Shown: one piece after another, positions 1 through 37,809 of the stretch
Numbering within the stretch: the first letter of the stretch is position 1
Layout of the letters: the number at the start of each line of letters is the position of its first letter
Source of the DNA: a virus
Lineage: Duplodnaviria; Heunggongvirae; Uroviricota; Caudoviricetes
Length of the DNA stretch: 37,809 nt
Strand: one strand, 5' to 3'
IMG/VR virus record: IMGVR_UViG_2657245124_000003
Notes under the pieces: generated by a model
The model's database searches: none
What the model was told of the DNA's origin: nothing
The model's input: the letters and a program-made list of their open reading frames with translations, nothing else
Translations under genes and position numbers: made by a program

Positions 1-266
1 ATATCGTTACTGCGGCGCAGTTCACGATTTTCACGCTCCAGCTCTTTCAGACGCTGACGTTCAGCGGTGGTGAGCCCACCATCACCGCCCCCGGTATCCC
101 GCTCATGCTGGCGAACCCAGACGCGCAGAGTCTCTGGCGTACAGCCAATCTTTGGAGCAATGGAACAAATTGCCGCCCATTGTGAGTCATATTCGCCCTG
201 ACTTTCCAGAACCATACGAACTGCCCGTTGACGGACTTCGGGGGAAAAACGAGTATTTTTAGTCAT
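1..266 (-). CDS. IS3-family transposase OrfA (partial, runs off window edge)
   Basis: ATG at 264-266 (minus); translation [89 protein letters not shown] matches IS629/IS3411-type OrfA from memory. Confidence 0.85.
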
Positions 267-320
267 CCTGTTTACCTCTTTCTCAGGAAGTTTAGTCTCC
301 AGGATTCCCGGGGCGGTTCA
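1..320 (-). mobile_element. IS3-family insertion sequence (IS629/IS1203-like), terminal part; element continues beyond window start
   Basis: Reverse complement of 253-320 reads TGAACCGCCCCGGGAATCCTGGAGACTAAACTTCCTGAGAAAGAGGTAAACAGGATGACTAAAAATAC, which I recognise as the IS629-type terminal inverted repeat plus orfA start; the orfA product begins [32 protein letters not shown]... with the RELRRSNDI leucine-zipper region. Confidence 0.85.
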
Positions 321-651
321 TTCTTTCCCGATAAGTAGCAAACATATTTTTGTCAAACTGAGAAGCAAATGGATCTCCCAGCCTGGAACAAATCGCCTCA
401 AGTTTGACTTTGCGCTCTGCACCAGAGGACAAGGTTTTACCGTACATCTCAAACCAACGAGCAATCAACTCAGAAAGACGAGGACCAGAACCATCTTGAA
501 ACTCGTCTCCAACTCTACTATTCATTAAACGGCGCTCATAAGAGAGCGCCTCACTTTTTGTCGCAAACTGTTTACGTATGCGTTTTCCCGATGCCCCGTA
601 GGGATAACATTCGCAAAGCCATTTACCTGATGGAATCTTACGAACCGACAT
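321..651 (-). pseudogene. int: P2-type tyrosine integrase, N-terminal ~110 codons only, interrupted by the IS element
   Basis: ORF 292..651 starts MSVRKIPSGKWLCECYPYGASGKRIRKQFATKSEALSYERR..., resembling the P2 Int N-terminus (GKRIRRKFDKKSEA...RLSEL...); the reading frame runs into the IS terminal repeat at 320, so the last codons (NRPGNPGD) are IS-encoded. Confidence 0.75.
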
Positions 652-656
652 TTTAG

Positions 657-1004
657 TTACTTATCACATAAATCAAATGCAGCCTTAGTGACATCCCCCA
701 GACTCTTTTTTAACCCTGGGGCGGCATCATTATCTAGCCAAAATGGATTATTGTTATCTAACGGTAACGCACCAAATGTTTTACCTTTTATTCGAGCCAA
801 ACCTGTAAGTGCATATAACTTATTATCGTCAAAATTCATCACATAAGGATTACCATCAAGACACTGTAATTGAACCTCATCAGTATTAAATGGCCATACC
901 CCATTGAAACTCTCACGTTCAATAGTTTTAAAAGGCATTGCGAGGGCGGAAAAAGAAAACATAGATAAAAAAGTAACTAATAGTTGAACCTTTTTTACTT
1001 TCAT
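657..1004 (-). CDS. small secreted/periplasmic protein of unknown function (signal peptide, two Cys)
   Basis: 115 aa; N-terminus MKVKKVQLLVTFLSMFSFSALA is a typical Sec signal peptide; AT-rich codon usage unlike the phage core. Confidence 0.5.
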   Translation of the reverse strand: MKVKKVQLLVTFLSMFSFSALAMPFKTIERESFNGVWPFNTDEVQLQCLDGNPYVMNFDDNKLYALTGLARIKGKTFGALPLDNNNPFWLDNDAAPGLKKSLGDVTKAAFDLCDK

Positions 1005-1033
1005 ATCATTACCTCAATTTAGCTCAAGTAAGA

Positions 1034-1684
1034 TTACAAATTAAAAAACGCCCTAGAAATAACACCTCCTACCAAAACCCCTACGCAGATAAAGAATATT
1101 ATTTCTTTTGGATAAAGTCGGATTAATTCTGAAGCACGAAGTCGGACTTCTGGTAAGGTCGAACTCTCTGTGTGGCTTGATGCCGATTGTTGCTCTAACC
1201 ACGACAATGCAGACTGTAACTGAGAACGAGTAAGATCGTTTAAACGTCCTGTACCGAAATTGATATGGCAATACCGCAGAAGTTTTTGTCGAAGTCCACA
1301 GTCTTCACTGTTACGTAGTAATAAACTTACAAGAGCCTTACAGGCATCATGATCTTTACATCGCTCAAGCATTGCATGCAGAAAACTCTCCGCTGTTTTA
1401 TATTGATTTACTGTCATATCATCAATACCAGCTACACCAATCTCCGCATGTACTTTTTGCCAAATAATAAACGCTTCAGTATTGCTAGCTTCTGCAATAG
1501 CAGCAACCAAGCTATTTAGCTCCTTACGCTGAGCCTTAAGCAAAGGGCGATCGTCATCATCATTATTCGAAGGGATTGCGATATTGACGGTCTGAGAACC
1601 ATCATATCGCTCTATCTGAATATTCTTTTCGTGAAAATCACGCCCAGCAACGCGATTGTTTGAACCGTTTGAGTTGACGGCCAT
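1034..1684 (-). CDS. tail-anchored membrane protein of unknown function (candidate prophage exclusion/cargo protein)
   Basis: 216 aa; soluble N-terminal domain and a single C-terminal hydrophobic helix (IIFFICVGVLVGGVISRAFF); AT-rich; sits directly downstream of the repressor on the same strand. Confidence 0.5.
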   Translation of the reverse strand: MAVNSNGSNNRVAGRDFHEKNIQIERYDGSQTVNIAIPSNNDDDDRPLLKAQRKELNSLVAAIAEASNTEAFIIWQKVHAEIGVAGIDDMTVNQYKTAESFLHAMLERCKDHDACKALVSLLLRNSEDCGLRQKLLRYCHINFGTGRLNDLTRSQLQSALSWLEQQSASSHTESSTLPEVRLRASELIRLYPKEIIFFICVGVLVGGVISRAFFNL

Positions 1685-1699
1685 GTCACCTCCCTACTA

Positions 1700-2104
1700 T
1701 CACCTACCCTTAGTTTCGTTATAGTCACGACCAGCGATACGGTTTTTACCACCAGAAATATTTAACTCACGTCCTGATGGCTGAGTTTCCTTTTCACTGA
1801 TCGCACCTTTTAAAGCCCCAATCACCGCGTTTTTCACATCTAACGAAGCTGCTCGAAAGCGAGTAATCAACTCCTGCTCATCATCGTTATAAGTTTCAGG
1901 TGAGTGAATTCCCAACACAACATACTGAACATCAAGGCCAAAACGAGACAGCGCTGCCAAATACGCAGCATCAGGAAAGCTATCTCCTTTCTCATATCTA
2001 AGCTGAGTTAGCTTTTTGACTCCACCAATGTCGCTCATGGCAACTTGACTAAGTCCCAATCTTTCCCTTTCCTCACGCAACCGCTGACCAATATCATTTT
2101 TCAT
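1700..2104 (-). CDS. CI-type prophage repressor (XRE-family HTH)
   Basis: 134 aa; N-terminus IGQRLREERERLGLSQVAMSDIGGVKKLTQLRYEKG is a classic XRE helix-turn-helix; transcribed divergently from the early operon, as for P2 C / 186 cI. Confidence 0.7.
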   Translation of the reverse strand: MKNDIGQRLREERERLGLSQVAMSDIGGVKKLTQLRYEKGDSFPDAAYLAALSRFGLDVQYVVLGIHSPETYNDDEQELITRFRAASLDVKNAVIGALKGAISEKETQPSGRELNISGGKNRIAGRDYNETKGR

Positions 2105-2119
2105 ACAAAAACCTTGACA

Positions 2120-2137
2120 GGTATCTTTTTTGATACC
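2120..2137. promoter_or_regulatory. palindromic operator candidate in the repressor/early divergent promoter region
   Basis: ggtatc-tttttt-gatacc perfect inverted arms, immediately after a TTGACA hexamer at 2114-2119, in the 75-bp gap between repressor start and first early gene. Confidence 0.35.
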
Positions 2138-2179
2138 AAAATGATTTCACGAGCTATTAGATGATCACAATATACCACT

Positions 2180-2386
2180 ATGAAACAAGTTCTTCACGAT
2201 ACCAGATCACGCATTCCGCGTAACACCGCCACAGGTCCAAGACTGGCACTTCGGCTGTCCCTCGAGGAGCGAGCCGTCATTGATGAAATGGCAGCTAAAG
2301 AACAACGCTCATCCTCTAACATGGCGCGCATGATCTTCCTTCGCGGCCTAGAGCTAACCCAGAAAGAACAAAACAAATCTTCCTGA
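2180..2386 (+). CDS. small early regulatory protein (first gene of early operon; possible ribbon-helix-helix)
   Basis: 68 aa, position equivalent to cox/apl/cro; LSLEERAVIDEMAAKEQRSSSNMARMIFLRGLE resembles small RHH-type regulators. Function inferred from position only. Confidence 0.4.
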   Translation: MKQVLHDTRSRIPRNTATGPRLALRLSLEERAVIDEMAAKEQRSSSNMARMIFLRGLELTQKEQNKSS

Positions 2387-2402
2387 TCAGGAGGCTAGTG
2401 GG

Positions 2403-2606
2403 ATGTCAGGTATAACCATCAATATCAATGTGAATGCCCCCTATGTATCCCTGCAGAAATATGCAGAGATAACAGGTATCCCTCTTAATACATGCAAAAA
2501 GATGTTGGCTGACGGTCGAATTATTATCCGCCCCAAACGCGCCAAAATGGAAAAGCCTGAAGTAAACCTTGTGGCGATGTTAAAAGACGCTTTGGCTAAC
2601 AGCTAA
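2403..2606 (+). CDS. Cox/Apl-like small HTH protein (excisionase/early regulator candidate)
   Basis: 67 aa; YVSLQKYAEITGIPLNTCKKMLADGRI has the look of a Cox/Xis-type HTH. Confidence 0.4.
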   Translation: MSGITININVNAPYVSLQKYAEITGIPLNTCKKMLADGRIIIRPKRAKMEKPEVNLVAMLKDALANS

Positions 2607-2627
2607 AACAATGAACAGAGCACCATC

Positions 2628-2978
2628 ATGAAAAAAAACGCTAATAATCCATACTCCAAATTTCGTAATGGCGTAGAACGCCATGTACACCACGTCGCTA
2701 CCTGTGCATCACGTAGTAACAGTCGCTATAACCTGAACGAGACGCACGCAACACCGGATGGCCACGCTGTAAAACAAATCGGCGAGCATGCCTGGCTGAT
2801 TGAGAAAGCTGGAATCGTGGTCCACAAATGCCCACGCAATCCGTTTACCGGAAACCGCATTTTTGCATTGAACTGCGGCGACAATCACTTCGGGCAGGAT
2901 TTCACATTATACGAAGCACTTCGCACGGTTGATCGTCTGCTTCGCGGGCAAAGTTTTATTAAACAGGCTGATTTATAA
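2628..2978 (+). CDS. hypothetical early-region protein (His/Cys-rich)
   Basis: 116 aa ORF in the early operon; no confident family assignment. Confidence 0.4.
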   Translation: MKKNANNPYSKFRNGVERHVHHVATCASRSNSRYNLNETHATPDGHAVKQIGEHAWLIEKAGIVVHKCPRNPFTGNRIFALNCGDNHFGQDFTLYEALRTVDRLLRGQSFIKQADL

Positions 2979-2988
2979 CAGGTGCTTT

Positions 2989-3267
2989 ATGACCAAAGAG
3001 CATGCACAAGGTGTATTTATCCGTTTTATTGATTTTCGCGGTGAACTGTTATTACGCGCATCAGCCATTGACGGAGTTGTTCCATCCGAAAAAAACGCAG
3101 CTACTTACGTTTATCTGAACGGTACGCGCCTGACTGTGGAGCTTCCGTACCAGACCGTACGAGAAATCATTAGCGAAGCTGAAAAGGCACGTCAGGTTAA
3201 TGGCGATGAACCCTATATCGAAATTATTTGTATGGATTCAGAAGCTGAAATTCAGAAAGCAGATTAA
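2989..3267 (+). CDS. hypothetical early-region protein
   Basis: ORF 2929..3267; internal ATG at 2989 (MTKEHAQGVF...) avoids overlap with the upstream gene. Confidence 0.4.
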   Translation: MTKEHAQGVFIRFIDFRGELLLRASAIDGVVPSEKNAATYVYLNGTRLTVELPYQTVREIISEAEKARQVNGDEPYIEIICMDSEAEIQKAD

Positions 3268-3278
3268 AGGGCGTTGCG

Positions 3279-3521
3279 ATGGGCAAAGAATATAAAACTC
3301 TCATTAACAAAGCACTTGAACGATTTTATTTTCGCTTAAGTGCATCAGGCGCTCATGCTGAACATGCAGCCCGTGACTCATTGACCAGGGCAATCCGGAG
3401 TTTGTATGACGTTGCTTTTTACGCTGATGATCTGGATGCACTGAACGAACTTTCCGAGCTGATCTGTGCCGCAGAATGCGGGGAACACATTGAACCGTAT
3501 AAGCTGGGGAATATCGCATGA
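3279..3521 (+). CDS. hypothetical early-region protein
   Basis: 80 aa ORF, same strand and tightly packed with its neighbours. Confidence 0.4.
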   Translation: MGKEYKTLINKALERFYFRLSASGAHAEHAARDSLTRAIRSLYDVAFYADDLDALNELSELICAAECGEHIEPYKLGNIA

Positions 3522-3631
3522 GTATATTTATCTCATGGCTTGTTCTGATTATTTCGGTGGCCTGCGCCATTGGGATTATGCGAATTATTCATTCAGTAAA
3601 AAAGATTGAACGCTTTTTCACTGACAAATAA
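3518..3631 (+). CDS. small hydrophobic protein (37 aa), below the ORF-track size cut-off
   Basis: ATG at 3518 overlaps the upstream stop (gcATGA); translation MSIFISWLVLIISVACAIGIMRIIHSVKKIERFFTDK has one predicted TM helix. Confidence 0.3.
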   Translation: MSIFISWLVLIISVACAIGIMRIIHSVKKIERFFTDK

Positions 3632-3723
3632 TAGCTTAAACAAAACACCAGATTAAACCCGAAAACCTGAAAACTATCCGCATTCGCGGAGGTATTCGCA
3701 CACGTAAATAACGGAGATATAAA

Positions 3724-4140
3724 ATGAACGCAAAAGAAAAAAATATTATCAATACATTAAAAATAGTGTCAGCAGAGCAAGACAAGCTGTCCAGGGCAGC
3801 CCAGAAAGATAATCAACATATGGCAGCGCTTTACGCACTGACCATCGCAATAGCCACCTCTGAAGCAGCCAAAATTATTGAGGAACAGGGCAAAGAAATC
3901 GACACTCTTAAAACACAGTCAACAGTTGCAGCCATGAATCCGTCCAGCATTGGACGCCGCATTTACATTCTTGGTTCGGCAATAATGACGCAATACACCA
4001 TTATTGCCGAACTGCACGGCAACTACCTGATAACGCCTTACCACACAAAAGAGTCAGAGCTTCTGACAAATCTCCGCCTGATAGAACGATCTCAAGCTGT
4101 ATTCATTGATGACGCGCAACGTGCCGTATTTCACGCATAG
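3724..4140 (+). CDS. hypothetical early-region protein
   Basis: 138 aa ORF preceded by GGAGAT ribosome-binding site. Confidence 0.4.
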   Translation: MNAKEKNIINTLKIVSAEQDKLSRAAQKDNQHMAALYALTIAIATSEAAKIIEEQGKEIDTLKTQSTVAAMNPSSIGRRIYILGSAIMTQYTIIAELHGNYLITPYHTKESELLTNLRLIERSQAVFIDDAQRAVFHA

Positions 4141-4163
4141 GGTTACTGGACAAAGGGGGCGCA

Positions 4164-4367
4164 ATGGCAATTAAGCATTTTCCCATCATTCGCTTTACCT
4201 CCAGAGGGCGCGAATACGAGGTCGACGAACGCCTGATTACCACTATCGACAAACATCGTTCAGAAAAGGATGCACACCACATCTACCTCACTGACGGCAC
4301 TTACTTCTGCGCCACCAACGTGGCGCGGGTGAATCTTATCCGACAGGTACAGGAGCCACGCAAATGA
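4164..4367 (+). CDS. hypothetical early-region protein
   Basis: 67 aa ORF; stop overlaps the next start. Confidence 0.4.
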   Translation: MAIKHFPIIRFTSRGREYEVDERLITTIDKHRSEKDAHHIYLTDGTYFCATNVARVNLIRQVQEPRK

Positions 4368-4630
4368 CCATTCTGGACTACATCACTACACATCCGGGTT
4401 GTAGCGGCGGAGAAATCGCCGCAGCACTGAACACCCCAACCACAGCTATTAATGCTGAGTTACGCCGACTTTGGCGCAGCGGCTTAGTCATCAGAACAAA
4501 CCGCAGCACAGGTGGTCGCGCTCGCAAAACTGGAGGCCAGGCTTCTTACCACGTAAACCCGATGCCGTTCGGGTGTAGCAATCCACTTACTCACATGTTT
4601 AACCAGCTACTGAAGGAAGCCAGAACATGA
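4364..4630 (+). CDS. putative winged-helix DNA-binding protein
   Basis: 88 aa; ILDYITTHPGCSGGEIAAALNTPTTAINAELRRLWRSGLV looks like a winged-helix/MarR-type fold. Confidence 0.4.
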   Translation: MTILDYITTHPGCSGGEIAAALNTPTTAINAELRRLWRSGLVIRTNRSTGGRARKTGGQASYHVNPMPFGCSNPLTHMFNQLLKEART

Positions 4631-4926
4631 GCACCATCAACCACCAGAAGCTACGCGAACTGGCATTTGCCCTGCAACGAATGGCAACTCCTCAAAAATT
4701 ACTGGCATTTCGCGTAATGCTCTCGCCGTCTGCTGTGCTGGCACTGCTGGATCAGCTGGAGCACGCCAAAACCACGGCTCCTGCCATTCGCCTGACGCTC
4801 CATCATGAAATCGCTGATTTCTGCGCAACGCTGGGGGCACCTGGCGAACCGGAAACGCCGGAAGCAATGCAGCAAGAGCTGCTGCAACGCATTGACAAGG
4901 TTTTTGATTTTTTTCTGAACCAGTAA
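4627..4926 (+). CDS. hypothetical early-region protein
   Basis: 99 aa ORF, translationally coupled to the preceding gene. Confidence 0.4.
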   Translation: MSTINHQKLRELAFALQRMATPQKLLAFRVMLSPSAVLALLDQLEHAKTTAPAIRLTLHHEIADFCATLGAPGEPETPEAMQQELLQRIDKVFDFFLNQ

Positions 4927-4944
4927 GAAACCAGAACATGCACA

Positions 4945-5072
4945 CACAAAAAAACCGCTTGCCATGTCGCAATCAGTCAGGTTACATTTCCGCTGCACCT
5001 CACAAAACGGGTGTCGGGTTTCGCAGCCTGCTGACTACACAAGCGCACAACCGCGCCAGCGGTTTTTTTGTG
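4945..5072. repeat. 14-bp perfect inverted repeat pair bracketing a structured non-coding segment
   Basis: cacaaaaaaaccgc at 4945-4958 and its exact reverse complement gcggtttttttgtg at 5059-5072; the six-frame ORFs across 4938-5555 overlap in all frames and look spurious. Confidence 0.5.
5051..5070 (+). terminator. intrinsic terminator-like hairpin with T-run
   Basis: ccgc-gcca-gcgg stem-loop followed by seven T at 5063-5069, downstream of the 4627..4926 gene. Confidence 0.45.
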
Positions 5073-5248
5073 CGTACTGTATTGCCACGTTTTTTTCGCG
5101 TCAGAATTATGGCGGGGCGTACGGGGCCGACTTCGGTCGGGCCGGGTTCTTGTGTAGCCGGTACTGCGAACCTCGTACGTCTCGCCACCCACAGTTTCGC
5201 AGCTCTGGATGGTGAGTTTTCACAACTTACTACACAAGGGGCCACACC

Positions 5249-5479
5249 ATGGCAAACCGCAAACCACACCGCGCTATCGCGGAGCGTCGTCACATCCAGA
5301 CTGAAATCAACCGCAGACTTTCCCGCGCATCACGCGTCGCGCAAATCATGCACATCAATATGCTGCATGAGCGCAGCCACGCACTATCAAACATTTATTC
5401 CGCCTCTGTTTACAGCTATCTGGCGAATGATCTGCACGAGCTTCAACAGCTCATCCAGCAGCAAAACAAACACCATTAA
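5249..5479 (+). CDS. hypothetical small protein upstream of gpA
   Basis: 76 aa ORF; basic N-terminus. Confidence 0.35.
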   Translation: MANRKPHRAIAERRHIQTEINRRLSRASRVAQIMHINMLHERSHALSNIYSASVYSYLANDLHELQQLIQQQNKHH

Positions 5480-5551
5480 TTCCTGTTCCGGGCCTTTCCT
5501 GCACCTTGCGGCGGGAGGCCTTCGCACATCTGTAACAAGAGGATTGCCGCA

Positions 5552-5917
5552 ATGATTCTCGCCAACGACTTTCTTGAATACCTGCTCAACACAGAACGTG
5601 ATCTTGCCGCTCGCGTGCGTGATCGTTATGACATGTACCTGAAATCCCTGCCTGTACCGCAACTCGCTGACGGAAAAATTGTTATTGATGGTCGCTACAT
5701 GATCGACAGCCACGAGGGAAATTACAGGCTTTACCGCATTGAAGGTGGCACCCCGTCCGTTATTGGCATTTACCAGCGCCCATCCTCTGCAATCGTCGAT
5801 GTGATTGCCGACAGCATCCGCATCACACATCGCCATGCCGACACAGAAGACACCGTGCTGGAAATTCAGCGGCTGGCTACCGTCTGCCGCGACACCCTGA
5901 ATGGCATGACGAAGTAA
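5552..5917 (+). CDS. hypothetical protein upstream of gpA
   Basis: 121 aa ORF immediately preceding the replication gene. Confidence 0.45.
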   Translation: MILANDFLEYLLNTERDLAARVRDRYDMYLKSLPVPQLADGKIVIDGRYMIDSHEGNYRLYRIEGGTPSVIGIYQRPSSAIVDVIADSIRITHRHADTEDTVLEIQRLATVCRDTLNGMTK

Positions 5918-5923
5918 ATCACT

Positions 5924-8749
5924 ATGACGGCAGAGTACATCAGGGACTGGCAACAACCGCGCCACGCCGTGGGGCGTGAAGGAACGGGGATCCCCGCTCC
6001 TGAATCCGCGCTTTCCTCCTGGCTGGATGCCTACCGGGCAGAGAACGAACGCCGCCAGGAAATGGCTGATGCGGCGTTCTCCGCCACGCCGCTGGGCAAC
6101 CTGATTAATAAAAGCCTGGACGCACAGGAAAAACAGGACAAAACCATCACACTGGCAGGAGACGCCAGAAAACAGGCACGAGGCGCGGTGGATGAAGCCA
6201 TGGCCTCGCTGCACCTGCTGCCGTCCTATCTGCGCGATCCGCTTATTCGCCACCTCTCCTTCCTGCGCAAAAAACAGGAAGCCGATCGCCGGAAAGGCAA
6301 AAAGAGCTGGCAGGCGGAACGCTATGCACGCGGAACCCTGCGCAAAATATTCGAACGTCTGGATCGCACTGACGGACACTGGCTGACACCGGGTTATCGC
6401 TCCCTTGCCGGACGCGAACGCCTGGACGATTTGCTTTACCTGCCGCAGCTCAACAAACACCAGATACAGACGCTGGCCACCATGACGGCGGCGATGTTCA
6501 GCAGCACCTTCGAAAAACTCTGCGATGGCTTTGGCGCGACCGATGGCGAGCTGACCATGGATGTAACGCTGAAGGCGTATCAGATGCTGGCCCGCATGGC
6601 GTTACACCTGCACGCCATGCCTCCACATTATGACGCACTGACAACAGACAAAGACCGGAGGAACGAACCAGACACGGAGCTGCTGCCGGGCGCAATCCTT
6701 CGCCTGACCTGTGCGGAATGGTGGAAACGCAAACTGTGGCTGTTACGTTGCGAGTGGAGAGAAGAACAACTCCGCGCCGCCTGTCTGGTTTCCAGAAAAA
6801 CATCACCCTATCTGAGCCAGGACGCGTTAAGCGAGTTTCGCGCACAGCGCGAGAAAACACGCGATTTCCTGAAAAGTTTCATGCTAGAAAATGAAGACGG
6901 GTTCACGATTGATCTCGAGACGGTGTATTACGCGGGAGTAAGTAACCCGGTTCACCGTAAGGCAGAAATGATGGCCACCATGAAGGGACTGGAACTTCTG
7001 GCCGAAGCCCGTGGCGACAGAGCGGTGTTTCTGACTGTCACCTGCCCGTCAAAATACCACGCAACAACGGAGAACGGTCATCCGAACCCCAAATGGAACG
7101 GGGCCACCATGCGCGACTCCAGCGATTACCTGGTTAACACGTTTTTTGCGGCAGTCCGCAAAAAACTGAACCGCGACGGTCTGCGCTGGTATGGCATCCG
7201 CACGGTGGAGCCTCACCATGACGGCACCGTGCACTGGCATATGATGGTCTTTGCTCATCCGGAAGAAATCGACAGCATCGTGGCCATCACCCGCGATATT
7301 GCCATTCAGGAAGACCGCCACGAGCTGGGCAATGATATTACTCCGCGCTTTAAGGTGGAGTATGTCGACGGCTCAAAAGGCACACCAACCAGCTATATCG
7401 CGACCTACATCGGAAAAAACCTGGACAGCCGCGCCGTGGATGGCATCGACCCGAAAACGGGCAAGCCACGCGTTGACCACGAAACCGGAAAATCAATGGC
7501 CGAGAGCGTGGAACGCGCCATCGGCTGGGCGCGCCTTCACCGGGTCCGCCAGTTCCAGTTCTTTGGTATCCCCTCCCGTCAGGTGTGGCGTGAACTGCGC
7601 CGCCTTGCCAGCCAGATGGCACGCAACCCGGAAGGCCCGCAACGGCTGAAGGATGACGCAATGGACGCGGTACTCGCTGCCGCTGATGCCGGATGTTTTG
7701 CCACCTACATTGAGAAACAGGGTGGCGTACTTGTTCCACGCAAAGACTACCTGATTCGCACCGCCTACGACCTCGCAGATGAGCTGAACGATTACGGTGA
7801 ACAGAGCGTACAGATTTACGGGATCTGGTCGCCACTCATTGGGGAGTCTTCCCGCGTATGCACGCATCCGGATAACTGGAAGCTGGTAAGACGCAAACCG
7901 GAAGCGGAAGACAGCGCCCGCGAAAATGGTTTTGACCTTCAGGGCGGCCCTGCCGCCCCTTGGACTCGTGGCAATAACTGTCCCCGTGTACAGGAAACGG
8001 ACAACAACGGGGCAGAACAGCCGGAAGAACGGCCAGCACCGTGGCCGCAGCTCCCTGACGGCGTTGAAGTGAACGAATGGATGCGCTCACTGAAACGGCA
8101 CGAACGCCGGGCGCTGATGCGTTCGCTTCGTGACAAACAGGCAAAAAACAGCAGTGATGAAATGCAGAGCTGGACACAGAGCCGCAAACAGCAGCGGCCT
8201 TTGCCTGATAACCACGAATTACTCGCTAAAGAATGGCGGGAGTCTGCCGAATCTCTCGGCCTGCATATCGGTGAACAGCAGATGCAGCACCTGCTACGGG
8301 GCGGCAGCCTGTACGTTGACGGCAGCATCATTGCACCGCAGGGATATGAAATTGTACGCAAACCGGATACCCGCCCGGACAGCCGAATCACGCAGCTCTG
8401 GCAGCACCTGAGCCGTAATCACGGCGTAAGCAGCACGGAGATCCGCCATAACCCGGTCGCCAGCTATCTGGAGCAGCTCGGGGCATCAGACCCCGAAGCC
8501 GCCGCACGCCTGGCATCCACAATTCAGCAGGACCAGAACACCATGAAAACTCCCGTTACCGTGCTTTCTGACATGCTGCGCGCCATCCGTGACACAGAGC
8601 ACGCACAAAGAATCAATGAAACCACTGAACGCGCACGCCGCAAGGCTACTTTGCTCCAAAAGAGAGGCAAACAGCACTTTAGTAATCAAAATGATGATGA
8701 GAAAAAACAATTACAAAGTTGGATATGCCTTTTCCATCATGAGGGATGA
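5924..8749 (+). CDS. A: P2 gpA-type rolling-circle replication initiator/endonuclease
   Basis: 941 aa; HUH motif (HDGTVHWHMMVF) and catalytic tyrosine region (PTSYIATYIGKN) typical of P2 A; longer than P2 A at the C-terminus. The true start may be downstream of 5924. Confidence 0.8.
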   Translation: MTAEYIRDWQQPRHAVGREGTGIPAPESALSSWLDAYRAENERRQEMADAAFSATPLGNLINKSLDAQEKQDKTITLAGDARKQARGAVDEAMASLHLLPSYLRDPLIRHLSFLRKKQEADRRKGKKSWQAERYARGTLRKIFERLDRTDGHWLTPGYRSLAGRERLDDLLYLPQLNKHQIQTLATMTAAMFSSTFEKLCDGFGATDGELTMDVTLKAYQMLARMALHLHAMPPHYDALTTDKDRRNEPDTELLPGAILRLTCAEWWKRKLWLLRCEWREEQLRAACLVSRKTSPYLSQDALSEFRAQREKTRDFLKSFMLENEDGFTIDLETVYYAGVSNPVHRKAEMMATMKGLELLAEARGDRAVFLTVTCPSKYHATTENGHPNPKWNGATMRDSSDYLVNTFFAAVRKKLNRDGLRWYGIRTVEPHHDGTVHWHMMVFAHPEEIDSIVAITRDIAIQEDRHELGNDITPRFKVEYVDGSKGTPTSYIATYIGKNLDSRAVDGIDPKTGKPRVDHETGKSMAESVERAIGWARLHRVRQFQFFGIPSRQVWRELRRLASQMARNPEGPQRLKDDAMDAVLAAADAGCFATYIEKQGGVLVPRKDYLIRTAYDLADELNDYGEQSVQIYGIWSPLIGESSRVCTHPDNWKLVRRKPEAEDSARENGFDLQGGPAAPWTRGNNCPRVQETDNNGAEQPEERPAPWPQLPDGVEVNEWMRSLKRHERRALMRSLRDKQAKNSSDEMQSWTQSRKQQRPLPDNHELLAKEWRESAESLGLHIGEQQMQHLLRGGSLYVDGSIIAPQGYEIVRKPDTRPDSRITQLWQHLSRNHGVSSTEIRHNPVASYLEQLGASDPEAAARLASTIQQDQNTMKTPVTVLSDMLRAIRDTEHAQRINETTERARRKATLLQKRGKQHFSNQNDDEKKQLQSWICLFHHEG

Positions 8750-8830
8750 GATGTGAATCGCTAACCGAATATTGTGTTGAATAGAATGCAATTGATATAA
8801 TTCTCCTTAATTCATTGAAAACTGGATTTT

Positions 8831-8846
8831 TTGCATAACTATGCAA
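8831..8846. promoter_or_regulatory. short palindrome upstream of the methyltransferase gene (possible operator)
   Basis: ttgcat-aact-atgcaa inverted repeat in the AT-rich leader about 90 bp upstream of the 8935 start. Confidence 0.2.
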
Positions 8847-8934
8847 ATATCTATGGACGGCGACGATGTTTTTTATCGGGAAAACTCAAGTGCCATGTTA
8901 AGATTATGTTTATTTTTTACTGAGAAAATCGTGG

Positions 8935-9780
8935 ATGACAAAGCCTTCTCATTTTAGAACCCCTCTTCGTTATCCGGGAGGTAAGGCAAAATTCTTGCCA
9001 CATATTGAACAAATACTCCGCAACAATGATCTCATTGGTGGATGTTATGCTGAACCTTATGCAGGTGGAGCCGGTGTAGCATTAGGTTTGCTCCTTAACG
9101 GTCTTGTTGAAAATATCTTCATAAATGATATTGATCCTGCCCTTTATTCTTTTTGGTTTGCAGTGGTTAATCATAACGATCTGTTATGTGAAATGATTGA
9201 TGAAGTTCCTGTGACTATTGAAAATTGGCATACTCAAAAGGAGATACTCCTAAACAATGATAAATATAGTATGCTTGAAGTCGCATTATCAACTTTCTTT
9301 TTAAATAGAACAAACCGTTCAGGAATACTTAAGGCTGGCGTTATTGGAGGGAAAGAACAAAAAGGACCATGGAAGTTAGATGCAAGATTCAACAAAAAAG
9401 AGTTAATTAAAAGGATTGAACTAATTGGTGCATATAAGGAGAAAATTTACGTATCGAATTTTGATGCTGTAGATTTTCTGCTACACCAAAAAGCATTGCT
9501 ACCCCAAAATAGTCTAATATATCTTGATCCACCTTATTATGTTAAAGGAGCAGAGTTATATAGAAATTTTTATAAACATGATGATCATGTAAAAATCGCT
9601 AATACACTACGGGAAATTCAACTACCTTGGGTTGTGTCTTATGACAATGTGCCTGAAATAAAAAGCATATATCATGAATTCAACATGACTGATTATACGC
9701 TTAATTATACTGCACAAGATAAGAAAAAAGGTCTAGAAATTATCATTTATAATCATGGTATAAAAATCCCTGACATTTAA
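8935..9780 (+). CDS. D12-class N6-adenine DNA methyltransferase (Dam-like)
   Basis: 281 aa; motifs YPGGK, EPYAGGAG (FxGxG SAM-binding), FLNRTNRSG and DPPYY (motif IV) in the order characteristic of Dam-family methyltransferases; strongly AT-rich compared with flanking phage genes. Confidence 0.8.
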   Translation: MTKPSHFRTPLRYPGGKAKFLPHIEQILRNNDLIGGCYAEPYAGGAGVALGLLLNGLVENIFINDIDPALYSFWFAVVNHNDLLCEMIDEVPVTIENWHTQKEILLNNDKYSMLEVALSTFFLNRTNRSGILKAGVIGGKEQKGPWKLDARFNKKELIKRIELIGAYKEKIYVSNFDAVDFLLHQKALLPQNSLIYLDPPYYVKGAELYRNFYKHDDHVKIANTLREIQLPWVVSYDNVPEIKSIYHEFNMTDYTLNYTAQDKKKGLEIIIYNHGIKIPDI

Positions 9781-9797
9781 ATTTAAGGATGATATAG

Positions 9798-11495
9798 ATG
9801 ATTAAAGAAATTAGTTTTAAAAAATTTAAGAAACTGATAGATATTGACTTCTCATTCAATGAAGACATCAATATAATATCAGGAACCAATGGGACATGTA
9901 AGACAACATTGCTTCATTTAATTAGCAATGGTTTCCAAATGCCACCATCTCGATCACAAAATTATTCAAATAGTAATTGTGTTAGAGTTATAAAATCTAT
10001 AAACAAAATAGCCAACCCCAAAATGGAAGCAATTGTTAGGGAATCAAAAAATTACACCGATCCGGCAGAGGGAACAAAAGGTGTGTTATTTTCTATTAAC
10101 TATTTGGATCATAGCACACTAGACTTCAGAAAGCACAACTCAAAAAATCCAGACGAAGCGCAACGGTATGCTATCAAACCAGTATACCCACGCGGAAAAG
10201 AAAAACAATCACTTCCAGCTAAACCAGTTTTATATCTTGGATTATCGCGACTATTCCCGATTGGTGAAACTAAAGACGACGCCCTTACAAAAATTCCGTT
10301 AAACCTACCAGAAGAGTATGTTGGTTATATATCGAAAATATATAATGAACTTTTGGGCATTAATATTATAAATATAGAATCAAACAATATCGGAGATTTT
10401 AAAGCTGGCCCATTATTTGATACCGATAACCCAGCAATTGATTCTAATACCATATCATCCGGGGAAGACAATATATTCATTATAATCAAGGCATTAGTTA
10501 GCCTTAGGTATTATTTTGAATCACTTATTCAATCCACTGATCAAAAAGAAAGCATTCTGTTAATAGATGAATTTGATGCCACTTTACATCCTTCTTTACA
10601 GATAAGATTATTAGATAAAATTTATCAATACGCAAAAGATTATAAGATTCAAGTATTTTTCACAACGCACAGTCTGACATTGCTAGAATATGCTTTTCAT
10701 AAAAAATACCATGTTGTCTATCTAATTAACAATATTACAAAGGCTCTGCTTTTAGATAATCCTGACATATTAAAAATAACAATGTATCTGAAAACACAAA
10801 CAAAGGATGAGATATACACAAGGAACAAGATACCAGTTTTCACGGAAGATGAAGAAGCTCGCTTTTTATTTAATGAAATACTTGGTTATTGGATAAGCAA
10901 ATATCCAAATTTTGCTATAGTTAGTAATTCATTTCACTTAATTGATTGTTTCATTGGTGCAGACAATTTAAAAACTATTTTTAATGATTCTCATCTTAAG
11001 GAAACCTCGTTAAAATCAATTTGTATTCTTGATGGAGATCACAGCCCTGAGGATCAGAGAGGAATTATATCACTGCCGGGAGAAAAAGCTCCAGAACAAT
11101 TGATATTTGAGCATTGTGAGCACCTTTATAATACCGACGACTCTTCCTTCTGGGAAAATCAGGATATAATTAACAATGGTTTTTCGAAAGAGTTATACTT
11201 ACTCAAGATACGTCCTCAACTACAATCAATTGAAACTGAAATTCAGAAAAGAAAAGACAACCATGAGTCTACATCCGGTTTAAGAAGAAAATTAAATAAG
11301 AAAATATTCAATCAGCATATTGAATTCTTTAGAATGATTACAAGAAACTGGTTAGACAAACCAGAAAATCAGAAATCTCTCCAGTATTTTTACAATGGAT
11401 TACGATCCTTATTCTACCGGGTTACACCAACAAACGGCATTGACAGAAAAATTTGGGATTTTGACTATAACAAAATCATTAAAGAGGATAAATAA
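9798..11495 (+). CDS. ABC-type ATPase with C-terminal TOPRIM-like region (OLD-family / fused PARIS-like nuclease candidate)
   Basis: 565 aa; Walker A GTNGTCKTT, signature-like SSGEDN, Walker B LLIDEFDATLHP, H-loop FFTTHS; C-terminal region has a conserved acidic patch (VFTEDEE) followed by a DxD-type motif (ILDGDH), consistent with TOPRIM/DUF4435. Only 17 bp from the methyltransferase stop, same strand. Confidence 0.6.
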   Translation: MIKEISFKKFKKLIDIDFSFNEDINIISGTNGTCKTTLLHLISNGFQMPPSRSQNYSNSNCVRVIKSINKIANPKMEAIVRESKNYTDPAEGTKGVLFSINYLDHSTLDFRKHNSKNPDEAQRYAIKPVYPRGKEKQSLPAKPVLYLGLSRLFPIGETKDDALTKIPLNLPEEYVGYISKIYNELLGINIINIESNNIGDFKAGPLFDTDNPAIDSNTISSGEDNIFIIIKALVSLRYYFESLIQSTDQKESILLIDEFDATLHPSLQIRLLDKIYQYAKDYKIQVFFTTHSLTLLEYAFHKKYHVVYLINNITKALLLDNPDILKITMYLKTQTKDEIYTRNKIPVFTEDEEARFLFNEILGYWISKYPNFAIVSNSFHLIDCFIGADNLKTIFNDSHLKETSLKSICILDGDHSPEDQRGIISLPGEKAPEQLIFEHCEHLYNTDDSSFWENQDIINNGFSKELYLLKIRPQLQSIETEIQKRKDNHESTSGLRRKLNKKIFNQHIEFFRMITRNWLDKPENQKSLQYFYNGLRSLFYRVTPTNGIDRKIWDFDYNKIIKEDK

Positions 11496-11735
11496 TGTAT
11501 TCTAATAGAATATAAACATCAAAGCTATATTCTTTACACATATCAAGAGTAAAAAATAATTTAACTTTATACATAACGACCTCTTTTACAAATAAGTAGA
11601 AAAGGTCGTTATAACTCTCATCTCCATAGCATGTAATTTTCTTTGCATATTTTCACATAACAGTCAGGGATGTATTTATAAGCAACGTCGTATACATAGG
11701 CTCAATTTTTCTATAAATAAACACTCCGTTCGGTT

Positions 11736-11762
11736 TGCACAATAGTGCACAAATTTGCACAA
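11736..11762 (+). repeat. three TGCACAA direct repeats at exact 10-bp spacing
   Basis: TGCACAA at 11736, 11746 and 11756, with a fourth copy at 11828 next to an A7-CGCG-T6 palindrome; lies in the gpA-hotspot/Q intergenic region where P2-type cos and packaging signals are expected. Confidence 0.5.
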
Positions 11763-12186
11763 TTTTTTTGAACGACTTTTTGCCCTTCCGGCCCGCATGG
11801 CGGCTGGATCCGTCAAGGATCCGTGCGTGCACAAAAAAACGCGTTTTTTCTGCGCGCAGGTGACGGGGGAACAGCCCGCGTTTCAGGGGGTAAATAGCAT
11901 TCCCTTAACGATGTCGCAGCGACACGACAGAATGGCCGTATTTCTCACGCTGAGCGTGAAAAATACGTGAGGGATTCTGGTTTGATGGGGTGAAAGGTAA
12001 GGCCGTCAAAATCGCACTGAGGCGGCGAGAACATGCAGTCAGCGCAGTGGGATTGCGTAAGAGTCTGACCGTCGATGATGGCAATAAGCAGGAAAGCGTC
12101 GTGAAATTATCTGACTGATACAGGAGCTGGAGAGTCGGGGCATAAATTTTTTATGCCCCGGCGAAGCAGCAGACAAGCGAAGCGCG

Positions 12187-13233
12187 TCAGGATGTGGGCT
12201 GGGTATCTAACAGTGCGTAAGGGTTAAAGCGGATCACCTCTTCGCCAAGCCAGTCATTGATGTGCTTCATGGCCTCCATGACGGGCATCAGCTCGTTAAT
12301 TGCGTAAACCCGCACGGCCTTCTCCACATCACCAAACGCACTTTTTTCGCCCGGCATCGCCCCCATCAGTTGCGGCGGAACGCGGTGCGCAGCCAGCACA
12401 TCATCACGGGATGCCGCCTTAACATTCATGAACTCATCTTTTGCGGTGATCTGCTGGAACGGCAAAATTTGCACCCCCTCTTTGCCCCCGTTGGGCGCAT
12501 GAATGAGCACGTTTTTAAACGCACCACCACCACGTGCCCCCTGTAGCGTTTCTTTCAGGGAGTCCATGCTTTCGCGGTTTACCTGCGCTGCACCGATGTA
12601 GATGATGCACCCGGCGTGGGATCCGTTGTCGTAGTACAGTTTTCTGAACATGTCCGCCGAATGAGAAAGGCTGGCCGAGAGTAATGCGCCAAGATATTCC
12701 GGCATGCCGTAGATTTCCTGGTTAATATCCGGATTCATCAGGTGGCACACTTTGCCAGGACGAAACTGGAACGCGTCCTTGCCATCCTGCACATACCACC
12801 ATGATTCAAGATCGCTTCCGCGTCGCATGTATTTCGCCAGGGCGTGCCGTAATTTAAGCGGTTCGCCGAGCATATTGCTTCGGAGCTCAAGGAATGCGTT
12901 ACCGAACACAAACCAGTCCAGCGCCAGCGCCGAGAAATCCTGCCGGGAAAGCAGCGGGTGCGGGATGTAGCAACCGAGTAATACATTGCGCTTAAAGTAA
13001 AGCGCAGACTGATGCCAGGACGTTTGCCGGGCAGCTCTTGCCAGACCGTACCAGTCCACCGGGGTTTCATACCACCGCCCGTTATCAGCACAGTACATAT
13101 TGTCCAGCAGGTCATGCCCGGTCAGGCGATAAGGACCATCAAATGTGAATGCACTGAGCGATGATTCTTTCCTGAGCGCATCAGCGAGATAAATGCGTGA
13201 ACTCATGCGCGCTTTTTTATTTTTTCTGCTCAT
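12187..13233 (-). CDS. Q: portal protein (P2 gpQ-like)
   Basis: 348 aa (P2 Q is 344 aa); position and divergent orientation relative to O-N-M-L as in P2. Confidence 0.8.
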   Translation of the reverse strand: MSRKNKKARMSSRIYLADALRKESSLSAFTFDGPYRLTGHDLLDNMYCADNGRWYETPVDWYGLARAARQTSWHQSALYFKRNVLLGCYIPHPLLSRQDFSALALDWFVFGNAFLELRSNMLGEPLKLRHALAKYMRRGSDLESWWYVQDGKDAFQFRPGKVCHLMNPDINQEIYGMPEYLGALLSASLSHSADMFRKLYYDNGSHAGCIIYIGAAQVNRESMDSLKETLQGARGGGAFKNVLIHAPNGGKEGVQILPFQQITAKDEFMNVKAASRDDVLAAHRVPPQLMGAMPGEKSAFGDVEKAVRVYAINELMPVMEAMKHINDWLGEEVIRFNPYALLDTQPTS

Positions 13234-14984
13234 CAGAACTCCATAACCGTGAAACGCTCGTTTTCTCCTTCGCCGCCAATCGGTTCGTTAATGACAGCAA
13301 GCATGGTTGCCCACGCAAGGTCGCCGTGGCTGATCCCCCTCGCTCGGTCCGTTTCGTAAGTGATAAAGCCGCCCGGTGTTTTCACCTTACGCACGGCGTT
13401 AAAGGCCGCGACCAGCTCGCGTTCGGCGCGATCGTATTCCCACCGCCCGGCACGCATTATTTGCAGCATTTTCAGTACCAGCGACCGTTTTGATGACAGC
13501 GTGAAGGTGTACGGAATAGCAGCAGGGAAAAACCGCTTCACTATCTGATAAACAGCCTCCCCGTTCCCGCCCGTCACATCAATGCCGATGTGTTCCACGT
13601 TGTAGCGATACGTGAACTCTTCAATGACTCTGGCCTGTTCTTCAAACTCCAGCCCCTGAACGCGTCGCGTCTCCACCGTTCGAAAACGGCCACCAGGAAC
13701 AGCCGGAGGAACCACCACGGACACAGCGCCGCTGTCGCCGTTGCCACTACTGCCGTTTGCGTCATACCCAATCCATACCGGACGATTCCCCATCGGTCGG
13801 GGAGCAAAAGGTTTCCAGTCTTTCCAGTCGTCGTATCCGTCAACACCGCAGCCAATCAGGATATTCAGGTTAAATGCCGATTCCCCTTCGCGGACAAACT
13901 CACACATATAGAGATTGAGGAACTCGTCTTCGGTATTTTCATCACGAATTTCGTCGATATCGGTGTGTTTCCAGCCGTGATTAACCACATCTTCCAGCGT
14001 GACAATTTGCCGCCACGTCCGGTCAGGGCAGATAAGCCCGTTATGCAGCGTATTCCAGTCCACAGAAAAACGCTGGCGTTTATGCGTGGCCTTTTTCTCG
14101 TTCCAGCGGTCGCCGTTCCAGTAGGCGTATGCTTCGTGCGTTTCGGTGGATGGCGTGGAGAAGTAGGTGCGCCGCAGTCCGCTGAGGGTTGCCATAGCGC
14201 CAGCCACCTTGCGCAGTTCAGCAAAGCGACTGACCCAGAAAAATTCATCAAAATAAAAATTGCCCGTATAGGACTGCGCCGACGCAGCAGAAGTGCCGAG
14301 AAAATGCAGCTCTGCGCCGTTGGAGAGGATGATTTTATCGCCCCCTTTCAGCTCCACATCAACTTCAGCCGCGGCCTTCTGAATAATGCTTTTAAACTGG
14401 AACGCCTGACGACGCGACGCAGACAAAAAAATCTGGTTACGCTGGTAAGGTTGCGCCACATCGTCACGCAGCGCCATCAGCAGTGCTTCCTGTGCAAAAT
14501 ACCAGGTCGCCCCAATCTGTCGGGATTTCAGGATCATCCTGTTACGTATCCCGGCTTCCCTGCAAAGGGTCAGGGAGTCAAACCAGCCCCGCTGATGCCA
14601 CTCCAGCCTGCTGATGATTTTTTCCCGCAGTGCGGCAATCTGTTCCGGCGTGAAATGATTTTTGAGTTTTTTCGCCCGGCCTTTCTTTCCTGTGGCCGTC
14701 GCATCCGGCTGGCCATCATGCAGTTTTTTAAGCTGCCGGGTCAGCAGGTCTATTTCCTTAAAGTCACCGCCTGTTTTATTCTGTTTTTCAGTAAGCTGGA
14801 TGAGGCGCGCATCGATGGACTGCGTGACACGCTGCACGGGTGGCGTTTCATCCCACTGGTCGCGTTTTTTCCACGCATAAATCGTGTTCGGGTTTATTCC
14901 CATCAGACGTGATATTTCTGCGGGCGGATAACCCTGCCAGTAAAGTTGTCGCGCACGCTGGCGCACAAAAGCGTCCTGAATCAT
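13233..14984 (-). CDS. P: terminase large subunit (P2 gpP-like)
   Basis: 583 aa; gene order Q-P on minus strand; start overlaps the Q stop. Confidence 0.8.
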   Translation of the reverse strand: MIQDAFVRQRARQLYWQGYPPAEISRLMGINPNTIYAWKKRDQWDETPPVQRVTQSIDARLIQLTEKQNKTGGDFKEIDLLTRQLKKLHDGQPDATATGKKGRAKKLKNHFTPEQIAALREKIISRLEWHQRGWFDSLTLCREAGIRNRMILKSRQIGATWYFAQEALLMALRDDVAQPYQRNQIFLSASRRQAFQFKSIIQKAAAEVDVELKGGDKIILSNGAELHFLGTSAASAQSYTGNFYFDEFFWVSRFAELRKVAGAMATLSGLRRTYFSTPSTETHEAYAYWNGDRWNEKKATHKRQRFSVDWNTLHNGLICPDRTWRQIVTLEDVVNHGWKHTDIDEIRDENTEDEFLNLYMCEFVREGESAFNLNILIGCGVDGYDDWKDWKPFAPRPMGNRPVWIGYDANGSSGNGDSGAVSVVVPPAVPGGRFRTVETRRVQGLEFEEQARVIEEFTYRYNVEHIGIDVTGGNGEAVYQIVKRFFPAAIPYTFTLSSKRSLVLKMLQIMRAGRWEYDRAERELVAAFNAVRKVKTPGGFITYETDRARGISHGDLAWATMLAVINEPIGGEGENERFTVMEF

Positions 14985-15138
14985 TGCTCCCCCTGAGTAA
15001 TTACAGGAAGATTACCCGCGCGCGAAACCGTTCTCCTTAACCCCCTGTTCTGCCTGTTTTCTTACAACAAAAGCCCTTTGTATCAGCCTGTTACGCTTTG
15101 CCATCATGACTGAAGAACCAGTCAGAGGGGCAAAAACT

Positions 15139-15975
15139 ATGGCTAATGAAAAAAAGACATCCCGCAAAAAGTTTCGCGTGGCTGTCTCCGGTGTAACGGC
15201 AGACGGGCGCGAAATCAACGGCGACATGCTGAAAGCTGCCGCCACCAGTTATAACCCGTCCGTTTATGGTGCACGTGTGAATATTGAGCACATCCTGTCA
15301 CCACTCCCCGGTAGCGAGTTTTCCGCTATGGGCGATGTTGTGGGGTTGAGCACCGAAGACATAACCGATGGCCCGCTGGCAGGTCGCACGGCACTGTATG
15401 CCGAAATTGAGCCGACCGCTCGCATGATGTCCCTGCTTAACGATGGTAAAAAAATTTACTCCAGTATTGAGCTGGAACCACAGTCAACCATCACGGGAGG
15501 CCCTTACCTGCGCGGGCTGGCAATGACCGACACCCCCGCCAGCCTGGGCACGGAACGTCTGGCCTTTGCGGCACAACAACGTATGCAACTGATGACATTC
15601 AACTGTCAGCAGGGAGACGTGGCGATGTTTACCGCCGCTATGGAGTCAGAACTTATCGAACTCACCGAACAACGTCAGGAGGAAGGCACCCAGTGGTTTA
15701 ACCGCGTTATGGGGATTATTGGCCGTGGCCGCAAAGCGGATGACGCCAGTTTCTCCCGTATTCAGGAAGTGGTGGAAGGTGTCGCAACGTCACAGGCCGA
15801 CATTATCGACCGTTTTAATGTGCTGGAAACCCGCCATCAGCAGGACAGCCAGAAAATCACTTTACTGACCACAGAGCTGGCAGAACTGAAGGAAAAACTG
15901 CGCACGCAGGACGGCGATCCGCAGAACCGGTTCACCGCAACAGGCGCAGCCTCCGACCAGCTGGCTGACTTCTGA
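15139..15975 (+). CDS. O: capsid scaffolding protein (P2 gpO-like)
   Basis: From internal ATG (MANEKKTSRKKFRVAVSGVTADGREINGDML...VYGARVNIEHIL), which aligns with the P2 O N-terminus (MAKKVSKFFRIGVEGDTCDGRVIS...VYGCRINLEHL). Confidence 0.75.
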   Translation: MANEKKTSRKKFRVAVSGVTADGREINGDMLKAAATSYNPSVYGARVNIEHILSPLPGSEFSAMGDVVGLSTEDITDGPLAGRTALYAEIEPTARMMSLLNDGKKIYSSIELEPQSTITGGPYLRGLAMTDTPASLGTERLAFAAQQRMQLMTFNCQQGDVAMFTAAMESELIELTEQRQEEGTQWFNRVMGIIGRGRKADDASFSRIQEVVEGVATSQADIIDRFNVLETRHQQDSQKITLLTTELAELKEKLRTQDGDPQNRFTATGAASDQLADF

Positions 15976-15998
15976 TAAGACAAAGGAGCAAATTTTTT

Positions 15999-17051
15999 AT
16001 GAATCTGGTGATGTCAGATATTACCCGCAACAAGCTGGGTTGCTATATGGCGCAGCAGGCGTCGCTTAACAATATCCCGGTTTCCGCACTGGTATCGCGA
16101 TTTACCGTGGAACCCTCGGTACAGCAGCGTTTTGAAAACGCCTCAAAGGAAAGCACCGAATTTACAAAAAGAATTAACGTGATCGGCGTGACCGACCAGA
16201 AAGGCGAAAAAATCCTCCTGGACACCACCGGGCCAATTGCGCGCACGAATAGCAGTTATGACGGCATCAAACGCCGTAACCCGAATAACGTGATCGATAT
16301 GAAGTCTCGTCAGTACCAGTGCGAACAGGTGAACTACGATACCTTTATTTCGTACCCACAGCTTGATACCTGGGCGGCCCACAGCGATTTTCAGTCCCGT
16401 ATCAGTACACAGATCGCCCGGCAGGTAGCGCTTGATCGCATCATGATTGGCTTTAACGGCACATCCCACGCCTACGAGTCTGATTTTCACACCAACAAGC
16501 TGCTTCAGGACGTTAACGTGGGCTGGCTGGAGCACATCAGAACCGATGCCAGCGAGCGCGTAATGAATGACGTGACGCTGACCTCCCGCAACATGGACAA
16601 CACTGTGGCGCACGCGGGTAAGTATGCGAATGCCGATGCTCTGGTACAGGATGCGCGCTCATCCCTGCTGGATGAATGGCACAAGGAAGCTGACGACCTC
16701 GCGGTGATTATGGGGCGCAACCTGTTTAACTCGCTGCGTCTGCCCGTGCTGAACAGCATCAGCGGCCAGAATCCCAATGCGGAATTACTTGCCGGGCAGC
16801 TCATCCTGTCATCGCGCACCATTGGCGGGCTGGGCGTGTTCCTTGCGCCGTTCTTCCCGGATGCAACGATGCTTATCACCTCGTTCAACAACCTGTCGAT
16901 TTACTGGCAGAAAGGTTCAATGCGTCGCCTGATGAAAGACGAGCCGGAATACAACCGCATCGCCACCTACCAGTCCATCAATGACGCTTATGTCGTTGAA
17001 GACTATGGCAAGTGCGCGATGATCACTGGCCTGAAGTTCGCCGACAGCTAA
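15999..17051 (+). CDS. N: major capsid protein (P2 gpN-like)
   Basis: 350 aa (P2 N is 357 aa), directly after O. Confidence 0.8.
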   Translation: MNLVMSDITRNKLGCYMAQQASLNNIPVSALVSRFTVEPSVQQRFENASKESTEFTKRINVIGVTDQKGEKILLDTTGPIARTNSSYDGIKRRNPNNVIDMKSRQYQCEQVNYDTFISYPQLDTWAAHSDFQSRISTQIARQVALDRIMIGFNGTSHAYESDFHTNKLLQDVNVGWLEHIRTDASERVMNDVTLTSRNMDNTVAHAGKYANADALVQDARSSLLDEWHKEADDLAVIMGRNLFNSLRLPVLNSISGQNPNAELLAGQLILSSRTIGGLGVFLAPFFPDATMLITSFNNLSIYWQKGSMRRLMKDEPEYNRIATYQSINDAYVVEDYGKCAMITGLKFADS

Positions 17052-17060
17052 TCAACTCAC

Positions 17061-17079
17061 GGCGGGCATCATGCCCGCC
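17061..17079 (+). other. perfect GC-rich hairpin just after the capsid gene
   Basis: ggcgggcat-c-atgcccgcc, 9-bp stem; no T-run, so more likely an attenuator or RNA-stability element than a strong terminator. Confidence 0.35.
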
Positions 17080-17096
17080 TGTAACGGAGAGAAAAA

Positions 17097-17897
17097 ATGA
17101 TTACTCCTGCACAACAACACTGGCAGAACGTGATGGCACAGCGCGCAGGCCGGGCGAATGAAGGTGTGGACCACGCCGCGCGTACCGCGCATGAAGAGGT
17201 GCTGTATCGTCTGCGTCTGGCACAGGCCAGGCTAAAGGGCGTACAGGCCAGAAGCGCGAAAGCCGCCATCAAAAAAGAGTTGTTGCCGGACTTTTCCGGC
17301 TGGATTGAGGGAACGCTGGAGACTGACGGCGGGCAACAGGACGAAGTAATTGCCACGCTGATGGTGTGGGCGATTGACTGCGGCGATCTTCCGCTGGCGC
17401 TGCGTATTGGTGCATATGTGGTCCGTCACAACCTCATCATGCCGGATAACTTTGGCCGTACTGCTGCCACGGTACTGACCGAAGAAATCTGCAACCCGGT
17501 ACTGACGCAGGCCGGGACGGATGCCGACGCGGATTTATCCGCCTTTATCGAACCACTGGACACACTTTGGGAAATTGTCGCCAACCAGGACATGCCGGAC
17601 GAAGTGCGCGCCAAATTATGCAAGGCGTGTGCCTTTGCCCGTCGTGGCCTGACCGATGCAGACAACATGGCCTCATCACTGAAGCTGCTGCGCGAAGCGA
17701 TGCACCTGAACCCGAACGCAGGTGTGAAACGCGAGATTGCAACCCTTTCCCGCGCCCTGAAAAAAGCCGATTCCGCAGCCGCACCAGAAGACGCCAGCGC
17801 ACAGCAGACGCAGGACGAAAGCAGCAAAAGTAAAAAGACAACGCAGAAGCCTGCAACACGAAAAACCACCGCGTCGCAGAAGGCGAAGCGCGGTTAA
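17097..17897 (+). CDS. M: terminase small subunit (P2 gpM-like)
   Basis: 266 aa, position after N; basic, low-complexity C-terminus. Confidence 0.7.
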   Translation: MITPAQQHWQNVMAQRAGRANEGVDHAARTAHEEVLYRLRLAQARLKGVQARSAKAAIKKELLPDFSGWIEGTLETDGGQQDEVIATLMVWAIDCGDLPLALRIGAYVVRHNLIMPDNFGRTAATVLTEEICNPVLTQAGTDADADLSAFIEPLDTLWEIVANQDMPDEVRAKLCKACAFARRGLTDADNMASSLKLLREAMHLNPNAGVKREIATLSRALKKADSAAAPEDASAQQTQDESSKSKKTTQKPATRKTTASQKAKRG

Positions 17898-18000
17898 CGA
17901 CTGACCCCGTCAGCGGGCGGCGTGCGCGGTGTTCCGGTTTGACTCCGTGACCGTTTACACCGCGCACCCTCCGCCCGATTTTTTTTCAGGAGTGAACTCC

Positions 18001-18495
18001 ATGAGTATGGTTGCCAGAACTGAACCAGGACCCGCAGAGGACGACATCACCGATACCGATGATGGCGACACTCGCATTTCAGCAGGTGCATTCTGGCCGG
18101 ATATTGTGCTGCGCGAGCTGCGTCTGGCGGTACGACTGCCGGGCCGCGTGACCACCTCCCGCCTGCTGCATACCGCCACTGGGGCCGTGGCTTACGTTAC
18201 CCGCGAACTGGAAGCGTGGCAGCAGGAACAGCAGGCGGCTGGCCATCAGACGCTGGCCGATGTTCCGGCACCCGTAATTAACGGAGAAAGCGTCAATCTC
18301 TGGCACTGGCGCAATGCTGTTTATACCGCCACACGTGCCCTGATTCTGGAGCGTTACCGCGATGCGGACACAACGGACAAGGGCGATCGCCGGGCGGACG
18401 CACTGGATATACAGACATCGGATTTGTGGCGCGATGTGAGCTGGGCCATCTCTGACATTCTGTGCCGCCCGCGAATCTTTGCGGAGTTGTGCTGA
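18001..18495 (+). CDS. L: head completion/stabilisation protein (P2 gpL-like)
   Basis: ATG at 18001 after GGAG; 164 aa (P2 L is 169 aa). Confidence 0.65.
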   Translation: MSMVARTEPGPAEDDITDTDDGDTRISAGAFWPDIVLRELRLAVRLPGRVTTSRLLHTATGAVAYVTRELEAWQQEQQAAGHQTLADVPAPVINGESVNLWHWRNAVYTATRALILERYRDADTTDKGDRRADALDIQTSDLWRDVSWAISDILCRPRIFAELC

Positions 18496-18695
18496 TGAAA
18501 GTGAAGGCACTGGAAGACGACACCGTGGATTCGCTCTGTTTCCGGTACTACGGCACGACGCAGGGCGTCACCGAAAAGGTGCTGGATGCCAACCCCGGAC
18601 TCTGTCAGCAGGTATTTCTGGACGCCGGGCAGGAAGTGGAGATGCCGGAGCCGGAGAAGAAGAAACGAGAAATGATTCAGTTGTGGGGGGAGTAG
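18495..18695 (+). CDS. X: tail protein X (P2 gpX-like)
   Basis: 66 aa starting MKVKALEDDTVDSLCFRYYG..., size and position match P2 X. Confidence 0.6.
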   Translation: MKVKALEDDTVDSLCFRYYGTTQGVTEKVLDANPGLCQQVFLDAGQEVEMPEPEKKKREMIQLWGE

Positions 18696-18698
18696 CAG

Positions 18699-19021
18699 TG
18701 AGCACCATTCAAACAGGGATCACAGAGCAGGTTATTGCGTGGCTCTTTGACCACCTGCCAACGGTGTATGCAGTAGGCGCGGCGGTCAGCATTTCCGCGC
18801 TGATGAGTCTTTATGACGGACGAACACTGGTTCAGACCGTAACGGGATCGCTGGCGTGCGGCGTTCTTGCCATGGCCGTGGCCGGGTCGTTGCGCTTCTT
18901 CGGGTTTCCTGAAGATGCCGTAACGTTTATCGGCGCATCAATCGGTTTTATGGGGGCAGAGAAAGTACGCGACAAGGTTATTGCGGCCTTTAATCGCAGG
19001 GTGAAGGAGAAGGACGAATGA
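18699..19021 (+). CDS. holin candidate
   Basis: GTG start; about 107 aa with two to three hydrophobic segments and a charged C-terminus; sits just before the endolysin. Start codon uncertain. Confidence 0.45.
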
Positions 19022-19410
19022 GCAACACATTTAAATTCAGCAGCCGGAGCGAAAAGAATTTGCAGGGCGTAAATCCTGATCTGGTGAAAGTGACCCGACG
19101 GGCACTGGAAATTTCGGAAGTGGATTTTGGTATCACCGAAGGATTGCGCAGCCGTTACCGCCAGAAGCAACTTGTGGCCACGGGTAAGAGCCATACCATA
19201 AACAGCCGCCACCTTACGGGGCATGCCGTGGATGTTGTGGCTTATGTCGGCAGCCAGGTGTCATGGGAATGGCCGCTGTACGAAAAAATCGCAGCAGCAT
19301 TCAGACAGGCCAGCCAGGAACTGAATATTCCGGTGGAATGGGGCGGCGACTGGAAGACCCTGAAAGACGGACCGCATTTTCAGTTACCACACGGAGCCTA
19401 TCCGGCATGA
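19018..19410 (+). CDS. endolysin, peptidase M15 (LAS metallopeptidase) type
   Basis: 130 aa; SRHLTGHAVDV (H-x6-D zinc ligands) and C-terminal GPHFQ histidine; unlike the P2 K lysozyme. Confidence 0.65.
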   Translation: MSNTFKFSSRSEKNLQGVNPDLVKVTRRALEISEVDFGITEGLRSRYRQKQLVATGKSHTINSRHLTGHAVDVVAYVGSQVSWEWPLYEKIAAAFRQASQELNIPVEWGGDWKTLKDGPHFQLPHGAYPA

Positions 19411-19814
19411 AGCTCTGGCCCACGCTTGGCGTCGCTTTCCTTCTGATTGCCGCATGGGGAACATCCATGCGTCTGTCGTGGTCGCTGGGCCGGGAGAACG
19501 CCAGAAACGAAGCGCAGACCAGCACCCTGAAAAGTACCGTCGACACACTGAATATCATCAGCGCCGGGGTACAGGATATGCAGCAGGTGCTGGCTCAACT
19601 CCGCGCGGAAAATCAGCAACGCAATCAGGACGGAGAGGTAAGACGTGAACAGCTACGCAACGATATTGCAAAAGATGAATGCGCCCACGCTTTGCCTGAC
19701 GCTCGTTTTACTGACAGGTTGCGCAGGCACGCAGAACGCGCCACGGCCAGCGCCGTCAGTCCGGCTTATACCGCAGACGCTGACCATGCCGGTAACGCCT
19801 CCCCCCTTCCCTGA
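19407..19814 (+). CDS. i-spanin (LysB/Rz-like)
   Basis: N-terminal TM segment LWPTLGVAFLLIAAWG then coiled-coil-like region; follows the endolysin. Confidence 0.5.
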   Translation: MKLWPTLGVAFLLIAAWGTSMRLSWSLGRENARNEAQTSTLKSTVDTLNIISAGVQDMQQVLAQLRAENQQRNQDGEVRREQLRNDIAKDECAHALPDARFTDRLRRHAERATASAVSPAYTADADHAGNASPLP

Positions 19815-19956
19815 CCCACCCACATGGGGAAACCTCGGAATATGGGGCGACCGCCTTCTGGATGCACTGGAAACCTGTAACGCGGAGAAACGGGCCATTG
19901 CTGAACTGGATAAGAGAATAGCCGAACTGACACACCAGACGGGAGTAACACAATGA
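19675..19956 (+). CDS. o-spanin lipoprotein (LysC/Rz1-like)
   Basis: MNAPTLCLTLVLLTGCAG has a lipobox (LTGC); Pro-rich mature part; overlaps the i-spanin in another frame. Confidence 0.55.
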   Translation: MNAPTLCLTLVLLTGCAGTQNAPRPAPSVRLIPQTLTMPVTPPPFPDPPTWGNLGIWGDRLLDALETCNAEKRAIAELDKRIAELTHQTGVTQ

Positions 19957-21833
19957 CCAGTAAGAACTTTGCACTGATTACAGCCATGACACAGGCTGAA
20001 CTGACCCGGAAAGTGAATGAATATCTTGCGAAGGGGTGGCATCTTCAGGGGGACACACGGGTAGCTTACGAGCCCGGCACCCCGTGGTATCTCATGCAGG
20101 CCATGGTGGCCGATGGTGCCACCGAGACGCCCTCTGAGCCATTACCAAACAACAAGACGCCGGAATGGTACTACGTGGTTGTGCTTGCCGGGCAGTCCAA
20201 CGGCATGGCTTACGGTGAAGGGCTTCCGTTACCGGATTCTTACGATGCTCCGGATCCGCGCATTAAACAGCTGGCGCGCCGCAGTACGGTAACCCCGGGG
20301 GGAGAGGGTTGTACGTATAACGACATCATCCCGGCTGACCACTGTCTGCATGATGTGCAGGATATGAGTACGCTGAATCATCCGAAGGCGGACCTGAGCA
20401 AAGGTCAGTACGGCTGTGTGGGACAGGGACTTCATATTGCCAAAAAACTACTCCCGTATATCCCGAATAACGCGGGGATCCTGCTGGTACCATGCTGTCG
20501 TGGTGGTTCGGCATTCACTCAGGGCGCGGAGGGAACATTCAGTACGACCACGGGGGCCAGCCAGGATTCGGCGCGCTGGGGTGCGGGTAAGCCGTTATAT
20601 CAGGACCTGATCGCACGCACCAAAGCGGCATTACAGAAGAACCCGAAAAATGTGTTGCTGGCGGTGTGCTGGATGCAGGGCGAATTTGACATGAGCGCTG
20701 CCACCTACGCACAGCAACCGGACCTGTTCACGGCCATGCTGAAGCAGTTCCGTACTGACCTTTCCGGATTTAACGCGCAGTGCCATGGCGGCAGTGCTGC
20801 AGTTATACCGTGGATTTGTGGCGACACGACGTATTACTGGAAAAACACATACGGCACACAGTATGACTCCGTCTACGGCGCGTACAAAAACAGGGAGAGC
20901 GACAACGTTTTCTTTGTGCCGTTCATGACCGACGGTAACGGCAACAACACGCCCACCAACTTACCGGCAGAAGACCCGGATATTGCTGATGCAGGTTATT
21001 ACGGCGCGCAATCCCGTAGTAATGGTAATTGGGTATCGTCAAATCGTCCGACACATTTCAGTTCATGGGCGCGCAGGAGCATTATTTCGGATCGCCTGGC
21101 AACCGCTATTCTGAACGCTGTTGGTCGAACCAGCGCCTTCATCAGCGGTACCGCACCGGAGATTAAACCCTCGCCCGGCGGCGACACTCCATCGGGGCCG
21201 TCTGATGGTGACACATCCGTTCGTACAGTCTCCCTGCTGCCGACAGCCGGAGAGGCTGCTGCGCAGGGCTGGACCATCACCGGCGGCAGTGTTGCGCTGG
21301 AAGATGGTGTGTTTAAGGTTACCAAGCAGAGCAATAAAACTTGGTCCCTGATGCATCCGGTGGATGACGCAGTCTCCCTGCTGACACGGGGCGGCAGACT
21401 GAGCTGTAAGTTTCGACTGTCAGGCGCACTGACCAACAACCAGTTCGGTCTGGGAATTTATCTGTATACCGATGTAGCGTTACCTGACGTCGTGGCGATG
21501 ACCGGGACTGGTAACCCGTTCCTGATGTCGTTCTTCACCCAGACCACAGACGGCAAACTGAATCTGATGCATCACAAGAAAGCCGGAAACACAAAGTTGG
21601 GCGAGTTCGGGAATTACAGTAACGACTGGCAGACGCTGGAGCTGGTGTTCACCGCCGGCAGTGCCACGGTTACTCCGAAACTGAATGGAGTGGCTGGCCC
21701 GGCATTCCAGGTCATAAAAGACAGTCTGACACTGGGGCTGAATGCGCTGACGTTAACTGATATCACTAAAAATGCCGCGTACGGCGTCGATATCGGCAGC
21801 CTGGTGCTGGAAATCAATAATCCCGCAGTATAA
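19953..21833 (+). CDS. NanS-p-like esterase: N-terminal DUF1737 domain, SASA/SGNH-type carbohydrate esterase domain, C-terminal lectin-like domain
   Basis: 626 aa; N-terminus MTSKNFALITAMTQAELTRKVNEYLAKGWHLQG matches the DUF1737 pattern of prophage NanS-p proteins; LAGQSNGMAYGEG carries the GQSN block of sialate O-acetylesterases; inserted between the lysis cassette and tail-completion gene R. Confidence 0.6.
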   Translation: MTSKNFALITAMTQAELTRKVNEYLAKGWHLQGDTRVAYEPGTPWYLMQAMVADGATETPSEPLPNNKTPEWYYVVVLAGQSNGMAYGEGLPLPDSYDAPDPRIKQLARRSTVTPGGEGCTYNDIIPADHCLHDVQDMSTLNHPKADLSKGQYGCVGQGLHIAKKLLPYIPNNAGILLVPCCRGGSAFTQGAEGTFSTTTGASQDSARWGAGKPLYQDLIARTKAALQKNPKNVLLAVCWMQGEFDMSAATYAQQPDLFTAMLKQFRTDLSGFNAQCHGGSAAVIPWICGDTTYYWKNTYGTQYDSVYGAYKNRESDNVFFVPFMTDGNGNNTPTNLPAEDPDIADAGYYGAQSRSNGNWVSSNRPTHFSSWARRSIISDRLATAILNAVGRTSAFISGTAPEIKPSPGGDTPSGPSDGDTSVRTVSLLPTAGEAAAQGWTITGGSVALEDGVFKVTKQSNKTWSLMHPVDDAVSLLTRGGRLSCKFRLSGALTNNQFGLGIYLYTDVALPDVVAMTGTGNPFLMSFFTQTTDGKLNLMHHKKAGNTKLGEFGNYSNDWQTLELVFTAGSATVTPKLNGVAGPAFQVIKDSLTLGLNALTLTDITKNAAYGVDIGSLVLEINNPAV

Positions 21834-21856
21834 GGAAGAGCAGGAGAGCAAAACAG

Positions 21857-22324
21857 ATGCTTAAGACAAACAGTCTGCGAGAGTCCATGCTTCATGGGTG
21901 TCGGTGGTGCCAGGCTAATCCCGAGAAATTCACCATTTTCGTGGAGAGCGGCAACATTGAAACGACCGGAGAAGCGCCCTCGTTTGTTTACCGCTATCAG
22001 ATGGTGATGTTTGTCATGGATTACGCCGGAGAGCTGGACGACCTCACGCTGCCGCTGCTGGCGTGGTTATCCGAAAATCAGCCACAGTTGTTGCTCAATC
22101 CGGAGCGTAATCAGGACATCAAATTTTCTGCCGTTATCAATGACGATGACAGCGCCGATCTCCTGTTTACGCTCCCCCTGCGGGAACGCGTTCGCATCAC
22201 GCGCAACAGTCAGGGCACACCGCAGGCAGAACACCTGCCGGAGCCAAAACCCCGTCTGCCTTCTTCCGAAGGCGACTGGTCGCATGTATTCCAGGATGTG
22301 ACGTGGGGTGAAAGCGATGGATAA
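21857..22324 (+). CDS. R: tail completion protein (P2 gpR-like)
   Basis: 155 aa, identical in length to P2 R; gene order. Confidence 0.7.
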   Translation: MLKTNSLRESMLHGCRWCQANPEKFTIFVESGNIETTGEAPSFVYRYQMVMFVMDYAGELDDLTLPLLAWLSENQPQLLLNPERNQDIKFSAVINDDDSADLLFTLPLRERVRITRNSQGTPQAEHLPEPKPRLPSSEGDWSHVFQDVTWGESDG

Positions 22325-22952
22325 GGCATTCACCCGCGTGGATGAAACCTTTGAGGCTATCCGCGACAGCCTGAATCAGCAGGCCATCAATAACATCGCC
22401 AGAAAGCTGGCACAGGATTTACGTCGCGCCCAGCAGGCACGTATCCGGTCACAAAAAGCGCCGGACGGGACCGAATGGACACCACGCAGACGCCGCGTAA
22501 CCCGGATACAGGAGCGCATTCGCTTTATCTGGAATAACGAAGCACGCACGCTGAAAAACTGGCATCACGACACGGGGAAATACGGGCGAACCATTACCGG
22601 GTGGGATGAGGATAAAAACAATATCCGCACGTTTTACCGGGATGACATCGACCGTTTTCTGGAAATACGCACCCGGCGCATCAACCAGGACAGCACAAAG
22701 CGCGTCCCCATGTTCGTAAAACTGCGCACCGCCCGCTACCTGAAAGCCCGTGCAGATGCCTCCGGTGTGACGGTGGGTTACAGCGGCGTGGCCGCACGTA
22801 TTGCACGCGTTCATCAGTTCGGTGAGCGCGATCAGGTTGCGCCGGGCATTTTCACCGATTACCCGGTACGTGAGCTGTTGGGTATCAGCCAGGCAGATGA
22901 GCGCCTGATTTATAACACGGTGCTGGGCCGGATTGCGGAGGCTGTACGGTGA
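22308..22952 (+). CDS. S: tail completion/virion morphogenesis protein (P2 gpS-like)
   Basis: Position between R and V; the true start may be the ATG at 22317. Confidence 0.65.
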   Translation: MKAMDKAFTRVDETFEAIRDSLNQQAINNIARKLAQDLRRAQQARIRSQKAPDGTEWTPRRRRVTRIQERIRFIWNNEARTLKNWHHDTGKYGRTITGWDEDKNNIRTFYRDDIDRFLEIRTRRINQDSTKRVPMFVKLRTARYLKARADASGVTVGYSGVAARIARVHQFGERDQVAPGIFTDYPVRELLGISQADERLIYNTVLGRIAEAVR

Positions 22953-23530
22953 GCGCAGAACTCATGCGACTGCTGAGCAACATCATCCGCACCGGGATCA
23001 TCTCTGAAGTTGATGAGAAGTCCTGGCGCGTGCGCGTTCGCAGCGGCGAACTGGAAACAGGCTGGTTGCGCTGGAACACCACGCGCGCGGGAGCCTTCAA
23101 TGTGTGGCTGCCGCCATCACCAGGCGAACAGGTGGTAATTGCCTGCATTGGCGGCAACCCGGAAACCGCCATGATAATTGGCAGCCTGTGGAGTGATGCC
23201 AGTCCGGCCCCCGGCAAAAGCCTGAAAGAAATCGTGGTCAGCGCGCCGGATGGCGCGGTGTTCCGCTACGACGCAGACGCTGGCGCACTGAGCGCCAGCG
23301 GCATGAAAACAGCCACCCTGCAGGCATCCGTCAGCGTGACACTGGATACGCCCGTCGTGGAATGCACAAACCTTCTGAGAACAGCGACGCTTGACGTCAC
23401 AAAAGGGGGAAAGATGAGCGGCAATATCACGCACAGCGGCGGCAACTTCACCTCAAACGGCATCACAGTGCATACGCATAAACACGGTGGCGTGAAAGGC
23501 GGCAGCGATTCGACAGGAGGCCCGCAGTGA
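22949..23530 (+). CDS. V: baseplate spike/assembly protein (P2 gpV-like)
   Basis: 193 aa; order V-W-J-I as in P2. Confidence 0.75.
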   Translation: MSAELMRLLSNIIRTGIISEVDEKSWRVRVRSGELETGWLRWNTTRAGAFNVWLPPSPGEQVVIACIGGNPETAMIIGSLWSDASPAPGKSLKEIVVSAPDGAVFRYDADAGALSASGMKTATLQASVSVTLDTPVVECTNLLRTATLDVTKGGKMSGNITHSGGNFTSNGITVHTHKHGGVKGGSDSTGGPQ

Positions 23531-23877
23531 CAACCCGCTACACAGGAATGAATCCGGACGGGACGGGAAACCTGAATGATATGGAGCACCTGAAACAGTC
23601 AGCCAGGGACATCCTGACCACCCCGCTGACCAGCCGGGTTATGCGACGGGAATATGGCAGCCTTGTACCTGATTTGATTGACGAACCCATGAATAACACC
23701 ACGCGTCTGCAATGCATGAGTGCTGCCGTGATTGCGCTGACACGATGGGAACCCCGCATTGCCCTGGACGCCATCGACGTTGTCTGGAAAGCGGGAGGCC
23801 GCGCCGGGGTGACGCTGTCGGGCACTGTCATGCAGACCATGCAGAATGTTGAGTTAACCATCACGCTGAGGGAGTAA
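23527..23877 (+). CDS. W: baseplate protein (P2 gpW-like, GPW/gp25 family)
   Basis: 116 aa (P2 W is 115 aa). Confidence 0.75.
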   Translation: MTTRYTGMNPDGTGNLNDMEHLKQSARDILTTPLTSRVMRREYGSLVPDLIDEPMNNTTRLQCMSAAVIALTRWEPRIALDAIDVVWKAGGRAGVTLSGTVMQTMQNVELTITLRE

Positions 23878-23880
23878 ATC

Positions 23881-24777
23881 ATGCCTGCTGTTGACCTTTC
23901 CCAGTTACCGGAACCCGCCATCATCGCGAAGCCTGATTTTGAGGCAATTCTGGCTGACACAAAGGCCATGATGATTGCGTCCTATCCTGCCGAACAGCGT
24001 GAAGCCGTCTCCGCCGCGCTGGAGCTGGAATCGGAACCCCTGAACGTTATCGCCCAGACAACAGCGTTTCGTGAAATGCTGTTACGCCAGCGGGTCAATG
24101 AGGGTGCACGCGCCTGCATGTTAAGCCACAGCGCCGGGACAGACCTGGACAACCTCGCGGGCAATATGAACACAAAGCGCCTGGTTATCACTCCGGCAAC
24201 GGATACCACCGACGCGGTGATGGAAAGCGACACATCGCTGAGACTGCGGGCGCAACGGGCGTATGACGGTCTGAGTGTTGCTGGCCCGTCAGGCGCATAC
24301 GAGTATTTTGCACGCAGCGCCAGCGGTCTGGTACGCGACGCGCGAGCCATCAGCCCGTCTCCGGCCAACGTGACGGTTTCCATCCTGTCCACTGAAGGCG
24401 ACGGCACAGCAACGGAGGCGTTGCTTAATACCGTTCGCGCCGTTCTGAATGCAGAGGATACCCGCCCGGTGGCCGACCGCCTGACCGTACAGAGCGCCAG
24501 AATCGTGACATGGCGGCTGAATGCAAAACTGTACTTTTACCCCGGCCCGGAATCCGAACCTATTCTGGCCGCGGCTGAATCGTCGTTCAGGAAGTGGCTG
24601 GCTGAGCAGGGGCTTATCGGTCAGGACGTGGCGTTGTCCGCCATTGCTGCCGCACTGCATGTGCACGGTGTGCAACGCGTGGAGATAATCGAACCCACAC
24701 AGAATATGGCCATCAGCGACATACAGGCGGCGCGCTGTGAGTCATTCACCATCAGCGAAGGTGGACGCAATGAGTAA
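23881..24777 (+). CDS. J: baseplate protein (P2 gpJ-like)
   Basis: 298 aa (P2 J is 302 aa). Confidence 0.75.
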   Translation: MPAVDLSQLPEPAIIAKPDFEAILADTKAMMIASYPAEQREAVSAALELESEPLNVIAQTTAFREMLLRQRVNEGARACMLSHSAGTDLDNLAGNMNTKRLVITPATDTTDAVMESDTSLRLRAQRAYDGLSVAGPSGAYEYFARSASGLVRDARAISPSPANVTVSILSTEGDGTATEALLNTVRAVLNAEDTRPVADRLTVQSARIVTWRLNAKLYFYPGPESEPILAAAESSFRKWLAEQGLIGQDVALSAIAAALHVHGVQRVEIIEPTQNMAISDIQAARCESFTISEGGRNE

Positions 24778-25378
24778 TTCGTTGTTACCACCATCAGCCA
24801 GCAATTTCATGCGTTGTGCCGAAGCCGTCGGAACACGCATTACAGACATTCCGGTAGACCTCAACACGCTGTGGTCGCCGGACACCTGCCCGGTGCATCT
24901 GCTGCCTTATCTCGCCTGGGCGTTTTCCGTTGACCGCTGGGATCGCAACTGGCCGGAAGAGACAAAGCGACAGGTGATTCGTGATGCATGGCTGATACAC
25001 CGACACAAAGGGAGCATCAGCGCACTGCGAAGAGCCGTGGAGCCTCTCGGCTACCTGATTGAAGTAAAGGAGTGGTGGCAACTCAACGAGGAGCCGGGAA
25101 CATTTCGCATTGTTGTCGGAGTACTTGATCAGGGCATCACCGATGAAATGCATCAGGAACTTGAGCGCCTTATTGCGGATGCAAAACCAGTAAGTCGCCA
25201 TCTGACGGGGCTGGCGATCAGCCTGAGTGTGAACGGAAAGATTTTCGTTGGTACGGGATGCTATCACGGCGATGCCCTGACGGTTTATCCCTACACCCCG
25301 GAGTCCATTATTGTCGAAGGGGACTATTTCCCTGCCCCGGCCATTCATTTAATTGATAATCTGAGAGTAAACGCATGA
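24770..25378 (+). CDS. I: baseplate protein (P2 gpI-like)
   Basis: ATG at 24770 overlapping the J stop (MSNSLLPPSASNFMRCAEAV...). Confidence 0.7.
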   Translation: MSNSLLPPSASNFMRCAEAVGTRITDIPVDLNTLWSPDTCPVHLLPYLAWAFSVDRWDRNWPEETKRQVIRDAWLIHRHKGSISALRRAVEPLGYLIEVKEWWQLNEEPGTFRIVVGVLDQGITDEMHQELERLIADAKPVSRHLTGLAISLSVNGKIFVGTGCYHGDALTVYPYTPESIIVEGDYFPAPAIHLIDNLRVNA

Positions 25379-26970
25379 CAGTGAAATACTACGCTATTCT
25401 GACTAATCAGGGCGCGGCACGACTGGCTAACGCGACGATGCTCGGCAGTAAACTGAATCTGACGCAAATGGCCGTTGGTGATGCAAATGGTGTGTTACCA
25501 ACACCAGCCCCTGCACAAACAAAACTGATTAACCAGAAACGCATTGCACCGCTGAATCTTCTGAGTGTTGACCCTAACAATCAGAGCCAGATTATTGCGG
25601 AGCAAATCATCCCTGAAAACGAGGGAGGATTCTGGATCCGTGAGATTGGTCTTTATGATGATGAAGGTGTACTCATTGCGGTGGCAAACTGCCCGGAAAC
25701 GTACAAACCGCAGTTGCAGGAAGGCAGTGGACGCACCCAGACTATCCGCATGATTCTGGTTGTCACGAACACCGAAGCCATCACGCTGAAAATCGACCCG
25801 TCTGTGGTTCTGGCAACCCGCAAATATGTGGATGATAAAATATCAGAGCACGAACAATCACGACGTCACCCGGACGCCTCGCTGACCGTAAAAGGTTTTA
25901 CTCAGTTAAGCAGTGCAATTAACAGTGAATCAGAAACACTGGCCGCAACACCGAAAGCGGTTAAGGCTGCATATGACCTGGCTAACGGGAAATATACCGC
26001 CAAGAACGCCACCACTACACAAAAAGGGATTGTTCAGCTCAGTAGCGCCACGAACAGCACGTCTGAAACGCTGGCAGCGACACCAAAAGCTGTTAAGGCG
26101 GTAATGGATGAAACGAACAAGAAAGCACCATTAAACAGCCCGGCACTGACCGGAACGCCAACAACACCAACAGCGCCACAGGGGGCTAATAGTACCCAGA
26201 TCGCAAGCACGGCTTTCGTTATGGCCGCGATTGCCGCACTTGTAGATTCGTCACCTGATGCACTGAACACGCTGAACGAACTGGCTGCGGCGCTGGGCAA
26301 TGACCCGAATTTTGCGACCACCATGACTAACGCGCTTGCGGGTAAGCAACCGAAGGATGCCACCCTGACGGCGCTGGCGGAGCTTGCTACATCAGCAGAT
26401 AAACTCCCATATTTTACAGGGGCAGATCGTGCCGCGTTAACCGCGTTGACAAGTGTTGGACGTGCCATTCTTGGTAAAACCAGCACTCAGGGAGTTCTTG
26501 ATTACCTTGGTTTAGGAGAAGGTTCTGCACTGCCCGTTGGTGTGCCCGTTCCGTGGCCCTCAGCAACACCACCAACGGGCTGGCTGAAATGTAACGGTGC
26601 AGCATTTTCTTCTGAAATGTACCCCAAACTGGCAAAAGCCTACCCCACCAATAAATTACCGGATTTACGCGGTGAATTTATCCGTGGCTGGGATGATGGG
26701 CGCGGGGTGGATGCCAGAAGGGGCATCTTAAGCATGCAGGGGTGGTTAACAGGAAGTCATTATCATAATATTCGGTCATGGGACGCGTGGGATAACACGG
26801 TACTGGTGCCAAATGACAAAGGAGGGGATAGTCTGTTGTCGACAGATAACGCCGTCCGGCAAGGTGCAATTAACGGTAGATTTACCAGTCAATACAGAAC
26901 GGAATCCTCAGAGGGGAATGAAACCCGCCCACGCAATATTGCCTTCAATTATATTGTGAGAACCGCATAA
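25375..26970 (+). CDS. H: tail fibre protein (P2 gpH-like) with collar domain and variable C-terminal tip
   Basis: 531 aa; repeated ETLAATPKAVKA tail-fibre repeat motifs; C-terminal Phage_Tail_Collar-like segment GWLKCNGAAFSSEMYPKLAKAYPTNKLPDLRGEFIRGWDDGRG; ends ...RPRNIAFNYIVRTA. Confidence 0.8.
   Translation: MTVKYYAILTNQGAARLANATMLGSKLNLTQMAVGDANGVLPTPAPAQTKLINQKRIAPLNLLSVDPNNQSQIIAEQIIPENEGGFWIREIGLYDDEGVLIAVANCPETYKPQLQEGSGRTQTIRMILVVTNTEAITLKIDPSVVLATRKYVDDKISEHEQSRRHPDASLTVKGFTQLSSAINSESETLAATPKAVKAAYDLANGKYTAKNATTTQKGIVQLSSATNSTSETLAATPKAVKAVMDETNKKAPLNSPALTGTPTTPTAPQGANSTQIASTAFVMAAIAALVDSSPDALNTLNELAAALGNDPNFATTMTNALAGKQPKDATLTALAELATSADKLPYFTGADRAALTALTSVGRAILGKTSTQGVLDYLGLGEGSALPVGVPVPWPSATPPTGWLKCNGAAFSSEMYPKLAKAYPTNKLPDLRGEFIRGWDDGRGVDARRGILSMQGWLTGSHYHNIRSWDAWDNTVLVPNDKGGDSLLSTDNAVRQGAINGRFTSQYRTESSEGNETRPRNIAFNYIVRTA
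26495..26520 (+). promoter_or_regulatory. hix/gix-like recombination (crossover) site inside the tail fibre gene
   Basis: TTCTTGATTACC-TT-GGTTTAGGAGAA: two 12-bp imperfect inverted half-sites around a 2-bp core, resembling the Hin/Gin/Cin site consensus (..AAACC-NN-GGTTT..); encodes the DYLGLGEG junction. Confidence 0.5.
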
Positions 26971-27581
26971 TGAATAACGCGATATTAAATGATGACCTTA
27001 TTGCCGTACAGGCAGGAAACATCGTCGTTTATAACTATGATGGTGAGACACGGGAATATATTTCCGAATCAACTGAATATCTTGCTGTGGGTGTTGGTAT
27101 TCCGGCTAATTCCTGTTTAGATGCCCCAGGCGCACATAAATCTGGCTATGCTATTCGCCGTTCGGAGGATTTAAATTCATGGGAGTATGCGCCAGACCAT
27201 CGTGGTGAAACCGTCTATAGCACTGACACGGGAAACACCGAAGAAATCACGGCGCTGGGTGACTACCCGAAAAATACAACCACTATCGCCCCGTTAACAC
27301 CATACGATAAATGGGATGGTGAAAAATGGGTGACAGATACTGAGGTACAACATCGTGCCGCAGTAGAAGCGGCAGAAACCAAGCGCCAGTCACTGGCTGA
27401 TGCGGCAATGGATTCCATAAGTCTGATTCAGTTGAAGTTGCGGGCCGGGCGGAAGTTGACGCAGGCAGAAACCACCCGGCTTAATGCCGTGCTGGATTAT
27501 ATAGACGCGCTGAACGCAATGGATATAAACATGGCACCAGATATCAACTTGCCGGAAATACCACTGGCATCAGCCAGTTGA
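26970..27581 (+). CDS. G: tail fibre assembly chaperone (P2 gpG/Tfa-like)
   Basis: 203 aa; C-terminal region (LNAVLDYIDALNAMDINMAPDINLPEIP) of typical Tfa type; immediately follows H. Confidence 0.7.
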   Translation: MNNAILNDDLIAVQAGNIVVYNYDGETREYISESTEYLAVGVGIPANSCLDAPGAHKSGYAIRRSEDLNSWEYAPDHRGETVYSTDTGNTEEITALGDYPKNTTTIAPLTPYDKWDGEKWVTDTEVQHRAAVEAAETKRQSLADAAMDSISLIQLKLRAGRKLTQAETTRLNAVLDYIDALNAMDINMAPDINLPEIPLASAS

Positions 27582-27587
27582 ATATAA

Positions 27588-28064
27588 CTAAGCCGCCCTC
27601 ACGATATAGTTAAATGCAATATTGCGGGGGCGGGTTTCACTACCACCTGTGTTACCAATACTTCCTCGTGAATGAAGCGTTGGTGATGGAATCAAACTCC
27701 CTCCTGTATTTGTGGCATCAAGCCCCCTGCCTTGTGTATATGTTTTTTTGAAAATCGTAGCCAACTCCCATTCATCTTTTGTGTCATATCCATCGTTAGC
27801 TACAACAATATGGCGGTGTTTTTCCAACATCCCGTTTTGAATGCTCAATAAAGCGCGTGCCGCATCAATTCCTCGCCCATCATCCCAGCCACGGATAAAT
27901 TCTCCGCGTAAATCCGGTAATTTATTGGTGGGGTAGGCTTTTGCCAGTTTGGGGTACATTTCAGAAGAAAATGCTGCACCGTTACATTTCAGCCAGCCCG
28001 TTGGTGGTGTTGCTAAGGGCCATGGAACAGGCACACCAACGGGCAGTGCAGAGCCTTCCCCCAA
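27588..28064 (-). other. silent tail-fibre C-terminal cassette 1 (collar domain plus variable tip; no ATG start)
   Basis: Begins at the LGEGSALPVGVPVPWP... junction (TTG called as start), shares about 68 aa with the H collar region, then a unique tip, ending RPRNIAFNYIVRAA; crossover-like site TTCCCCCAAACCAACGTTTTCATGC at 28056-28080. Confidence 0.7.
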
Positions 28065-28074
28065 ACCAACGTTT

Positions 28075-28578
28075 TCATGCGGCTCTTACGATGTAATTGA
28101 ATGCAACGTTGCGAGGGCGAGTTTCTGTACCTACATTTCCACTAATTTTACCAAACTGTTTTATATTACGAGAGCTAATGGCTCGTAGTGAGGAAGGCAC
28201 CCTTAAACCGGGTTCGTCTGTTTTAACTATTCCCCCGTCCCCGTATGTAGCCAGTATTCCAGGGTTTAATCCTTCCCGTGCACTTTCCACGGCAAGTCCG
28301 TTCCCGGTCCATAATTCCATATAGTGTGCATGATCCAAAATTGTGTGTGGCTGCCAATTAAGCAAAGCGCGGCCAGCATCCACCCCGCGCCCATCATCCC
28401 AGCCGCGAATAAATTCTCCCCGTAAATCCGGTAATTTATTTGCGGGGTAGGCTTTTGCCAGTTTGGGGTACATTTCAGAAGAAAATGCTGCACCATTGCA
28501 TTTCAGCCAGCCCGTTGGTGGTGTGGCTGAGGGCCATGGAACGGGCACACCAACAGGCAGCGCAGAACCTTCCCCCAA
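28075..28578 (-). other. silent tail-fibre C-terminal cassette 2
   Basis: Same conserved N-terminal collar segment and C-terminal RPRNVAFNYIVRAA with a different middle region; crossover-like site at 28570-28594 overlapping the stop of cassette 3. Confidence 0.7.
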
Positions 28579-28588
28579 ACCAACGTTT

Positions 28589-29017
28589 TCATGCTGCCCT
28601 TACGATGTAATTAAACGCAATATTACGAGGACGAATGGTTACATAATTGACCCCATCACCTCGTGAAGGCCCTGCAAATGAAAAACGGGAAAAGCTTGGT
28701 TGGTTAGAAACAATTTGGTCATAGTTATTGATTGAATGACCAGACCCAATGTCGAAATTACCTCCGTAATGAGAAAAACTTGTACCATCCTGCCCTGAAA
28801 GCAGGGTACGTCCCGCATCAATCCCGCGCCCATCATCCCAGCCACGGATAAATTCACCGCGTAAATCCGGTAATTTATTGGTGGGATAAGCCCTTGCCAG
28901 TCTGGGATACATTTCAGAAGAAAATGCTGCGCCGTTACATTTCAGCCACCCCGTTGGTGGTGTTGCTGAGGACCACGGAACGGGCACACCAACGGGCAGC
29001 GCAGAGCCTTTCCCCAA
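28589..29017 (-). other. silent tail-fibre C-terminal cassette 3
   Basis: Same architecture; crossover-like site at 29009-29033. Confidence 0.7.
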
Positions 29018-29027
29018 ACCAACGTTT

Positions 29028-29591
29028 TCATGCTGCCCTTACGATGTAATTAAACGCAATGTTGCGTGGGCGGTTTTCGTTTGCAGTTGGAACAATTTTT
29101 GAAGCATCAAGGCCAATCACTTTTGGGTAAACAACGCCGTCTGTCCTTTCTGTCACCATACTTCTGACTAAGGAGAAATAACTATTGTTTGTTGAGGAAT
29201 TTAAAGGCACCACTGCCCCCTTAAACGAGCCTACTGATTCCCATATTGAATAATTTTCAGTGTTTACAGTCTTGAACTCACCATAGATATTACGTATGGC
29301 ATCACCTTGAGCGGATAATATTGTTCTCCCCGCATCCGCACTACGTCCATCATCCCAGCCACGAATAAATTCACCCCGTAAATCCGGTAATTTATTGGTG
29401 GGGTAAGCCTTTGCCAGTCCGGGATACATTTCAGAAGAAAATGCTGCGCCGTTACATTTCAGCCAGCCCGTTGGTGGTGTTGCTGAGGGCCACGGAACGG
29501 GCACACCAACAGGCAGCGCAGAACCTTCCCCCAAACCAACGTTTTCGTTTTTATCCCTACCTATACCAACTATGTATTTTTCACGAAACAA
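29028..29591 (-). other. silent tail-fibre C-terminal cassette 4
   Basis: Same architecture; the conserved segment starts at about 29534; crossover-like site at 29526-29551; the upstream extension to 29591 is probably not translated. Confidence 0.65.
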
Positions 29592-29605
29592 AGAGGATGT
29601 TTTTT

Positions 29606-30205
29606 ATGCAAATTGGCTATATTCGTGTGTCAACAAATGACCAGAACACGGATTTACAACGCAATGCACTGAACTGCGCAGGATGTGAACTGATTTTTGA
29701 AGATAAAATCAGCGGAACGAAATCAGCCAGACCGGGATTGAAAAAACTGCTCAGAACGCTATCAGAAGGAGATACGCTGGTTGTCTGGAAGCTGGACAGA
29801 CTGGGCAGAAGTATGAAACACCTGATCACGCTTATTGAGGAATTGCGGGAAAAAGGTGTTAATTTCCGTAGTCTGACGGACAGCATTGACACATCAACAC
29901 CCATGGGGCGTTTCTTTTTTCACGTCATGGGGGCTTTAGCCGAAATGGAACGTGAATTAATTGTAGAGCGTACACTGGCCGGGCTGGCAGCAGCACGCGC
30001 ACAAGGACGCATTGGCGGACGTCGCCCGAAGTTGACAAAAGAACAACACGAGCAAATAGCGAGGCTGATTAAAAACGGTCATGACAGGAAACAACTGGCG
30101 ATCATTTACGACATCGGCATATCGACGATTTATCGTTATCACCCTGTAGGCGATATACAGGCTGAAGAAACAACCAGGCAGACTCAGGAAAATGAAAACC
30201 GCTAA
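29606..30205 (+). CDS. serine recombinase, DNA invertase (Hin/Gin/Cin/Pin family)
   Basis: 199 aa; MQIGYIRVSTNDQNTDLQRNAL...VVWKLDRLGRSMKHLI...C-terminal HTH (GISTIYRY) is the resolvase/invertase signature with the catalytic Ser in the IRVST motif. Confidence 0.85.
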   Translation: MQIGYIRVSTNDQNTDLQRNALNCAGCELIFEDKISGTKSARPGLKKLLRTLSEGDTLVVWKLDRLGRSMKHLITLIEELREKGVNFRSLTDSIDTSTPMGRFFFHVMGALAEMERELIVERTLAGLAAARAQGRIGGRRPKLTKEQHEQIARLIKNGHDRKQLAIIYDIGISTIYRYHPVGDIQAEETTRQTQENENR

Positions 30206-30224
30206 TCTGACCATTAGCGGTTTT
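30195..30224. terminator. bidirectional hairpin between convergent invertase and gpU genes
   Basis: aaaaccgctaat-ctgacc-attagcggtttt, perfect 12-bp arms with A/T runs on both sides. Confidence 0.6.
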
Positions 30225-30231
30225 GCGTTAA

Positions 30232-30726
30232 TCAAAACAGCCCTTTAACGGAGCTGGCCGCGCTGTTAAGGGATGATGTGACCTTATCTTTGAAGCCGGA
30301 CAGCATATCACTGAACGATGAGGATTGCAGGCGCTCCCGCAAATCCTCATCACAGCGTTCAAGAGTCAGTGAAAATTCTATCTTTTTCGCCTTACCGTAG
30401 CGATCAAACTCGGAGCGGGTCGTATTCGTTCCGGTCAGGACATACATGCCGTAAATCTGCCCGACACCATCAATCAGAGGCCAGGGGCGTCCTGTATATG
30501 CCTGCGAGGTCAGCAACGAAAGCGACACTTCGCCACCTGTAATTTCAGGATAAAGCACACCAGAAAGAACGATGCGATCATCGCCTGCCCCGATATACTG
30601 CCAGCTTGCTGAACGGTTAACGCGTTCATTTTTCACATGCCGCCAGCTTTTGTTTTGCTGTAACTGCTGATGCGGCAACGTGCGCAGCTCAAAAACAAAC
30701 ATGCCATAGATCATCATCATGGCCAT
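30232..30726 (-). CDS. U: tail protein (P2 gpU-like)
   Basis: 164 aa (P2 U is 159 aa); directly downstream of the tape measure on the same strand. Confidence 0.75.
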   Translation of the reverse strand: MAMMMIYGMFVFELRTLPHQQLQQNKSWRHVKNERVNRSASWQYIGAGDDRIVLSGVLYPEITGGEVSLSLLTSQAYTGRPWPLIDGVGQIYGMYVLTGTNTTRSEFDRYGKAKKIEFSLTLERCDEDLRERLQSSSFSDMLSGFKDKVTSSLNSAASSVKGLF

Positions 30727-30732
30727 GACTCC

Positions 30733-33576
30733 TCAATCTTTATCGTAAAAACTGCCACGCCCGGCACGGGCGCGCCGTTCCATCTCTGCCCTGACCATTT
30801 CACCGACCAGTTTCGCCAGTTCGCGGGGATTCTGTGTAACAACGTTATGCAGATGAACATGAATTTCACCACCAAATCCGGAGGCAACAGGCTCCCGGTT
30901 ACGGGAAGTTACAGGAACTGATGCCACTGGAGATCGTATGGCCTCCGCCACCGGGCGGGAGCTGGCCGCAACAACAGGGACCAGCGCCGGAGGCAGCGGA
31001 GCCGGGACCACGGGTGTGATATTAATTGCGGGGGCAGGCTTACTGGCCTGCGCAATCTTCCGCTCCTGCCACTCCCCACGAACAGCAAGTGCTCGGGGCA
31101 GGTTTTTAAAGACAATATCGCCGGGGCCAATGCGTTTTTTCGTCTCCTCAACCAGCTTACCTGTGTTATCAGCAATTTTGCTGAGTCTGCGTAGCGTCCC
31201 GGTATTGCTGTCTGTGAGCGGTTTGTTGTCTTTGGGTTTATCACCTCCGGTGCCATTGCCATTTTCCACAGGCTTCGGCGGATTGATTTTCGCCAGGTCC
31301 CCTTGAAGTAAGGCAACCTTGTCCTGAAGAATGGCCGCACGCTGTGCGTCTTCGATTTTCTTTCTCGCCCTTTCCGCTTCATCCGGAAGAACACCGAGTT
31401 TTTCAAGTATCCACGCCAGCGTATCCAGCAACATTTTTGCAGGCGTCAGAACAAGCTGTAACGCGCCACCAAGAACGTTACCGAATATCTCGCCAGCACT
31501 GGTACATTTATCCAGCGTTTCCTTGCTGGACTCCATCGGTGACAGCAGCGATTTAAACCAGTTAAACACCTGGCTGATCCCGCTTCCGATTGCGTCAAAA
31601 ACAGGGCCAAACCGTTCAAAGGTTTCACGCAACGGGTTCAGCCTTTCCATAATCCCGCTGAACACCCCGGCAAAAAATGCCCTGATGGGATCCCAGTATT
31701 TCCAGATAAGAACGGCAGCGCCGGCAAGCGCAGCCACGATAAGACTAACCGGACTGAACAGCGCCCCGATAGCTCCTCCCAGCAAAGAAACAGAACCCGT
31801 CACCATTCCCCACAGCGCAGGCAACACCCTGATGACATTCATTGACCGGGTAAGAATGTCGAAACCAAGACGCAAGGTGGCCAGCTTCCCGTAAAGCACC
31901 CCAATAACCAGCGACAACGAGCCAATCGTTGCAGTCATTGCCAGCAACGCACCGCCTGCTATCAGTAGCTGGCGCGTCAGTACCGGATGGGCCTGCGCCA
32001 GCGAGGTGATTTTTTCAAGCACCCGCGTGAGCCACTGCGTGACAGAACGCAGCGGACCGTCAACCAGATCACTGATGCGAATACGAAGACCTTCCCATGC
32101 GCTGTCGAGATTTTTCAGGTCTCCATCAAGATTATCGGCCATTACTTTTGCAACGCGATCGGCCTCTCCCCTTGCCCCCTGCAATTCTCTGGTCAGTTTT
32201 TGCAGTTCTCCTGAACCAGCCGCCGCAACAAGCGTCTGCAAACCAACGAACGCCTCTTCTCCGGCGATGTCCTTGAAGAAGGAGACCTGGTCTACCTGTC
32301 CGTATTTTTGTGTCGCCTTATAGAGATCAAGCAGCACATCCTCCATCGGGCGCATTTTGCCTCTGGCGTCAGCAACTGACACCCCCAGCTCTTTCAGTGC
32401 ATCAGCCGCAGCTTTTGGCGGTGATGCAAGGCGGGACAGACTTGCGCGCATGGCCGTACCAGCATCGCTTCCGCGAAGACCATTATTGGCAAGCATCCCG
32501 GCCATGGCCGCCGCTTCTTCAAGACTGATACCAAGTTTTGCGGCAACCGGACCGGTATACTTCATGGTTTCGCCCAGCGCGCGTAAATCAGTATTGGTCC
32601 GGGTGAATGCTGCTGTCAGCGTATCGCCAACCCGGTCCATTTGATCGGCTGTCAGGTTGAACTGTGTGAGGATATTGGAGCCTATATCAGCCGTCTCGCC
32701 GAGTTCGACGCCACCTGCCAGCGCCATATTAAGAACACCGGGCAATGCGGCCTGAATGGCCTGCGGAGTAAAACCAGCCATTGCCAGAAAGCTCTGCCCA
32801 CTGGCGGCATCACTCGCAGTAAACTGTGTTTCAGAACCAAGTTTTAACGCCTGCTCACGCAGCGCCTTAAACTGCGGGCTGTTTTTGTCGATTCGCGTCA
32901 GTGCCTGAACGCGGGACATCTCTTTGCCGAACCCGATCGCAGGCTGCAAAAAACGCCCGGCAGCATAGCCGCCAGCCGCTGCAGCACCAATTGCCAGCGC
33001 ACCACCTGTTTTCAGTTTTCCCGCGGTTTCCTGCGCGCGCGAATACCGCTCACGCGCCCGCGTTACACGCGCAAGCGCCTGCCGTTCGCGTTCAAGCTGG
33101 TTGTTGTACTGTTCGGTGCGTCTGATGGCCTGCTGGATGGTGTTATCGCTGCCTGTCAGGGAAATGCCGTGGCGTTTCAGCTCTCCGCCAAGTTCCCGCA
33201 TTTTCTGAATTTCCCGTGTGCGCGATTCATTCAGGCGTTCAAGCCGGCTGCTTAACTGCTGCATCAGCTTTTGTTGTTTTTCGCTGAGCACTGTACCCGT
33301 GCGTTGTAACTGATTAAGGGCGTTAAGCTGGCGTCGTGCTTTCACGATACCCGCATCCGCTTTACTGACAGCGTCGCGGGCGCGCTCAAATGAACGCGCC
33401 TGACGCTCGAGATTTTTGATCGCCCCCTGCGTTCGCTGGATGGAGTCACCAAACTGCCCCATCAGGCGGCGGGCGTTTTCGGCAGGCCGGGTCAGCCTGT
33501 CAACGGCGCTGAAAGCGACCCGGATATCAAGAGTCTTCATTGTCTGCACTCCCGCTGCGAAGTGCCGCCCGCTCAC
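30733..33576 (-). CDS. T: tail tape measure protein (P2 gpT-like)
   Basis: 947 aa; coiled-coil-rich N-terminus, Ala/Gly-rich hydrophobic central region, typical tape-measure composition. Confidence 0.8.
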   Translation of the reverse strand: MSGRHFAAGVQTMKTLDIRVAFSAVDRLTRPAENARRLMGQFGDSIQRTQGAIKNLERQARSFERARDAVSKADAGIVKARRQLNALNQLQRTGTVLSEKQQKLMQQLSSRLERLNESRTREIQKMRELGGELKRHGISLTGSDNTIQQAIRRTEQYNNQLERERQALARVTRARERYSRAQETAGKLKTGGALAIGAAAAGGYAAGRFLQPAIGFGKEMSRVQALTRIDKNSPQFKALREQALKLGSETQFTASDAASGQSFLAMAGFTPQAIQAALPGVLNMALAGGVELGETADIGSNILTQFNLTADQMDRVGDTLTAAFTRTNTDLRALGETMKYTGPVAAKLGISLEEAAAMAGMLANNGLRGSDAGTAMRASLSRLASPPKAAADALKELGVSVADARGKMRPMEDVLLDLYKATQKYGQVDQVSFFKDIAGEEAFVGLQTLVAAAGSGELQKLTRELQGARGEADRVAKVMADNLDGDLKNLDSAWEGLRIRISDLVDGPLRSVTQWLTRVLEKITSLAQAHPVLTRQLLIAGGALLAMTATIGSLSLVIGVLYGKLATLRLGFDILTRSMNVIRVLPALWGMVTGSVSLLGGAIGALFSPVSLIVAALAGAAVLIWKYWDPIRAFFAGVFSGIMERLNPLRETFERFGPVFDAIGSGISQVFNWFKSLLSPMESSKETLDKCTSAGEIFGNVLGGALQLVLTPAKMLLDTLAWILEKLGVLPDEAERARKKIEDAQRAAILQDKVALLQGDLAKINPPKPVENGNGTGGDKPKDNKPLTDSNTGTLRRLSKIADNTGKLVEETKKRIGPGDIVFKNLPRALAVRGEWQERKIAQASKPAPAINITPVVPAPLPPALVPVVAASSRPVAEAIRSPVASVPVTSRNREPVASGFGGEIHVHLHNVVTQNPRELAKLVGEMVRAEMERRARAGRGSFYDKD

Positions 33577-33795
33577 GCCAGCTAACCACTTCGCCGGGCG
33601 TCATCATGAAGATTTCGGCGGGCGACCAGTTAAAAATAACGGCAATATCTGCCACAAAGTCTTCTATGTGCTCAAAGCACACAACCGTGATCAGGCTTCC
33701 GTCGCCTGTTCGTTCTTCCCGCCAGAGTCCGCACCGCTCAAAAAATTTACGGCAACCGCACATAACTGAATAAAGTCACGGGATGCCATTTTTTT
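33527..33795 (-). CDS. gpE' extension, reached by programmed -1 frameshift from E (E+E' fusion)
   Basis: An A7 run on the sense strand (plus coordinates 33789-33795) lies where the -1 frame (ORF 33527..33763, extending upstream) is open and overlaps the T start, as in P2 E/E' and lambda G/GT. Confidence 0.4.
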
Positions 33796-34056
33796 GATCG
33801 TCACTTCATCCAGTCGCGGTGATGTCACGCGTGACAGCAGCGTAAACATGGATTCCGCTTTCAGATTCAGCACATCAGACAGCGACAAATCTCGCAGAGA
33901 TCCAGCCTGCTCAATAGCTCCGGTGATCTCCACATACGTGATTTTTTCGCCGCCTCGCTCAATTGGTTGGGTAAGTTTTACGCCACGCTCACTGGTTTCT
34001 TTCACAGTGTCAGCAACGACCGTGTTTTCGGTATCGATGTTTTTCGTCTCTTTCAT
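33691..34056 (-). CDS. E: tail assembly chaperone (P2 gpE-like), zero-frame product
   Basis: Position between the tail tube gene and the tape measure; acidic protein. Confidence 0.6.
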   Translation of the reverse strand: MKETKNIDTENTVVADTVKETSERGVKLTQPIERGGEKITYVEITGAIEQAGSLRDLSLSDVLNLKAESMFTLLSRVTSPRLDEVTIKKMASRDFIQLCAVAVNFLSGADSGGKNEQATEA

Positions 34057-34110
34057 CAGGAAACTCCTTTCAGTCAGAGGCGACGCACTGCGCCGCCTGC
34101 ATATTACTTA

Positions 34111-34623
34111 TCAGCCAAGCCCAAGCGCGGAACGGATGCGATCGGGCACAATGTCCTTGCCGTCCTTCCGGTAAATGAAGTTCAGCAGGTCAATCTCCCA
34201 CAACGGGCGATCGTTAACACTCAGCTTGTAGTAGGTGTTTTTAATGGCGTAAGTGTGTGATGTGGCTTCGCCCTGTTTGGCTTCCCCCATATCAATTTCC
34301 GTCACACGTCCGCGCATCTCGATTTCATACAGATCGCTTTCTGCATCGGTGTAGTATTCACCCGCAAAACGCAGCAGCGTGCCGTCAATCGTGCCGCCAT
34401 ATTTAAGGAACAGCGCACGAACAGCTCCCCCCATAACAAAACTCGCATCAAGCGCGGAGTCGTCCAGACCGAGATCAATACTTACCGCCCCCATCATGCC
34501 ACCACCACGATAGCTGTCGGTTTTGCGCGTCAGTTTAGGCAGGGTGACGGACGTCACCTTACCCACTTCGTTTTCACCATCCACAAACAGCGTAAAAAAG
34601 CGAAGATGTTTTGGTACAGCCAT
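34111..34623 (-). CDS. FII: tail tube protein (P2 gpFII-like)
   Basis: 170 aa (P2 FII is 172 aa); follows the sheath gene. Confidence 0.8.
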   Translation of the reverse strand: MAVPKHLRFFTLFVDGENEVGKVTSVTLPKLTRKTDSYRGGGMMGAVSIDLGLDDSALDASFVMGGAVRALFLKYGGTIDGTLLRFAGEYYTDAESDLYEIEMRGRVTEIDMGEAKQGEATSHTYAIKNTYYKLSVNDRPLWEIDLLNFIYRKDGKDIVPDRIRSALGLG

Positions 34624-35807
34624 CAGACACCTCCCAGCACCGCAAATGCGGGACCAAAGAATTCATCAGTAAACGACTGGTAAAGCTCCATGTCTTCCAG
34701 CGGGGGAACAGGCGTATATTTGTAGCGAATACGCACACGCCCCTGACGTAAATTCGTGGTGCCGTTATCCACCACGTCATACCAGCACGACGCCCCAATC
34801 AGTTTCCCGGCAGTAACCAGTGAATCCAGTTTTGCCCTGATGGCACTGATAACATCTTTCACGTTCGCAGGCGTCAGTGGACTGTCGATGGTTTCAAACT
34901 GCGCTTCCGCAATTGAATCAGCCAGCACCTGTGCGGTTCGGGTATACACCTCAAAGATGTAGGCGTTCGTTTCCGGTGTGCGGTTGCCCCAGAAGCGGAA
35001 CCCGTTGCGACGAATAATGGTCGTGATTTCTTTGTTGTTGAGGCTGTTGGCATCGCTGTCTTCGGCCTGCAACGACCAGAACACATGCCTGGACATCCCC
35101 AGCACATTTTTAACCGGAACGTTGGACAGTGATTTGTGCCATCCCTGCTCATGGTCAATGTACGCACGAAGGCCGCACGCATAGGCAGGCGCGGGGAACG
35201 TTTCGTTTTTGCCACTTTTCGGGTTGTAGGCGATGAAGTCCGGCCATAAGAGCATCACCTCACGTTCGTTGAATTTCTGGCGGTAGGTAATCACCTCAGC
35301 CATCGTGTTACAGCCGTGACATGAGGCATACACAAACGCGCGCAGTTTACCCGCAATCACGCACAGGGATTTTGTCACCGCCTCCGTGTCCAGCTCCGGC
35401 GCGGCCAGAATACGCGGACGGTATCCGATGCTTTCATCCTGCTCTGCAACAAGCAGCGCATACATCCCCGTATAGCTGCCGTCAGATTCAGAACCACCGA
35501 TAACCAGTTGATCCTGCGTCTTTCCGTCTTCTTCTTTGTGTTCAGCCACGCGAACGACGATCACCTTTGTGCTCACCTGGTCTGCGATGGCCTTAAGCGC
35601 ACGATAAAGCGTCCCCGTTGTCCCGCATTTTCCCAGCACGTCATTGACGCGGGTCAGCAGTGTGGGCTTGTTCAGCGGGAACAGCTTCGCGTCCGCATCA
35701 TCCGCCGTTGCCACGATACCGATAACGCTGGAATCAACATCGTTAATCGCTGTTACCAGGTCGGTATTTTCCGTAACACGGGCACCATGAAAACGAGTTT
35801 CACTCAT
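34623..35807 (-). CDS. FI: tail sheath protein (P2 gpFI-like)
   Basis: 394 aa; blocks such as FPLNKP, LRAF.YASCHGC, EQGWHK.LSNV, RRNGFRFWGNRT, YTRTAQV, YTPVPPLE match the P2 FI sheath protein from memory. Confidence 0.85.
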   Translation of the reverse strand: MSETRFHGARVTENTDLVTAINDVDSSVIGIVATADDADAKLFPLNKPTLLTRVNDVLGKCGTTGTLYRALKAIADQVSTKVIVVRVAEHKEEDGKTQDQLVIGGSESDGSYTGMYALLVAEQDESIGYRPRILAAPELDTEAVTKSLCVIAGKLRAFVYASCHGCNTMAEVITYRQKFNEREVMLLWPDFIAYNPKSGKNETFPAPAYACGLRAYIDHEQGWHKSLSNVPVKNVLGMSRHVFWSLQAEDSDANSLNNKEITTIIRRNGFRFWGNRTPETNAYIFEVYTRTAQVLADSIAEAQFETIDSPLTPANVKDVISAIRAKLDSLVTAGKLIGASCWYDVVDNGTTNLRQGRVRIRYKYTPVPPLEDMELYQSFTDEFFGPAFAVLGGV

Positions 35808-35964
35808 AGCTTTAGCCCCTTGTATCCGTTAAATGATTCGGCAACAATCATCACCCACCACGCGCGTAATCTCACCCCTGTGCCGTTCTCCCGATCCGGC
35901 GACAACAAAAAGCAGTAACCCCCTCCGCACGCACATGCGACCATGCCGCACAGGGAGGGAACAG

Positions 35965-37074
35965 ATGACCGATACCACCATGCAATTGCTCAGTCAGGGC
36001 ACAGACCCCGTGAAAATGCCGGATTTTGATATTCTCGCGGAGGGTAAAACGCTGTCAGGCGTGGCAGAGCGCCTGATGAGCCTGTCACTGACCGACAACC
36101 GGGGATTTGACGCGGACCAGCTCACCATCACGCTGGATGATGCGGATGGTCAGTTGCAGCTACCGCCACGGGGCGCGCGCCTGACGGTTCTCATTGGCTG
36201 GAAAGGAGAACCGCTGACAGAAAAAGGCACTTACATTGTTGATGAAATCGCTCACGAAGGACCGCCGGACAGGCTGACTGTTTCAGCCAGAAGCGCAGAT
36301 TTTCGGGATGAATTTAACGTTAAACGTGAGGTGTCCTGGCATGATGTGACCGTTGAGCGTGTGGTATCCGCCATCGCTCATCGGTATGGTCTGAAACCGC
36401 AAATCAGCGAAATGCTGATGGATATCGAAATCGACCACGCCGACCAGACCGAAGAAAGCGACATGTCCTTCCTTACGCGCATGGCGGAAATGCTGGGCGC
36501 AATCACCACGGTAAAAAGCGGTAATCTGTTATTCATTATGCCAGGCGGTGGCGTGAACGCACAGGGCCAGCCGTTGCCATCGTTCGCCATCACGCGCAGC
36601 AGTGGCGATCGCCATCAGTTCCGCATTGCTGACCGCGAAGCGTATACGGGGGTACGCGCTTACTGGCTTGATCTTAATTACGGGAAAAAGAAAAAAGTCA
36701 GCGTGAAACACCGCAAACCGCCAAAACCCAAAAAGGAGAAAAGCAGCAGCCGTGAAGGTGATTATATGGAAGGCGCGGAAGGCAATGTGTTTGTGTTACG
36801 CAAGACTTATCAGAACGAGCAGGCAGCAAGACGCGCAGCGGCGGCAAAGTGGCAGCAGCTACAACGCGAAGCCGCATCATTCTCCATCACGCTGGCATGT
36901 GGTCGTGCAGAACTCTACCCCGAAATGCATGGCACGGTAACAGGATTTAAAAGCGAGATTGATAATCAGGACTGGATTATTGCAAAAGCCGAGCACACCA
37001 TCGATAACAGCGGCTTTACCACGCAGCTTGAGCTTGAGGCAAAAATCCCGGAATGGATAGCAGAAACAGAGTGA
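35965..37074 (+). CDS. D: tail protein D (P2 gpD-like, late control gene D)
   Basis: From ATG at 35965 after GGGAGGGA; LSLTDNRGFDADQLTITLDDADGQ, SARSADFR, EVSWHD, FLTRMAE, NSGFTTQLELE match P2 D. Confidence 0.8.
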   Translation: MTDTTMQLLSQGTDPVKMPDFDILAEGKTLSGVAERLMSLSLTDNRGFDADQLTITLDDADGQLQLPPRGARLTVLIGWKGEPLTEKGTYIVDEIAHEGPPDRLTVSARSADFRDEFNVKREVSWHDVTVERVVSAIAHRYGLKPQISEMLMDIEIDHADQTEESDMSFLTRMAEMLGAITTVKSGNLLFIMPGGGVNAQGQPLPSFAITRSSGDRHQFRIADREAYTGVRAYWLDLNYGKKKKVSVKHRKPPKPKKEKSSSREGDYMEGAEGNVFVLRKTYQNEQAARRAAAAKWQQLQREAASFSITLACGRAELYPEMHGTVTGFKSEIDNQDWIIAKAEHTIDNSGFTTQLELEAKIPEWIAETE

Positions 37075-37116
37075 GCAACTTAGAATAGCAGCAGCACCAC
37101 GTTAAGGGAGGTCGCT

Positions 37117-37377
37117 ATGTTCCGTTGTCCGCTTTGTGGCGCATCTGCCCGTATCCGCACCAGTCGTCCGGAAAATGATTCAAACACCGTGCGGCAAAAG
37201 TATTACCAGTGTAACAACCTGGAATGCGGCGTATGCTTCTCAACACTGGAAGCTTTCCATAAATTCACATCAAAACACACCTCCGGCGTTCACTCTTCAG
37301 AAGGTATCCCGTGGCATGAGCTGCCAGCTTCACACAGGGGAAACAATCAGATGAGTTTGCCTTTACCTCAGAATTAA
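37117..37377 (+). CDS. ogr: Ogr/Delta-family zinc-finger late transcription activator
   Basis: MFRCPLCGASARIRTSR...YYQCNNLECGVCF has the C-x2-C...C-x4-C spacing and N-terminus of P2 Ogr (MFHCPLCQHAAHARTSR...YHQCQNVNCSATF). Confidence 0.8.
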   Translation: MFRCPLCGASARIRTSRPENDSNTVRQKYYQCNNLECGVCFSTLEAFHKFTSKHTSGVHSSEGIPWHELPASHRGNNQMSLPLPQN

Positions 37378-37568
37378 CAGGCAGAATTGCCGGAGTAACA
37401 AAAAAGCGATAGATTACGCGCGGGTGCCTTTCGGCTGATGGTCGGAGGGAATACCCGAAGGCCAGATGTGGAAAGGCCCCGGAAAACATTTCTGTTTAAC
37501 CGAGGCCCTAACATATCTACCTTAAGCAAGTGATAGGTTAGCGCCTCTCCAACAAAGGAGCAAGCGCT

Positions 37569-37709
37569 ATGTCGCAAAAATCGCTTACGGCCATCACGTT
37601 CTGCGTGACGGTAATCCTCATCATCTGGATGCTACACGGTTCGCTGTGTGAAATACGGATGAGCTTCTGGGGAGCGGAGTTTGCGGCGTTCTTACAGTGT
37701 AAGCAGTAA
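37569..37709 (+). CDS. Hok/Gef-family type I toxin (small membrane peptide), below the ORF-track size cut-off
   Basis: 46 aa: MSQKSLTAITFCVTVILIIWMLHGSLCEIRMSFWGAEFAAFLQCKQ; one TM helix followed by the SLCEIR...AAF motif shared by Hok, HokA, Gef. Confidence 0.6.
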   Translation: MSQKSLTAITFCVTVILIIWMLHGSLCEIRMSFWGAEFAAFLQCKQ

Positions 37710-37809
37710 GGAAACCGCGACGGGGGAGCAATCCCATAAGCGCTAACTTAAGGGTTGTGGTATTACGCCTGATATGATTTAACGTGCCGATGAATTACTC
37801 TCACGATAA

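Follow-up and report, generated by a model that had tools for sequence, protein, structure and literature searches.

Why does the integrase gene at the left edge of this P2-like prophage stop short, and what does its loss mean for the prophage? The DNA that we analyzed, hereafter the window, is a stretch of 37,809 nucleotides that exact-protein look-up identified as the complete draft contig LIVH01000045.1 (37809 bp) of E. coli GCA_001420045.1. A first-pass annotation had described an integrase (int) frame that runs for about 110 codons from position 651 and passes directly into the terminal repeat of an IS element at position 320, and it had proposed that the prophage was likely immobilized. 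The ORF list, tblastn and a base-exact alignment agree on this interruption, and we consider the observation confirmed; the interpretation attached to it is partly supported, as set out below. The features on which the argument rests are collected in Table 1.

Table 1. Positions and strands of the features discussed, with the evidence for each
Feature	Position	Strand	Evidence
Left 320 bp of an IS3-family IS (IS629/IS1203/IS3411 group), ending at the contig edge	1..320	-	
5' part of orfA, 88 codons, HTH transposase N-terminus, running off the contig	1..266	-	Pfam HTH_Tnp_1, E 5.7e-13
IRL, reading TGAACCGCCCCGGGAATCCTGGAGA on the minus strand, with its outermost base at window 320	296..320	-	Comparison with IRR TGAACCGCCCCGGGTTTCCTGGAGAG
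Presumed target triplet, TTC (+ strand) / GAA (int strand)	321..323	.	Inferred from the AAC duplication in YD786
int codons 1-110 plus 1 nt	321..651	-	Amino acid identity to the 333-aa intact integrase
Chimeric ORF, 119 aa: 110 Int residues plus MNRPGNPGD from the junction and the IS	292..651	-	
Collar-domain cassettes	27588-28064, 28075-28578, 28589-29017, 29028-29591	-	Pfam
Serine invertase (Hin/Gin-type), tail-fibre switching	29606..30205	+	Pfam Resolvase, E 1.5e-51, and HTH_7
End of an IS4-family IS421/IS186-type element, last 74 nt	37736..37809	+	Homology to intact prophages stops at 37735

The interrupted integrase gene and the IS element within it

The ORF list of the window contains a 119-aa frame on the minus strand, at 292..651. 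By tblastn, its residues 1-110 are 100% identical in amino acid sequence to residues 1-110 of WP_001300279.1, a 333-aa 'phage integrase' present in E. coli AR_0013 and many other genomes, and its last eight residues and stop codon are encoded by the IS. GenBank holds this chimeric frame as KQJ27105.1, annotated merely as 'hypothetical protein'; as a point for annotation, the entry is an IS-truncated integrase.

The part of int retained in the window encodes the N-terminal arm-binding region and breaks off halfway through the core-binding (Int_N) domain. Pfam Int_N matches the fragment at residues 58-110 (E 3.5e-15), covering profile positions 4-56 of 100; in the intact integrase, Int_N extends over residues 58-162 and Phage_integrase lies in the C-terminal half. 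The first-pass annotation had stated that the fragment lacks the catalytic C-terminal domain, and this was borne out. The catalytic residues of the intact integrase are R204, H277, R280, H303 and Y312, and the break precedes every one of them. The R-H-R-H-Y tyrosine-recombinase domain is thus present in the intact allele but wholly absent from the window fragment, which stops at residue 110.

The gene had also been called a P2-type integrase. Residues 165-331 of the intact protein align end to end with the crystallised catalytic domain of the integrase of Haemophilus phage HP1 (1AIH; E 4.6e-75), and the closest phage integrases, at 52-56% identity, are those of the P2-like phages SopEPhi, PSP3 and ENT90. 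Along with the two Pfam matches, these comparisons support the assignment of the interrupted gene to the tyrosine integrases of the P2/HP1 family. The P2-like (Peduoviridae) genome carries the gene at its attL end, beside the immunity repressor; as in other members of the family, which share the catalytic domain, int adjoins attL downstream of a C-type repressor. It differs from them in several respects. Int shares only ~39% identity with its counterparts in Peduovirus and related E. coli P2-like phages, integration is into leuZ with a long, 124-bp identity segment, and two cargo genes separate the repressor from int.

There is no second integrase in the 37.8-kb window: searches with full-length Int by tblastn and with Pfam returned only the 110-residue fragment. 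The sole other recombinase gene is the serine invertase at 29606..30205, which is not an excision enzyme.

The sequence that follows the int fragment is the end of a known IS. Over all of its 320 nt, window 1-320 matches the left end of complete 1310-bp IS3-family copies in YD786 and other E. coli at 100% identity. The YD786 copy is 1310 bp long and annotated as 'IS3 family transposase, programmed frameshift'. A 3-bp direct repeat (AAC/AAC) lies on either side of it, and it ends in TGAACCGCCCCGGGAATCCTGGAGAC on the left and TGAACCGCCCCGGGTTTCCTGGAGAG, the IRR, on the right. Its termini conform to the IS3 type, in which the terminal inverted repeats are ~25 bp long and start with 5'-TG. Elements of the group are ~1310 bp long, and a -1 programmed frameshift joins their orfA (HTH) to orfB (DDE); the window shows 320 bp of its own copy, and the 1310-bp length and annotated frameshift are those of the YD786 copy. 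Within those 320 bp, orfA starts with an ATG at 266-264 on the minus strand, and the orfA fragment gives a partial match to NCBIfam transpos_IS3 (E 1.8e-8).

The element is also 98.8% identical to copies in O157 Stx2a phages, which we take to be IS629, the records themselves carrying no IS annotation, and copies in 5,518 E. coli records match it at 95-99%. A divergence of 4-5% separates IS629 subtypes and the isoforms IS1203 and IS3411 (PMC3271280). Because the 95-99% spread fits this published subtype divergence, the label 'IS629-like, IS3 family' given in the first-pass annotation is a fair one. IS629-type elements are common in E. coli prophages, which they favor as insertion sites and in which these sites vary most, and IS629 sites are described in the Sp5/stx2 prophages of O157 (PMC3271280). 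The IS629/IS1203/IS3411 insertions in the Sp and SpLE elements of O157:H7 involve the same type of element, 1310 bp long. Copies of the IS629 group have in common the TGAACCGCCCCGGG termini and orfA/orfB with a programmed frameshift, and the copy identical to ours over the 320 nt in the window has a 3-bp duplication. The site in the window, between int nt 331 and 332, differs from known prophage insertions of this group in that it is occupied in none of 5,426 complete E. coli genomes.

In the junction alignment, the IS terminus TGAACCGCCCCGGGAATCCTGGAGAC stops exactly at window 320, window 321 (position 4001 of locus L001) is the first base homologous to the intact int locus, and beyond this boundary the sequences are unrelated. 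The insertion point falls between nt 331 and 332 of the 1002-nt int, with the IS in the orientation of int, and the IS therefore sits inside the gene rather than downstream of a complete int frame. It splits the core-binding domain in half and parts the arm-binding N-terminus from the entire catalytic domain. An identical junction is present in an independently assembled run, in which a Logan contig from ERR15165683 matches the window at 100% over 7692 nt (window 292-7983). We conclude that the break in int is a base-exact IS terminus and not a chance resemblance.

The prophage, its relatives and the ends of the contig

The prophage carries a P2-like gene set, with gpA, portal, terminase, capsid through tail, gpD and ogr. 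Over 321-28076 and 29344-37735 the window is collinear with the prophage of AR_0013, at 98.2-99.8% identity, and all of the other annotated AR_0013 prophage genes (49 of 49, integrase excluded) align with it at full length and without gaps. Structurally, the window departs from AR_0013 only by carrying ~1.3 kb of additional, alternative tail-fibre cassettes, and int is the only broken gene in the window. The block from sheath through tube and tape measure to gpU is in the opposite orientation in the AR_0013 relative as well; this inverted block is the normal layout of the phage lineage and no rearrangement. The first-pass annotation had suggested that the loss of int fits with other rearrangements in the prophage, and this part of its interpretation fails against the collinearity with AR_0013 and the 49 full-length genes.

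Intact relatives sit in the tRNA-Leu gene leuZ, between yecA and the leuZ-cysT-glyW tRNA genes, and are flanked by an exact 124-bp direct (att) repeat (1068-1191 and 38827-38950 of locus L004) that consists of the last 55 nt of leuZ and the 69 nt that follow. On one ENA metagenome scaffold (L006, repeat at 3539-3662), the int and ogr sides meet through this repeat to form an attP junction; the lineage has therefore been seen in an excised or circular form. Many Logan and ENA contigs (L006-L015) carry int as two separate ORFs, of 132-184 aa and 143 aa, and the point at which the N-terminal one stops varies between contigs. The AR_0013 prophage, in which int is intact, has a portal pseudogene with an internal stop and a shortened gpD (portal and gpD regions, L004 13835-14881 and 36399-37252), whereas portal and gpD are both full length in the window. 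Members of the lineage have therefore been inactivated at different genes. The scaffold protein gpO (15106-15975) is ~80% identical to its AR_0013 counterpart and its neighbor genes are 99-100% identical, a local mosaic replacement.

Both ends of the contig stop inside multicopy IS elements. Contigs from short-read assembly typically break in multicopy repeats, and the apparent truncations at the window edges are assembly limits, not evidence of deletion. The first-pass annotation had noted that the window lacks the remainder of int. This stands, as tblastn finds no further int-like sequence there, but it reflects the end of the contig: because a draft contig that ends in a repeated IS cannot speak to what lies beyond, the missing remainder says nothing on whether that part is present in the genome. 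Other contigs of the same assembly most likely carry the remaining IS sequence, the 3-bp duplication, the 3' part of int and attL. Draft contig ends can in this way mimic gene loss.

At the right edge, the IS4-family element lies just past a hok-like gene, in a GC-rich palindrome or hairpin (37716-37735) that reads GACGGGGGAGCAATCCCCCGTC in intact relatives, and it cuts off attR and the final ~0.9-1 kb of the phage from the window. A related prophage in strain E06 has an annotated 'IS4-like element IS421 family transposase' at the same position, which suggests that the site after the hok-like gene is an IS insertion hot spot. We also considered whether the two flanking ISs form a composite transposon and rejected this, since they belong to different families (IS3 and IS4).

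Probable origin and consequences of the insertion

The explanation that we favor, and hold to be probable, is a single insertion of an IS629-group element into int that left a 'grounded' prophage. A 1310-bp element of this group would have transposed into int of a ~38-kb P2-like E. coli prophage, in the same orientation as int, and translation from the int start would then give a 119-aa product to which the catalytic domain is no longer joined. The insertion was probably a simple one. In that case, the far side is predicted to consist of the IS629 IRR, ...CCAGGAAACCCGGGGCGGTTCA, then GAA, then the int sequence GGCTATCTGGAGAATGG....

The junction could instead be one side of an IS-mediated deletion or inversion, or of recombination between two IS629 copies, with the 3' part of int, attL and perhaps chromosome on the yecA side deleted or relocated. 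The genome evidently has several IS629-type copies, because the contig breaks in the IS; the other end of the prophage is also interrupted by an IS; and neither the far junction nor its target duplication turned up in our searches. Probes of 1100 nt and then 100 nt found no sequence that spans the int/IS junction among the 5,426 complete E. coli genomes, pattern scans for the known junction gave no match in metagenome, GTDB genome or IMG/VR contigs, and the metagenome contigs scanned likewise gave none for the partner junction, predicted as the int side and the IS end with 0-8 nt between them. Exact look-up of the predicted IS-tagged ORFs of the int 3' remnant, allowing for 3- and 4-bp duplications and for partial genes at contig edges, returned none. 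Generic int remnants of 143 aa and 91 aa do occur in the protein collection; we rejected the 143-aa remnant as a product of the IS junction, as it traces to frameshifted int genes in other samples. However, these failed searches are weak evidence, because the scanned DNA collections hold no draft isolates and PGAP makes no protein for pseudogene remnants. The rest of the prophage, moreover, is intact and collinear, which favors a recent single event, and we regard a deletion or rearrangement as unlikely. The junction might also be artefactual, an IS read path having been wrongly joined during assembly to an int locus that is really intact; this idea draws on the nature of the window, a short-read draft contig ending in repeats. 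It is scarcely credible given that the break matches a genuine IS terminus to the base, that the same junction recurs in the independent ERR15165683 assembly, and that an intact int, being unrepeated in the window, would have assembled straight through.

It could also be that the insertion is real and the prophage is still mobile, either because a related P2-like prophage or a superinfecting phage provides a compatible Int in trans or because a catalytic fragment is re-expressed from the IS. Int can act in trans when the genome encodes a compatible integrase at another locus, and the trans-complementation of P2 int mutants is classical. E. coli genomes often hold several P2-like prophages, and integrases of the same cluster, which has 705 members, are widespread. 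Against this, the 37.8-kb contig has no second integrase, and the nearest phage integrases outside the lineage are at most 56% identical, which makes cross-specificity doubtful. A re-expressed catalytic fragment would lack the arm-binding domain and would not be expected to carry out arm-dependent excision, and the first in-frame start past the IS is a TTG that opens a frame of only 143 aa. We therefore consider continued mobility by either route quite improbable.

Under a single insertion into int, the prophage would be without a functional Int and, judging from its sequence, should have lost the ability to excise or re-integrate by itself, because the catalytic domain has been severed. P2-type prophages excise very rarely even with an intact int. 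The insertion appears to be recent, since the structural genes, head and tail included, and those for lysis, replication and immunity are all intact. Mutations in recombinase genes are a route to 'grounded' prophages, which become fixed in the chromosome once their excision recombinase is lost (PMC6379469). The grounded or cryptic prophages of K-12 (DLP12, e14, Rac and Qin) share with this one an inactivated integrase or att site, but they are heavily decayed, whereas here the other 49 genes are full length. The window prophage would thus be at the very first step of grounding.

Prophages with IS629 insertions are already well known, as are 'grounded' prophages with a defective integrase, and the event is an ordinary one. 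The locus is a clean example of grounding begun by an IS with all other genes intact, of little import beyond annotation. In surveys of prophages or in strain typing, an otherwise complete prophage of this kind should be scored as probably excision-defective and not as an active phage.

We also considered whether the 119-aa Int fragment, if expressed, might act as a dominant-negative binder of arm sites, its gene still lying downstream of the repressor operon. We judge this very improbable. If it were true, the fragment would hinder integration or excision of incoming or co-resident phages with the same att specificity, and the IS insertion would have gone beyond a null allele and created a small factor for exclusion or regulation.

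Cargo and tail-fibre genes

The two cargo genes between the repressor and int are on the int strand. The gene at 657-1004 encodes a DUF2511/YebY-like protein with a hydrophobic, signal-peptide-like N-terminus, and that at 1034-1684 encodes a membrane protein with a Flk_N domain; in the lysogen, both probably share a transcript with the repressor.

The invertible tail-fibre region (27588-30205) contains four alternative C-terminal cassettes with Collar domains on the minus strand, against a single tail-fibre cassette in AR_0013. The serine invertase adjoins these cassettes, and enzymes of its kind switch host range and do not excise prophages.

Between the lysis genes and gpR/gpS lies a gene for a 626-aa DUF6645 protein (19953-21833), for which PADLOC gave no match. 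A further pair of cargo genes (8935-11495) occupies the variable hot spot of P2 between gpA and the portal gene. One encodes a Dam-like methyltransferase that matches PADLOC PD-Lambda-5_B (E 9e-122), and the other a 565-aa AAA ATPase with matches only to generic ATPase-type defence proteins (PtuA, GajA, AriA and HEC-04). This pair may be a defence module.

Follow-up and report, generated by a model that had tools for sequence, protein, structure and literature searches.

[quoted passage not shown] The window, i.e. the whole stretch of 37,809 nucleotides that was analysed (IMG/VR virus record IMGVR_UViG_2657245124_000003), had previously been read from the sequence alone, and positions 657-2104 were then taken as a cargo pair and a candidate for superinfection exclusion or abortive infection. 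This span holds both genes, here called ORF216 and ORF115, but it also includes the repressor gene (1700-2104).

The repressor-integrase interval

The minus strand of the window contains a run of four closely spaced genes in the order repressor, ORF216, ORF115 and an int gene truncated by an insertion sequence. The two extra genes on the repressor strand, ORF216 (1034-1684) and ORF115 (657-1004), are thus placed as first described. The region contains the following features:

1-~320, minus strand: end of an IS3-family insertion sequence that interrupts int; the IS end and the start of the transposase are visible
292-651, minus strand: truncated P2-type integrase, an ORF of 119 aa (Pfam Int_N, 3.5e-15)
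657-1004, minus strand: ORF115 (115 aa), predicted secreted protein of the DUF2511/YebY family, variable cargo in the window copy (Pfam, PHROG and PDB matches)
1034-1684, minus strand: ORF216 (216 aa), predicted tail-anchored inner-membrane protein of the Flk_N family, conserved partner of the repressor (NCBIfam, Pfam and PHROG)
1049-1108, minus strand: predicted C-terminal membrane anchor of ORF216, residues ~193-212 (hydrophobicity, AF2 and alignment)
1169-1549, minus strand: helical Flk_N core of ORF216, residues 46-172, with two helical sub-domains (AF2 and alignment motifs)
1628-1678, minus strand: "head" peptide of ORF216, residues 3-19, VNSNGSNNRVAGRDFHE (match to the repressor tail)
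1700-2104, minus strand: immunity repressor (134 aa) with an XRE-type HTH, a helix and a C-terminal tail (profile matches)
1715-1765, minus strand: "tail" peptide of the repressor, residues 114-130, LNISGGKNRIAGRDYNE (match to the ORF216 head)
2105-2179, no strand: control region from which the repressor and the early operon diverge (promoter-like site)
2180-2386, plus strand: Arc/RHH-like early-operon regulator (so annotated in phage 520873)
2403-2606, plus strand: Cox-like early-operon regulator (so annotated in phage 520873)

The gaps along the run, from the repressor to int, are 15, 29 and 5 nt, ribosome-binding sites precede ORF216 (GGAGG) and ORF115 (GAGG), and a simple consensus scan of the minus strand found no terminator-like site inside the run. 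The short gaps (5-29 nt), the ribosome-binding sites and the lack of a terminator-like site suggest that the four genes would be transcribed as a single message from the repressor promoter in the lysogen. The divergent control region contains a promoter-like TTGACA-17-CAAAAT on the plus strand (2114-2142), and its position probably corresponds to that of Pe/Pc in P2. The Arc-like and Cox-like genes are kept opposite the repressor in all related loci. The run is best explained as a P2-type lysogenic operon with two functionally separate additions, ORF216 and ORF115. Both additions are AT-rich, as had been reported, with GC contents of 41.2% in ORF216 and 35.3% in ORF115, compared to 44.0% in the repressor gene and 51.2% in the whole window.

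The repressor gene is divergent from the Arc/Cox-like early genes, and its product matches HTH_31, HTH_19 and HTH_3 in Pfam, RstR/DicA-like families in NCBIfam, and phrog_8 along with other regulator and repressor PHROGs. Nothing outside the HTH/XRE-type families was found in the Pfam, NCBIfam and PHROG scans, and since all database matches are of this type there is no hint of RecA-type self-cleavage. At the other end of the run, int is interrupted by an IS3-family element at window positions 1-~320, which we take to be IS629-like. Bases 1-323 match the transposase regions of Stx phages at 98-99.7%, and homology to intact prophages begins at base 321. In NZ_CP119006, int is intact at the same position and encodes 333 aa. 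Intact copies are also carried by E. coli strains such as CE0021a and AR_0013. The region 321-2700 was found at a coverage of at least 80% in 504 of 5,426 complete E. coli genomes (~9%).

ORF216 as a constant part of the immunity module

To the question of whether the two genes belong together, the comparison of loci gives a clear answer. In all of the approximately 100 loci from public genomes and IMG/VR that were fetched via ORF216 homologues and had an identifiable repressor ORF, a homolog of ORF216 directly follows a repressor of related type, in more than 15 genera and with any cargo. The Cox and Arc genes point away from the repressor, which is followed by the Flk_N gene, a slot of 77-1851 bp and int. 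The slot contains at least nine unrelated alternative cargo types with GC contents of 30-45%, including a TIR-domain protein (L020) and BRCT/WYL-like and PDC-S48-like proteins. Repressor homologs without the C-terminal tail (L162 and L165) are directly followed by cargo or int. The gene order in Erwinia is different.

Position between repressor and int, co-orientation and varying content, which characterise a cargo hotspot, are all seen for ORF115, whereas ORF216 is constant. These comparisons show that ORF216 belongs to the immunity module rather than to the cargo, and that ORF115 is the exchangeable cargo of the window copy. The idea of variable, AT-rich cargo at the repressor-int junction thus holds, with at least nine types and precedents in K139 and in Rousset et al. 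2022, but not for ORF216. Recurrence at other junctions, proposed earlier as a check, likewise held for the variable content but not for the gene pair, which does not recur as a unit. An obligate pair is out, since the cargo varies and DUF2511 genes occur without a Flk_N gene in the phages PSP3 and SEN1, and with ORF216 invariant beside the repressor and ORF115 replaceable, the proposal that the two form one module fails as well.

The junction between the repressor and ORF216 is also of a recurrent type. In most Enterobacterales loci, ORF216 starts 9-15 nt past the repressor stop codon in a TAA-GGA-NNN-NNN-ATG junction; the genes overlap (ATGA) in distant loci. The ribosome-binding site overlaps or abuts the repressor stop, which implies translational coupling and a fixed ratio of repressor to ORF216.

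The sequence-only reading recognised neither protein and proposed remote homology and structure prediction as checks. Both proteins fall in described families, DUF2511/YebY for ORF115 and Flk_N for ORF216. Residues 35-166 of ORF216 align to positions 18-149 of the NCBIfam Flk profile (E=7.8e-16), its homologs have precomputed matches to Pfam PF27202 (Flk_N), and the match to phrog_5825 has a value of 6.6e-103. The homologs are 57-68% identical, mostly 209-216 aa long and present in at least 15 Enterobacterales genera, which argues for a real gene rather than a chance ORF. A search of the PDB sequences with ORF216 gave nothing meaningful.

ORF216 consists of a 17-residue N-terminal head, a linker, the helical Flk_N domain and a C-terminal anchor. 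In agreement with the single anchor described earlier, it contains one hydrophobic segment, which is located at the extreme C-terminus (residues ~193-212; maximal 17-residue Kyte-Doolittle value 2.42), where the AF2 model has a helix (192-215) and the alignment of the homologs shows a conserved "YPKE + hydrophobic run". ORF216 is therefore predicted to be a tail-anchored inner-membrane protein with its bulk in the cytoplasm and essentially nothing in the periplasm. The helical core is modelled with a pLDDT of about 80-89, contains the motifs LLLRNS and FGTGRLNDL that are invariant in the homologs, and shows weak fold similarity to ORF6C and to the C-terminal bundles of Red-beta/RecT. The head is disordered in the monomer model (pLDDT about 41-44) and undocked from the helical domain.

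Both the Flk_N domain and the tail-anchored topology resemble Flk ("Fluke", RflH) of Salmonella and E. coli, in which Flk_N is followed by a single C-terminal anchor and the bulk of the protein is cytoplasmic (PMC13344023, where a two-hybrid interaction with FlhA-C was also examined). Like chromosomal Flk, ORF216 could act on the flagellar type III export gate and thereby cause motility conversion or protect against flagellotropic phages, but we consider this very improbable. Against the Flk equivalog (PRK10715), ORF216 scores 58.3 bits compared to a cut-off of 353 bits, and full-length equivalence is not reached. True Flk is 333 aa long and starts with MQPxSGP, without the head of ORF216, whereas ORF216 has 216 aa and lacks the N-terminus and the long linker of Flk. 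Consistently, a library search separated a class of 185-225 aa with the head from a class of 320-410 aa starting with MQPxSGP. Furthermore, ORF216 adjoins a phage repressor gene, and its hosts include non-flagellate bacteria. Members of the family are frequent in Klebsiella pneumoniae, in which one variant was found on 754 contigs by homology search and in 1,158 index blocks of an assembly collection, and they are also present in the insect symbionts Arsenophonus and Symbiopectobacterium. Klebsiella is classically non-flagellate, and it is on this host distribution that a flagellar role is rejected, which would also leave the co-variation with the repressor unexplained. The diverse Flk_N alignment was too variable for scanning of loci. 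In one protein (P0257), a Flk_N-like region comes after an N-terminus of XRE-like type, which is marginal evidence for a fusion (E=7.8e-4).

The matching peptides of the repressor and ORF216

The last ~17 residues of the repressor match the first ~17 residues of ORF216, and the two peptides co-vary between lineages. In the window, 9 of 17 residues are identical between the tail and the head (E=1e-4). The same motif was found in all of 47 distinct repressor/ORF216 pairs except for the truncated or miscalled ORFs of two loci (L016 and L019). The distant lineages, including L103, L106 and L107, have other motifs, each of which matches that of its own partner, as exemplified by the pairs QQFNGPVGTVTTGDVVN / QQFHGAVEQVAAGDIKN in L020, FNAPISGGEFAARDIVN / FNNQIHDGQFAGRDIVN in L022 and GDVLGNVIKGDVT / GDVGNVVSGDVT in L105. 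The mean head/tail score was 55 for cognate and 28 for non-cognate combinations, compared to 18.3 +/- 4.2 for shuffled tails, and 100,000 permutations all stayed below the cognate total. When the pairs were sorted into motif classes, which number only seven and are not fully independent, the cognate pairing ranked first among 5,040 permutations, above the other 5,039. The scores of 11 distant Flk_N partners (29-42) are at or below the 99.9th percentile of the null (42). The head/tail logic also holds for downstream partners from outside the Flk_N family (L142, L151, L172 and L185).

At the nucleotide level, the codons differ at 50 of the 101 identical head/tail residues and the identity is 53-70%, suggesting that the similarity is kept at the protein level. 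The same numbers led us to reject recent gene conversion as the source of the likeness. Read-through or ribosome hopping that would yield a repressor-ORF216 fusion is also rejected, since there are three tandem in-frame stop codons (TGA TAG TAG) in the window, the relative frame of the two genes varies by lineage (gaps of -4, -1, 2, 8, 11 and 13 nt), and no nucleotide-level match between a take-off and a landing site was found at the junction.

We suggest, with about even confidence and on the strength of these sequence comparisons, that ORF216 is tethered to the membrane and sets or modulates the lysogeny switch as a titrator, anti-repressor or decoy of the repressor, with ORF115 as separate cargo. 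The head of ORF216 would copy the C-terminal tail of the repressor, and as the two change together between phage lineages, they presumably must contact each other or one common surface. By mimicry, ORF216 could then retain some of the repressor molecules, or factors binding to their tail, at the membrane. The effect might be to stabilise lysogeny, to sense a membrane signal for induction or to shield the repressor from anti-repressors. The disordered, undocked head of the monomer model, the low scores of the 11 distant partners, the small number of motif classes, the marginal fusion hit and the tails or heads that occur without a partner weigh against this reading. More tentatively, and with somewhat less than even confidence, the pair may represent an undescribed type of wiring between repressor and membrane, in which a lineage-specific pair of matching peptides would allow a membrane protein to capture, titrate or shield the repressor or to report a membrane or infection signal to the lysogeny switch.

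Regulators tied to membrane partners are exemplified by the anti-sigma/ECF sigma pair RseA-sigmaE and by the membrane sequestration of Mlc by PtsG. The closest analogies to the proposed role of ORF216 are a membrane anti-sigma/sigma pair and the restraint of a cytoplasmic partner from the membrane by Flk, an action that is only proposed for ORF216. The likeness to RseA-sigmaE is functional, in that the genes of a DNA-binding regulator and of a membrane protein with a single pass would share a transcript; in the case of ORF216, the regulator may bind to the membrane protein in the cytoplasm. There is, however, no homology to RseA-sigmaE or Mlc-PtsG, the anchor of ORF216 is C-terminal and lacks a periplasmic sensor domain, and recognition would be mediated by matching short peptides.

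Alternatively, the head and the tail could both serve as peptides by which a third party recognises its targets. This might be a protease or chaperone, or an anti-repressor encoded by the phage itself, by a competing phage or by a P4-like satellite, and ORF216, tethered to the membrane, would protect or tune the repressor by acting as a decoy or competitor. A single lineage-specific binder that both peptides must fit would equally lead to their co-variation at the protein level, and the head is undocked in cis in the AF2 model. Four repressor homologs (L169, L176, L184 and L188) have a tail-like motif and no detectable downstream partner, and one locus (L104) encodes a Flk_N-like protein with a head and no HTH gene upstream, suggesting that each peptide has some function alone. 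According to passages in PMC9122126 and PMC13586616, the same hosts commonly carry P4-like satellites able to derepress P2-type helpers. We nevertheless regard a third party as unlikely: no third protein with the motif was found in the prophage, within the ORFs of the window the motif occurs only twice, as the tail and as the head, a conserved host protease leaves the lineage-specific changes of the motif unexplained, and a pure decoy role does the same for the large conserved helical domain.

The gene arrangement also resembles the grammar of type II toxin-antitoxin operons, with an XRE-HTH gene first and the second gene 9 nt on or in ATGA overlap. If ORF216 were a latent membrane toxin or abortive effector, with the repressor as an antitoxin that acts via its tail, loss or inactivation of the repressor would unleash it in an addiction or guard system. 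The C-terminal tail of the regulator as a contact element, a membrane protein as the partner, and the weak, HTH-level similarity of the repressor to the antitoxins MqsA and HipB and to the PADLOC RmrA models would fit such a system. It is nonetheless improbable, since a housekeeping regulator that is not toxic has the same Flk_N fold, the only anchor of ORF216 is short and pore-like features are missing, and head/tail mimicry is foreign to toxin-antitoxin systems. ORF216 had no match among the toxin families of Pfam and PADLOC. Frameshifted copies of ORF216 exist in one deposited phage genome, but they say little, as int is also split there and sequence quality may be the cause.

What is new in these sequences is the match between the repressor tail and the ORF216 head and its co-variation between lineages, while the cargo slot and both protein families were already known. 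A search of a library of open-access papers on Flk in prophages, membrane-anchored anti-repressors and the RefSeq accessions found no paper on the repressor-ORF216 module. P2-like prophages are among the most common prophages in Enterobacterales, and the immunity type linked to ORF216 occurs in about one in eleven complete E. coli genomes (~9%), in many Klebsiella and in P2-like phages of more distant hosts. In textbooks, the P2 switch consists of two proteins, C and Cox. Should ORF216 prove to be tethered to the membrane as a partner of the repressor, a large branch of the P2 family would have a switch with a third conserved component, so far overlooked, the short peptide match might represent a specificity code, and ORF216 could help to explain prophage induction or the resistance to derepression by satellites and rival phages. 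If the match has no functional consequence, the finding would be that of an ordinary moron, the DUF2511 gene, at a known hotspot.

ORF115 and the variable slot

ORF115 matches Pfam PF10709 (DUF2511) with 28.3 bits (gathering cut-off 21) over profile positions 2-87 of 87, and it can therefore be considered a real gene. It also matches phrog_2950 (3.8e-39) and, distantly, the E. coli protein YebY (PDB 7N0J; phmmer E=0.003). The signal peptide suspected earlier is supported by classical Sec features at the N-terminus, MKVKKVQLLVTFLSMFSFSALA|MP, in which a basic n-region and a hydrophobic core are followed by ALA ahead of the predicted cut. The protein has exactly two cysteines (48 and 113) and Trp37, at the hallmark positions of DUF2511, where a strictly conserved Cys48-Cys113 disulfide and a conserved Trp37 are found in the DUF2511/YebY family (PMC8689200). 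The signal peptide and these residues are shared with YebY and with MlbQ of Microbispora. The gene is, however, phage-borne, between the phage Flk_N gene and int and outside any yobA-yebZ-yebY (CopC-CopD-YebY) operon, and from this context ORF115 is a member of the DUF2511 family rather than an orthologue of YebY. Based on its sequence, ORF115 is predicted to be periplasmic and disulfide-bonded, and it is presumably expressed in the lysogen.

The same position is occupied in other P2-related phages. In the record of Vibrio phage K139 (NC_003313), cI-orf2-glo-int is annotated as a lysogenic operon (Nesper et al. 1999, as cited in a passage of PMC4870250) and Glo as a periplasmic phage-exclusion protein. 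The window prophage resembles K139 in that extra genes on the repressor strand are located between the repressor and int, for which transcription from the lysogenic promoter is annotated in K139, and in that this interval encodes a small periplasmic protein. Furthermore, a homolog of the BRCT protein Orf2 of K139 (33% identity, E=3e-51) is found in the slot of Kosakonia-type relatives of the window prophage. K139 differs in that its repressor is of the CI type (Phage_CI_repr and CI_C) and has neither a Flk_N partner nor the head/tail motif, and Glo has no sequence similarity to ORF115. In the Salmonella phages PSP3 and SEN1, a DUF2511 gene is placed exactly at the repressor-int junction (cI-orf28-int), and DUF2511 at the cI-int junction in Enterobacteriaceae is also noted in PMC8689200. 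However, the identity to ORF115 is only 28.7%, and these phages have a repressor of the 186/CI type and no Flk_N gene.

By analogy with these proteins, the role of ORF115 is most likely at the level of the envelope, either in exclusion, as for Glo, or in the modulation of copper import, as for YebY. Of the two genes, it is only ORF115 for which exclusion or abortive infection is a plausible function, given the analogy with Glo. As a lysogenic-conversion gene for envelope physiology rather than exclusion, ORF115 might dampen YebZ-type copper import or bind peptide antibiotics like MlbQ. It bears the DUF2511 hallmarks, and YebY is a periplasmic protein that reduces the uptake of copper via YebZ and is structurally similar to MlbQ, which binds lantibiotics (PMC8689200, PMC11923076). 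The kinship to YebY is distant, though (E=0.003 against 7N0J), the prophage has no CopC/CopD partner, other loci have defence-like cargo in the slot, and Glo excludes phages from the same position, all of which makes such a conversion role rather doubtful.

That ORF216 and ORF115 would jointly exclude superinfecting phages or abort infection, as do lambda rexAB or sieB, has some appeal: both genes are in the repressor-int operon, AT-rich and envelope-located, Glo is annotated in phage exclusion at the same position, and the junction is a recognised defence hotspot with defence-like cargo in sister loci (TIR in L020, and the BRCT/WYL-like and PDC-S48-like proteins). We find it improbable nevertheless. 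ORF216 is constant while ORF115 is one of at least nine alternatives, the Erwinia order differs, and DUF2511 stands alone in PSP3 and SEN1. Neither protein matched any family of the PADLOC-DB 2.0 defence models at E<=0.1, and Glo lacks similarity to ORF115. Having nothing in the periplasm would be unusual for an injection blocker, and unlike the varying defence cargo, ORF216 co-evolves with the repressor. With lambda rexAB and sieB, the genes share co-expression with a prophage repressor in the lysogen but no homology, and ORF216 follows a peptide of its repressor instead of being an independent cassette.

The separation of ORF216 from the cargo fixes the boundaries of the variable slot, from ORF216 to int, and allows sharper searches for lysogen-expressed defence and conversion genes; the slot has so far yielded TIR, BRCT/WYL-like, K139-Orf2-like and DUF2511 genes. 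For K139-like phages, a hotspot between repressor and int has been described (Rousset et al. 2022, PMC9122126; NAR 2026, PMC13586616), in passages that mention neither a constant Flk_N gene nor a head/tail relationship. The window prophage differs from this hotspot in that its true variable slot begins only past ORF216. The gpA-gpQ hotspot of the window prophage is also occupied.

The immunity region

The left end of the window belongs to a P2-like prophage (Peduoviridae, Xuanwuvirus-type) and has a minus-strand run of four ORFs, separated by successive gaps of 15, 29 and 5 nt.

Features at the left end of the window
1700-2104, minus strand: XRE-type helix-turn-helix (HTH) protein, 134 aa
1034-1684, minus strand: ORF216, tail-anchored protein
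657-1004, minus strand: ORF115, secreted protein
292-651, minus strand: P2-type integrase, first ~110 codons only
1-~320: IS3-family element, interrupting the integrase gene

All matches of the HTH protein in the Pfam, NCBIfam and PHROG scans are to HTH/XRE-type regulator families, and since Arc-like and Cox-like early genes lie opposite to it, we read it, by position and family, as the immunity repressor. Annotations of the early-operon start (2180-2386) disagree: the phage 520873 record has a 68-aa Arc-like repressor on the plus strand, and RefSeq (relative locus L002, 5874-6011) has a 45-aa hypothetical protein, placed there by PGAP on the opposite strand. Every related locus retains the Arc-like ORF. 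Good ribosome-binding sites precede ORF216 and ORF115, and a consensus scan of the minus strand of the run found no terminator-like site. The sequence-only reading had noted two extra, co-oriented and AT-rich genes between the repressor and int, in agreement with the ORF coordinates and with GC contents of 35.3% for ORF115, 41.2% for ORF216 and 44.0% for the repressor, as compared to 51.2% for the window. Of 5,426 complete E. coli genomes, 504 carry this 2.4-kb region, annotated as [quoted passage not shown].

The sequence is homologous to intact prophages from base 321 onward; transposase regions of Stx phages match at bases 1-323. The window starts inside the IS3-family element, presumably IS629-like, which breaks int after about codon 110, and the prophage is thus probably unable to excise by itself.

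A constant partner gene and an exchangeable slot

About 100 loci with a homolog of ORF216, a member of the Flk_N family, were collected from reference genomes of many genera, IMG/VR and contig look-ups. They come from Escherichia, Shigella, Klebsiella, Raoultella, Enterobacter, Kosakonia, Citrobacter, Serratia, Erwinia, Mixta, Izhakiella, Rosenbergiella, Hafnia, Symbiopectobacterium and Arsenophonus. In every locus of this set with an identifiable repressor ORF, Arc and then Cox are transcribed in one direction, and the repressor, the Flk_N gene, a slot for variable cargo and int follow each other in the other. The start of the Flk_N gene is usually 9 or 15 nt past the repressor stop codon, at a junction that typically reads TAA-GGA-NNN-NNN-ATG. 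Since a Shine-Dalgarno sequence overlaps the stop, the junction sequence implies translational coupling of the two genes.

The slot is AT-rich, 77-1851 bp long, and holds at least nine unrelated cargoes: DUF2511 in 45 loci, mostly in E. coli, a BRCT + WYL-like protein in 15, a homolog of Orf2 of phage K139 in 10, a small acidic protein in 10, and, in fewer loci each, membrane proteins, a Zn-ribbon-like protein, tail-anchored coiled-coil proteins and a secreted protein. A TIR-domain protein occupies the slot of a distant relative. The BRCT + WYL-like protein is the commonest cargo in Klebsiella; it has 288-295 aa, with a BRCT domain at the N-terminus and a weak likeness to WYL in the middle (L003:4647-5513 in Klebsiella and L011:5635-6513 in Enterobacter soli). 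In Erwinia, the DUF2511 gene precedes the Flk_N gene instead of following it, and in PSP3 and SEN1 it lies between cI and int, with another repressor type and without a Flk_N gene. DUF2511 in a phage cI-int context was already remarked upon by the authors of the YebY structure (PMC8689200).

Because Flk_N is constant after the repressor while the slot cargo varies, ORF115 is an exchangeable cargo, and ORF216 belongs to the fixed set of genes in immunity regions of this type. The two genes are thus not the unit proposed in the sequence-only reading, and the variable slot lies between Flk_N and int.

ORF115 scores above the Pfam threshold for DUF2511, matches the solved YebY structure 7N0J, and carries the features of a classical signal peptide at its N-terminus. 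Its hallmarks are at the YebY positions, namely Trp37 and its only two cysteines, 48 and 113, which form a disulfide in YebY (PMC8689200). The evidence supports no more than a DUF2511 cargo that is periplasmic, disulfide-bonded and presumably expressed with the repressor. In the K139 record, cI-orf2-glo-int is annotated as a lysogenic operon in which Glo is a periplasmic protein involved in phage exclusion, and Rousset et al. 2022 list the interval between cI and int of K139-like phages as a defence hotspot (PMC9122126). ORF115 may act in phage exclusion, as Glo does, or in envelope or copper physiology, as YebY does (PMC8689200, PMC11923076). A sequence comparison of Glo and ORF115 revealed no similarity, and the PADLOC defence models matched neither ORF115 nor ORF216. 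The earlier suggestion of an exclusion module is then only partly supported, as a reasonable analogy to Glo and the hotspot that may hold for ORF115 and does not extend to ORF216.

K139 Orf2 (NC_003313, 2194-3099) is a BRCT-domain protein, and its homologs (33% identity, E=3e-51) lie in the repressor-int slot of Kosakonia/Enterobacter-type prophages (L013, L015, L071 and L073, e.g., L013:5663-6538). This cargo type, which also matches the PADLOC candidate PDC-S48 (1.4e-8), is common to P2-like phages of Vibrio and Enterobacterales whose repressors are unrelated. The cargo side of the window is ordinary, with ORF115 a member of a known family at a known hotspot.

ORF216 and the matching peptides

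The match of ORF216 to the flagellar regulator Flk covers the N-terminal 130 residues (E=7.8e-16) and is far under the full-length cut-off, and homologs of ORF216 are assigned to the newer Pfam family PF27202, "Flk_N"; neither this protein nor ORF115 had been recognized from sequence alone. The single hydrophobic segment is at the extreme C-terminus, and sequence and AF2 model agree with the anchor proposed earlier; the signal peptide proposed for ORF115 agrees with its sequence. Flk is a cytoplasmic protein whose C-terminal anchor holds it at the inner membrane (PMC13344023), a topology that ORF216 shares. A flagellar role like that of Flk is very unlikely, since the Flk_N-type family is abundant in Klebsiella and in symbionts. 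The AF2 model, built from 16 homologs, contains a confident helical core at residues 46-172 (pLDDT about 80-89) and a terminal helix, and the N-terminal 40 residues, including the peptide here called the head, are disordered in the monomer. Fold searches gave weak leads only: ORF6C-type phage regulatory domains, and the C-terminal bundle of Red-beta/RecT, which is small and binds peptides. Residues 49-110 weakly match anti-repressor PHROGs.

A Flk_N profile search of 1.84 billion representative proteins recovered only 138 members of the family, which fall into two size classes, one of ~185-225 aa with the N-terminal head and one of ~320-410 aa, the true Flk proteins, without it. Two proteins from this search may be natural fusions: in P0257 (239 aa), a Flk_N-like region (E=7.8e-4) comes after an XRE-like HTH N-terminus, and P0230 (270 aa) has half a Flk_N domain (E=1.1e-5) after an N-terminus that is Rha/Ant-like by eye. 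Among 50,697 deposited phage genomes, the ORF216 gene was found only in phage 520873 and, weakly, in three Ralstonia phages. In phage 520873 (NC_049344, 1039-3065), frameshifts split int as well as ORF216 and ORF115, the latter two unannotated; these frameshifts may reflect sequence quality rather than biology.

The C-terminal peptide of the repressor, the tail (residues 114-130, LNISGGKNRIAGRDYNE), is identical to the head of ORF216 (residues 3-19, VNSNGSNNRVAGRDFHE) at 9 of 17 positions (E=1e-4), and the window has no further in-ORF copy of the motif. The match recurs in all 47 distinct Enterobacterales repressor/Flk_N pairs, save two loci with truncated or miscalled ORFs. More distant head-bearing members are found in other P2-like phage genomes, directly after an HTH repressor of the same family. 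The motif differs in these lineages, yet matches its own partner.

Tail and head peptides in relative loci
L020: tail QQFNGPVGTVTTGDVVN, head QQFHGAVEQVAAGDIKN
L022: tail FNAPISGGEFAARDIVN, head FNNQIHDGQFAGRDIVN
L103: tail QVFHGKVGQSIAGNV, head QVFREDVGQAVAGDL
L105: tail GDVLGNVIKGDVT, head GDVGNVVSGDVT
L106: tail VFHGQVGQAIK, head DFHAEVGQVIQ
L107: tail VTGSKNRTAGRDYHE, head VDGSENRTAGRDYLE

For ten pairs, the mean tail-head score is 55 for cognate versus 28 for non-cognate combinations, and in 100,000 permutations no total was as high as the cognate one. For seven motif classes the cognate pairing ranks as the single best of 5,040, and shuffled tails score 18 +/- 4. Codons differ at 50 of the 101 identical residues and the nucleotide identity is 53-70%, which argues against recent gene conversion as the cause of the likeness and indicates that the similarity is kept at the protein level. 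If the peptides had diverged independently after an old duplication, cognate ones would not be more alike than non-cognate ones, so tail and head must be co-evolving.

The reciprocal search, which started from the repressor, comprised 80 IMG/VR loci with 57 distinct repressor homologs, and the score threshold was set to 42, the 99.9th percentile of the null. The downstream protein was Flk_N by HMM in 20 loci above this threshold and in another 11 with scores of 29-42, where the match was usually obvious by eye and sometimes hidden by a miscalled start. Four further loci (L142, L151, L172 and L185) scored above 42 with partners that the Flk_N HMM did not recognize, which shows that the head/tail logic extends past one protein family; such head-bearing proteins have 118-269 aa, some without a membrane anchor. 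Tail-less repressor homologs (L162 and L165) are followed directly by cargo or int. The exceptions are L169, L176, L184 and L188, in which the repressor has a tail-like motif and the partner is absent, and L104, in which a head-bearing Flk_N-like protein has no HTH gene upstream. Since tails without a partner and a head without a repressor exist, each peptide must also have a separate function of its own, for which self-association of the repressor is one candidate in the case of the tail.

Building on the constant gene order, the compact coupled junction, the topology of ORF216 and the head/tail co-variation established here, we propose that head and tail contact each other or one common surface. 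ORF216, fixed to the membrane and in a fixed ratio to the repressor, would capture or compete for the repressor or tail-binding factors. Among working analogies, the closest are the pairing of a membrane anti-sigma factor with its sigma factor and the restraint of the export gate by Flk. ORF216 could sharpen the switch by titration, relay a membrane signal that leads to induction, or protect against anti-repressors, among them those of P4-like satellites. We rate lower a toxin-antitoxin-like guard with ORF216 as the effector, and likewise ORF216 as a decoy for a third party. No description of a constant Flk_N partner with a repressor peptide match was found in the open-access literature searched; the matching peptides are the new observation.

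Defence hotspot and invertible tail fibres

The known gpA-gpQ defence hotspot is also occupied in the window.

Genes within 8935-11495
methyltransferase, 281 aa, PADLOC PD-Lambda-5_B (E=8.7e-122)
AAA ATPase, 565 aa, PtuA/AriA/GajA/HEC-04-like matches

A multi-cassette invertible tail-fibre system is located at 25375-30205.

Features of the tail-fibre region
25375-26970, plus strand: fibre gene H
26970-27581, plus strand: assembly gene
27588-28064, 28075-28578, 28589-29017 and 29028-29591, minus strand: four promoterless alternative fibre-tip cassettes, each with a Collar domain
within 29411-30205, plus strand: serine invertase (Resolvase + HTH_7)

Inverted repeats of 211-240 nt (90-92%) pair 26499-26738 in H with each cassette. 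Since they link H to all four, five fibre tips would be possible, as compared to two in the Mu Gin and P1 Cin systems.

Follow-up and report, generated by a model that had tools for sequence, protein, structure and literature searches.

A two-gene island between gpA and the portal gene

The window (the whole stretch of DNA that was analyzed, 37,809 nucleotides of IMG/VR record IMGVR_UViG_2657245124_000003) carries an AT-rich island of a P2-like prophage, flanked by gpA and the portal gene. The GC content is 0.28–0.36 over positions 9001–11500 compared with 0.53–0.60 on both sides, and regains values >0.5 past ~11800. The gpA–portal position is the P2 hotspot that holds tin and old in P2 itself, and the cargo genes tested from this hotspot are overwhelmingly anti-phage (PMC9122126, PMC9519451). 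A preliminary description of the DNA had placed an AT-rich pair of genes in this gpA–Q hotspot, and the position, both sets of gene coordinates and the 17-nt gap were confirmed. The features of the locus are:

5924..8749, plus strand: left flank, gpA, P2-type replication endonuclease, 941 aa (Pfam Phage_GPA, E 2e-130)
8750..8934, plus strand: AT-rich leader preceding the methyltransferase gene, where the cassette promoter presumably lies (GC drop)
8935..9780, plus strand: DNA methyltransferase, D12/α class, PD-λ-5_B clade, 281 aa (Pfam, PADLOC)
9781..9797, plus strand: intergenic spacer, 17 nt, operon-like (ORF coordinates)
9798..11495, plus strand: ATPase-TOPRIM protein, 565 aa, whole gene (ORF, 17 nt 3′ of the methyltransferase gene)
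9798..10787, plus strand: N-terminal ABC ATPase domain, residues 1–330
10788..11087, plus strand: TOPRIM-like nuclease core, residues ~331–430
11088..11495, plus strand: C-terminal helical domain, residues ~431–565, and stop codon (model secondary structure, invariant columns)
11496..11770, no strand: AT-rich island tail (inverted repeat and terminator-like hairpin)
11573–11589/11596–11612, island tail: inverted repeat with 17-nt arms, 88% complementary (repeat search)
11745–11760, island tail: terminator-like hairpin followed by a T run (consensus scan)
12187..13233, minus strand: right flank, gpQ, P2-type portal protein (Pfam Phage_portal, E 1.1e-17)

The flanking genes are labelled accordingly in an E. 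coli prophage that is 99.7% identical, where the gpA counterpart is a “replication endonuclease” and the gpQ counterpart a “phage portal protein.” Apart from the two cassette genes, the island holds no ORF of at least 50 aa with coding potential. The promoter of the cassette presumably lies within 8750..8934. A consensus scan identified no plus-strand promoter-like site in this leader and, because such sites were no more frequent across the island than expected from shuffling, no specific promoter is claimed. The short spacer is typical of the family, as homologous loci as a rule display spacers of ~0–80 nt or short overlaps.

The exact island is present in roughly 0.3% of complete E. coli genomes, among them FDAARGOS_1285, AR_0013, and RM14723, and a sister subfamily in more. 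The island DNA had no match in 50,697 deposited phage genomes (megablast); distant phage copies of the pair surfaced in a protein-level search where megablast gave none. A DNA alignment of the gpA-proximal island boundary with a P2 prophage bearing PD-λ-5, the defense system discussed below, gave no information, as the two backbones differ.

The methyltransferase

The first gene of the island encodes a protein that matches Pfam MethyltransfD12 (PF02086, E 1.3e-20) and carries a SAM-binding motif (E40-P-Y-A-G-G-A-G47, nt 9052–9075) and a catalytic motif (D198-P-P-Y201, nt 9526–9537). All 31 sequences of a family alignment share residues E40, G44, G45, D198, P199, and P200. The protein had been described as a D12-class, Dam-like N6-adenine methyltransferase, of which the class assignment stands and the Dam assignment does not: the score of 70.4 bits is under the cut-off of the NCBIfam dam model (TIGR00571, 114.85 bits) and the methyltransferase profile reaches E 5e-34 to M.CbeI versus only 1e-8 to E. 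coli Dam structures. M.CbeI (7M6B) is the nearest solved structure and is, according to its depositors, an α-class N4-cytosine methyltransferase that also contains DPPY; the sequence alone therefore does not decide between m6A and m4C, and “Dam-like N6-adenine” is a family label only.

The clade assignment comes from the PADLOC model PD-Lambda-5_B (PDLC04018), which the protein matches with E 8.7e-122 over nearly its full length (residues 6–280 on profile positions 3–277 of 291). The methyltransferase is 48–53% identical to those of bona fide PD-λ-5 loci, in which the partner gene is PD-Lambda-5_A. Its identity as a PD-λ-5_B component had been missed in the preliminary description.

The ATPase-TOPRIM protein

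The second gene encodes a protein with an N-terminal ABC ATPase domain that contains Walker A (K35, nt 9900–9902), the signature S220-G-E-D224 plus H291, and Walker B (D257-E258, nt 10566–10571). Walker A, signature, Walker B, and H-loop are all present, as in OLD-family ATPases, and the C-terminal part displays a TOPRIM fold with the catalytic Glu and DxD of OLD-family nucleases (E350, nt 10845–10847; D412, nt 11031–11033; D414, nt 11037–11039). The catalytic residues are invariant in both domains. The ATPase has low-confidence inserts at residues 74–88, 151–168, and 195–221. The C-terminal helical domain has conserved residues of its own (W452, G494, R497, K501, F504, and W518) and lacks sequence relatives in both Pfam and the PDB. 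The top matches of a full-length Foldseek search were the retron Eco8 OLD nuclease, GajA, and TsOLD, and overall the fold resembles that of OLD, PARIS, and Gabija nucleases.

The domain architecture that had been proposed for this protein thus holds. The profile searches suggested at the time had a divided outcome: MethyltransfD12 was recovered for the first gene, and no Pfam or NCBIfam TOPRIM, OLD, or DUF4435 model matched the 565-aa protein, including a Pfam search of its C-terminal 235 residues to E ≤1. A C-terminal-only profile compared with all PDB sequences likewise returned nothing meaningful. Because of these Pfam and PDB results, the predicted TOPRIM domain is assigned from fold and motifs and not from a sequence-family match. 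An hhalign comparison of the family profile with P2 Old aligned the Walker B region alone and is uninformative on the TOPRIM domain.

Within PADLOC, the best match is HEC-04 (E 1.3e-16, 58 bits), a partial alignment that runs from Walker B into the TOPRIM region. The AriA and AriAB models cover only generic ATPase motifs (E ~1e-15, partial), which together with the missing DUF4435 match speaks against the earlier suggestion of a fused PARIS-like protein. PD-Lambda-5_A is absent from the 25 best PADLOC matches, and BLASTP against a genuine PD-λ-5_A protein (locus L004) gave no match. Classification of the locus as PD-λ-5, PARIS, AbiL, Septu, or Gabija was considered and rejected, as the matches are to generic ATPase motifs only and the defining partners are absent. 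The ATPase-TOPRIM family itself comprises about 440 clusters at 50% identity, distributed over many phyla, phages, plasmids, and ICEs.

Linkage of the two genes

A total of 80 genomic loci were collected with the ATPase profile, with homologues that are 36–72% identical and come from many phyla and one archaeon (the hosts are Proteobacteria, Firmicutes, Actinobacteria, Spirochaetes, Planctomycetes, Kiritimatiellia, Tenericutes, and the archaeon). A methyltransferase homologue adjoins the ATPase gene in 72 of the 80 loci, that is, in all 72 with a readable context; seven of the remaining eight end at a contig edge just past the ATPase gene and the eighth is truncated on the 5′ side. Both genes are on the same strand and <200 nt apart in 60 loci, and an intact ATPase gene without the methyltransferase was not seen in any locus with a readable context. 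The two proteins also co-diverge (Mantel r 0.64, a value reached by 0 of 2,000 permutations). Copies of the pair were further identified in a Vibrio phage of the Peduoviridae, a Streptococcus phage, a Bacillus plasmid, an E. coli ICE, and an integrase island, as well as in Citrobacter phage phiNP, where the methyltransferase is unannotated.

Decay of the pair appears asymmetric. The ATPase gene is disrupted next to an intact methyltransferase gene in four loci and the reverse occurs in 0 of 71, although the asymmetry amounts to four loci only, some of them metagenome bins in which the frameshifts are possibly assembly errors. Toxicity of the nuclease in cells that lack the methyltransferase would predict such an asymmetry.

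These data reject independence of the methyltransferase and ATPase-TOPRIM genes and favor one functionally coupled cassette, which was one of the two options offered at the outset. Rare co-occurrence of the two genes, or a 565-aa protein without TOPRIM fold or catalytic residues, had been named as observations against coupling; what was found instead is pairing in every readable locus and a fold with its catalytic residues in place. Linkage of this kind indicates functional coupling and does not show which gene depends on which.

Relation to PD-λ-5

Viral contigs of IMG/VR contain 54 methyltransferases of the clade, 49 of which adjoin an effector partner: PD-λ-5_A in 29 cases, the ATPase-TOPRIM protein in 18, and both in two. 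A few clade members have no recognizable partner (loci L117, L127, and L138). Neither partner adjoins any of the more distant D12 methyltransferases (n = 26). Three-gene loci that combine the ATPase-TOPRIM protein with PD-λ-5_A and the methyltransferase were identified four times (L018, L048, L077, and L078). The gene neighborhoods show that the two putative effector types are interchangeable or co-resident beside one methyltransferase clade.

PD-λ-5 is an experimentally validated defense system of broad range (Vassallo et al. 2022; PMC9519451). It consists of gene A (ParB/HEPN) and gene B (the methyltransferase), and is listed as “PD-Lambda-5” in PADLOC and DefenseFinder. Cloning of the system needed a host deleted for the mrr region (PMC9519451), which implies an active methyltransferase. 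Protection is strongest against T-even phages, an uncommon profile among classical restriction enzymes and a hint of an activity other than mere cutting at sites. The locus described here shares with PD-λ-5 a methyltransferase from the same clade, a layout of two genes in which the methyltransferase is joined by a single large protein of NTPase/nuclease type, and the niche, including the P2 hotspot (PD-λ-5 locus L004). It differs in that gene A is absent, the partner being an ABC-ATPase/TOPRIM protein without detectable similarity to PD-λ-5_A, and tools that demand both A and B would therefore miss it. As its methyltransferase is a PD-λ-5_B component, the pair is a relative of a validated system, and the cassette is best read as PD-λ-5 with a swapped effector, in which ParB/HEPN was probably replaced by the ATPase-TOPRIM protein.

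Proposed mechanism and alternative explanations

The domains of both proteins are defined and their catalytic motifs intact, the two genes are near-obligately linked in many phyla, and the methyltransferase belongs to the PD-λ-5_B clade. The pair is likely (probability roughly 0.7) to be a single restriction-modification-like anti-phage cassette, an effector-swapped PD-λ-5 carried as cargo in the P2 gpA–Q hotspot. In the proposed mechanism, the methyltransferase would mark host and prophage DNA at a short motif, the ABC-ATPase head of the 565-aa protein would bind and interrogate DNA using ATP, and the TOPRIM domain (E350, D412, and D414) would act as a nuclease that is unleashed by unmarked DNA, such as incoming phage DNA. 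The model thus presumes that self DNA is protected by being methylated, that the methylation state is read by the ATPase, that the cassette defends against phage, and that the ATPase would be toxic when alone. The substrate of the TOPRIM domain is nearly a balanced choice, with a slight lean to DNA over tRNA.

A tentative alternative, possible but clearly less probable than the cassette reading as a whole, is methylation-gated abortive infection, in which detection of unmethylated DNA by the ABC ATPase would lead to a shutdown of translation and not to cutting of the invader, the TOPRIM domain being a tRNase of the AriB or P2 Old kind. PD-λ-5_A would act likewise through its HEPN RNase domain. 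P2 Old and AriB are reported to cleave tRNA and not DNA (bioRxiv 10.64898/2026.07.10.737580; PMC11464382), and the fold resemblance to AriB means that the 565-aa protein may work like AriB, from which family membership does not follow. This alternative shares the coupling of the two genes with the preferred restriction-modification-like cassette and differs only in effector substrate and outcome. Generalized to the whole clade, it would make PD-λ-5_B a hub that supplies an epigenetic self-mark to a plug-in suicide effector, where an NTPase sensor licenses an RNA-directed nuclease on unmarked DNA. The sensors may be an ABC ATPase or a ParB-like domain and the nucleases a TOPRIM tRNase or a HEPN RNase. 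We regard this generalization, too, as speculative. To our knowledge, no OLD-family protein characterized to date responds to methylation state; what these proteins sense is DNA structures or proteins of the phage. If the hub arrangement were true, the 565-aa protein would be the first OLD-type protein triggered by an absent base modification, the outcome would be methylation-gated abortive infection and not DNA restriction, and self/non-self discrimination in some OLD/ABC-TOPRIM systems would have a direct answer.

The remaining explanations loosen or sever the tie between the two genes or remove the anti-phage role. The ATPase-TOPRIM protein might be a PARIS-like guard that senses a phage anti-restriction or anti-methylation factor (e.g., a DNA mimic or methyltransferase inhibitor) and not methylation, with the methyltransferase as bait or as a separate layer. 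The trigger of PARIS (AriA/AriB) is the anti-restriction protein Ocr, and ABC-TOPRIM modules of the OLD type frequently serve as embedded back-up effectors in methylation-based systems, such as BREX and Hma (PMC12839542; bioRxiv 10.1101/2024.01.29.577857); the four loci where the gene adjoins a complete PD-λ-5 fit such an add-on pattern. A guard is nevertheless unlikely, as the methyltransferase is the sole neighbor in about 60 of the 72 loci, leaving no restriction component to guard, as obligate linkage to and co-divergence with one narrow methyltransferase clade are not needed for guarding, and as the similarity to AriA/AriAB models is limited to generic ATPase motifs. Type II restriction-modification pairs can act as addiction modules, and a selfish module that stabilizes its mobile element by post-segregational killing, without a meaningful anti-phage role, would account for the decay asymmetry that nuclease toxicity predicts and for the presence of the pair on mobile elements. 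The anti-phage record of tested hotspot cargo (PMC9122126, PMC9519451) and the broad protection by the sister system PD-λ-5 make this improbable, and addiction and defense are not mutually exclusive. The preliminary description had offered, as its other option, that the two cargo genes are independent, with a phage methyltransferase of the orphan type beside a stand-alone Class 1 OLD-type defense gene; the methyltransferase would then serve epigenetic regulation or shield P2 DNA from host restriction. Genes of either kind do exist by themselves elsewhere, P2 old works as a single gene in the same hotspot, and a few clade methyltransferases lack a recognizable partner (the loci mentioned above). 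This explanation is highly improbable and close to refuted already by the co-occurrence data: the pair is found in 72/72 readable loci across phyla and across prophage, ICE, plasmid, and chromosome, its members co-diverge, the association is specific to one methyltransferase clade, and an intact ATPase gene was never seen without the methyltransferase.

The coupled cassette would add to the biology of the OLD family and of restriction-modification alike, and would turn the validated PD-λ-5 into one arm of a modular family in which effectors are exchanged around a single methyltransferase clade. With only two genes and E. coli as the host, it also makes a simple model for self/non-self discrimination by ATPase-nucleases of the OLD, Gabija, and PARIS type, in which the putative self-mark is encoded next door and is genetically removable. 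Carriage of the island in E. coli is also relevant to the prediction of phage host range.

Comparison with known systems

A pair of a methyltransferase and an OLD/TOPRIM-ATPase has no published description in the literature searched, which agrees with the initial failure to recognize a named system; REBASE was outside the scope of this search and an earlier description is possible. Krishnan et al. reportedly covered, in 2020, ABC-ATPase conflict systems including “RM-like” ones. The pair resembles Type II restriction-modification systems in that a methyltransferase is tightly linked to a nuclease-type gene on mobile elements, the nuclease never occurs without the methyltransferase, and the nuclease decays first. 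Unlike in these systems, the putative restriction part is an ATP-dependent ABC-ATPase/TOPRIM protein and not a PD-(D/E)XK, HNH, GIY-YIG, or PLD nuclease, and its substrate might be RNA.

HEC-04 is an ABC ATPase-TOPRIM fusion embedded in Hma whose defense activity needs Walker A and the E/D/D residues (bioRxiv 10.1101/2024.01.29.577857). Both proteins join an ABC ATPase and a TOPRIM domain on one polypeptide that is tied to a methylation-based system. The similarity is weak and partial, however, and HEC-04 sits in the multi-gene Hma system and defends alone, whereas members of the 565-aa family are dedicated partners of a PD-λ-5_B-type methyltransferase. The difference from PARIS (AriA/AriB) lies in the match of its models to ATPase motifs alone and in the lack of DUF4435.

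The OLD family (P2 Old and TsOLD, GajA, the retron-linked proteins, and AriA/AriB) shares the N-terminal ABC ATPase and the C-terminal TOPRIM domain with E...DxD, and P2 old also shares the prophage hotspot, although OLD-specific sequence models are unmatched and sequence resemblance to P2 Old does not extend beyond the Walker B region. OLD proteins are classified by context as solitary (Class 1), or as associated with a UvrD-like helicase (Class 2), with a retron RT (Class 3), or split into AriA and AriB (Class 4) (PMC10568477, PMC6755086). The 565-aa protein is not solitary and has no UvrD-like helicase, retron RT, or split AriA/AriB arrangement; its obligate partner in the readable loci is the methyltransferase. 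It would thus represent a fifth, methyltransferase-linked genetic context for ABC-ATPase/TOPRIM nucleases, one that current defense finders do not call.

Organization of the island and its prophage setting

The window is a P2-like prophage, in which genes for the capsid scaffold, major capsid, terminase, portal, gpA, tail, and gpD were recognized. The island (~3 kb) is bounded by gpA (5924-8749) on one side and by the minus-strand portal gene (12187-13233) on the other, at the hotspot that in P2 holds tin and old and that two independent studies found rich in anti-phage cargo (PMC9122126; PMC9519451). The GC content drops to 0.28-0.36, compared with 0.53-0.60 in the flanks, and exactly two credible ORFs are present, both on the plus strand and 17 nt apart. 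The AT-rich two-gene island reported for the gpA-Q hotspot in the preliminary description was thereby verified in its ORF coordinates, gap, and GC drop.

8935-9780, plus strand: methyltransferase (ORF1, 281 aa)
9798-11495, plus strand: ATPase-TOPRIM protein (ORF2, 565 aa)
11573-11612: inverted repeat, 78 nt past the ATPase stop codon (17-nt arms, 88% complementary, 6-nt loop)
11745-11760: terminator-like hairpin downstream of both ORFs

The inverted repeat contains no T run and is therefore not a canonical intrinsic terminator. The entire island is found at an identity of at least 98% in 15 out of 5,426 complete Escherichia coli genomes, where the pair is always annotated as "DNA adenine methylase" and "AAA family ATPase".

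Several other features of the window were recorded. At 941 aa, gpA is longer than its P2 counterpart (761 aa). Its Pfam GPA domain spans only residues 179-503, and a long uncharacterised C-terminal extension abuts the island. Four consecutive ORF fragments on the minus strand (158, 167, 142, and 187 aa), each starting with TTG, occupy 27588-30205. Phage tail-collar domains were found in both fragments that were scanned (27588-28064 and 29028-29591), and a Hin/Gin-type serine invertase (29411-30205, with matches to Resolvase, E = 3e-51, and HTH_7) adjoins the fragments. The arrangement resembles the invertible tail-fibre host-range cassettes of Mu and P1. A 626-aa ORF in the late-gene block (19953-21833; DUF1737, a SASA sialate/carbohydrate acetylesterase domain with E = 2e-12, and DUF6645) may be a moron that modifies surface polysaccharides; the unrelated lambdoid prophage of L002, one of the compared loci, also has a gene annotated as "SASA family carbohydrate esterase". 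A second AT-rich patch (292-2104, GC 0.38-0.39 at 501-1500) may represent further lysogenic-conversion cargo.

292-651: integrase N-terminal fragment, adjoining the patch
657-1004: DUF2511 ORF, in the patch
1034-1684: 216-aa ORF (phrog_5825, unknown function, no Pfam match)
1700-2104: HTH repressor-like gene, adjoining the patch

The two proteins

ORF1 encodes a DNA methyltransferase of the D12/α class (Pfam E = 1.3e-20), in which the SAM-binding and DPPY motifs are intact and, throughout the family, invariant. Its top match, over nearly the full length, is the PADLOC model PD-Lambda-5_B (E = 8.7e-122), the methyltransferase of the defence system PD-λ-5. It scores under the NCBIfam dam cut-off. 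Among solved structures, M.CbeI (7M6B) is far closer than any other (profile E = 5e-34; E. coli Dam, 1e-8), and its depositors describe it as an α-class N4-cytosine methyltransferase that likewise contains DPPY. Of the original labels, "D12-class" stands and "Dam-like" does not, and the base modified may be adenine (N6) or cytosine (N4).

In a Foldseek search with the full-length 565-aa protein, the best matches (E = 4e-11 to 2e-9) were the retron Eco8 OLD nuclease, GajA, and TsOLD. Across 36 close homologues, and also in a second subfamily of only ~26% identity, the TOPRIM hallmarks E350/D351 and D412-G-D414 do not vary. Because of the fold match and these residues, which bear out the OLD-like nature proposed initially, the protein is predicted to work like an OLD-family ATPase-TOPRIM nuclease. 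Of 1.84 billion representatives, 440 representative clusters belong to the family at E ≤ 1e-30. PHROGs lists the protein as phrog_3940 (function unknown), related proteins are entered at NCBI as "AAA family ATPase" or "ATP-dependent nuclease", and PADLOC v2 has no dedicated model for it.

Linkage of the two genes

A profile scan with one genome per species yielded 80 ATPase loci (ATPases 36-72% identical) in Enterobacterales, Pasteurellaceae, Neisseria, Rhizobium, many Firmicutes, Collinsella, Brachyspira, Treponema, Mucispirillum, Planctomycetes, Kiritimatiellia, Tenericutes, and a methanogen-related archaeon. A methyltransferase homologue (33-58% identity) is present in 72 of them; seven of the remaining eight end at a contig end directly past the ATPase and one is cut 5'. 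The two genes are same-strand neighbours <200 nt apart in 60 loci. The usual order is ATPase before methyltransferase (53 loci), and the methyltransferase-first order of the window belongs to a minority of seven loci, Pantoea among them. Deposited records with the pair include a Peduoviridae Vibrio phage, a Streptococcus phage, a Bacillus plasmid, and Citrobacter phage phiNP, and the pair was also found on an E. coli ICE and an integrase island. The deposited phiNP annotation (OR565852.1) omits the second gene of the pair, an ORF (L167:4233-5048) 50% identical to the methyltransferase of the window and directly after an annotated "AAA family ATPase".

Among IMG/VR viral contigs, 54 methyltransferases of this clade were identified; the partner is PD-λ-5_A in 29, the ATPase-TOPRIM protein in 18, both in two, and neither in five (two of which lie at a contig start). 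The more distant D12 methyltransferases in IMG/VR, 26 in number, all lack both partners. Three contigs (L117, L127, and L138) carry a clade methyltransferase with neither known partner adjoining; in L127 a 379-aa ORF of no known function directly upstream could be a third, unrecognised partner type.

The two proteins also co-diverge (Mantel r = 0.64 on pairwise distances, n = 67, reached by 0 of 2,000 permutations). The methyltransferase and ATPase-TOPRIM genes thus form one unit, and independent genes, the other option considered at the outset, are highly improbable given the 72 linked loci, the contig-cut remainder, and the clade-specific partners. The ATPase is frameshifted or truncated beside an intact methyltransferase in four loci and the opposite occurs in 0 of 71, a small sample; decay in this direction would be expected of a nuclease that is harmful when the methyltransferase is missing.

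Possible modes of action

The domain anatomy, motifs, and coupling of the two genes are best read as a restriction-modification-like module (probability about 0.7). The methyltransferase would mark resident DNA, the ABC-ATPase head of its partner would engage DNA in an ATP-dependent manner, and the TOPRIM domain would act on absence of the mark. Methylation protection, the sensing step, and an anti-phage phenotype are suggested by the coupling, the hotspot, and the validated sister system. DNA is cut by TsOLD (PMC10568477) and reportedly by GajA and the retron Eco8 OLD nuclease (PMC8136825, PMC12887533).

Methylation-gated abortive infection, which would share this coupling and differ only in substrate and outcome, is a serious if less likely rival because AriB (PMC11464382) and, according to a 2026 preprint (bioRxiv 10.64898/2026.07.10.737580), P2 Old are tRNases under the control of their ATPase sensors and the alternative partner PD-λ-5_A has a HEPN domain. 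HEPN domains are usually RNases. A PARIS-like "guard" of anti-restriction factors would be consistent with the three-gene loci described below but is unlikely, since the methyltransferase is the sole partner in most loci. A role in addiction only is poorly supported and still less probable than such a guard.

Comparison with known systems

In E. coli, PD-λ-5 has been validated by experiment as an unusually broad defence, made up of a "ParB/HEPN" protein and a methyltransferase; its cloning needed a host deleted for the mrr region, and its authors termed it a compacted "RM+Abi" system (PMC9519451). The methyltransferase of the window shares 48-53% identity with its counterparts in genuine PD-λ-5 loci and 51-57% with those in other ATPase-linked loci, about the same closeness to either group, and all compared methyltransferases of both kinds match PD-Lambda-5_B at ~1e-122. 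No similarity was detected between the 565-aa protein and PD-λ-5_A. Four distant genomes (L018, L048, L077, and L078) have the order ATPase-TOPRIM, PD-λ-5_A, methyltransferase (PADLOC E = 5e-30 to 2e-269), and both partners also meet in the two viral contigs. Because the same clade pairs with PD-λ-5_A, the ATPase-TOPRIM protein, or both, one methyltransferase clade serves interchangeable, at times stacked, effectors, each of which joins a nuclease module to one for NTPase activity or DNA binding. In Rhizobium (L054:1222-7737) and Pseudorhizobium (L055:1174-7695), a HerA-like ATPase (PADLOC HerA E = 4e-23) and a ~500-aa protein of no known function lie between the ATPase-TOPRIM gene and a methyltransferase 33% identical to that of the window; this four-gene arrangement may represent an enlarged form of the cassette.

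The literature search found no paper describing the pair, in agreement with the initial impression of an unnamed system, and an earlier mention in a comparative-genomics catalogue is possible. The pair is widespread and immediately testable, and its importance would be greatest if the ATPase proves to read methylation state. OLD proteins are divided into solitary, UvrD-like helicase, retron-linked, and PARIS classes (PMC10568477; PMC6755086). None of the four includes a methyltransferase, and the 565-aa protein is no sequence-level member of any. The cassette is not categorically new and can be described as an effector-swapped PD-λ-5 or a methyltransferase-linked OLD-like nuclease.

Follow-up and report, generated by a model that had tools for sequence, protein, structure and literature searches.

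An esterase gene lying between the lysis and tail genes of a P2-type prophage raises the questions of how it came to be there, with which neighbouring DNA (if any) it was exchanged, and where its product acts. The 37,809-nucleotide stretch analysed here (IMG/VR record IMGVR_UViG_2657245124_000003, referred to in its entirety as the window) had been described in an earlier note as carrying a NanS-p-like "moron" that was moved between phage families together with a lysis cassette. In our reading, the gene is very probably a P2-lineage allele of the NanS-p sialate 9-O-acetylesterase, expressed late, released by lysis and acting on mucin Neu5,9Ac2.

The esterase gene occupies the lysC–R interval of a P88-like prophage

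The host element is a P88-like (Xuanwuvirus, P2-type) Escherichia coli prophage of the Peduoviridae. The window DNA is 97% identical to P88 and its relatives and 98–99.8% identical to the fully annotated AR_0013 prophage. The backbone is P2-type by its Pfam matches (GPL, tail X, GpR, tail_S and base_V), as is the late gene order (Q, P, O, N, M, L, X, lysis, R, S, V, W, J, I, H, G, FI, FII, E, T, U, D, ogr). gpN (15999–17051, + strand) corresponds to the AR_0013 annotation "phage major capsid protein, P2 family". The esterase gene itself (19953–21833, + strand) is an ATG-initiated ORF of 626 codons' worth of protein (626 aa), which matches phrog_143 of the PHROG collection over its full length (1080 bits), and its start coincides with the RefSeq start in the near-identical AR_0013 prophage.

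Upstream on the same strand lie a holin of the lambda S family (18698–19021; Phage_holin_3_1, 70.7 bits, phrog_126; coordinates transferred from the AR_0013 annotation at an offset of 48), a Peptidase_M15_4 endolysin (19018–19410; Pfam 45.3 bits; phrog_465, 253 bits), an Rz-like i-spanin (DUF2570; 19407–19814; phrog_214, 142 bits, and AR_0013 annotation), and LysC, an Rz1-like o-spanin (19645–19956; Pfam LysC, 50.5 bits). The lysC start annotated in AR_0013 corresponds to window position 19768. Downstream, the tail completion protein gpR (21857–22324, + strand; P2_Phage_GpR, 132.5 bits) is followed by GpS. These neighbours agree with the earlier note, and its account of the slot also holds, in that P2 and P88 run directly from lysC to R, where the esterase gene is found here. 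The insertion is thus real relative to P88: by blastn against P88 and sequence comparison, 1,998 bp of the window (19901–21898, + strand) stand in place of 93 bp of P88, with P88 matching at 97% on the flanks. The haplotype of this occupied site takes in the ends of both neighbouring genes, with the last ~18 codons of lysC and the first ~14 of R being diverged, and its flanks are 98–100% identical to those of the O104 and EC958 prophages.

The product has the domain architecture of NanS-p

Three Pfam families scored above their gathering cut-offs in the 626-aa protein, i.e., DUF1737 (PF08410; residues 4–53, 27.5 bits vs. a cut-off of 24), SASA (residues 75–271, 47.6 bits vs. a cut-off of 24.8, E = 2e-12) and DUF6645 (PF20350; residues 477–587, 70.1 bits, E = 2e-19). 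A phmmer search of PDB sequences retrieved NanS/YjhS (3PT5) for residues 69–388 (E = 9e-122) and the NanS-p C-terminal domain (6YP6) for residues 431–623 (E = 4e-30). This three-domain identity is far beyond chance. Along the + strand, the gene can be divided into an N-terminal DUF1737 domain of P2-lineage type (residues 1–55; 19953–20117), a hypervariable linker 1 (residues 56–68; 20118–20156; pLDDT <50), a SASA/SGNH catalytic domain (residues 69–390; 20157–21122; matching 3PT5), a Pro/Ser/Gly-rich linker 2 (residues 391–430; 21123–21242; pLDDT <50), and a C-terminal lectin-like jelly-roll domain (DUF6645, residues 431–626; 21243–21830; 6YP6 match, pLDDT ~90).

Within the catalytic domain, Ser82 is situated in GQSN (residues 80–83; Ser codon at nt 20196–20198), a QGEFD block spans residues 242–246, and His368 is situated in RPTH (residues 365–368; His codon at nt 21054–21056); S82, H368 and the other block residues were invariant in 32 homologues. 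The same block pattern, including RPTH, has been published for NanS and NanS-p, and the RPTH variant has been documented for phage 86 (PMC10462455). An AF2 model built from database homologues had a mean pLDDT of 73, moderate in parts of the catalytic domain. Foldseek matched this model to 3PT5 (TM(target) 0.83, 56% identity) and to 6YP6 (TM(target) 0.85, rmsd 2.1), with L-type and legume lectins as the next matches, and these fold matches appear unambiguous despite the moderate model quality. Pfam, PDB and Foldseek hence all point to a genuine NanS-p-type protein, complete in its three domains, as the earlier note had proposed; the esterase residues and fold on which that proposal depended were found, with intact SGNH blocks and a Foldseek match to NanS. 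The DUF1737 N-terminus lies in the signal-peptide position, and residues 1–70 contained no hydrophobic stretch that might serve as an export signal (maximum Kyte-Doolittle(11) of 1.0).

The same data bear on a scenario that the earlier note had raised against itself, i.e., that the protein is a tail-associated depolymerase or tail-spike-like enzyme. The gene does directly precede the tail completion genes R and S, and a tail-collar Pfam domain is present in one homologue (P0022, 752 aa). Against this, DUF1737, the NanS catalytic domain and the NanS-p lectin domain cover the protein from end to end, and it has no N-terminal adaptor of the tail-fibre or tailspike kind; H and G, which encode the fibres, are located elsewhere (25375–27581), with their own invertible cassettes; and P88 makes functional tails without the esterase. 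We consider this scenario effectively refuted.

The gene is embedded in the late operon and did not travel with the lysis cassette

The ATG of the esterase gene overlaps the lysC stop codon (ATGA at 19953–19956), only 23 nt separate its stop codon from the start of R, and its GC content (0.56) equals that of the flanks. A search for a promoter or terminator of its own returned sites no more numerous than the shuffled expectation, i.e., two weak promoter-like sites (vs. 3.4 expected) and four terminator-like sites (vs. 5.1 expected), with the only one of the latter on the + strand located upstream of the gene, at 18785. Because the esterase gene appears to have neither promoter nor terminator of its own, it is not a classical moron, and that designation is better dropped. 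Rather, it is an embedded late-operon gene and no autonomous unit, placed here within the predicted Ogr-dependent late operon O-N-M-L-X-holin-endolysin-Rz/LysC-[esterase]-R-S, and its translation is apparently coupled to that of lysC.

The proposed "lysis-plus-esterase module" did not survive comparison with related phages. The same M15 cassette is present, at 97% identity, in ~12 phages that have no esterase gene, P88 included, and a second P2-like lineage (NCTC9112 type) carries an esterase in the same slot next to a Phage_lysozyme cassette. When the flanks were compared with those of Stx phages, as the earlier note had suggested, the match was confined to window positions 20159–21818, inside the esterase gene, with no cassette DNA shared. 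Both P88 and the lysozyme-type second lineage lead us to reject a joint transfer of lysis cassette and esterase. The holin/M15 endolysin/spanin cassette is the normal cassette of P88-like phages.

The catalytic and lectin parts have been exchanged with lambdoid prophages

Two alleles, the P2-like one of O104 and the lambdoid one of AVS0786, are each 98–100% identical to window nt 20609–21748, the lambdoid match reaching up to 100% over ~1.1 kb, and breakpoints were located at ~20130–20190 and ~21750–21810. Linker 1, which displays 0–16% identity even to the P2-type alleles of EC958 and O104, is the left recombination breakpoint region. The bodies of P2-like alleles (i.e., their catalytic and lectin parts) are polyphyletic; the catalytic domain of the L113 locus is 84% identical to that of lambdoid PhiR12_3, that of the window is 89% identical to that of Stx1a_11KH263. 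From these alignments, the catalytic plus lectin part is a cassette that is repeatedly swapped with lambdoid/Stx prophages by homologous recombination, and its exchange with Shiga-toxin-type phages is recent. The exchange between phage families that the earlier note had proposed therefore stands for the catalytic/lectin part, but neither for the whole gene nor for the lysis genes. The shared body (~1.6 kb) moreover constitutes homology between otherwise unrelated prophages, and could mediate inter-prophage recombination.

The N-terminal domain belongs to the P2 lineage

With tblastn, the N-domain was found in only three P88-like phage records, vs. 353 records for the whole protein. It is 22–35% identical to lambdoid N-types and 55–67% identical to that of the second P2-like lineage, a range similar to the divergence of the backbone proteins between both lineages (62% for gpN, 70% for L, 58% for R and 58% for V). 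The loop EPG[TV]PWYLMQAM is invariant in P2-type N-domains. Among IMG/VR loci, P2 markers accompanied the window N-type at 10 of 10 loci, and this N-type was found at none of 72 lambdoid loci. These patterns show that the DUF1737 N-domain is P2-lineage-specific and an old resident of P2-like phages.

A strict rule of one N-domain type per capsid family fitted the first nine annotated cases and was broken by an 82-locus sample. Type A N-domains occurred with the phi24B major capsid protein (MCP) in 3 of 3 cases, and type C N-domains (the P2 type of the window) with P2 markers at 10 of 10 loci and at 7 loci of the second lineage. Type B (lambdoid) N-domains were distributed over 14 loci with HK97-like protease-MCP fusions and 28 loci with lambda E/D-type heads, with no sequence sub-structure by head type. 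N-type is thus not strictly capsid-specific, because type B occurs with two head families. Co-divergence of N-domain and capsid is loose as well, since N-domains within the second P2 lineage are 76–78% identical while their gpN proteins are 98–99% identical; gpN of EC958 and O104 is 99% identical to that of the window.

A word-indexed search for stand-alone P2-type DUF1737 ancestor genes yielded only fragments of the esterase gene. An exhaustive HMMER scan gave only eight matches, including the small proteins P0134 and P0136 (~48% identity), with no gene context for P0136 found in viral contigs. Two other candidates, P0131 and P0132, were merely shortened gene calls of the allele found in the second P2 lineage.

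Does the N-terminal domain dock the esterase onto the capsid?

In a cryo-EM study of phi24B (preprint), the DUF1737 domain of the esterase gp84 forms a hexamer that is plugged into hexon centres, and gp84 binds only the three-fold-axis hexons of the T=9 shell. In the AF2 model of the window protein, the N-domain (strand-helix-strand-strand; E5–11, H14–26, E30–38, E46–53; pLDDT ~70–84) consists of one helix and three antiparallel strands, as described for DUF1737 of gp84. The T=7 capsids of P2 lack hexons on the three-fold axes. The PDB copy searched contained neither a solved DUF1737 structure nor a phi24B capsid, and a literature search retrieved no virion proteomics or structure of P88-like phages.

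Since DUF1737 binds the capsid in phi24B, the esterase of the window could be docked on a P2-type capsid. By this analogy, DUF1737 might attach the esterase to capsid hexamers of gpN, which we infer only as a candidate partner, and virions would carry or shed the enzyme; we regard this as possible, with the balance tilting against it. More doubtful still is an adaptor-plus-payload design, in which DUF1737 would be tuned to the gpN (T=7) shell via EPG[TV]PWYLMQAM while the esterase and lectin domains form a traded plug-in cassette. The docking link is weakened by the occurrence of type B N-domains with two head families, so that the P2-specific type might reflect nothing more than linkage, and the T=7 geometry of P2 capsids and the loose co-divergence of N-domain and gpN also speak against it. 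Moreover, neither the anchor Tyr42 nor the SSP-type autoprocessing motifs of phi24B gp84 are found in the window protein. The esterase is dispensable for the virion, because ~689 genomes have P88-type prophages without the gene.

The rival reading is a purely soluble "public-good" enzyme that is never in the virion, and in which DUF1737 would serve oligomerisation, solubility or cytoplasmic retention, an explanation to which we give a nearly even chance. Its second element, for which the chances are about as close to even, is that the P2-specific N-domain reflects linkage only: being too diverged from lambdoid N-domains to recombine, it would stay in place, so that only the conserved body is exchanged. 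The absence of sub-structure in a type B shared by two unrelated head families, the non-conserved phi24B anchor and processing motifs, and the empty site in 689 genomes all speak for a soluble enzyme, as does the body being the most conserved part and hence the expected recombination substrate between co-resident prophages. On the other side, DUF1737 binds the capsid experimentally in the one case examined (phi24B preprint); the loop that corresponds to the phi24B anchor loop shows the highest conservation within the P2-type N-domain, across lineages with 62% capsid identity; and phage 86 retains the phi24B N-domain together with the phi24B capsid even though its body is foreign.

If docking were true, the P88-like virions produced by ST131 and O104:H4 strains would bear a sialate esterase that modifies mucin, or would shed it. 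They would add a new example of a decoration protein with an enzyme part, here for a P2-type capsid, and the adaptor-plus-payload design would be a general one for DUF1737 proteins. With its body exchanged at up to 100% identity and its N-domain kept in the lineage, the locus offers a clean natural experiment for the DUF1737 capsid-binding claim.

The P2-type allele is widespread in E. coli

A P2-type allele is present in 378 of 5,426 complete E. coli genomes (~7%), including ST131 and O104:H4 outbreak strains, so that the find is not an unusual one; the window allele itself occurs in only nine complete genomes. Genomes carry a median of 2–3 NanS-p copies, and up to 10, and the 5,426 genomes together have ~5,800 copies. 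Beyond Escherichia, the NanS-like genes found all had a single domain. In the O104:H4 strains C227-11 (NZ_CP011331, 1681594–1683474), 2011C-3493 and HUSEC2011, the same gene adjoins lysC, and the O104:H4 allele is identical to that of the window at 593 of 626 aa.

A literature search for NanS-p in P2-like/Xuanwuvirus phages returned nothing relevant. The enzyme family is known and its location is documented though little discussed, so that the basic classification is unchanged. NanS-p has so far been treated as a feature of Stx/lambdoid EHEC prophages, and it is also a regular passenger of P2-type prophages. Counts of "nanS-p copies" hence mix two phage families. Since the P2-type allele is carried by ~7% of complete E. 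coli genomes, the pandemic ExPEC clone ST131 among them, the capacity for sialic-acid de-O-acetylation should extend well beyond STEC.

Proposed role of the esterase

The 95%-identical allele of O104:H4 strain C227-11 serves as a proxy from which esterase activity of the window allele is predicted. According to a review, all five NanS-p proteins of C227-11 and those of EDL933 are active, and de-O-acetylate Neu5,9Ac2 and mucin glycans (PMC8065619). The esterase would be produced only upon lytic growth of the prophage and accumulate in the cytoplasm, from where lysis by the adjacent holin, M15 endolysin and spanins would release it. Outside the cell, the lectin-like C-domain may target the enzyme to glycans, where the SGNH domain would strip O-acetyl groups from Neu5,9Ac2 on mucins, and the freed sialic acid could then be used by the surviving lysogen population.

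An esterase serving the phage instead has been raised in the literature for NanS-p (PMC8065619). Its substrate would be O-acetyl groups on bacterial O-antigen or capsule (e.g., O-acetylated polysialic acid), which we find unlikely, and its benefit would be progeny adsorption or the avoidance of trapping on debris rather than feeding of the lysogen on mucin, which we judge just as improbable. Virion association as in phi24B would put the enzyme at cell surfaces, and the strong variability of the C-domain between alleles (30–39% identity between types) resembles that of receptor-binding modules. However, chromosomal NanS, to which the catalytic domain is 56% identical, is a dedicated Neu5,9Ac2 esterase; characterised NanS-p proteins have free Neu5,9Ac2 and mucin glycans as substrates and enable growth on them (PMC8065619); and the gene lies outside the tail-fibre cluster, without a tail-attachment domain. 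Release by lysis and action on mucin sialic acids therefore remains our preferred role for the enzyme.

Comparison with known systems

Among P88-like prophages, those of O104:H4 (C227-11, 2011C-3493) and ST131 (EC958, JJ1887) have the gene in the same slot, with flanks 98–100% and N-domains 95% identical to the window. The O104 allele differs from that of the window in the linker (residues 56–69) and at residues 84–211, while the catalytic domain of the EC958 allele is more diverged (85%). P88 and its relatives share the backbone at 97% identity on both sides, including the lysis cassette and R/S/V, and in P88 lysC overlaps R directly.

The NanS-p proteins of Stx/lambdoid phages (933W L0105/z1466; phi24B vb_24B_21, i.e., gp84; structure 6YP6) have the same DUF1737-SASA/SGNH-DUF6645 order as the window protein, share its SGNH block variants, and likewise have no signal peptide. 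Lambdoid alleles are 70–89% identical to that of the window in the catalytic domain, and up to 91% in the C-domain. In both cases the gene is a late gene beside the lysis cassette, but Stx phages carry it between stx/Q and holin S, whereas in the window it is located downstream of the lysis genes, from lysC to R (i.e., inverted), and the host phage is a P2-type myovirus rather than a lambdoid phage.

Chromosomal NanS (YjhS, 3PT5) resembles the catalytic domain over ~320 residues, with the same fold and the same inferred reaction, but is a single-domain protein without the DUF1737 and lectin-like domains. It belongs to the host nan regulon, and to no phage late operon.

The window N-domain is 22% identical to that of phi24B and has the loop EPGTPWYLMQAM; the phi24B anchor "tooth" Tyr42 corresponds to Thr43 in the window, with the invariant Trp45-Tyr46 two to three residues away. 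The processing motifs SISSP and PSSPSG of phi24B contrast with GATETPSEP and KPSPGGDTPSGPS in the window, which has no SISSP/SSP; linker 2 matches the inter-domain region in which phi24B gp84 is cleaved, although the SSP motif is not conserved. The C-domain and the crystallised phi24B domain share only 33% identity, and three of the four binding-site aromatics of the latter are changed (F498/Y503/F528/L594). Finally, phage 86 combines the phi24B capsid (MCP 100%) and the phi24B N-domain (98%) with a body of the window type (81–95%).

A complete nanS-p gene within the late operon of a P88-like prophage

The ORF at 19953..21833 (+ strand; ATG start, 626 aa in the ORF listing) encodes a protein in which the Pfam domains DUF1737 (residues 4–53, 27.5 bits), SASA carbohydrate esterase (residues 75–271, 47.6 bits), and DUF6645 (residues 477–587, 70.1 bits) all scored above their gathering thresholds, and which PHROG phrog_143 covers end to end (1080 bits). 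PDB sequence searches matched residues 69–388 to E. coli NanS/YjhS (3PT5, E=9e-122) and residues 431–623 to the crystallised C-terminal domain of the phi24B NanS-p (6YP6, E=4e-30), so the earlier note had named this NanS-p-like esterase correctly. When an AlphaFold2 model (mean pLDDT 73) was compared with the PDB by Foldseek, 3PT5 (TM 0.83) and 6YP6 (TM 0.85, rmsd 2.1 Å) were followed by L-type and legume lectins, indicating that the C-terminal lectin-like region proposed earlier is real. Together with this NanS fold, the SGNH-type blocks are all intact, i.e., GQSN (Ser82), QGEFD at 242–246, and RPTH (His368), with Ser82 and His368 unchanged across an alignment of 32 homologues; the RPTH form of the last block is on record for the phage 86 NanS-p (PMC10462455). 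No hydrophobic stretch was seen in residues 1–70, and a signal peptide is therefore not predicted. A tail depolymerase was rejected, since the NanS-p domains account for the whole length of the protein and the tail-fibre cluster lies elsewhere.

By sequence similarity, the window belongs to the P88-like prophages (Xuanwuvirus, Peduoviridae), with 98–99.8% identity along its length to one in E. coli AR_0013. The flanks of the esterase gene match P88 and about a dozen relatives at ~97%, split in two pieces: 93 bp of P88, where lysC directly overlaps R, correspond to window 19901–21898. Divergence from P88 extends into the 3′ end of lysC (~18 codons) and the 5′ end of R (~14 codons), where the window is instead 98–100% identical to other "occupied" prophages; the site thus carries an occupied haplotype and not the scar of a new insertion.

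As claimed earlier, the gene lies between lysis and P2 tail genes, with a lambda-family holin, a Peptidase_M15_4 endolysin, an Rz-like spanin, and LysC on its 5′ side and the P2 proteins GpR, GpS, and GpV on its 3′ side (Pfam/PHROG). Its ATG, preceded by GGGAG, overlaps the lysC stop codon as ATGA, only 23 nt separate its stop codon from the R start, its GC content equals that of the flanks, and promoter- or terminator-like sites within 17800–23200 showed no excess over shuffled sequences. The esterase thus behaves as an integral late-operon gene, apparently translationally coupled, and the label "moron" does not suit a gene devoid of signals of its own.

Other features of the prophage

An AT-rich island (8935–11495; ~31% GC over roughly 8500–12000) is placed between replication gene A (5924–8749) and the portal gene (12187–13233, – strand). 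It encodes a D12 Dam-type methyltransferase (404 bits to PADLOC PD-Lambda-5_B) and a 565-aa AAA_15/AAA_21 ATPase (PtuA/AriA/GajA-like at ~58 bits), and looks like anti-phage defence cargo in a known P2 variable hotspot. Within 26499–30205, a ~215-nt segment from the 3′ portion of tail-fibre gene H is repeated in four inverted copies (27838–28077, 28376–28591, 28815–29030, and 29332–29542; 90–92%), adjoined by a recombinase-like ORF (about 29411–30205), an arrangement suggestive of an invertible host-range segment with several cassettes; the otherwise near-identical AR_0013 prophage has ~1.27 kb fewer of these cassettes. The portal gene and gene D (35833–37074, + strand) are intact ORFs in the window, whereas in AR_0013 the former has an internal stop and the D-like gene is truncated, so that the window copy looks like the functional version. 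At the right end, a 46-aa Hok/Gef-family toxin ORF (37569–37709, + strand) follows ogr (by the AR_0013 annotation), and no tRNA gene was found within the window.

Prevalence among E. coli genomes

Of 5,426 complete E. coli genomes searched by megablast, 1,460 matched the whole gene (median two copies per genome, up to 10) and 378 its first 208 nt, which cover the N-domain and linker. All 40 listed matches of these 208 nt fall in a DUF6645 gene, and most also overlie an annotated lysC, i.e., P2-like prophages. Carriers of the P2-type gene include the ST131 strains EC958 and JJ1887, O26 and O111 strains, and the O104:H4 lineage, with the 2011 outbreak strains C227-11, 2011C-3493, and HUSEC2011 among them. 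As the "empty" P88-type lysC-R junction occurs in 689 genomes, roughly a third of P88-like prophages carry the gene, and NanS-p in the P2-like slot is a common arrangement. No mention of this P2-like context was found in the accessible literature. The exact allele of the window is scarcer (9 genomes); it shares 593/626 aa with the O104:H4 allele, the differences being concentrated in the linker and residues 84–211. In a one-genome-per-species scan, the full three-domain protein was confined to Escherichia, other genera having the single-domain NanS type.

The esterase body, without its N-domain, is shared with lambdoid phages

Similarity of the window to Stx and other lambdoid phages is limited to 20159–21818 (~87%), the megablast matches to the gene starting at nt 207. 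The N-domain (residues 1–55) is 95% identical to that of EC958, but 22% to phi24B, 33–35% to Stx1a_11KH263, and 22% to phage 86; the respective values are 85%, 70%, 89%, and 81% for the catalytic domain and 93%, 33%, 85%, and 91% for the C-terminal domain. In a 60-nt sliding window, 20609–21748 was 98–100% identical to two alleles at once, that of the P2-like prophage in O104 and that of a lambdoid prophage in AVS0786, with sharp drops at ~20130–20190 and ~21750–21810. This pattern delimits the exchanged unit as the catalytic and lectin body; the N-domain and a few terminal codons lie outside it, and body exchange with lambdoid phages is, on these identities, recent.

The lysis cassette lies outside this unit, because it is 97% identical in the esterase-less P88, shows no resemblance to Stx phages at the DNA level, and precedes the esterase, whereas in Stx phages nanS-p lies 5′ of S-R-Rz. 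The evolutionary account in the earlier note is thus largely wrong: the catalytic/lectin body was exchanged between phage families, but neither the N-domain nor a lysis-plus-esterase module was.

A separate locus, L015 (IMGVR_UViG_2529292998_000004, 5000–21875), has P2-type capsid and lysis genes, then a nanS-p with a P2-type N-domain, followed by lambdoid holin, lysozyme, terminase, and portal genes without gpR. Either a P2-like and a lambdoid prophage recombined within the nanS-p body that they share, or the contig was wrongly joined at this repeat during assembly.

A second P2-like lineage with the same slot

When the N-domain was used as query in an exhaustive HMMER search, few hits came back, one of which (homologue P0131) led to seven viral contigs (L107–L113) and a prophage in 14 of the 5,426 E. 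coli genomes, e.g., NCTC9112 (L114; NZ_LR134079, 12879–21053). With protein identities to the window of 62% (gpN), 70% (L), 65% (X), 58% (R), 46% (S), and 58% (V), a lysis cassette of the Phage_lysozyme type, and no megablast match among deposited phages, this lineage is a different P2-like phage. Its NanS-p (642–656 aa) occupies the same lysC-R slot, and in the NCTC9112 type a DUF1378 gene follows, as it does after nanS-p in Stx phages.

The N-domain of this lineage is 55–67% identical to that of the window and 26–39% to lambdoid types, and the loop EPG[TV]PWYLMQAM is invariant across all P2-type sequences. This marks the N-domain as an old P2-like component that diverged about like the structural proteins, although the tracking is loose (within the lineage, 76–78% for the N-domain and 98–99% for gpN). 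The catalytic domain is 68–71% identical to the window (that of L113 is 84% identical to lambdoid PhiR12_3) and the C-terminal domain 30–39% (that of NCTC9112 is 56% identical to phi24B), so that the bodies are polyphyletic imports.

Proposed function and a possible capsid role

The window protein is thus a full NanS-p whose catalytic blocks are intact and which lacks an export signal, encoded in a late operon beside holin, endolysin, and spanins. From the characterised family and P2 biology, transcription would occur only after induction, under Ogr control. The esterase would build up in the cytoplasm and be freed by phage lysis, whereupon the lectin-like domain may target glycans, the SGNH domain would take 9-O-acetyl groups off sialic acids, and the de-acetylated sialic acids would become usable by surviving lysogens. 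According to the review PMC8065619, the five NanS-p of C227-11 and those of EDL933 all have Neu5,9Ac2 esterase activity and also remove O-acetyl groups from mucin glycans. The P2-like copy is likely one of the five C227-11 enzymes, and the P2-type arrangement has in all probability been sampled by experiment in O104:H4 already. The same review raises an esterase for bacterial surface O-acetyl groups, to the phage's own benefit, which we considered beside the sialic acid route.

The esterase might, in addition, ride on or be shed from the capsid. Against this, the P2 capsid has T=7 geometry and lacks hexons on the three-fold axes. In phi24B, gp84 (i.e., NanS-p) is an abundant virion protein whose DUF1737 forms a hexamer plugging the T=9 capsid hexon centres via a Tyr42 loop, with proteolytic processing after ~residue 54–57 and before the C-domain (2026 preprint 10.64898/2026.04.10.717836). 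The N-domain of the window is predicted to share the strand-helix-strand-strand fold of phi24B (AF2 model), and three N-domain types were compared with their head genes. Type A (phi24B, phage 86, and PhiR12_3) accompanied the phi24B MCP every time. Type C, the P2 type, was accompanied by P2 markers in each of its 10 IMG/VR loci, all seven second-lineage loci, and three phage records, and, among the 378 genomes, all 40 listed matches lay in P2-like prophages. Type B (IMG/VR loci L017–L093, and L009; loop AITPYTLMQA) accompanied two unrelated head modules, an HK97-like S78 protease-MCP fusion head (14 loci) and a lambda E/D-type head (28 loci), and no sequence sub-structure by head type was seen among these loci. 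A strict capsid-specific rule was therefore rejected, and simple linkage suffices to explain the P2-specific type. Separately, several longer homologues (P0067, P0088, and P0097–P0100, 682–689 aa; P0022, 752 aa) have a longer N-terminus without DUF1737 Pfam hit, one with an extra phage tail-collar domain (PF07484), and may be either additional kinds of N-terminal adaptor or fusions created by gene calling.

A purely soluble esterase whose N-domain has another role was considered as well, and docking of the esterase on the capsid by DUF1737 is, by analogy with phi24B, a tentative reading that we hold to be somewhat improbable. The novel element is the view by domains, in which a P2-specific DUF1737 is joined to a freely traded payload, with an esterase-decorated P2-type capsid as its testable prediction. 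Also speaking against docking, the SSP processing motifs of phi24B are absent from the window protein, and Tyr42 corresponds to Thr43, although an invariant Trp45-Tyr46 lies nearby; phage 86, in turn, joins a type A N-domain to a window-type body.

Follow-up and report, generated by a model that had tools for sequence, protein, structure and literature searches.

The window, a 37,809-nucleotide stretch of DNA, is a P88-like (P2-type, Peduoviridae) E. coli prophage with 94–96% identity to phages P88 and 500465-2. Downstream of its tail-fibre gene H lie several fibre-like reading frames on the opposite strand, which raises the question whether they are stored alternatives for the end of the fibre, how they would be exchanged and whether such exchanges take place. 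We consider it highly probable that the locus is a Min-type multiple DNA-inversion system by which the tail fibre changes its receptor-binding end.

The ORF layout comprises H and tfa on the plus strand, four cassettes on the minus strand and a plus-strand invertase gene (Table 1). ORFs, sites and frames are as in the original prediction, which had described four inverted, start-less cassettes downstream of H. The constant part of H contains a Phage_tail_fib domain (E 3e-62) and Phage_fiber_2 repeats and shares approximately 88% nucleotide identity with P2 gene H over part of its length. A Collar domain was detected by Pfam in H and in every cassette.

Table 1. Features of the tail-fibre switching locus (positions in the window)
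Feature	Position	Strand	Remarks
Tail-fibre gene H, whole	25375-26970	+	ORF
H constant 5′ part	25375..26506	+	Baseplate-attachment domain and shaft repeats, up to the crossover; Pfam
Site s0	26495-26520	+	Inside H, codons for LDYLGLGE; TTCTTGATTACC TT GGTTTAGGAGAA
Expressed tip, family T153	26509..26970	+	Collar segment, variable distal part with HYH motif, conserved C-terminal strand ending RTA
tfa	26970..27581	+	Only tail-fibre assembly (chaperone) gene; Pfam Caudo_TAP, E 1e-30
Silent cassette 1, family T159	27588..28067	-	Convergent with tfa, 6 bp away; intact 159-codon frame
Site s1	28056-28081	-	CGCATGAAAACG TT GGTTTGGGGGAA
Silent cassette 2, family T168	28075..28581	-	Intact 168-codon frame
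Site s2	28570-28595	-	
Silent cassette 3, family T143	28589..29020	-	Intact 143-codon frame
Site s3	29009-29034	-	Right half GGTTTGGGGAAA
Silent cassette 4, family T169	29028..29537	-	Intact 169-codon frame
Site s4	29526-29551	-	Fixed outer boundary beside the invertase gene; AAAACGAAAACG TT GGTTTGGGGGAA
Candidate recombinational enhancer (Fis-binding)	29606..29725	+	5′ end of the invertase gene; putative
Serine DNA invertase (Gin/Cin/Pin/Min family)	29606..30205	+	Outside the invertible DNA; Pfam Resolvase and HTH_7
Hairpin, 12-bp stem	30195..30224	.	Between the convergent invertase and gpU genes; reported on the minus strand

Five 26-bp sites were identified, one at the gix-like position foreseen within H and one at the head of each of the four cassettes, where matching sites had also been expected. 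No further copy of the motif occurs elsewhere in the window. Each site consists of two imperfect inverted half-sites of 12 bp around a 2-bp core, TT, which is identical between all partners, as is typical of Din-family sites. Compared with gix from the Mu genome and with the consensus given in PMC4134206, the half-sites of all five have the form TTCNNNNAAACC / GGTTTNNNNGAA; the site in H resembles Mu gix, TTATCCAAAACC TC GGTTTACAGGAA. The left half of s1 provides the final codons and the stop (GCA TGA) of cassette 2. In every related locus the left half-site of s0 is found at the H position, and in chromosomal loci the left half AA[AG]ACGAAAACG is always the invertase-proximal one.

All five tips are open in the frame set by the sites (153, 159, 168, 143 and 169 aa) and end with RPRN(I/V)AFNYIVR(A/T)A; at the head of none of them is there an ATG. 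For the conserved 70-codon segment, dN/dS was 0.05–0.24 in 10 of 10 pairwise comparisons, in agreement with the claim that these segments differ mostly at synonymous positions. The variable parts of six tip families gave pN/pS values of 0.03–0.35 (T169, 0.22; T159 across loci, 0.12). Every one of the five tips is an intact in-frame sequence shaped by purifying selection, and the frameshifted remnants named as the contrary case in the original prediction were not seen. The tips are homologous to the tip collar of T4 gp37 (PDB 2XGF), including its C-terminal NIAFNYIVRLA. Matches to 2XGF (phmmer, E 9e-16; profile, E 7e-19) cover the N-terminal segment and the C-terminal NIAFNYIVR, and those to the short tail fibre 9CUY (E 2e-18 and 1e-21) cover the whole tip. 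By this sequence homology, the tips would have a collar of the T4 gp37/gp12 type, in which the very last C-terminal strand joins the N-terminal segment to build the domain and the distal part forms an insertion. Three of the tips, T153, T159 and T168, contain HxH motifs.

The gene following the cassettes encodes a serine invertase, as had been predicted. The protein is a small serine recombinase with an N-terminal catalytic domain (Resolvase, E 1.5e-51) containing the motif GYIRVSTNDQ, in which RVSTNDQ is the catalytic serine motif, and a C-terminal helix-turn-helix, the architecture of the Din family. It matches Mu Gin (PDB 4M6F/3UJ3) with an E value of 3e-91 and approximately 75% identity, as counted from the alignment. 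A Fis-like 15-mer at +94 to +108 is common to this gene and Mu gin, and the candidate for a second site, at the distance expected, is ambiguous. Among 11 invertase genes, synonymous-codon identity was 0.62–0.77 over nucleotides 1–120 versus approximately 0.47 elsewhere, a difference that would fit an enhancer, although it is not specific to one. The reaction may depend on Fis and an enhancer, as these sequence features suggest.

We propose that the Gin-like invertase would bind the 26-bp sites, cut at the central TT and swap strands between any two sites in opposite orientation. H contains one of the sites, in frame, and the other four head the start-less cassettes kept on the opposite strand. 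Inversion between the site in H and any of these would attach a module of 143–169 residues to the 374 constant N-terminal residues of H, with a seamless junction (DYL|GLGEG). Each module would supply a conserved 70-residue half of the collar, a variable distal insert and, as in T4 gp37, a conserved final strand to complete the collar; the insert is the presumed receptor binder, and the tips probably differ in receptor specificity. Inversions between internal sites would reshuffle the store. In a breadth-first search three sites yielded 4 isomers, as published, five sites 48 and six sites 240, which equals the isomer number of Min. The five sites of the window would thus give 48 reachable arrangements and five alternative fibres, and the five intact in-frame tips agree with the five fibres originally foreseen. 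For a temperate phage this would amount to host-range hedging, with one shaft and five stored receptor-binding ends.

Inversion products were found in related loci. Two assemblies of the E2348/69 lineage (L001 and L002) contain an orthologous locus with 97% identity to the window. These differ by an exact core-to-core inversion of 2,000 bp: the flanks are 100% identical, and the inner DNA is 100% identical to its reverse complement. As a result, H is fused to the last cassette, and tfa together with the old tip has moved to the opposite strand. The tip fused to H in the inverted isomer belongs to family T143, silent in the window. Other E. coli genomes with the identical invertase protein contain shuffled arrays of 2–8 sites. 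L003/L008, L004, L006, L011 and L012 are products of single or double inversions; an exact-protein look-up had returned ten loci, L004 to L013, all of which encode the exact invertase of the window. Inversion thus occurs at the orthologous locus and at loci with the identical invertase, and the new fusions predicted from recombination between H and cassette sites exist there. PCR and long-read evidence of such loci flipping within cultures has also been reported (PMC4272514, PMC4134206, PMC13418256). By analogy with these relatives, the copy in the window presumably still inverts.

An alternative to this last point is that the array was built by the invertase and that the copy in the window no longer flips, the invertase being silent or weak or the enhancer lost, and the cassettes being carried as unexpressed passengers. 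Promoter prediction yielded no sigma-70 promoter ahead of the invertase gene, and the window is in the ground-state arrangement, with every silent cassette inverted. Frameshifted cassettes in the related arrays L006, L009, L010 and L011 show that such loci can decay. Against this, the invertase ORF is intact, and the identical protein (listed in 7224 blocks of the assembly collection) is found in strains with many different arrangements; moreover, the TT core and good half-sites are kept at five of five sites and all cassettes are intact. We therefore regard a frozen array as unlikely.

Inversion by RecA-dependent homologous recombination between the inverted repeats of 216 nt, instead of by a site-specific reaction, is less likely still. 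Repeats of 211–240 nt pair 26499-26738 with each cassette head, a match far beyond chance; they are long and 90–92% identical, and in the E2348/69 pair the crossover is bounded only to site positions 11–49. However, the alignment of the five sites and collar segments, proposed with the original prediction as a check, revealed that homology between H and the cassettes starts exactly at the common TT core: H and cassettes differ at 18–24 of 32 bases to its left and at 18–24 of 216 bases to its right. In a set of 14 related loci, left half-sites keep their positions, whereas the variants of the right half-site (A or G at positions 19 and 22), 5–8 bp from the core, move with the tips. A dedicated Gin-family invertase is always adjacent, and deletion of gin locks the three-tip shufflon of the Enterobacter phage FR-phi (PMC13418256). 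In that phage, three alternative fibre C-termini are switched by a downstream gin. Long-read quantification and locked mutants revealed that infectivity varies between the isoforms, only one of the three being able to infect the tested Enterobacter strain, via FhuA. Phage and host differ from those of the window, and the tips are fewer.

That the cassettes are independent small genes for free collar-domain proteins is just as improbable: ORF callers do report TTG-initiated ORFs and RefSeq lists the cassettes as 'phage tail protein' CDSs of 142–187 aa, but the supposed start is a Leu codon within the recombination site, there is neither an ATG nor a Shine-Dalgarno sequence, the spacers measure 10 bp, and the same modules occur fused to H in isomers.

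The Min-type system, our preferred reading, was compared with known switches. Like the arrays of Min (p15B) and P1-like plasmids, the locus combines more than two 26-bp sites and overlapping invertible segments with an adjacent Din-family serine invertase, and one constant 5′ fibre part with many alternative 3′ ends; in the window there are five sites, four segments and five tips, whereas Min has six sites. P1-like phage-plasmids are the home of the classical p15B Min system. In the P1-like plasmid p50EVA-2, the array comprises nine sites of this type, one tfa and all five tip families of the window. Its DNA is 77–95% homologous to window positions 26341-30149, and its invertase (UniRef Q05517_ECOLX) is 97% identical to that of the window. 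Overall, the module is 85–95% identical to arrays in P1-like phage-plasmids, and it is through these plasmids that the relationship to Min itself is drawn and probably holds. The window differs from them in being a chromosomal P88-like prophage. Family T168 occurs in 163 of 5426 complete E. coli genomes, with both chromosomal copies and copies on P1-like plasmids. The earlier label of a Min/shufflon-like array with multiple cassettes in a P2-type tail is accurate.

The Mu G, P1 C and e14 P segments and phage P88 likewise use a Gin-family invertase, in P88 at the same genomic position, and 26-bp gix-like sites for an in-frame swap of the fibre C-terminus. In these systems two sites serve two alternatives, and each alternative has a tfa of its own (S-U, U′-S′), whereas the window has five collar-type tips and a single tfa, which rules out a two-state switch of the Mu G/P1 C kind. 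The R64 shufflon (PilV, Rci) is an analogue only: it is also a multi-cassette inversion store of alternative C-termini for one surface adhesin, but there the tyrosine recombinase Rci acts on sfx repeats to vary an adhesin of the conjugative pilus. With a serine invertase and gix-like sites, the locus is not an R64-type shufflon.

Switches with several cassettes have precedents in p15B (Min) and EPEC E2348/69 and are frequent in E. coli. Goldberg et al. (2014; PMC4272514) described a 'shufflon' with three inverted repeats in a P2-like prophage of EPEC E2348/69, with four coexisting variants validated by PCR and inversions of approximately 1,800 and 2,200 bp. This is very probably the orthologous locus, because the inversion sizes match L001. 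That locus has the same sites, tfa and invertase position as the window and shares tips T153, T159 and T143; the window additionally contains cassettes T168 and T169, hence five tips and 48 arrangements compared with three tips and four. Sites of the same type and PacBio isomers were reported for Phi2 of EC958 (Forde et al., 2014; PMC4134206), and arrays in RefSeq E. coli genomes reach nine sites. The novelty implied by the original prediction was thus overstated, and the gain over prior knowledge is small, since the mechanism and even the orthologous locus had been demonstrated before. Such loci nevertheless matter in practice: they cause assembly artefacts and confound the typing of prophages, and they are wrongly annotated as 'phage tail protein' genes in their own right. 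With their conserved junction (DYL|GLGEG), the tips are modular by nature and could serve to give P2-type phages or tailocins new targets.

A feature missed by the earlier note is that the array of five tips has a single tfa, with T153 linked to it and the other four without. The tfa start overlaps the T153 stop codon (TAATG), and tfa is joined to T153 wherever this tip is found, in either orientation; one copy (L009) is truncated to 28 aa. In other species, a collar-type tip is almost always followed by its own tfa. T159 cannot be co-oriented with tfa in any arrangement, yet it is conserved, with strong purifying selection. Therefore, either the four unlinked tips can do without this Tfa, or they receive it in trans or by a supply that is not tied to orientation. 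A short collar tip may not require a Tfa of its own for folding; alternatively, the C-terminal half of the single Tfa, which is conserved, may serve the collar shared by every tip, the protein being expressed whatever its orientation. In addition, P88-like prophages and P1-like phage-plasmids in one cell could exchange tips via their shared sites and near-identical invertases. Taken together, an array that breaks the rule of one Tfa per tip, by Tfa-free folding or a shared Tfa, within a module that is perhaps an open cassette library, is a tentative reading which we hold to be possible rather than probable. The single-tfa design is the only part of the locus that might teach something new on fibre folding.

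In half of the isomers tfa is directed away from the late operon. This orientation, together with the hairpin between the convergent gpU operon and the array, leaves a uniform supply of Tfa unexplained. The hairpin overlaps the invertase stop codon and is likely to be the terminator for gpU, possibly acting in both directions.

We confirmed the anatomy put forward in the original prediction, a tail-fibre gene (H) followed by four inverted cassettes and a serine invertase gene, by ORF map, Pfam domains, repeats and a site search. A repeat finder returned four inverted repeats of 211–240 nt, 90–92% complementary, each pairing 26499–26738 with one cassette head. A 37-nt direct repeat (D2; 26288 and 27250) is 73% identical and was judged to be due to chance.

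Features of the tail-fibre switching locus and the evidence for each
Feature	Position (nt)	Strand	Basis
Tail-fibre gene H	25375-26970	+	ORF map and sequence; Pfam Phage_tail_fib, Phage_fiber_2, Collar
tfa (tail-fibre assembly gene)	26970-27581	+	ORF map; ATG overlaps H stop codon; Pfam Caudo_TAP in product
Four tightly packed cassette frames	ends at 27588, 28075, 28589, 29028	-	ORF map; Pfam Collar in each
Invertase gene, 199 codons	29606-30205	+	ORF map; Pfam Resolvase plus HTH_7
Site s0	26495-26520	+	TTCTTGATTACC TT GGTTTAGGAGAA
Site s1	28056-28081	-	Pattern search
Site s2	28570-28595	-	Pattern search
Site s3	29009-29034	-	Pattern search
Site s4	29526-29551	-	Pattern search; left half AAAACGAAAACG

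Searched by pattern from end to end, the window contains five 26-bp sites and no more, each built as 12 + TT + 12. The minus-strand sites read (A/C)GCATGAAAACG TT GGTTTGGGG(G/A)AA, the left half of s4 being the exception. Similarity between H and the cassettes begins exactly at the core: 18–24 of 32 bases differ to the left of TT and 18–24 of 216 to the right. The left halves of s1–s3 consist of the last codons and stop of the neighbouring cassette (GCA TGA), and for this reason the cassette spacers are only 10 bp long. The architecture is common to Mu gix, which in the Mu genome is TTATCCAAAACC TC GGTTTACAGGAA, and the window sites match the Din-family consensus reproduced in PMC4134206. The site of an E. 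coli EC958 prophage, ...ATTACC TT GGTTTAGGAGAA, is nearly identical to s0 (PMC4134206).

The locus orthologous to the window in EPEC E2348/69 is 97% identical and is present in two assemblies of this lineage. With tips named by their length in residues, the order is H-T153, tfa(+), T159(-), T143(-), invertase in the first assembly and H-T143, T159(+), tfa(-), T153(-), invertase in the second. The two assemblies agree fully (100%) in the flanks, and in one of them the 2,000 bp between the cores match the reverse complement of the other at 100% identity; the crossover can be placed within site positions 11–49. Ten loci around the exact invertase protein of the window carry 2–8 sites per array in many arrangements, and double-inversion products occur among related loci, for example H-T156, T153(+)-tfa(+) and three minus-strand cassettes. 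In all related loci (the E2348/69 pair and the fetched loci), the left half-site TTCTTGATTACC is fixed at the H position and an AA[AG]ACGAAAACG left half is fixed next to the invertase, while the right half-sites, which have either A or G at positions 19 and 22, travel with the tips. Fixed left and mobile right half-sites fit exchange at the core and are not predicted by random homologous crossovers in the 216-nt repeat. The core-to-core isomers at the orthologous locus, together with the shuffled arrays next to an identical invertase, support the proposed inversion between H and the cassettes. Breadth-first enumeration gave 4 reachable arrangements for three sites, 48 for five and 240 for six, the last figure being equal to the 240 arrangements of the multiple inversion system (Min) of p15B. 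The number for three sites is that validated by PCR by Goldberg et al.

Frameshifted or truncated cassettes occur in related arrays with the same invertase (L010 1503–5947, L009 4008, L006 5946 and L011 5947), and in L010 the expressed H fusion itself ends 100 residues past the site. Either some of these arrays are decaying or these are assembly errors in repeats.

Goldberg et al. (2014) reported that E2348/69 carries a P2-like prophage whose ‘shufflon’ has three inverted repeats, three alternative C-termini, inversions of ~1,800 and ~2,200 bp and four coexisting variants confirmed by PCR (PMC4272514). In L001, one of our two E2348/69-lineage loci, the core-to-core distances are 1,561 and 2,000 bp, which plus one 216-bp repeat agree with the published sizes; the published locus is therefore very probably an ortholog of the window locus. 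For EC958 prophages, Forde et al. (2014) obtained PacBio contigs in which collar-type tail-fibre segments stand in alternative orientations, and their paper includes a table of the 26-bp sites (PMC4134206). A 2026 paper reports an Enterobacter phage with a three-tip tail-fibre shufflon that was locked by deletion of gin; only one of the three isoforms was able to infect the tested Enterobacter strain, with FhuA as the receptor (PMC13418256).

The prophage in the window is P88-like (Xuanwuvirus, Peduoviridae), with 94–96% identity to phages P88 and 500465-2 in the structural genes. At the corresponding place P88 carries a classical Mu-like pair, S-U / U'-S', with an invertase. The P1-like phage-plasmid p50EVA-2, by comparison, carries nine sites in its array and a single tfa, together with all five tip families of the window and an invertase 97% identical to that of the window; its homology extends from 26341, ~150 nt upstream of s0, to 30149. 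Phage vB_EcoM-673R5 has a five-site array similar to that of the window. P1-like plasmids are the home of the p15B Min system (PMC6906374), and judged by sequence homology the multi-cassette module is common to the window and P1-like phage-plasmids. The link to Min is drawn from the arrays of P1-like plasmids and from later papers that cite the Min work. Of 5426 complete E. coli genomes, 247 contain the conserved cassette segment (median 3, maximum 14 copies each), with similar shares on chromosomes and on plasmids, and 163 contain tip T168; a five-site array is therefore not exceptional. These data support the earlier description of the locus as a Min/shufflon-like array, more precisely a Min-type system in which multiple inversion switches a tail-fibre gene. 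This example has five tips and a P88-like host element; the kind is already well described and experimentally demonstrated, very probably also at the orthologous locus.

In the region 30232–37074, the sheath-tube-E-T-U tail genes are encoded on the minus strand and run convergently towards the invertase, with gene D on the plus strand beyond them. This is the P88-type order, unlike that of P2, and it places the invertase between convergent late operons.

The invertase matched the Mu Gin structures 4M6F/3UJ3 (E 3e-91, ~75% identity as counted from the printed alignment) and contains the catalytic-serine motif GYIRVSTNDQ. The exact protein is found in 7224 blocks of the assembly collection. Two E. 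coli loci with the identical invertase, L007 and L013, are classical two-state switches in which a collar-type tip and its own tfa lie opposite a Gp53-like_C tip that has another tfa; the same invertase thus drives two-state as well as multi-cassette designs. A simple Fis-motif scan identified a Fis-like 15-mer common to the window invertase gene and gin (+94 to +108) and no clear second Fis-like site within the invertase gene. Among 11 invertase genes, synonymous-codon identity is 0.62–0.77 over nt 1–120 versus ~0.47 beyond, a profile compatible with, and only suggestive of, a candidate Fis-dependent enhancer in the 5′ end of the gene.

The window was also checked for frameshifts after the conserved segment, which would mark the cassettes as decayed remnants. 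Read from the first base beyond the core, each of the five modules runs uninterrupted to its stop codon (153, 159, 168, 143 and 169 residues). Each tip has ~70 conserved residues, then ~60–85 variable ones and the end RPRN(I/V)AFNYIVR(A/T)A. The conserved end and the lack of ATG starts noted before held in every module; the listed TTG ‘starts’ are the Leu codon of GLGEG within the site. The conserved 70 codons had been said to differ mostly at synonymous positions, and dN/dS is indeed 0.05–0.24 in all ten pairs. Gene conversion with the expressed copy may contribute to such low values, and we therefore also compared the variable parts across 14 related loci, where pN/pS is 0.03–0.35 in six tip families. 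Taken together, the substitution patterns indicate that the cassettes are maintained coding sequence. In the seventh family, T168, two alleles differ by 9 non-synonymous and 0 synonymous changes; although the sample is small, this gives a hint that the presumed receptor-binding surface is under diversifying selection. Between T168 of the window (28075–28581) and the allele identical in L010 and L011, the changes include N94G, V98A and E99G in the variable part; most of them are also present in the allele of a P1-like plasmid array (L051).

In a sequence search against solved structures, the tips matched the receptor-binding tip of the T4 long tail fibre gp37 (2XGF; E 9e-16, profile 7e-19) and, with the whole tip aligned, the short tail fibre 9CUY (E 2e-18, profile 1e-21); the match to T4 gp12 was weaker. 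The 2XGF alignment takes in the N-terminal segment as well as the extreme C-terminus (NIAFNYIVRLA). Thus, the two conserved cassette ends probably come together in a single collar domain, the variable part being a distal insert between them, which would explain why both ends are conserved. Three tips have an HxH motif directly beyond the collar segment.

The only aspect of the locus with some potential for novelty is its single tfa, which is joined to T153 wherever T153 is found (L009 has a T153 copy cut down to 28 aa). Collar tips of other species nearly always have their own tfa directly after them, according to a scan with two peptide patterns that reaches close relatives only. A model in which tfa is expressed only in the + orientation and is required by all tips was rejected as the sole explanation, because T159 is convergent with tfa in every enumerated arrangement, never co-oriented, and is still conserved (pN/pS 0.12). 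Transcription of a flipped tfa by read-through from the convergent gpU operon appears unlikely, as a hairpin with a 12-bp stem (AAAACCGCTAAT...ATTAGCGGTTTT; 30195–30224) lies just past gpU and overlaps the invertase stop codon. A second hairpin is located within the gpU end (hairpin region 30195–30256), and the pair is probably an insulator between the cassette array and the tail operon. The four tips without a linked tfa may need no Tfa; alternatively, a single Tfa could act on every tip, supplied whatever the orientation or in trans. The Tfa proteins of three different collar tips are almost identical in the C-terminal half and divergent in the N-terminal half. In the modular Tfa model, a variable N-terminal domain binds the fibre and a conserved C-terminal domain drives trimerisation (PMC9608196).

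Elsewhere in the prophage, the region 8935–11495, between the gpA replication gene (5924–8749) and the portal gene, encodes a D12-class adenine methyltransferase matching the PADLOC model PD-Lambda-5_B (E 9e-122). Next to it is a 565-aa AAA_15/OLD-like ATPase, whose best matches, all weak, are HEC-04, PtuA, AriA and GajA. The two genes occupy the classical P2 old/tin hotspot and are likely cargo for anti-phage defence. Among the late genes, an ORF of 626 aa (19953–21833) with DUF1737, SASA (sialate O-acetylesterase-type) and DUF6645 domains may encode a prophage-borne carbohydrate esterase.

Follow-up and report, generated by a model that had tools for sequence, protein, structure and literature searches.

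Does the tail block of this P2-related prophage lie the wrong way round, and if so, with respect to what? The window, by which we mean the whole stretch of 37,809 nucleotides that was analysed (IMG/VR record IMGVR_UViG_2657245124_000003), had been described in the initial annotation as carrying an inversion of about 5.6 kb relative to P2 that splits D from the FI operon, and three causes had been put forward: an event mediated by the invertase at cryptic sites, a rearrangement in a decaying prophage and an assembly artefact. Comparison with P2, 186, Fels-2 and phiCTX bears out the inversion itself, and also the co-directional FI-FII-E-T-U-D order that had been taken as canonical. None of the three causes is borne out. 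The layout is the normal, fixed order of a large and common P2-related group, and not a rearrangement, a product of decay or an assembly error.

A complete virion gene set with a reversed tail operon

The P2-type virion set is complete in the window (Q, P, O, N, M, L, R, S, V, W, J, I, H, G, FI, FII, E/E', T, U and D, by Pfam and tblastn) and is accompanied by an Ogr-type activator gene detected with Pfam. Gene identities established by Pfam uphold the strand assignment made earlier: U, T, E/E', FII and FI (30232-35807) are encoded on the minus strand, and H, G, the invertase gene, D and ogr on the plus strand (Table 1). FI and D stand back to back, as had been noted, their spacer measuring 157 bp (35808-35964) against an estimate of about 158 bp. 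P2, 186 and Fels-2 share with the window the virion gene set, the E/E' frameshift and an Ogr-type activator; in these phages, however, the FI-U genes are co-directional with H-G and with D, which closes the F operon and is overlapped or abutted by U.

Table 1. Features of the late region, with positions in the window
Feature	Position	Strand	Basis or remark
Second GTTCT-N12-ACAAC copy, in the divergent P/O spacer	15047..15068		Internal reference for the late-promoter motif
H	25375-26970	+	Pfam
G	26970-27581	+	Pfam
Serine DNA invertase	29606..30205	+	Pfam Resolvase and HTH_7 domains; converges on U
Shared hairpin AAAACCGCTAAT-ctgacc-ATTAGCGGTTTT	30195..30224		Terminator scan and fold; putative bidirectional intrinsic terminator
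U, gpU-like tail protein	30232..30726	-	Pfam PF06995 Phage_P2_GpU, E = 2.6e-38; last gene of the FI operon
T, gpT tape measure protein	30733..33540	-	Pfam PF10145; start context; P88 annotation equal in length
E+E' extension	33527..34056	-	-1 frameshift at TTTTTTG (33745-33739); E' frame stop at 33527; frame translations
E, gpE	33691-34056	-	E frame; 97% identical to P88 E
FII, gpFII tail tube protein	34111..34623	-	Pfam PF04985 Phage_tube, E = 2.1e-46
FI, gpFI tail sheath protein	34623..35807	-	Pfam sheath domains; first gene of the minus-strand operon
FI-D spacer, putative bidirectional late promoter region (pF leftward, pD rightward)	35808..35964		Architecture conserved in 73 distinct relatives
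-10-like hexamer GATGAT for pF	35847..35852	-	Offsets 44-49 from site centre; predicted start ~35840
Putative Ogr-binding site GTTCT-N12-ACAACAAAAAG	35885..35912		Centre 35895.5
-10-like hexamer GACCAT for pD	35939..35944	+	Offsets 44-49, other side of the same site; predicted start ~35951
D, gpD baseplate hub / late control D protein, 369 aa	35965..37074	+	Pfam PF05954 Phage_GPD; ribosome-binding site and ATG
ogr, Ogr/Delta-type zinc-finger late activator, 86 aa	37117..37377	+	Pfam PF04606 Ogr_Delta, E = 5e-14

Some gene starts required attention. The mechanical open reading frame of T (30733-33576) reaches upstream to a GTG at 33576, and the true start is likely the ATG at 33540, which has a GGGAG ribosome-binding site. 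For the invertase, the start is most likely the ATG at 29606, with GAGG as its ribosome-binding site, which we preferred to a TTG at 29411. The D start codon at 35965 is preceded by a GGGAGGG ribosome-binding site, and a 413-aa reading of D from 35833 was rejected as an over-extension. The -1 frameshift of E/E' is annotated identically in the P2 record. The cysteine motif of the Ogr-type protein reads CX2CX24CX4C in translation, compared with CX2CX22CX4C in P2 Ogr (PMC3931495).

At its downstream end, the tail operon meets the invertase gene. The earlier description of U converging on the invertase over a shared hairpin was confirmed by terminator scan and folding: the element at 30195-30224 has a 12 bp stem that folds at -16.9 kcal/mol (z = -5.4) on one strand and at -15.8 kcal/mol (z = -3.3) on the other, and the stop codon of the invertase falls within it. 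The stem AAAACCGCTAAT-N6-ATTAGCGGTTTT has an A-run on one side and a T-run on the other, such that the terminator scan reads stem then U-tract on each strand. This hairpin may thus end both the invertase transcript on the plus strand and the transcript of the FI-U operon on the minus strand.

The same order in functional phages and in many genomes

In tblastn comparisons, the virion proteins of the window share 26-59% identity with their counterparts in P2, 186 and Fels-2, whereas with P88 the identity is 79-100%; for U, FI and D, the values are 99, 98 and 98% against P88 versus 46, 46 and 49% against P2. The late genes of P88 (Xuanwuvirus P88, NC_026014) and of 500465-2 (Gemsvirus, NC_049343) have an order and orientation identical to those of the window, including the convergence of invertase and U and the divergence of FI and D, and their FI-D spacers, likewise of 157 bp, are nearly identical to that of the window. 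Their tail regions are 93-96% identical to it at the nucleotide level. For the tail half, which is the region compared, identity amounts to 95.7% over 72% of the query with 500465-2 and to 93% over 68% with P88. The window differs from these two phages in its set of tail-fibre cassettes, in additional cargo (a methyltransferase with an ATPase, and a SASA esterase) and in its integrase, which is cut by an IS3-family element. At the immunity/integrase end, P88 has a short C repressor, whereas the window encodes a 134-aa HTH protein, a 216-aa protein and a DUF2511 protein. The early region of this prophage is mosaic.

The orientation of FI-U opposite to H-G and to D-ogr, FI and D being divergent neighbours, was found in P88, 500465-2, phiSM and P884B11, and also in phiT5282H (Novemvirus), 3LV2017 (Reginaelenavirus), ST16-OXA48phi5.4 (Reipivirus) and SEN4 (Senquatrovirus), so that at least six genera of Peduoviridae have this layout. 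The match between phiSM and the window is collinear, and KSP20 matches the window across the junction. Two of these phages are known to be functional: P88 is inducible with mitomycin C and forms plaques, with a burst size of about 65 (PMC5285337), and phiSM is released spontaneously, forms plaques and lysogenises K-12 (PMC6456863). The reading of the layout as a rearrangement cannot be reconciled with these intact phages sharing exactly the same orientation.

The layout is also frequent. The FI-D junction occurs in 1109 of 5426 complete Escherichia coli genomes, several times at 100% identity, compared with 1571 of the 5426 for the P2-type junction of U with D. All of the 80 IMG/VR loci examined, which were picked by similarity to the D protein of the window (D at ≥69% identity), have the inverted layout. 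Of the fetched loci with good coverage of both genes, 85 have the inverted order, the other 5 being canonical references. The gene order itself is documented in annotated genome records and maps; literature searches for an explicit account of the inverted tail block gave nothing relevant. We conclude that the window carries a P88-type prophage of the Peduoviridae, close to Xuanwuvirus and Gemsvirus, and that throughout its clade FI-FII-E/E'-T-U is fixed against the direction of both V-W-J-I-H-G and D-ogr. This reading, taken together with the origin and the promoter wiring proposed below, has a probability of roughly 85%.

Origin of the inverted order

A recent inversion private to this prophage, performed by the neighbouring serine invertase at cryptic gix-like sites, has in its favour that the invertase gene adjoins the FI-U block and that a genuine invertible tail-fibre region sits just upstream. 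This explanation is almost certainly wrong. The layout is kept in phiT5282H, 3LV2017, ST16-OXA48phi5.4 and SEN4, although the fetched sequence flanking their block shows no annotated invertase gene, and a synthetic flipped-back junction of U with D was matched in 0 of 1414 E. coli genomes carrying these genes. The two junctions, searched for gix-like half-sites and short inverted repeats as had been proposed, revealed neither; no inverted repeat joins 30206-30231 to 35808-35964, and only chance-level pairs were found across 27400-36100. Against the crossover site annotated in 186, the closest gix-like matches differ at 11 and 13 of 26 positions, a level that shuffled sequences also reach. This probe, a poor proxy for the real sites of the window's invertase, found nothing convincing across the whole window. 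A 16-nt match of 28584 or 29023 with 35780 lies inside coding starts, away from the junctions. The real sites of the invertase lie inside repeats of 211-240 nt. The invertase serves the upstream tail-fibre cassettes, whose invertible region spans about 26499-29591, and not the FI-U block. Like the invertible segments of the Gin/Cin/Pin/Hin systems (Mu G, P1 C, e14 P), the block has an adjacent serine invertase gene; unlike them, it lacks crossover repeats at its borders and never occurs in the other orientation. It is not an invertible segment.

That the order reflects misassembly, or the scrambling of genes in a decaying prophage, is hardly credible either. The prophage does carry damage in another place, its integrase being truncated by an IS3-family element (1 to about 320), but this truncation has no bearing on gene order. 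Identical junctions are present in the 1109 independent complete genomes mentioned above and in the sequenced virion genomes of phages, and the genes of the block are all intact open reading frames, 94-99% identical to those of P88. A further alternative is a mosaic exchange, in which a foreign FI-U module would have been put in the opposite way round rather than inverted in place. The mosaic nature of phage genomes speaks in its favour, and other late-gene rearrangements are known among P2-like phages, as in Smp131 (PMC3931495). However, the FI-U proteins are 32-46% identical to those of P2, and the head and baseplate proteins 26-59%; since the divergence is similar, the block does not look foreign. 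The trees of D and FI display the same split, and the spacing between pF and FI is unaltered. We consider such an exchange improbable, even though no formal line separates an inversion in place from the ancient exchange of the tail module for one in the opposite orientation.

We favour a single inversion that dates back to the clade's ancestor; it fits both the divergence of the virion proteins from those of P2-like phages and the monophyly of the inverted type. Rooting the neighbour-joining trees of D and FI on phiCTX places the inverted type, window included, in one monophyletic group, with the caveat that these trees have no support values, include only five canonical outgroups and draw on an inverted sample biased toward the D of the window. 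The ancestral background would have been canonical, as in P2, 186, Fels-2 or phiCTX, with one breakpoint of the inversion upstream of the late promoter pF and the other at the U/D boundary. The inversion would then have brought pF, together with its dyad-symmetric Ogr-binding site, beside D.

A putative two-way late promoter between FI and D

The consensus of P2 late promoters is TGT-N12-ACA (PMC3931495). This motif has four exact matches in the window, compared with nine expected, and none in the late spacers, which at first suggested the absence of a P2-type site. This idea was dropped when the alignment of the relatives revealed a left half-site reading TCT. Two TGT-N20-ACA dyads that we had read by eye in the spacer were likewise abandoned on seeing the conserved N12 register. 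The half-sites (in the window, TCT at 35887-35889 and ACA at 35902-35904) are kept in 73 of 73 distinct relatives, while the 12 nt between them vary; the left half-site is TCT in 47 of the 73 and TGT in 25. The TCT of the window is one mismatch away from the canonical TGT and recurs in its P/O site. The exact motif GTTSTN12ACAAC is matched twice in the window, in the P/O and FI/D spacers only, with 0.13 matches expected by chance. There is just one T-N-T-N12-ACA site in the FI-D spacer. A scan of this spacer detected no full consensus sigma-70 promoter, and Rfam gave no match in the region of interest.

The position of the putative site agrees with that of a pF promoter. Its centre lies 80-88 nt from the ATG of FI in the 73 distinct relatives, and the corresponding distance in P2, 186, Fels-2 and ST437phi4.1 is 79.5-82.5 nt (82.5 nt in P2 and 186), matching the clade of the window. 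As this distance equals that of pF in P2 and 186, pF appears to have moved along with the block. Hexamers of the form xAxxAT occur at mirror offsets of 44-49 nt on each flank of the site in the 73 distinct sequences. In position-specific counts, A45, A48 and T49 are each conserved in 66 of 73 on the pF side, and on the pD side A45 is found in 72, A48 in 62 and T49 in 68. In its new place, the promoter would drive FI-U and probably also D.

The precedent is found in P2 itself. A single activator site (3057-3087) is annotated in the P2 record for pP and pO, with starts at 3016 (-) and 3127 (+), i.e. 55.5 nt on either side of the centre of the site at 3071.5; for the FI/D spacer, the predicted starts lie about 56 nt on either side. 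In both cases, one dyad-symmetric site occupies the midpoint between two divergent promoters, the version in the window being putative. The two differ in the left half-site, TCT in the window and TGT in P2 pP/pO. They also differ in deployment: P2 has this design at the head and packaging operons only, whereas the window also has it at the tail sheath operon and D. Following the proposed inversion, the single T(G/C)T-N12-ACAAC site would now lie midway between the two -10-like hexamers. Bound Ogr would activate FI-U leftward from ~35840, and D, probably with ogr, rightward from ~35951, yielding the same design as the divergent pP/pO promoters of P2. We infer both the binding of Ogr at this site and the two transcription starts.

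Alternatively, the layout could be a feature of the lineage while D depends on an independent sigma-70 promoter or on read-through only, the D-side block serving some other purpose. The D-side hexamer GACCAT is indeed a weak -10, the conserved CGCGCGCG block at offsets 31-39 is without counterpart in P2 pF, and a sigma-70-like match within D (36937-36966) could possibly serve ogr. Against this alternative, the spacer has a sole T-N-T-N12-ACA site, and the D-side hexamer occurs at the exact mirror offset across the 73 distinct sequences. In addition, the P/O spacer of the window has an identical CGCGCGCG block beside the P-side -10, and pP/pO of P2 offers a precedent for the shared-site design. 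Independent expression of D seems to us rather unlikely. We lean, with moderate confidence, towards the view that the ancient inversion turned the one-way pF into a two-way promoter, at which one bound activator would drive both the sheath/tube operon and D, with ogr. The dyad symmetry of the Ogr site would allow a single activator to serve both directions.

Implications

If the two-way promoter is real, D, once the terminal gene of a 6-kb operon, would now be promoter-proximal, and the P88-type clade would provide a clean natural case in which inversion about a symmetric activator site rewired an operon. Our literature searches found no prior description of such promoter rewiring in this clade. 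The biological point is a modest one, namely that the FI-D spacer looks like a second, putative, bidirectional Ogr-dependent promoter, and the P88-type layout opens no major question. P2 alone is the wrong yardstick for the gene order of 'P2-like' prophages. The P88-type order, present in about one fifth of complete E. coli genomes, is a marker of the clade and not a sign of damage. The 413-aa version of D and the small 'hypothetical' open reading frames in the FI-D spacer overlap the conserved promoter region and are probably wrong calls.

Orientation of the tail block

The ORF map and Pfam, from which gene identities and strands were taken, confirm that FI to U lie on the minus strand, as opposed to H, G, D and ogr on the plus strand. 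E contains a slippery TTTTTTG (33745-33739) that gives access to the E' frame, a feature shared with P2. The proposed hairpin common to the converging invertase and U genes was found as a 12-bp stem that contains the invertase stop codon; both strands read stem plus U-run, with folds of -16.9 and -15.8 kcal/mol (z = -5.4 and -3.3). In the P2, 186, Fels-2 and phiCTX records, FI-FII-E-T-U-D all run in one direction, 3' of H-G, so the inversion of the window block with respect to the canonical P2-like order is real.

Features of the tail region in the window
Feature	Position	Strand	Remark
H	25375-26970	+	ORF map/Pfam
G	26970-27581	+	ORF map/Pfam
Cassette	27588-28064	-	begins with H-repeat copy
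Cassette	28075-28578	-	begins with H-repeat copy
Cassette	28589-29017	-	begins with H-repeat copy
Cassette	29028-29591	-	begins with H-repeat copy
Serine invertase	29606-30205	+	ORF map/Pfam
Hairpin	30195-30224		
gpU	30232-30726	-	Pfam
T, tape measure	30733-33576	-	Pfam; probable start ATG 33540
E	33691-34056	-	ORF map/Pfam
FII, tube	34111-34623	-	Pfam
FI, sheath	34623-35807	-	Pfam
FI-side -10-like hexamer	35847-35852	-	GATGAT (reverse complement)
D-side -10-like hexamer	35939-35944	+	GACCAT
D	ATG at 35965	+	GGGAGGG precedes start
ogr	37117-37377	+	Pfam

With D starting at this ATG, the FI-D spacer measures 157 bp (35808-35964), and the 413-aa ORF starting at 35833 is an over-extension of D. 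Public annotations overlay this spacer with ORFs: a 43-aa hypothetical protein in P88 (gp50, 13132-13263 of its locus L001) and the over-extended 413-aa D in 500465-2 (12539-13780 of its locus L002) and in RefSeq E. coli genomes. Such calls, lying over a conserved putative promoter spacer, are likely to be false or to have their start codons set too far upstream.

A fixed gene order shared by functional phages

In a megablast search of window positions 25000-37809 against GenBank phages, both junctions of the block (30206-30231 and the FI-D spacer) were spanned by collinear, single-strand matches in 500465-2 (95.7%) and P88 (93%), and by further collinear matches in Citrobacter phage phiSM, P884B11, 520873, PhiR44_2 and Chuche; the strands annotated in the matching phages are those of the window. 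Back-to-back FI and D also occur in the remoter phages Enterobacter phiT5282H (Novemvirus), Klebsiella 3LV2017 (Reginaelenavirus) and ST16-OXA48phi5.4 (Reipivirus), Salmonella SEN4 (Senquatrovirus) and Serratia KSP20. Among 80 IMG/VR loci gathered with a D-protein profile (D 69-99% identical to that of the window), FI, FII, E, T and U, wherever included, lie directly upstream of D on the opposite strand. The block is fixed and not switchable: a synthetic 'flipped-back' U-D junction, assembled from the U and D sequences of the window, was found in 0 of the 1414 E. coli genomes carrying those genes. The P2-type U-D junction, searched with P2 sequence, is present in 1571 of 5426 complete E. coli genomes.

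The initial annotation considered an assembly artefact, the rearrangement of a decaying prophage or an invertase-mediated event at cryptic sites. The first is ruled out by the P88-type FI-D junction, which occurs in 1109 of the 5426 complete genomes (at least 80% query coverage), several matches being 100% identical to the window. A rearrangement was to be refuted by intact relatives with exactly this order, and functional P88 and phiSM share it. In E. coli K88, mitomycin C induced P88, which forms plaques, has a burst size of ~65 and has been imaged as a virion (PMC5285337). Phage phiSM of Citrobacter rodentium is released spontaneously, forms plaques and lysogenises K-12 strains; its authors termed it fully functional and P88-related (PMC6456863). 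They described siphovirus-like virions with non-contractile tails (PMC6456863), at odds with the 92-98% identity between the phiSM record and the sheath, tube and D region of the window.

Nor does the evidence favour the invertase. We found no inverted repeat joining the two junctions. Compared with the Mu-like crossover site of the 186 record, the best-matching junction sequences differ at 11 and 13 of 26 positions, the level of shuffled sequence (mostly 11-14). The FI-U block failed all invertible-segment tests, and phiT5282H, 3LV2017, ST16-OXA48phi5.4 and SEN4 have the same FI/D layout with no annotated invertase gene beside the block. The obvious real substrate of the enzyme is the set of upstream cassettes. 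Four tandem minus-strand cassettes (27588-29591), with no separate assembly gene between them, each open with an inverted copy, 211-240 nt long and 90-92% complementary, of part of H (26499-26738). Region 26499-29591 resembles an invertible system with several cassettes that encode tail-fibre C-termini.

All virion proteins of the window, from head and tail alike, share 26-59% identity with their counterparts in P2, 186 and Fels-2, and 79-100% with those in P88; the tail block is thus not a foreign-looking module, and the entire phage belongs to a deep sister lineage. Neighbour-joining trees of 86 distinct D and 81 distinct FI sequences, rooted on phiCTX and built with biased sampling, just five canonical references and no support values, group the inverted-type sequences into one clade and leave P2, 186, Fels-2 and ST437-OXA245phi4.1 (Gegevirus, canonical) outside it. 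Since co-directional order is common to phiCTX and the enteric canonical phages, the simplest history would be a single ancient inversion in the common ancestor of the P88-type phages.

The region belongs to the P88-type Peduoviridae and is ordinary among them. Its gene order can already be seen in many annotated public genomes and ICTV-classified genera and hence is not new; our literature search found no paper discussing the inverted tail-block order explicitly.

A putative bidirectional late promoter

A small, testable addition is the putative bidirectional pF/pD promoter between FI and D. P2 late promoters share TGT-N12-ACA and require the zinc-finger activator Ogr (PMC3931495). In the P2 record, divergent pP and pO are served by one activator site (3057-3087, with its half-sites centred on 3071.5), and their transcription starts, 3016 and 3127, lie plus or minus 55.5 nt from the centre. 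Among the FI-D spacers of 86 loci are 73 distinct sequences, 136-195 bp long, all 73 with T(G/C/T)T-N12-ACAAC; the left half-site is TCT in 47, TGT in 25 and TTT in one, and the 12 nt between half-sites vary freely. The window site is GTTCT-N12-ACAACAAAAAG (35885-35912). GTTSTN12ACAAC has two exact matches in the 37.8 kb (0.13 expected by chance), in this spacer and in the divergent P/O spacer (15047-15068). Across relatives, 80-88 nt separate the site centre from the start codon of FI, a distance that matches that of pF in P2 (82.5 nt), 186 (82.5), Fels-2 (81.5) and ST437phi4.1 (79.5), which suggests that pF travelled along with the block.

Position-specific counts around the site centre in the 73 sequences revealed -10-like hexamers at offsets 44-49 on each side: GA(T/A)(T/G)AT towards FI (A45, A48 and T49 each in 66/73) and RA(C/T)CAT towards D (A45 in 72/73, A48 in 62/73, T49 in 68/73). 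Transcription in the window would start near 35840 (-) and 35951 (+), ~56 nt each way from the centre, and pF, together with a new pD, probably follows the P2 pP/pO design. For the window, we infer Ogr binding, transcription starts and termination from sequence. Its Ogr finger is CX2CX24CX4C, as compared with CX2CX22CX4C in P2, and both its late sites (15047-15068, 35885-35906) have TCT, not TGT, as left half-site. The mechanical gpO ORF begins at ATG 15106; as the predicted pO start falls near 15113, ~56 nt from site centre 15057.5, and P88 annotates the equivalent of 15139, the latter is the more likely gpO start.

Cargo and integrase

In the window and P88, ogr directly follows D. The distance ranges from direct adjacency to ~4 kb in relatives (L021, L024, L026, L034 and other IMG/VR loci), and 500465-2 (L002 12539-15375) carries a 340-aa minus-strand gene in the gap. 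The D-ogr gap appears to be a site of cargo insertion in the P88-type clade.

The first ~320 bases of the window match IS3-family transposase genes present in thousands of E. coli records. This element cuts the integrase to a 119-aa ORF (292-651) with the Int_N domain only, where the closest intact relative, carried by E. coli AR_0013, encodes an integrase of 333 aa; the prophage may thus be unable to excise.

Two cargoes are absent from P88. The first is a low-GC (~32%) pair (8935-11495) between the portal gene and replication gene A, at about the position of old and tin in P2. It encodes a D12-class adenine methyltransferase (PADLOC PD-Lambda-5_B, E = 9e-122) and a 565-aa AAA/ABC-type ATPase with weak matches to Septu PtuA, Gabija GajA and PARIS AriA, the PD-Lambda-5_A model not being among its top matches; the pair is likely a defence system. 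The second is a 626-aa SASA-family esterase ORF (19953-21833). Its domains are DUF1737, SASA (sialate O-acetylesterase-like) and DUF6645, and it lies between tail gene R and the lysis genes (LysC-like, 19645-19956), where P88 has no gene; it is probably similar to the NanS-p esterases found in Stx prophages. Rfam matches isrK (61.9 bits) and, next to it, C4 antisense RNA (83.2 bits) at 4995-5192, both within or beside an Ash-family ORF (4938-5555).
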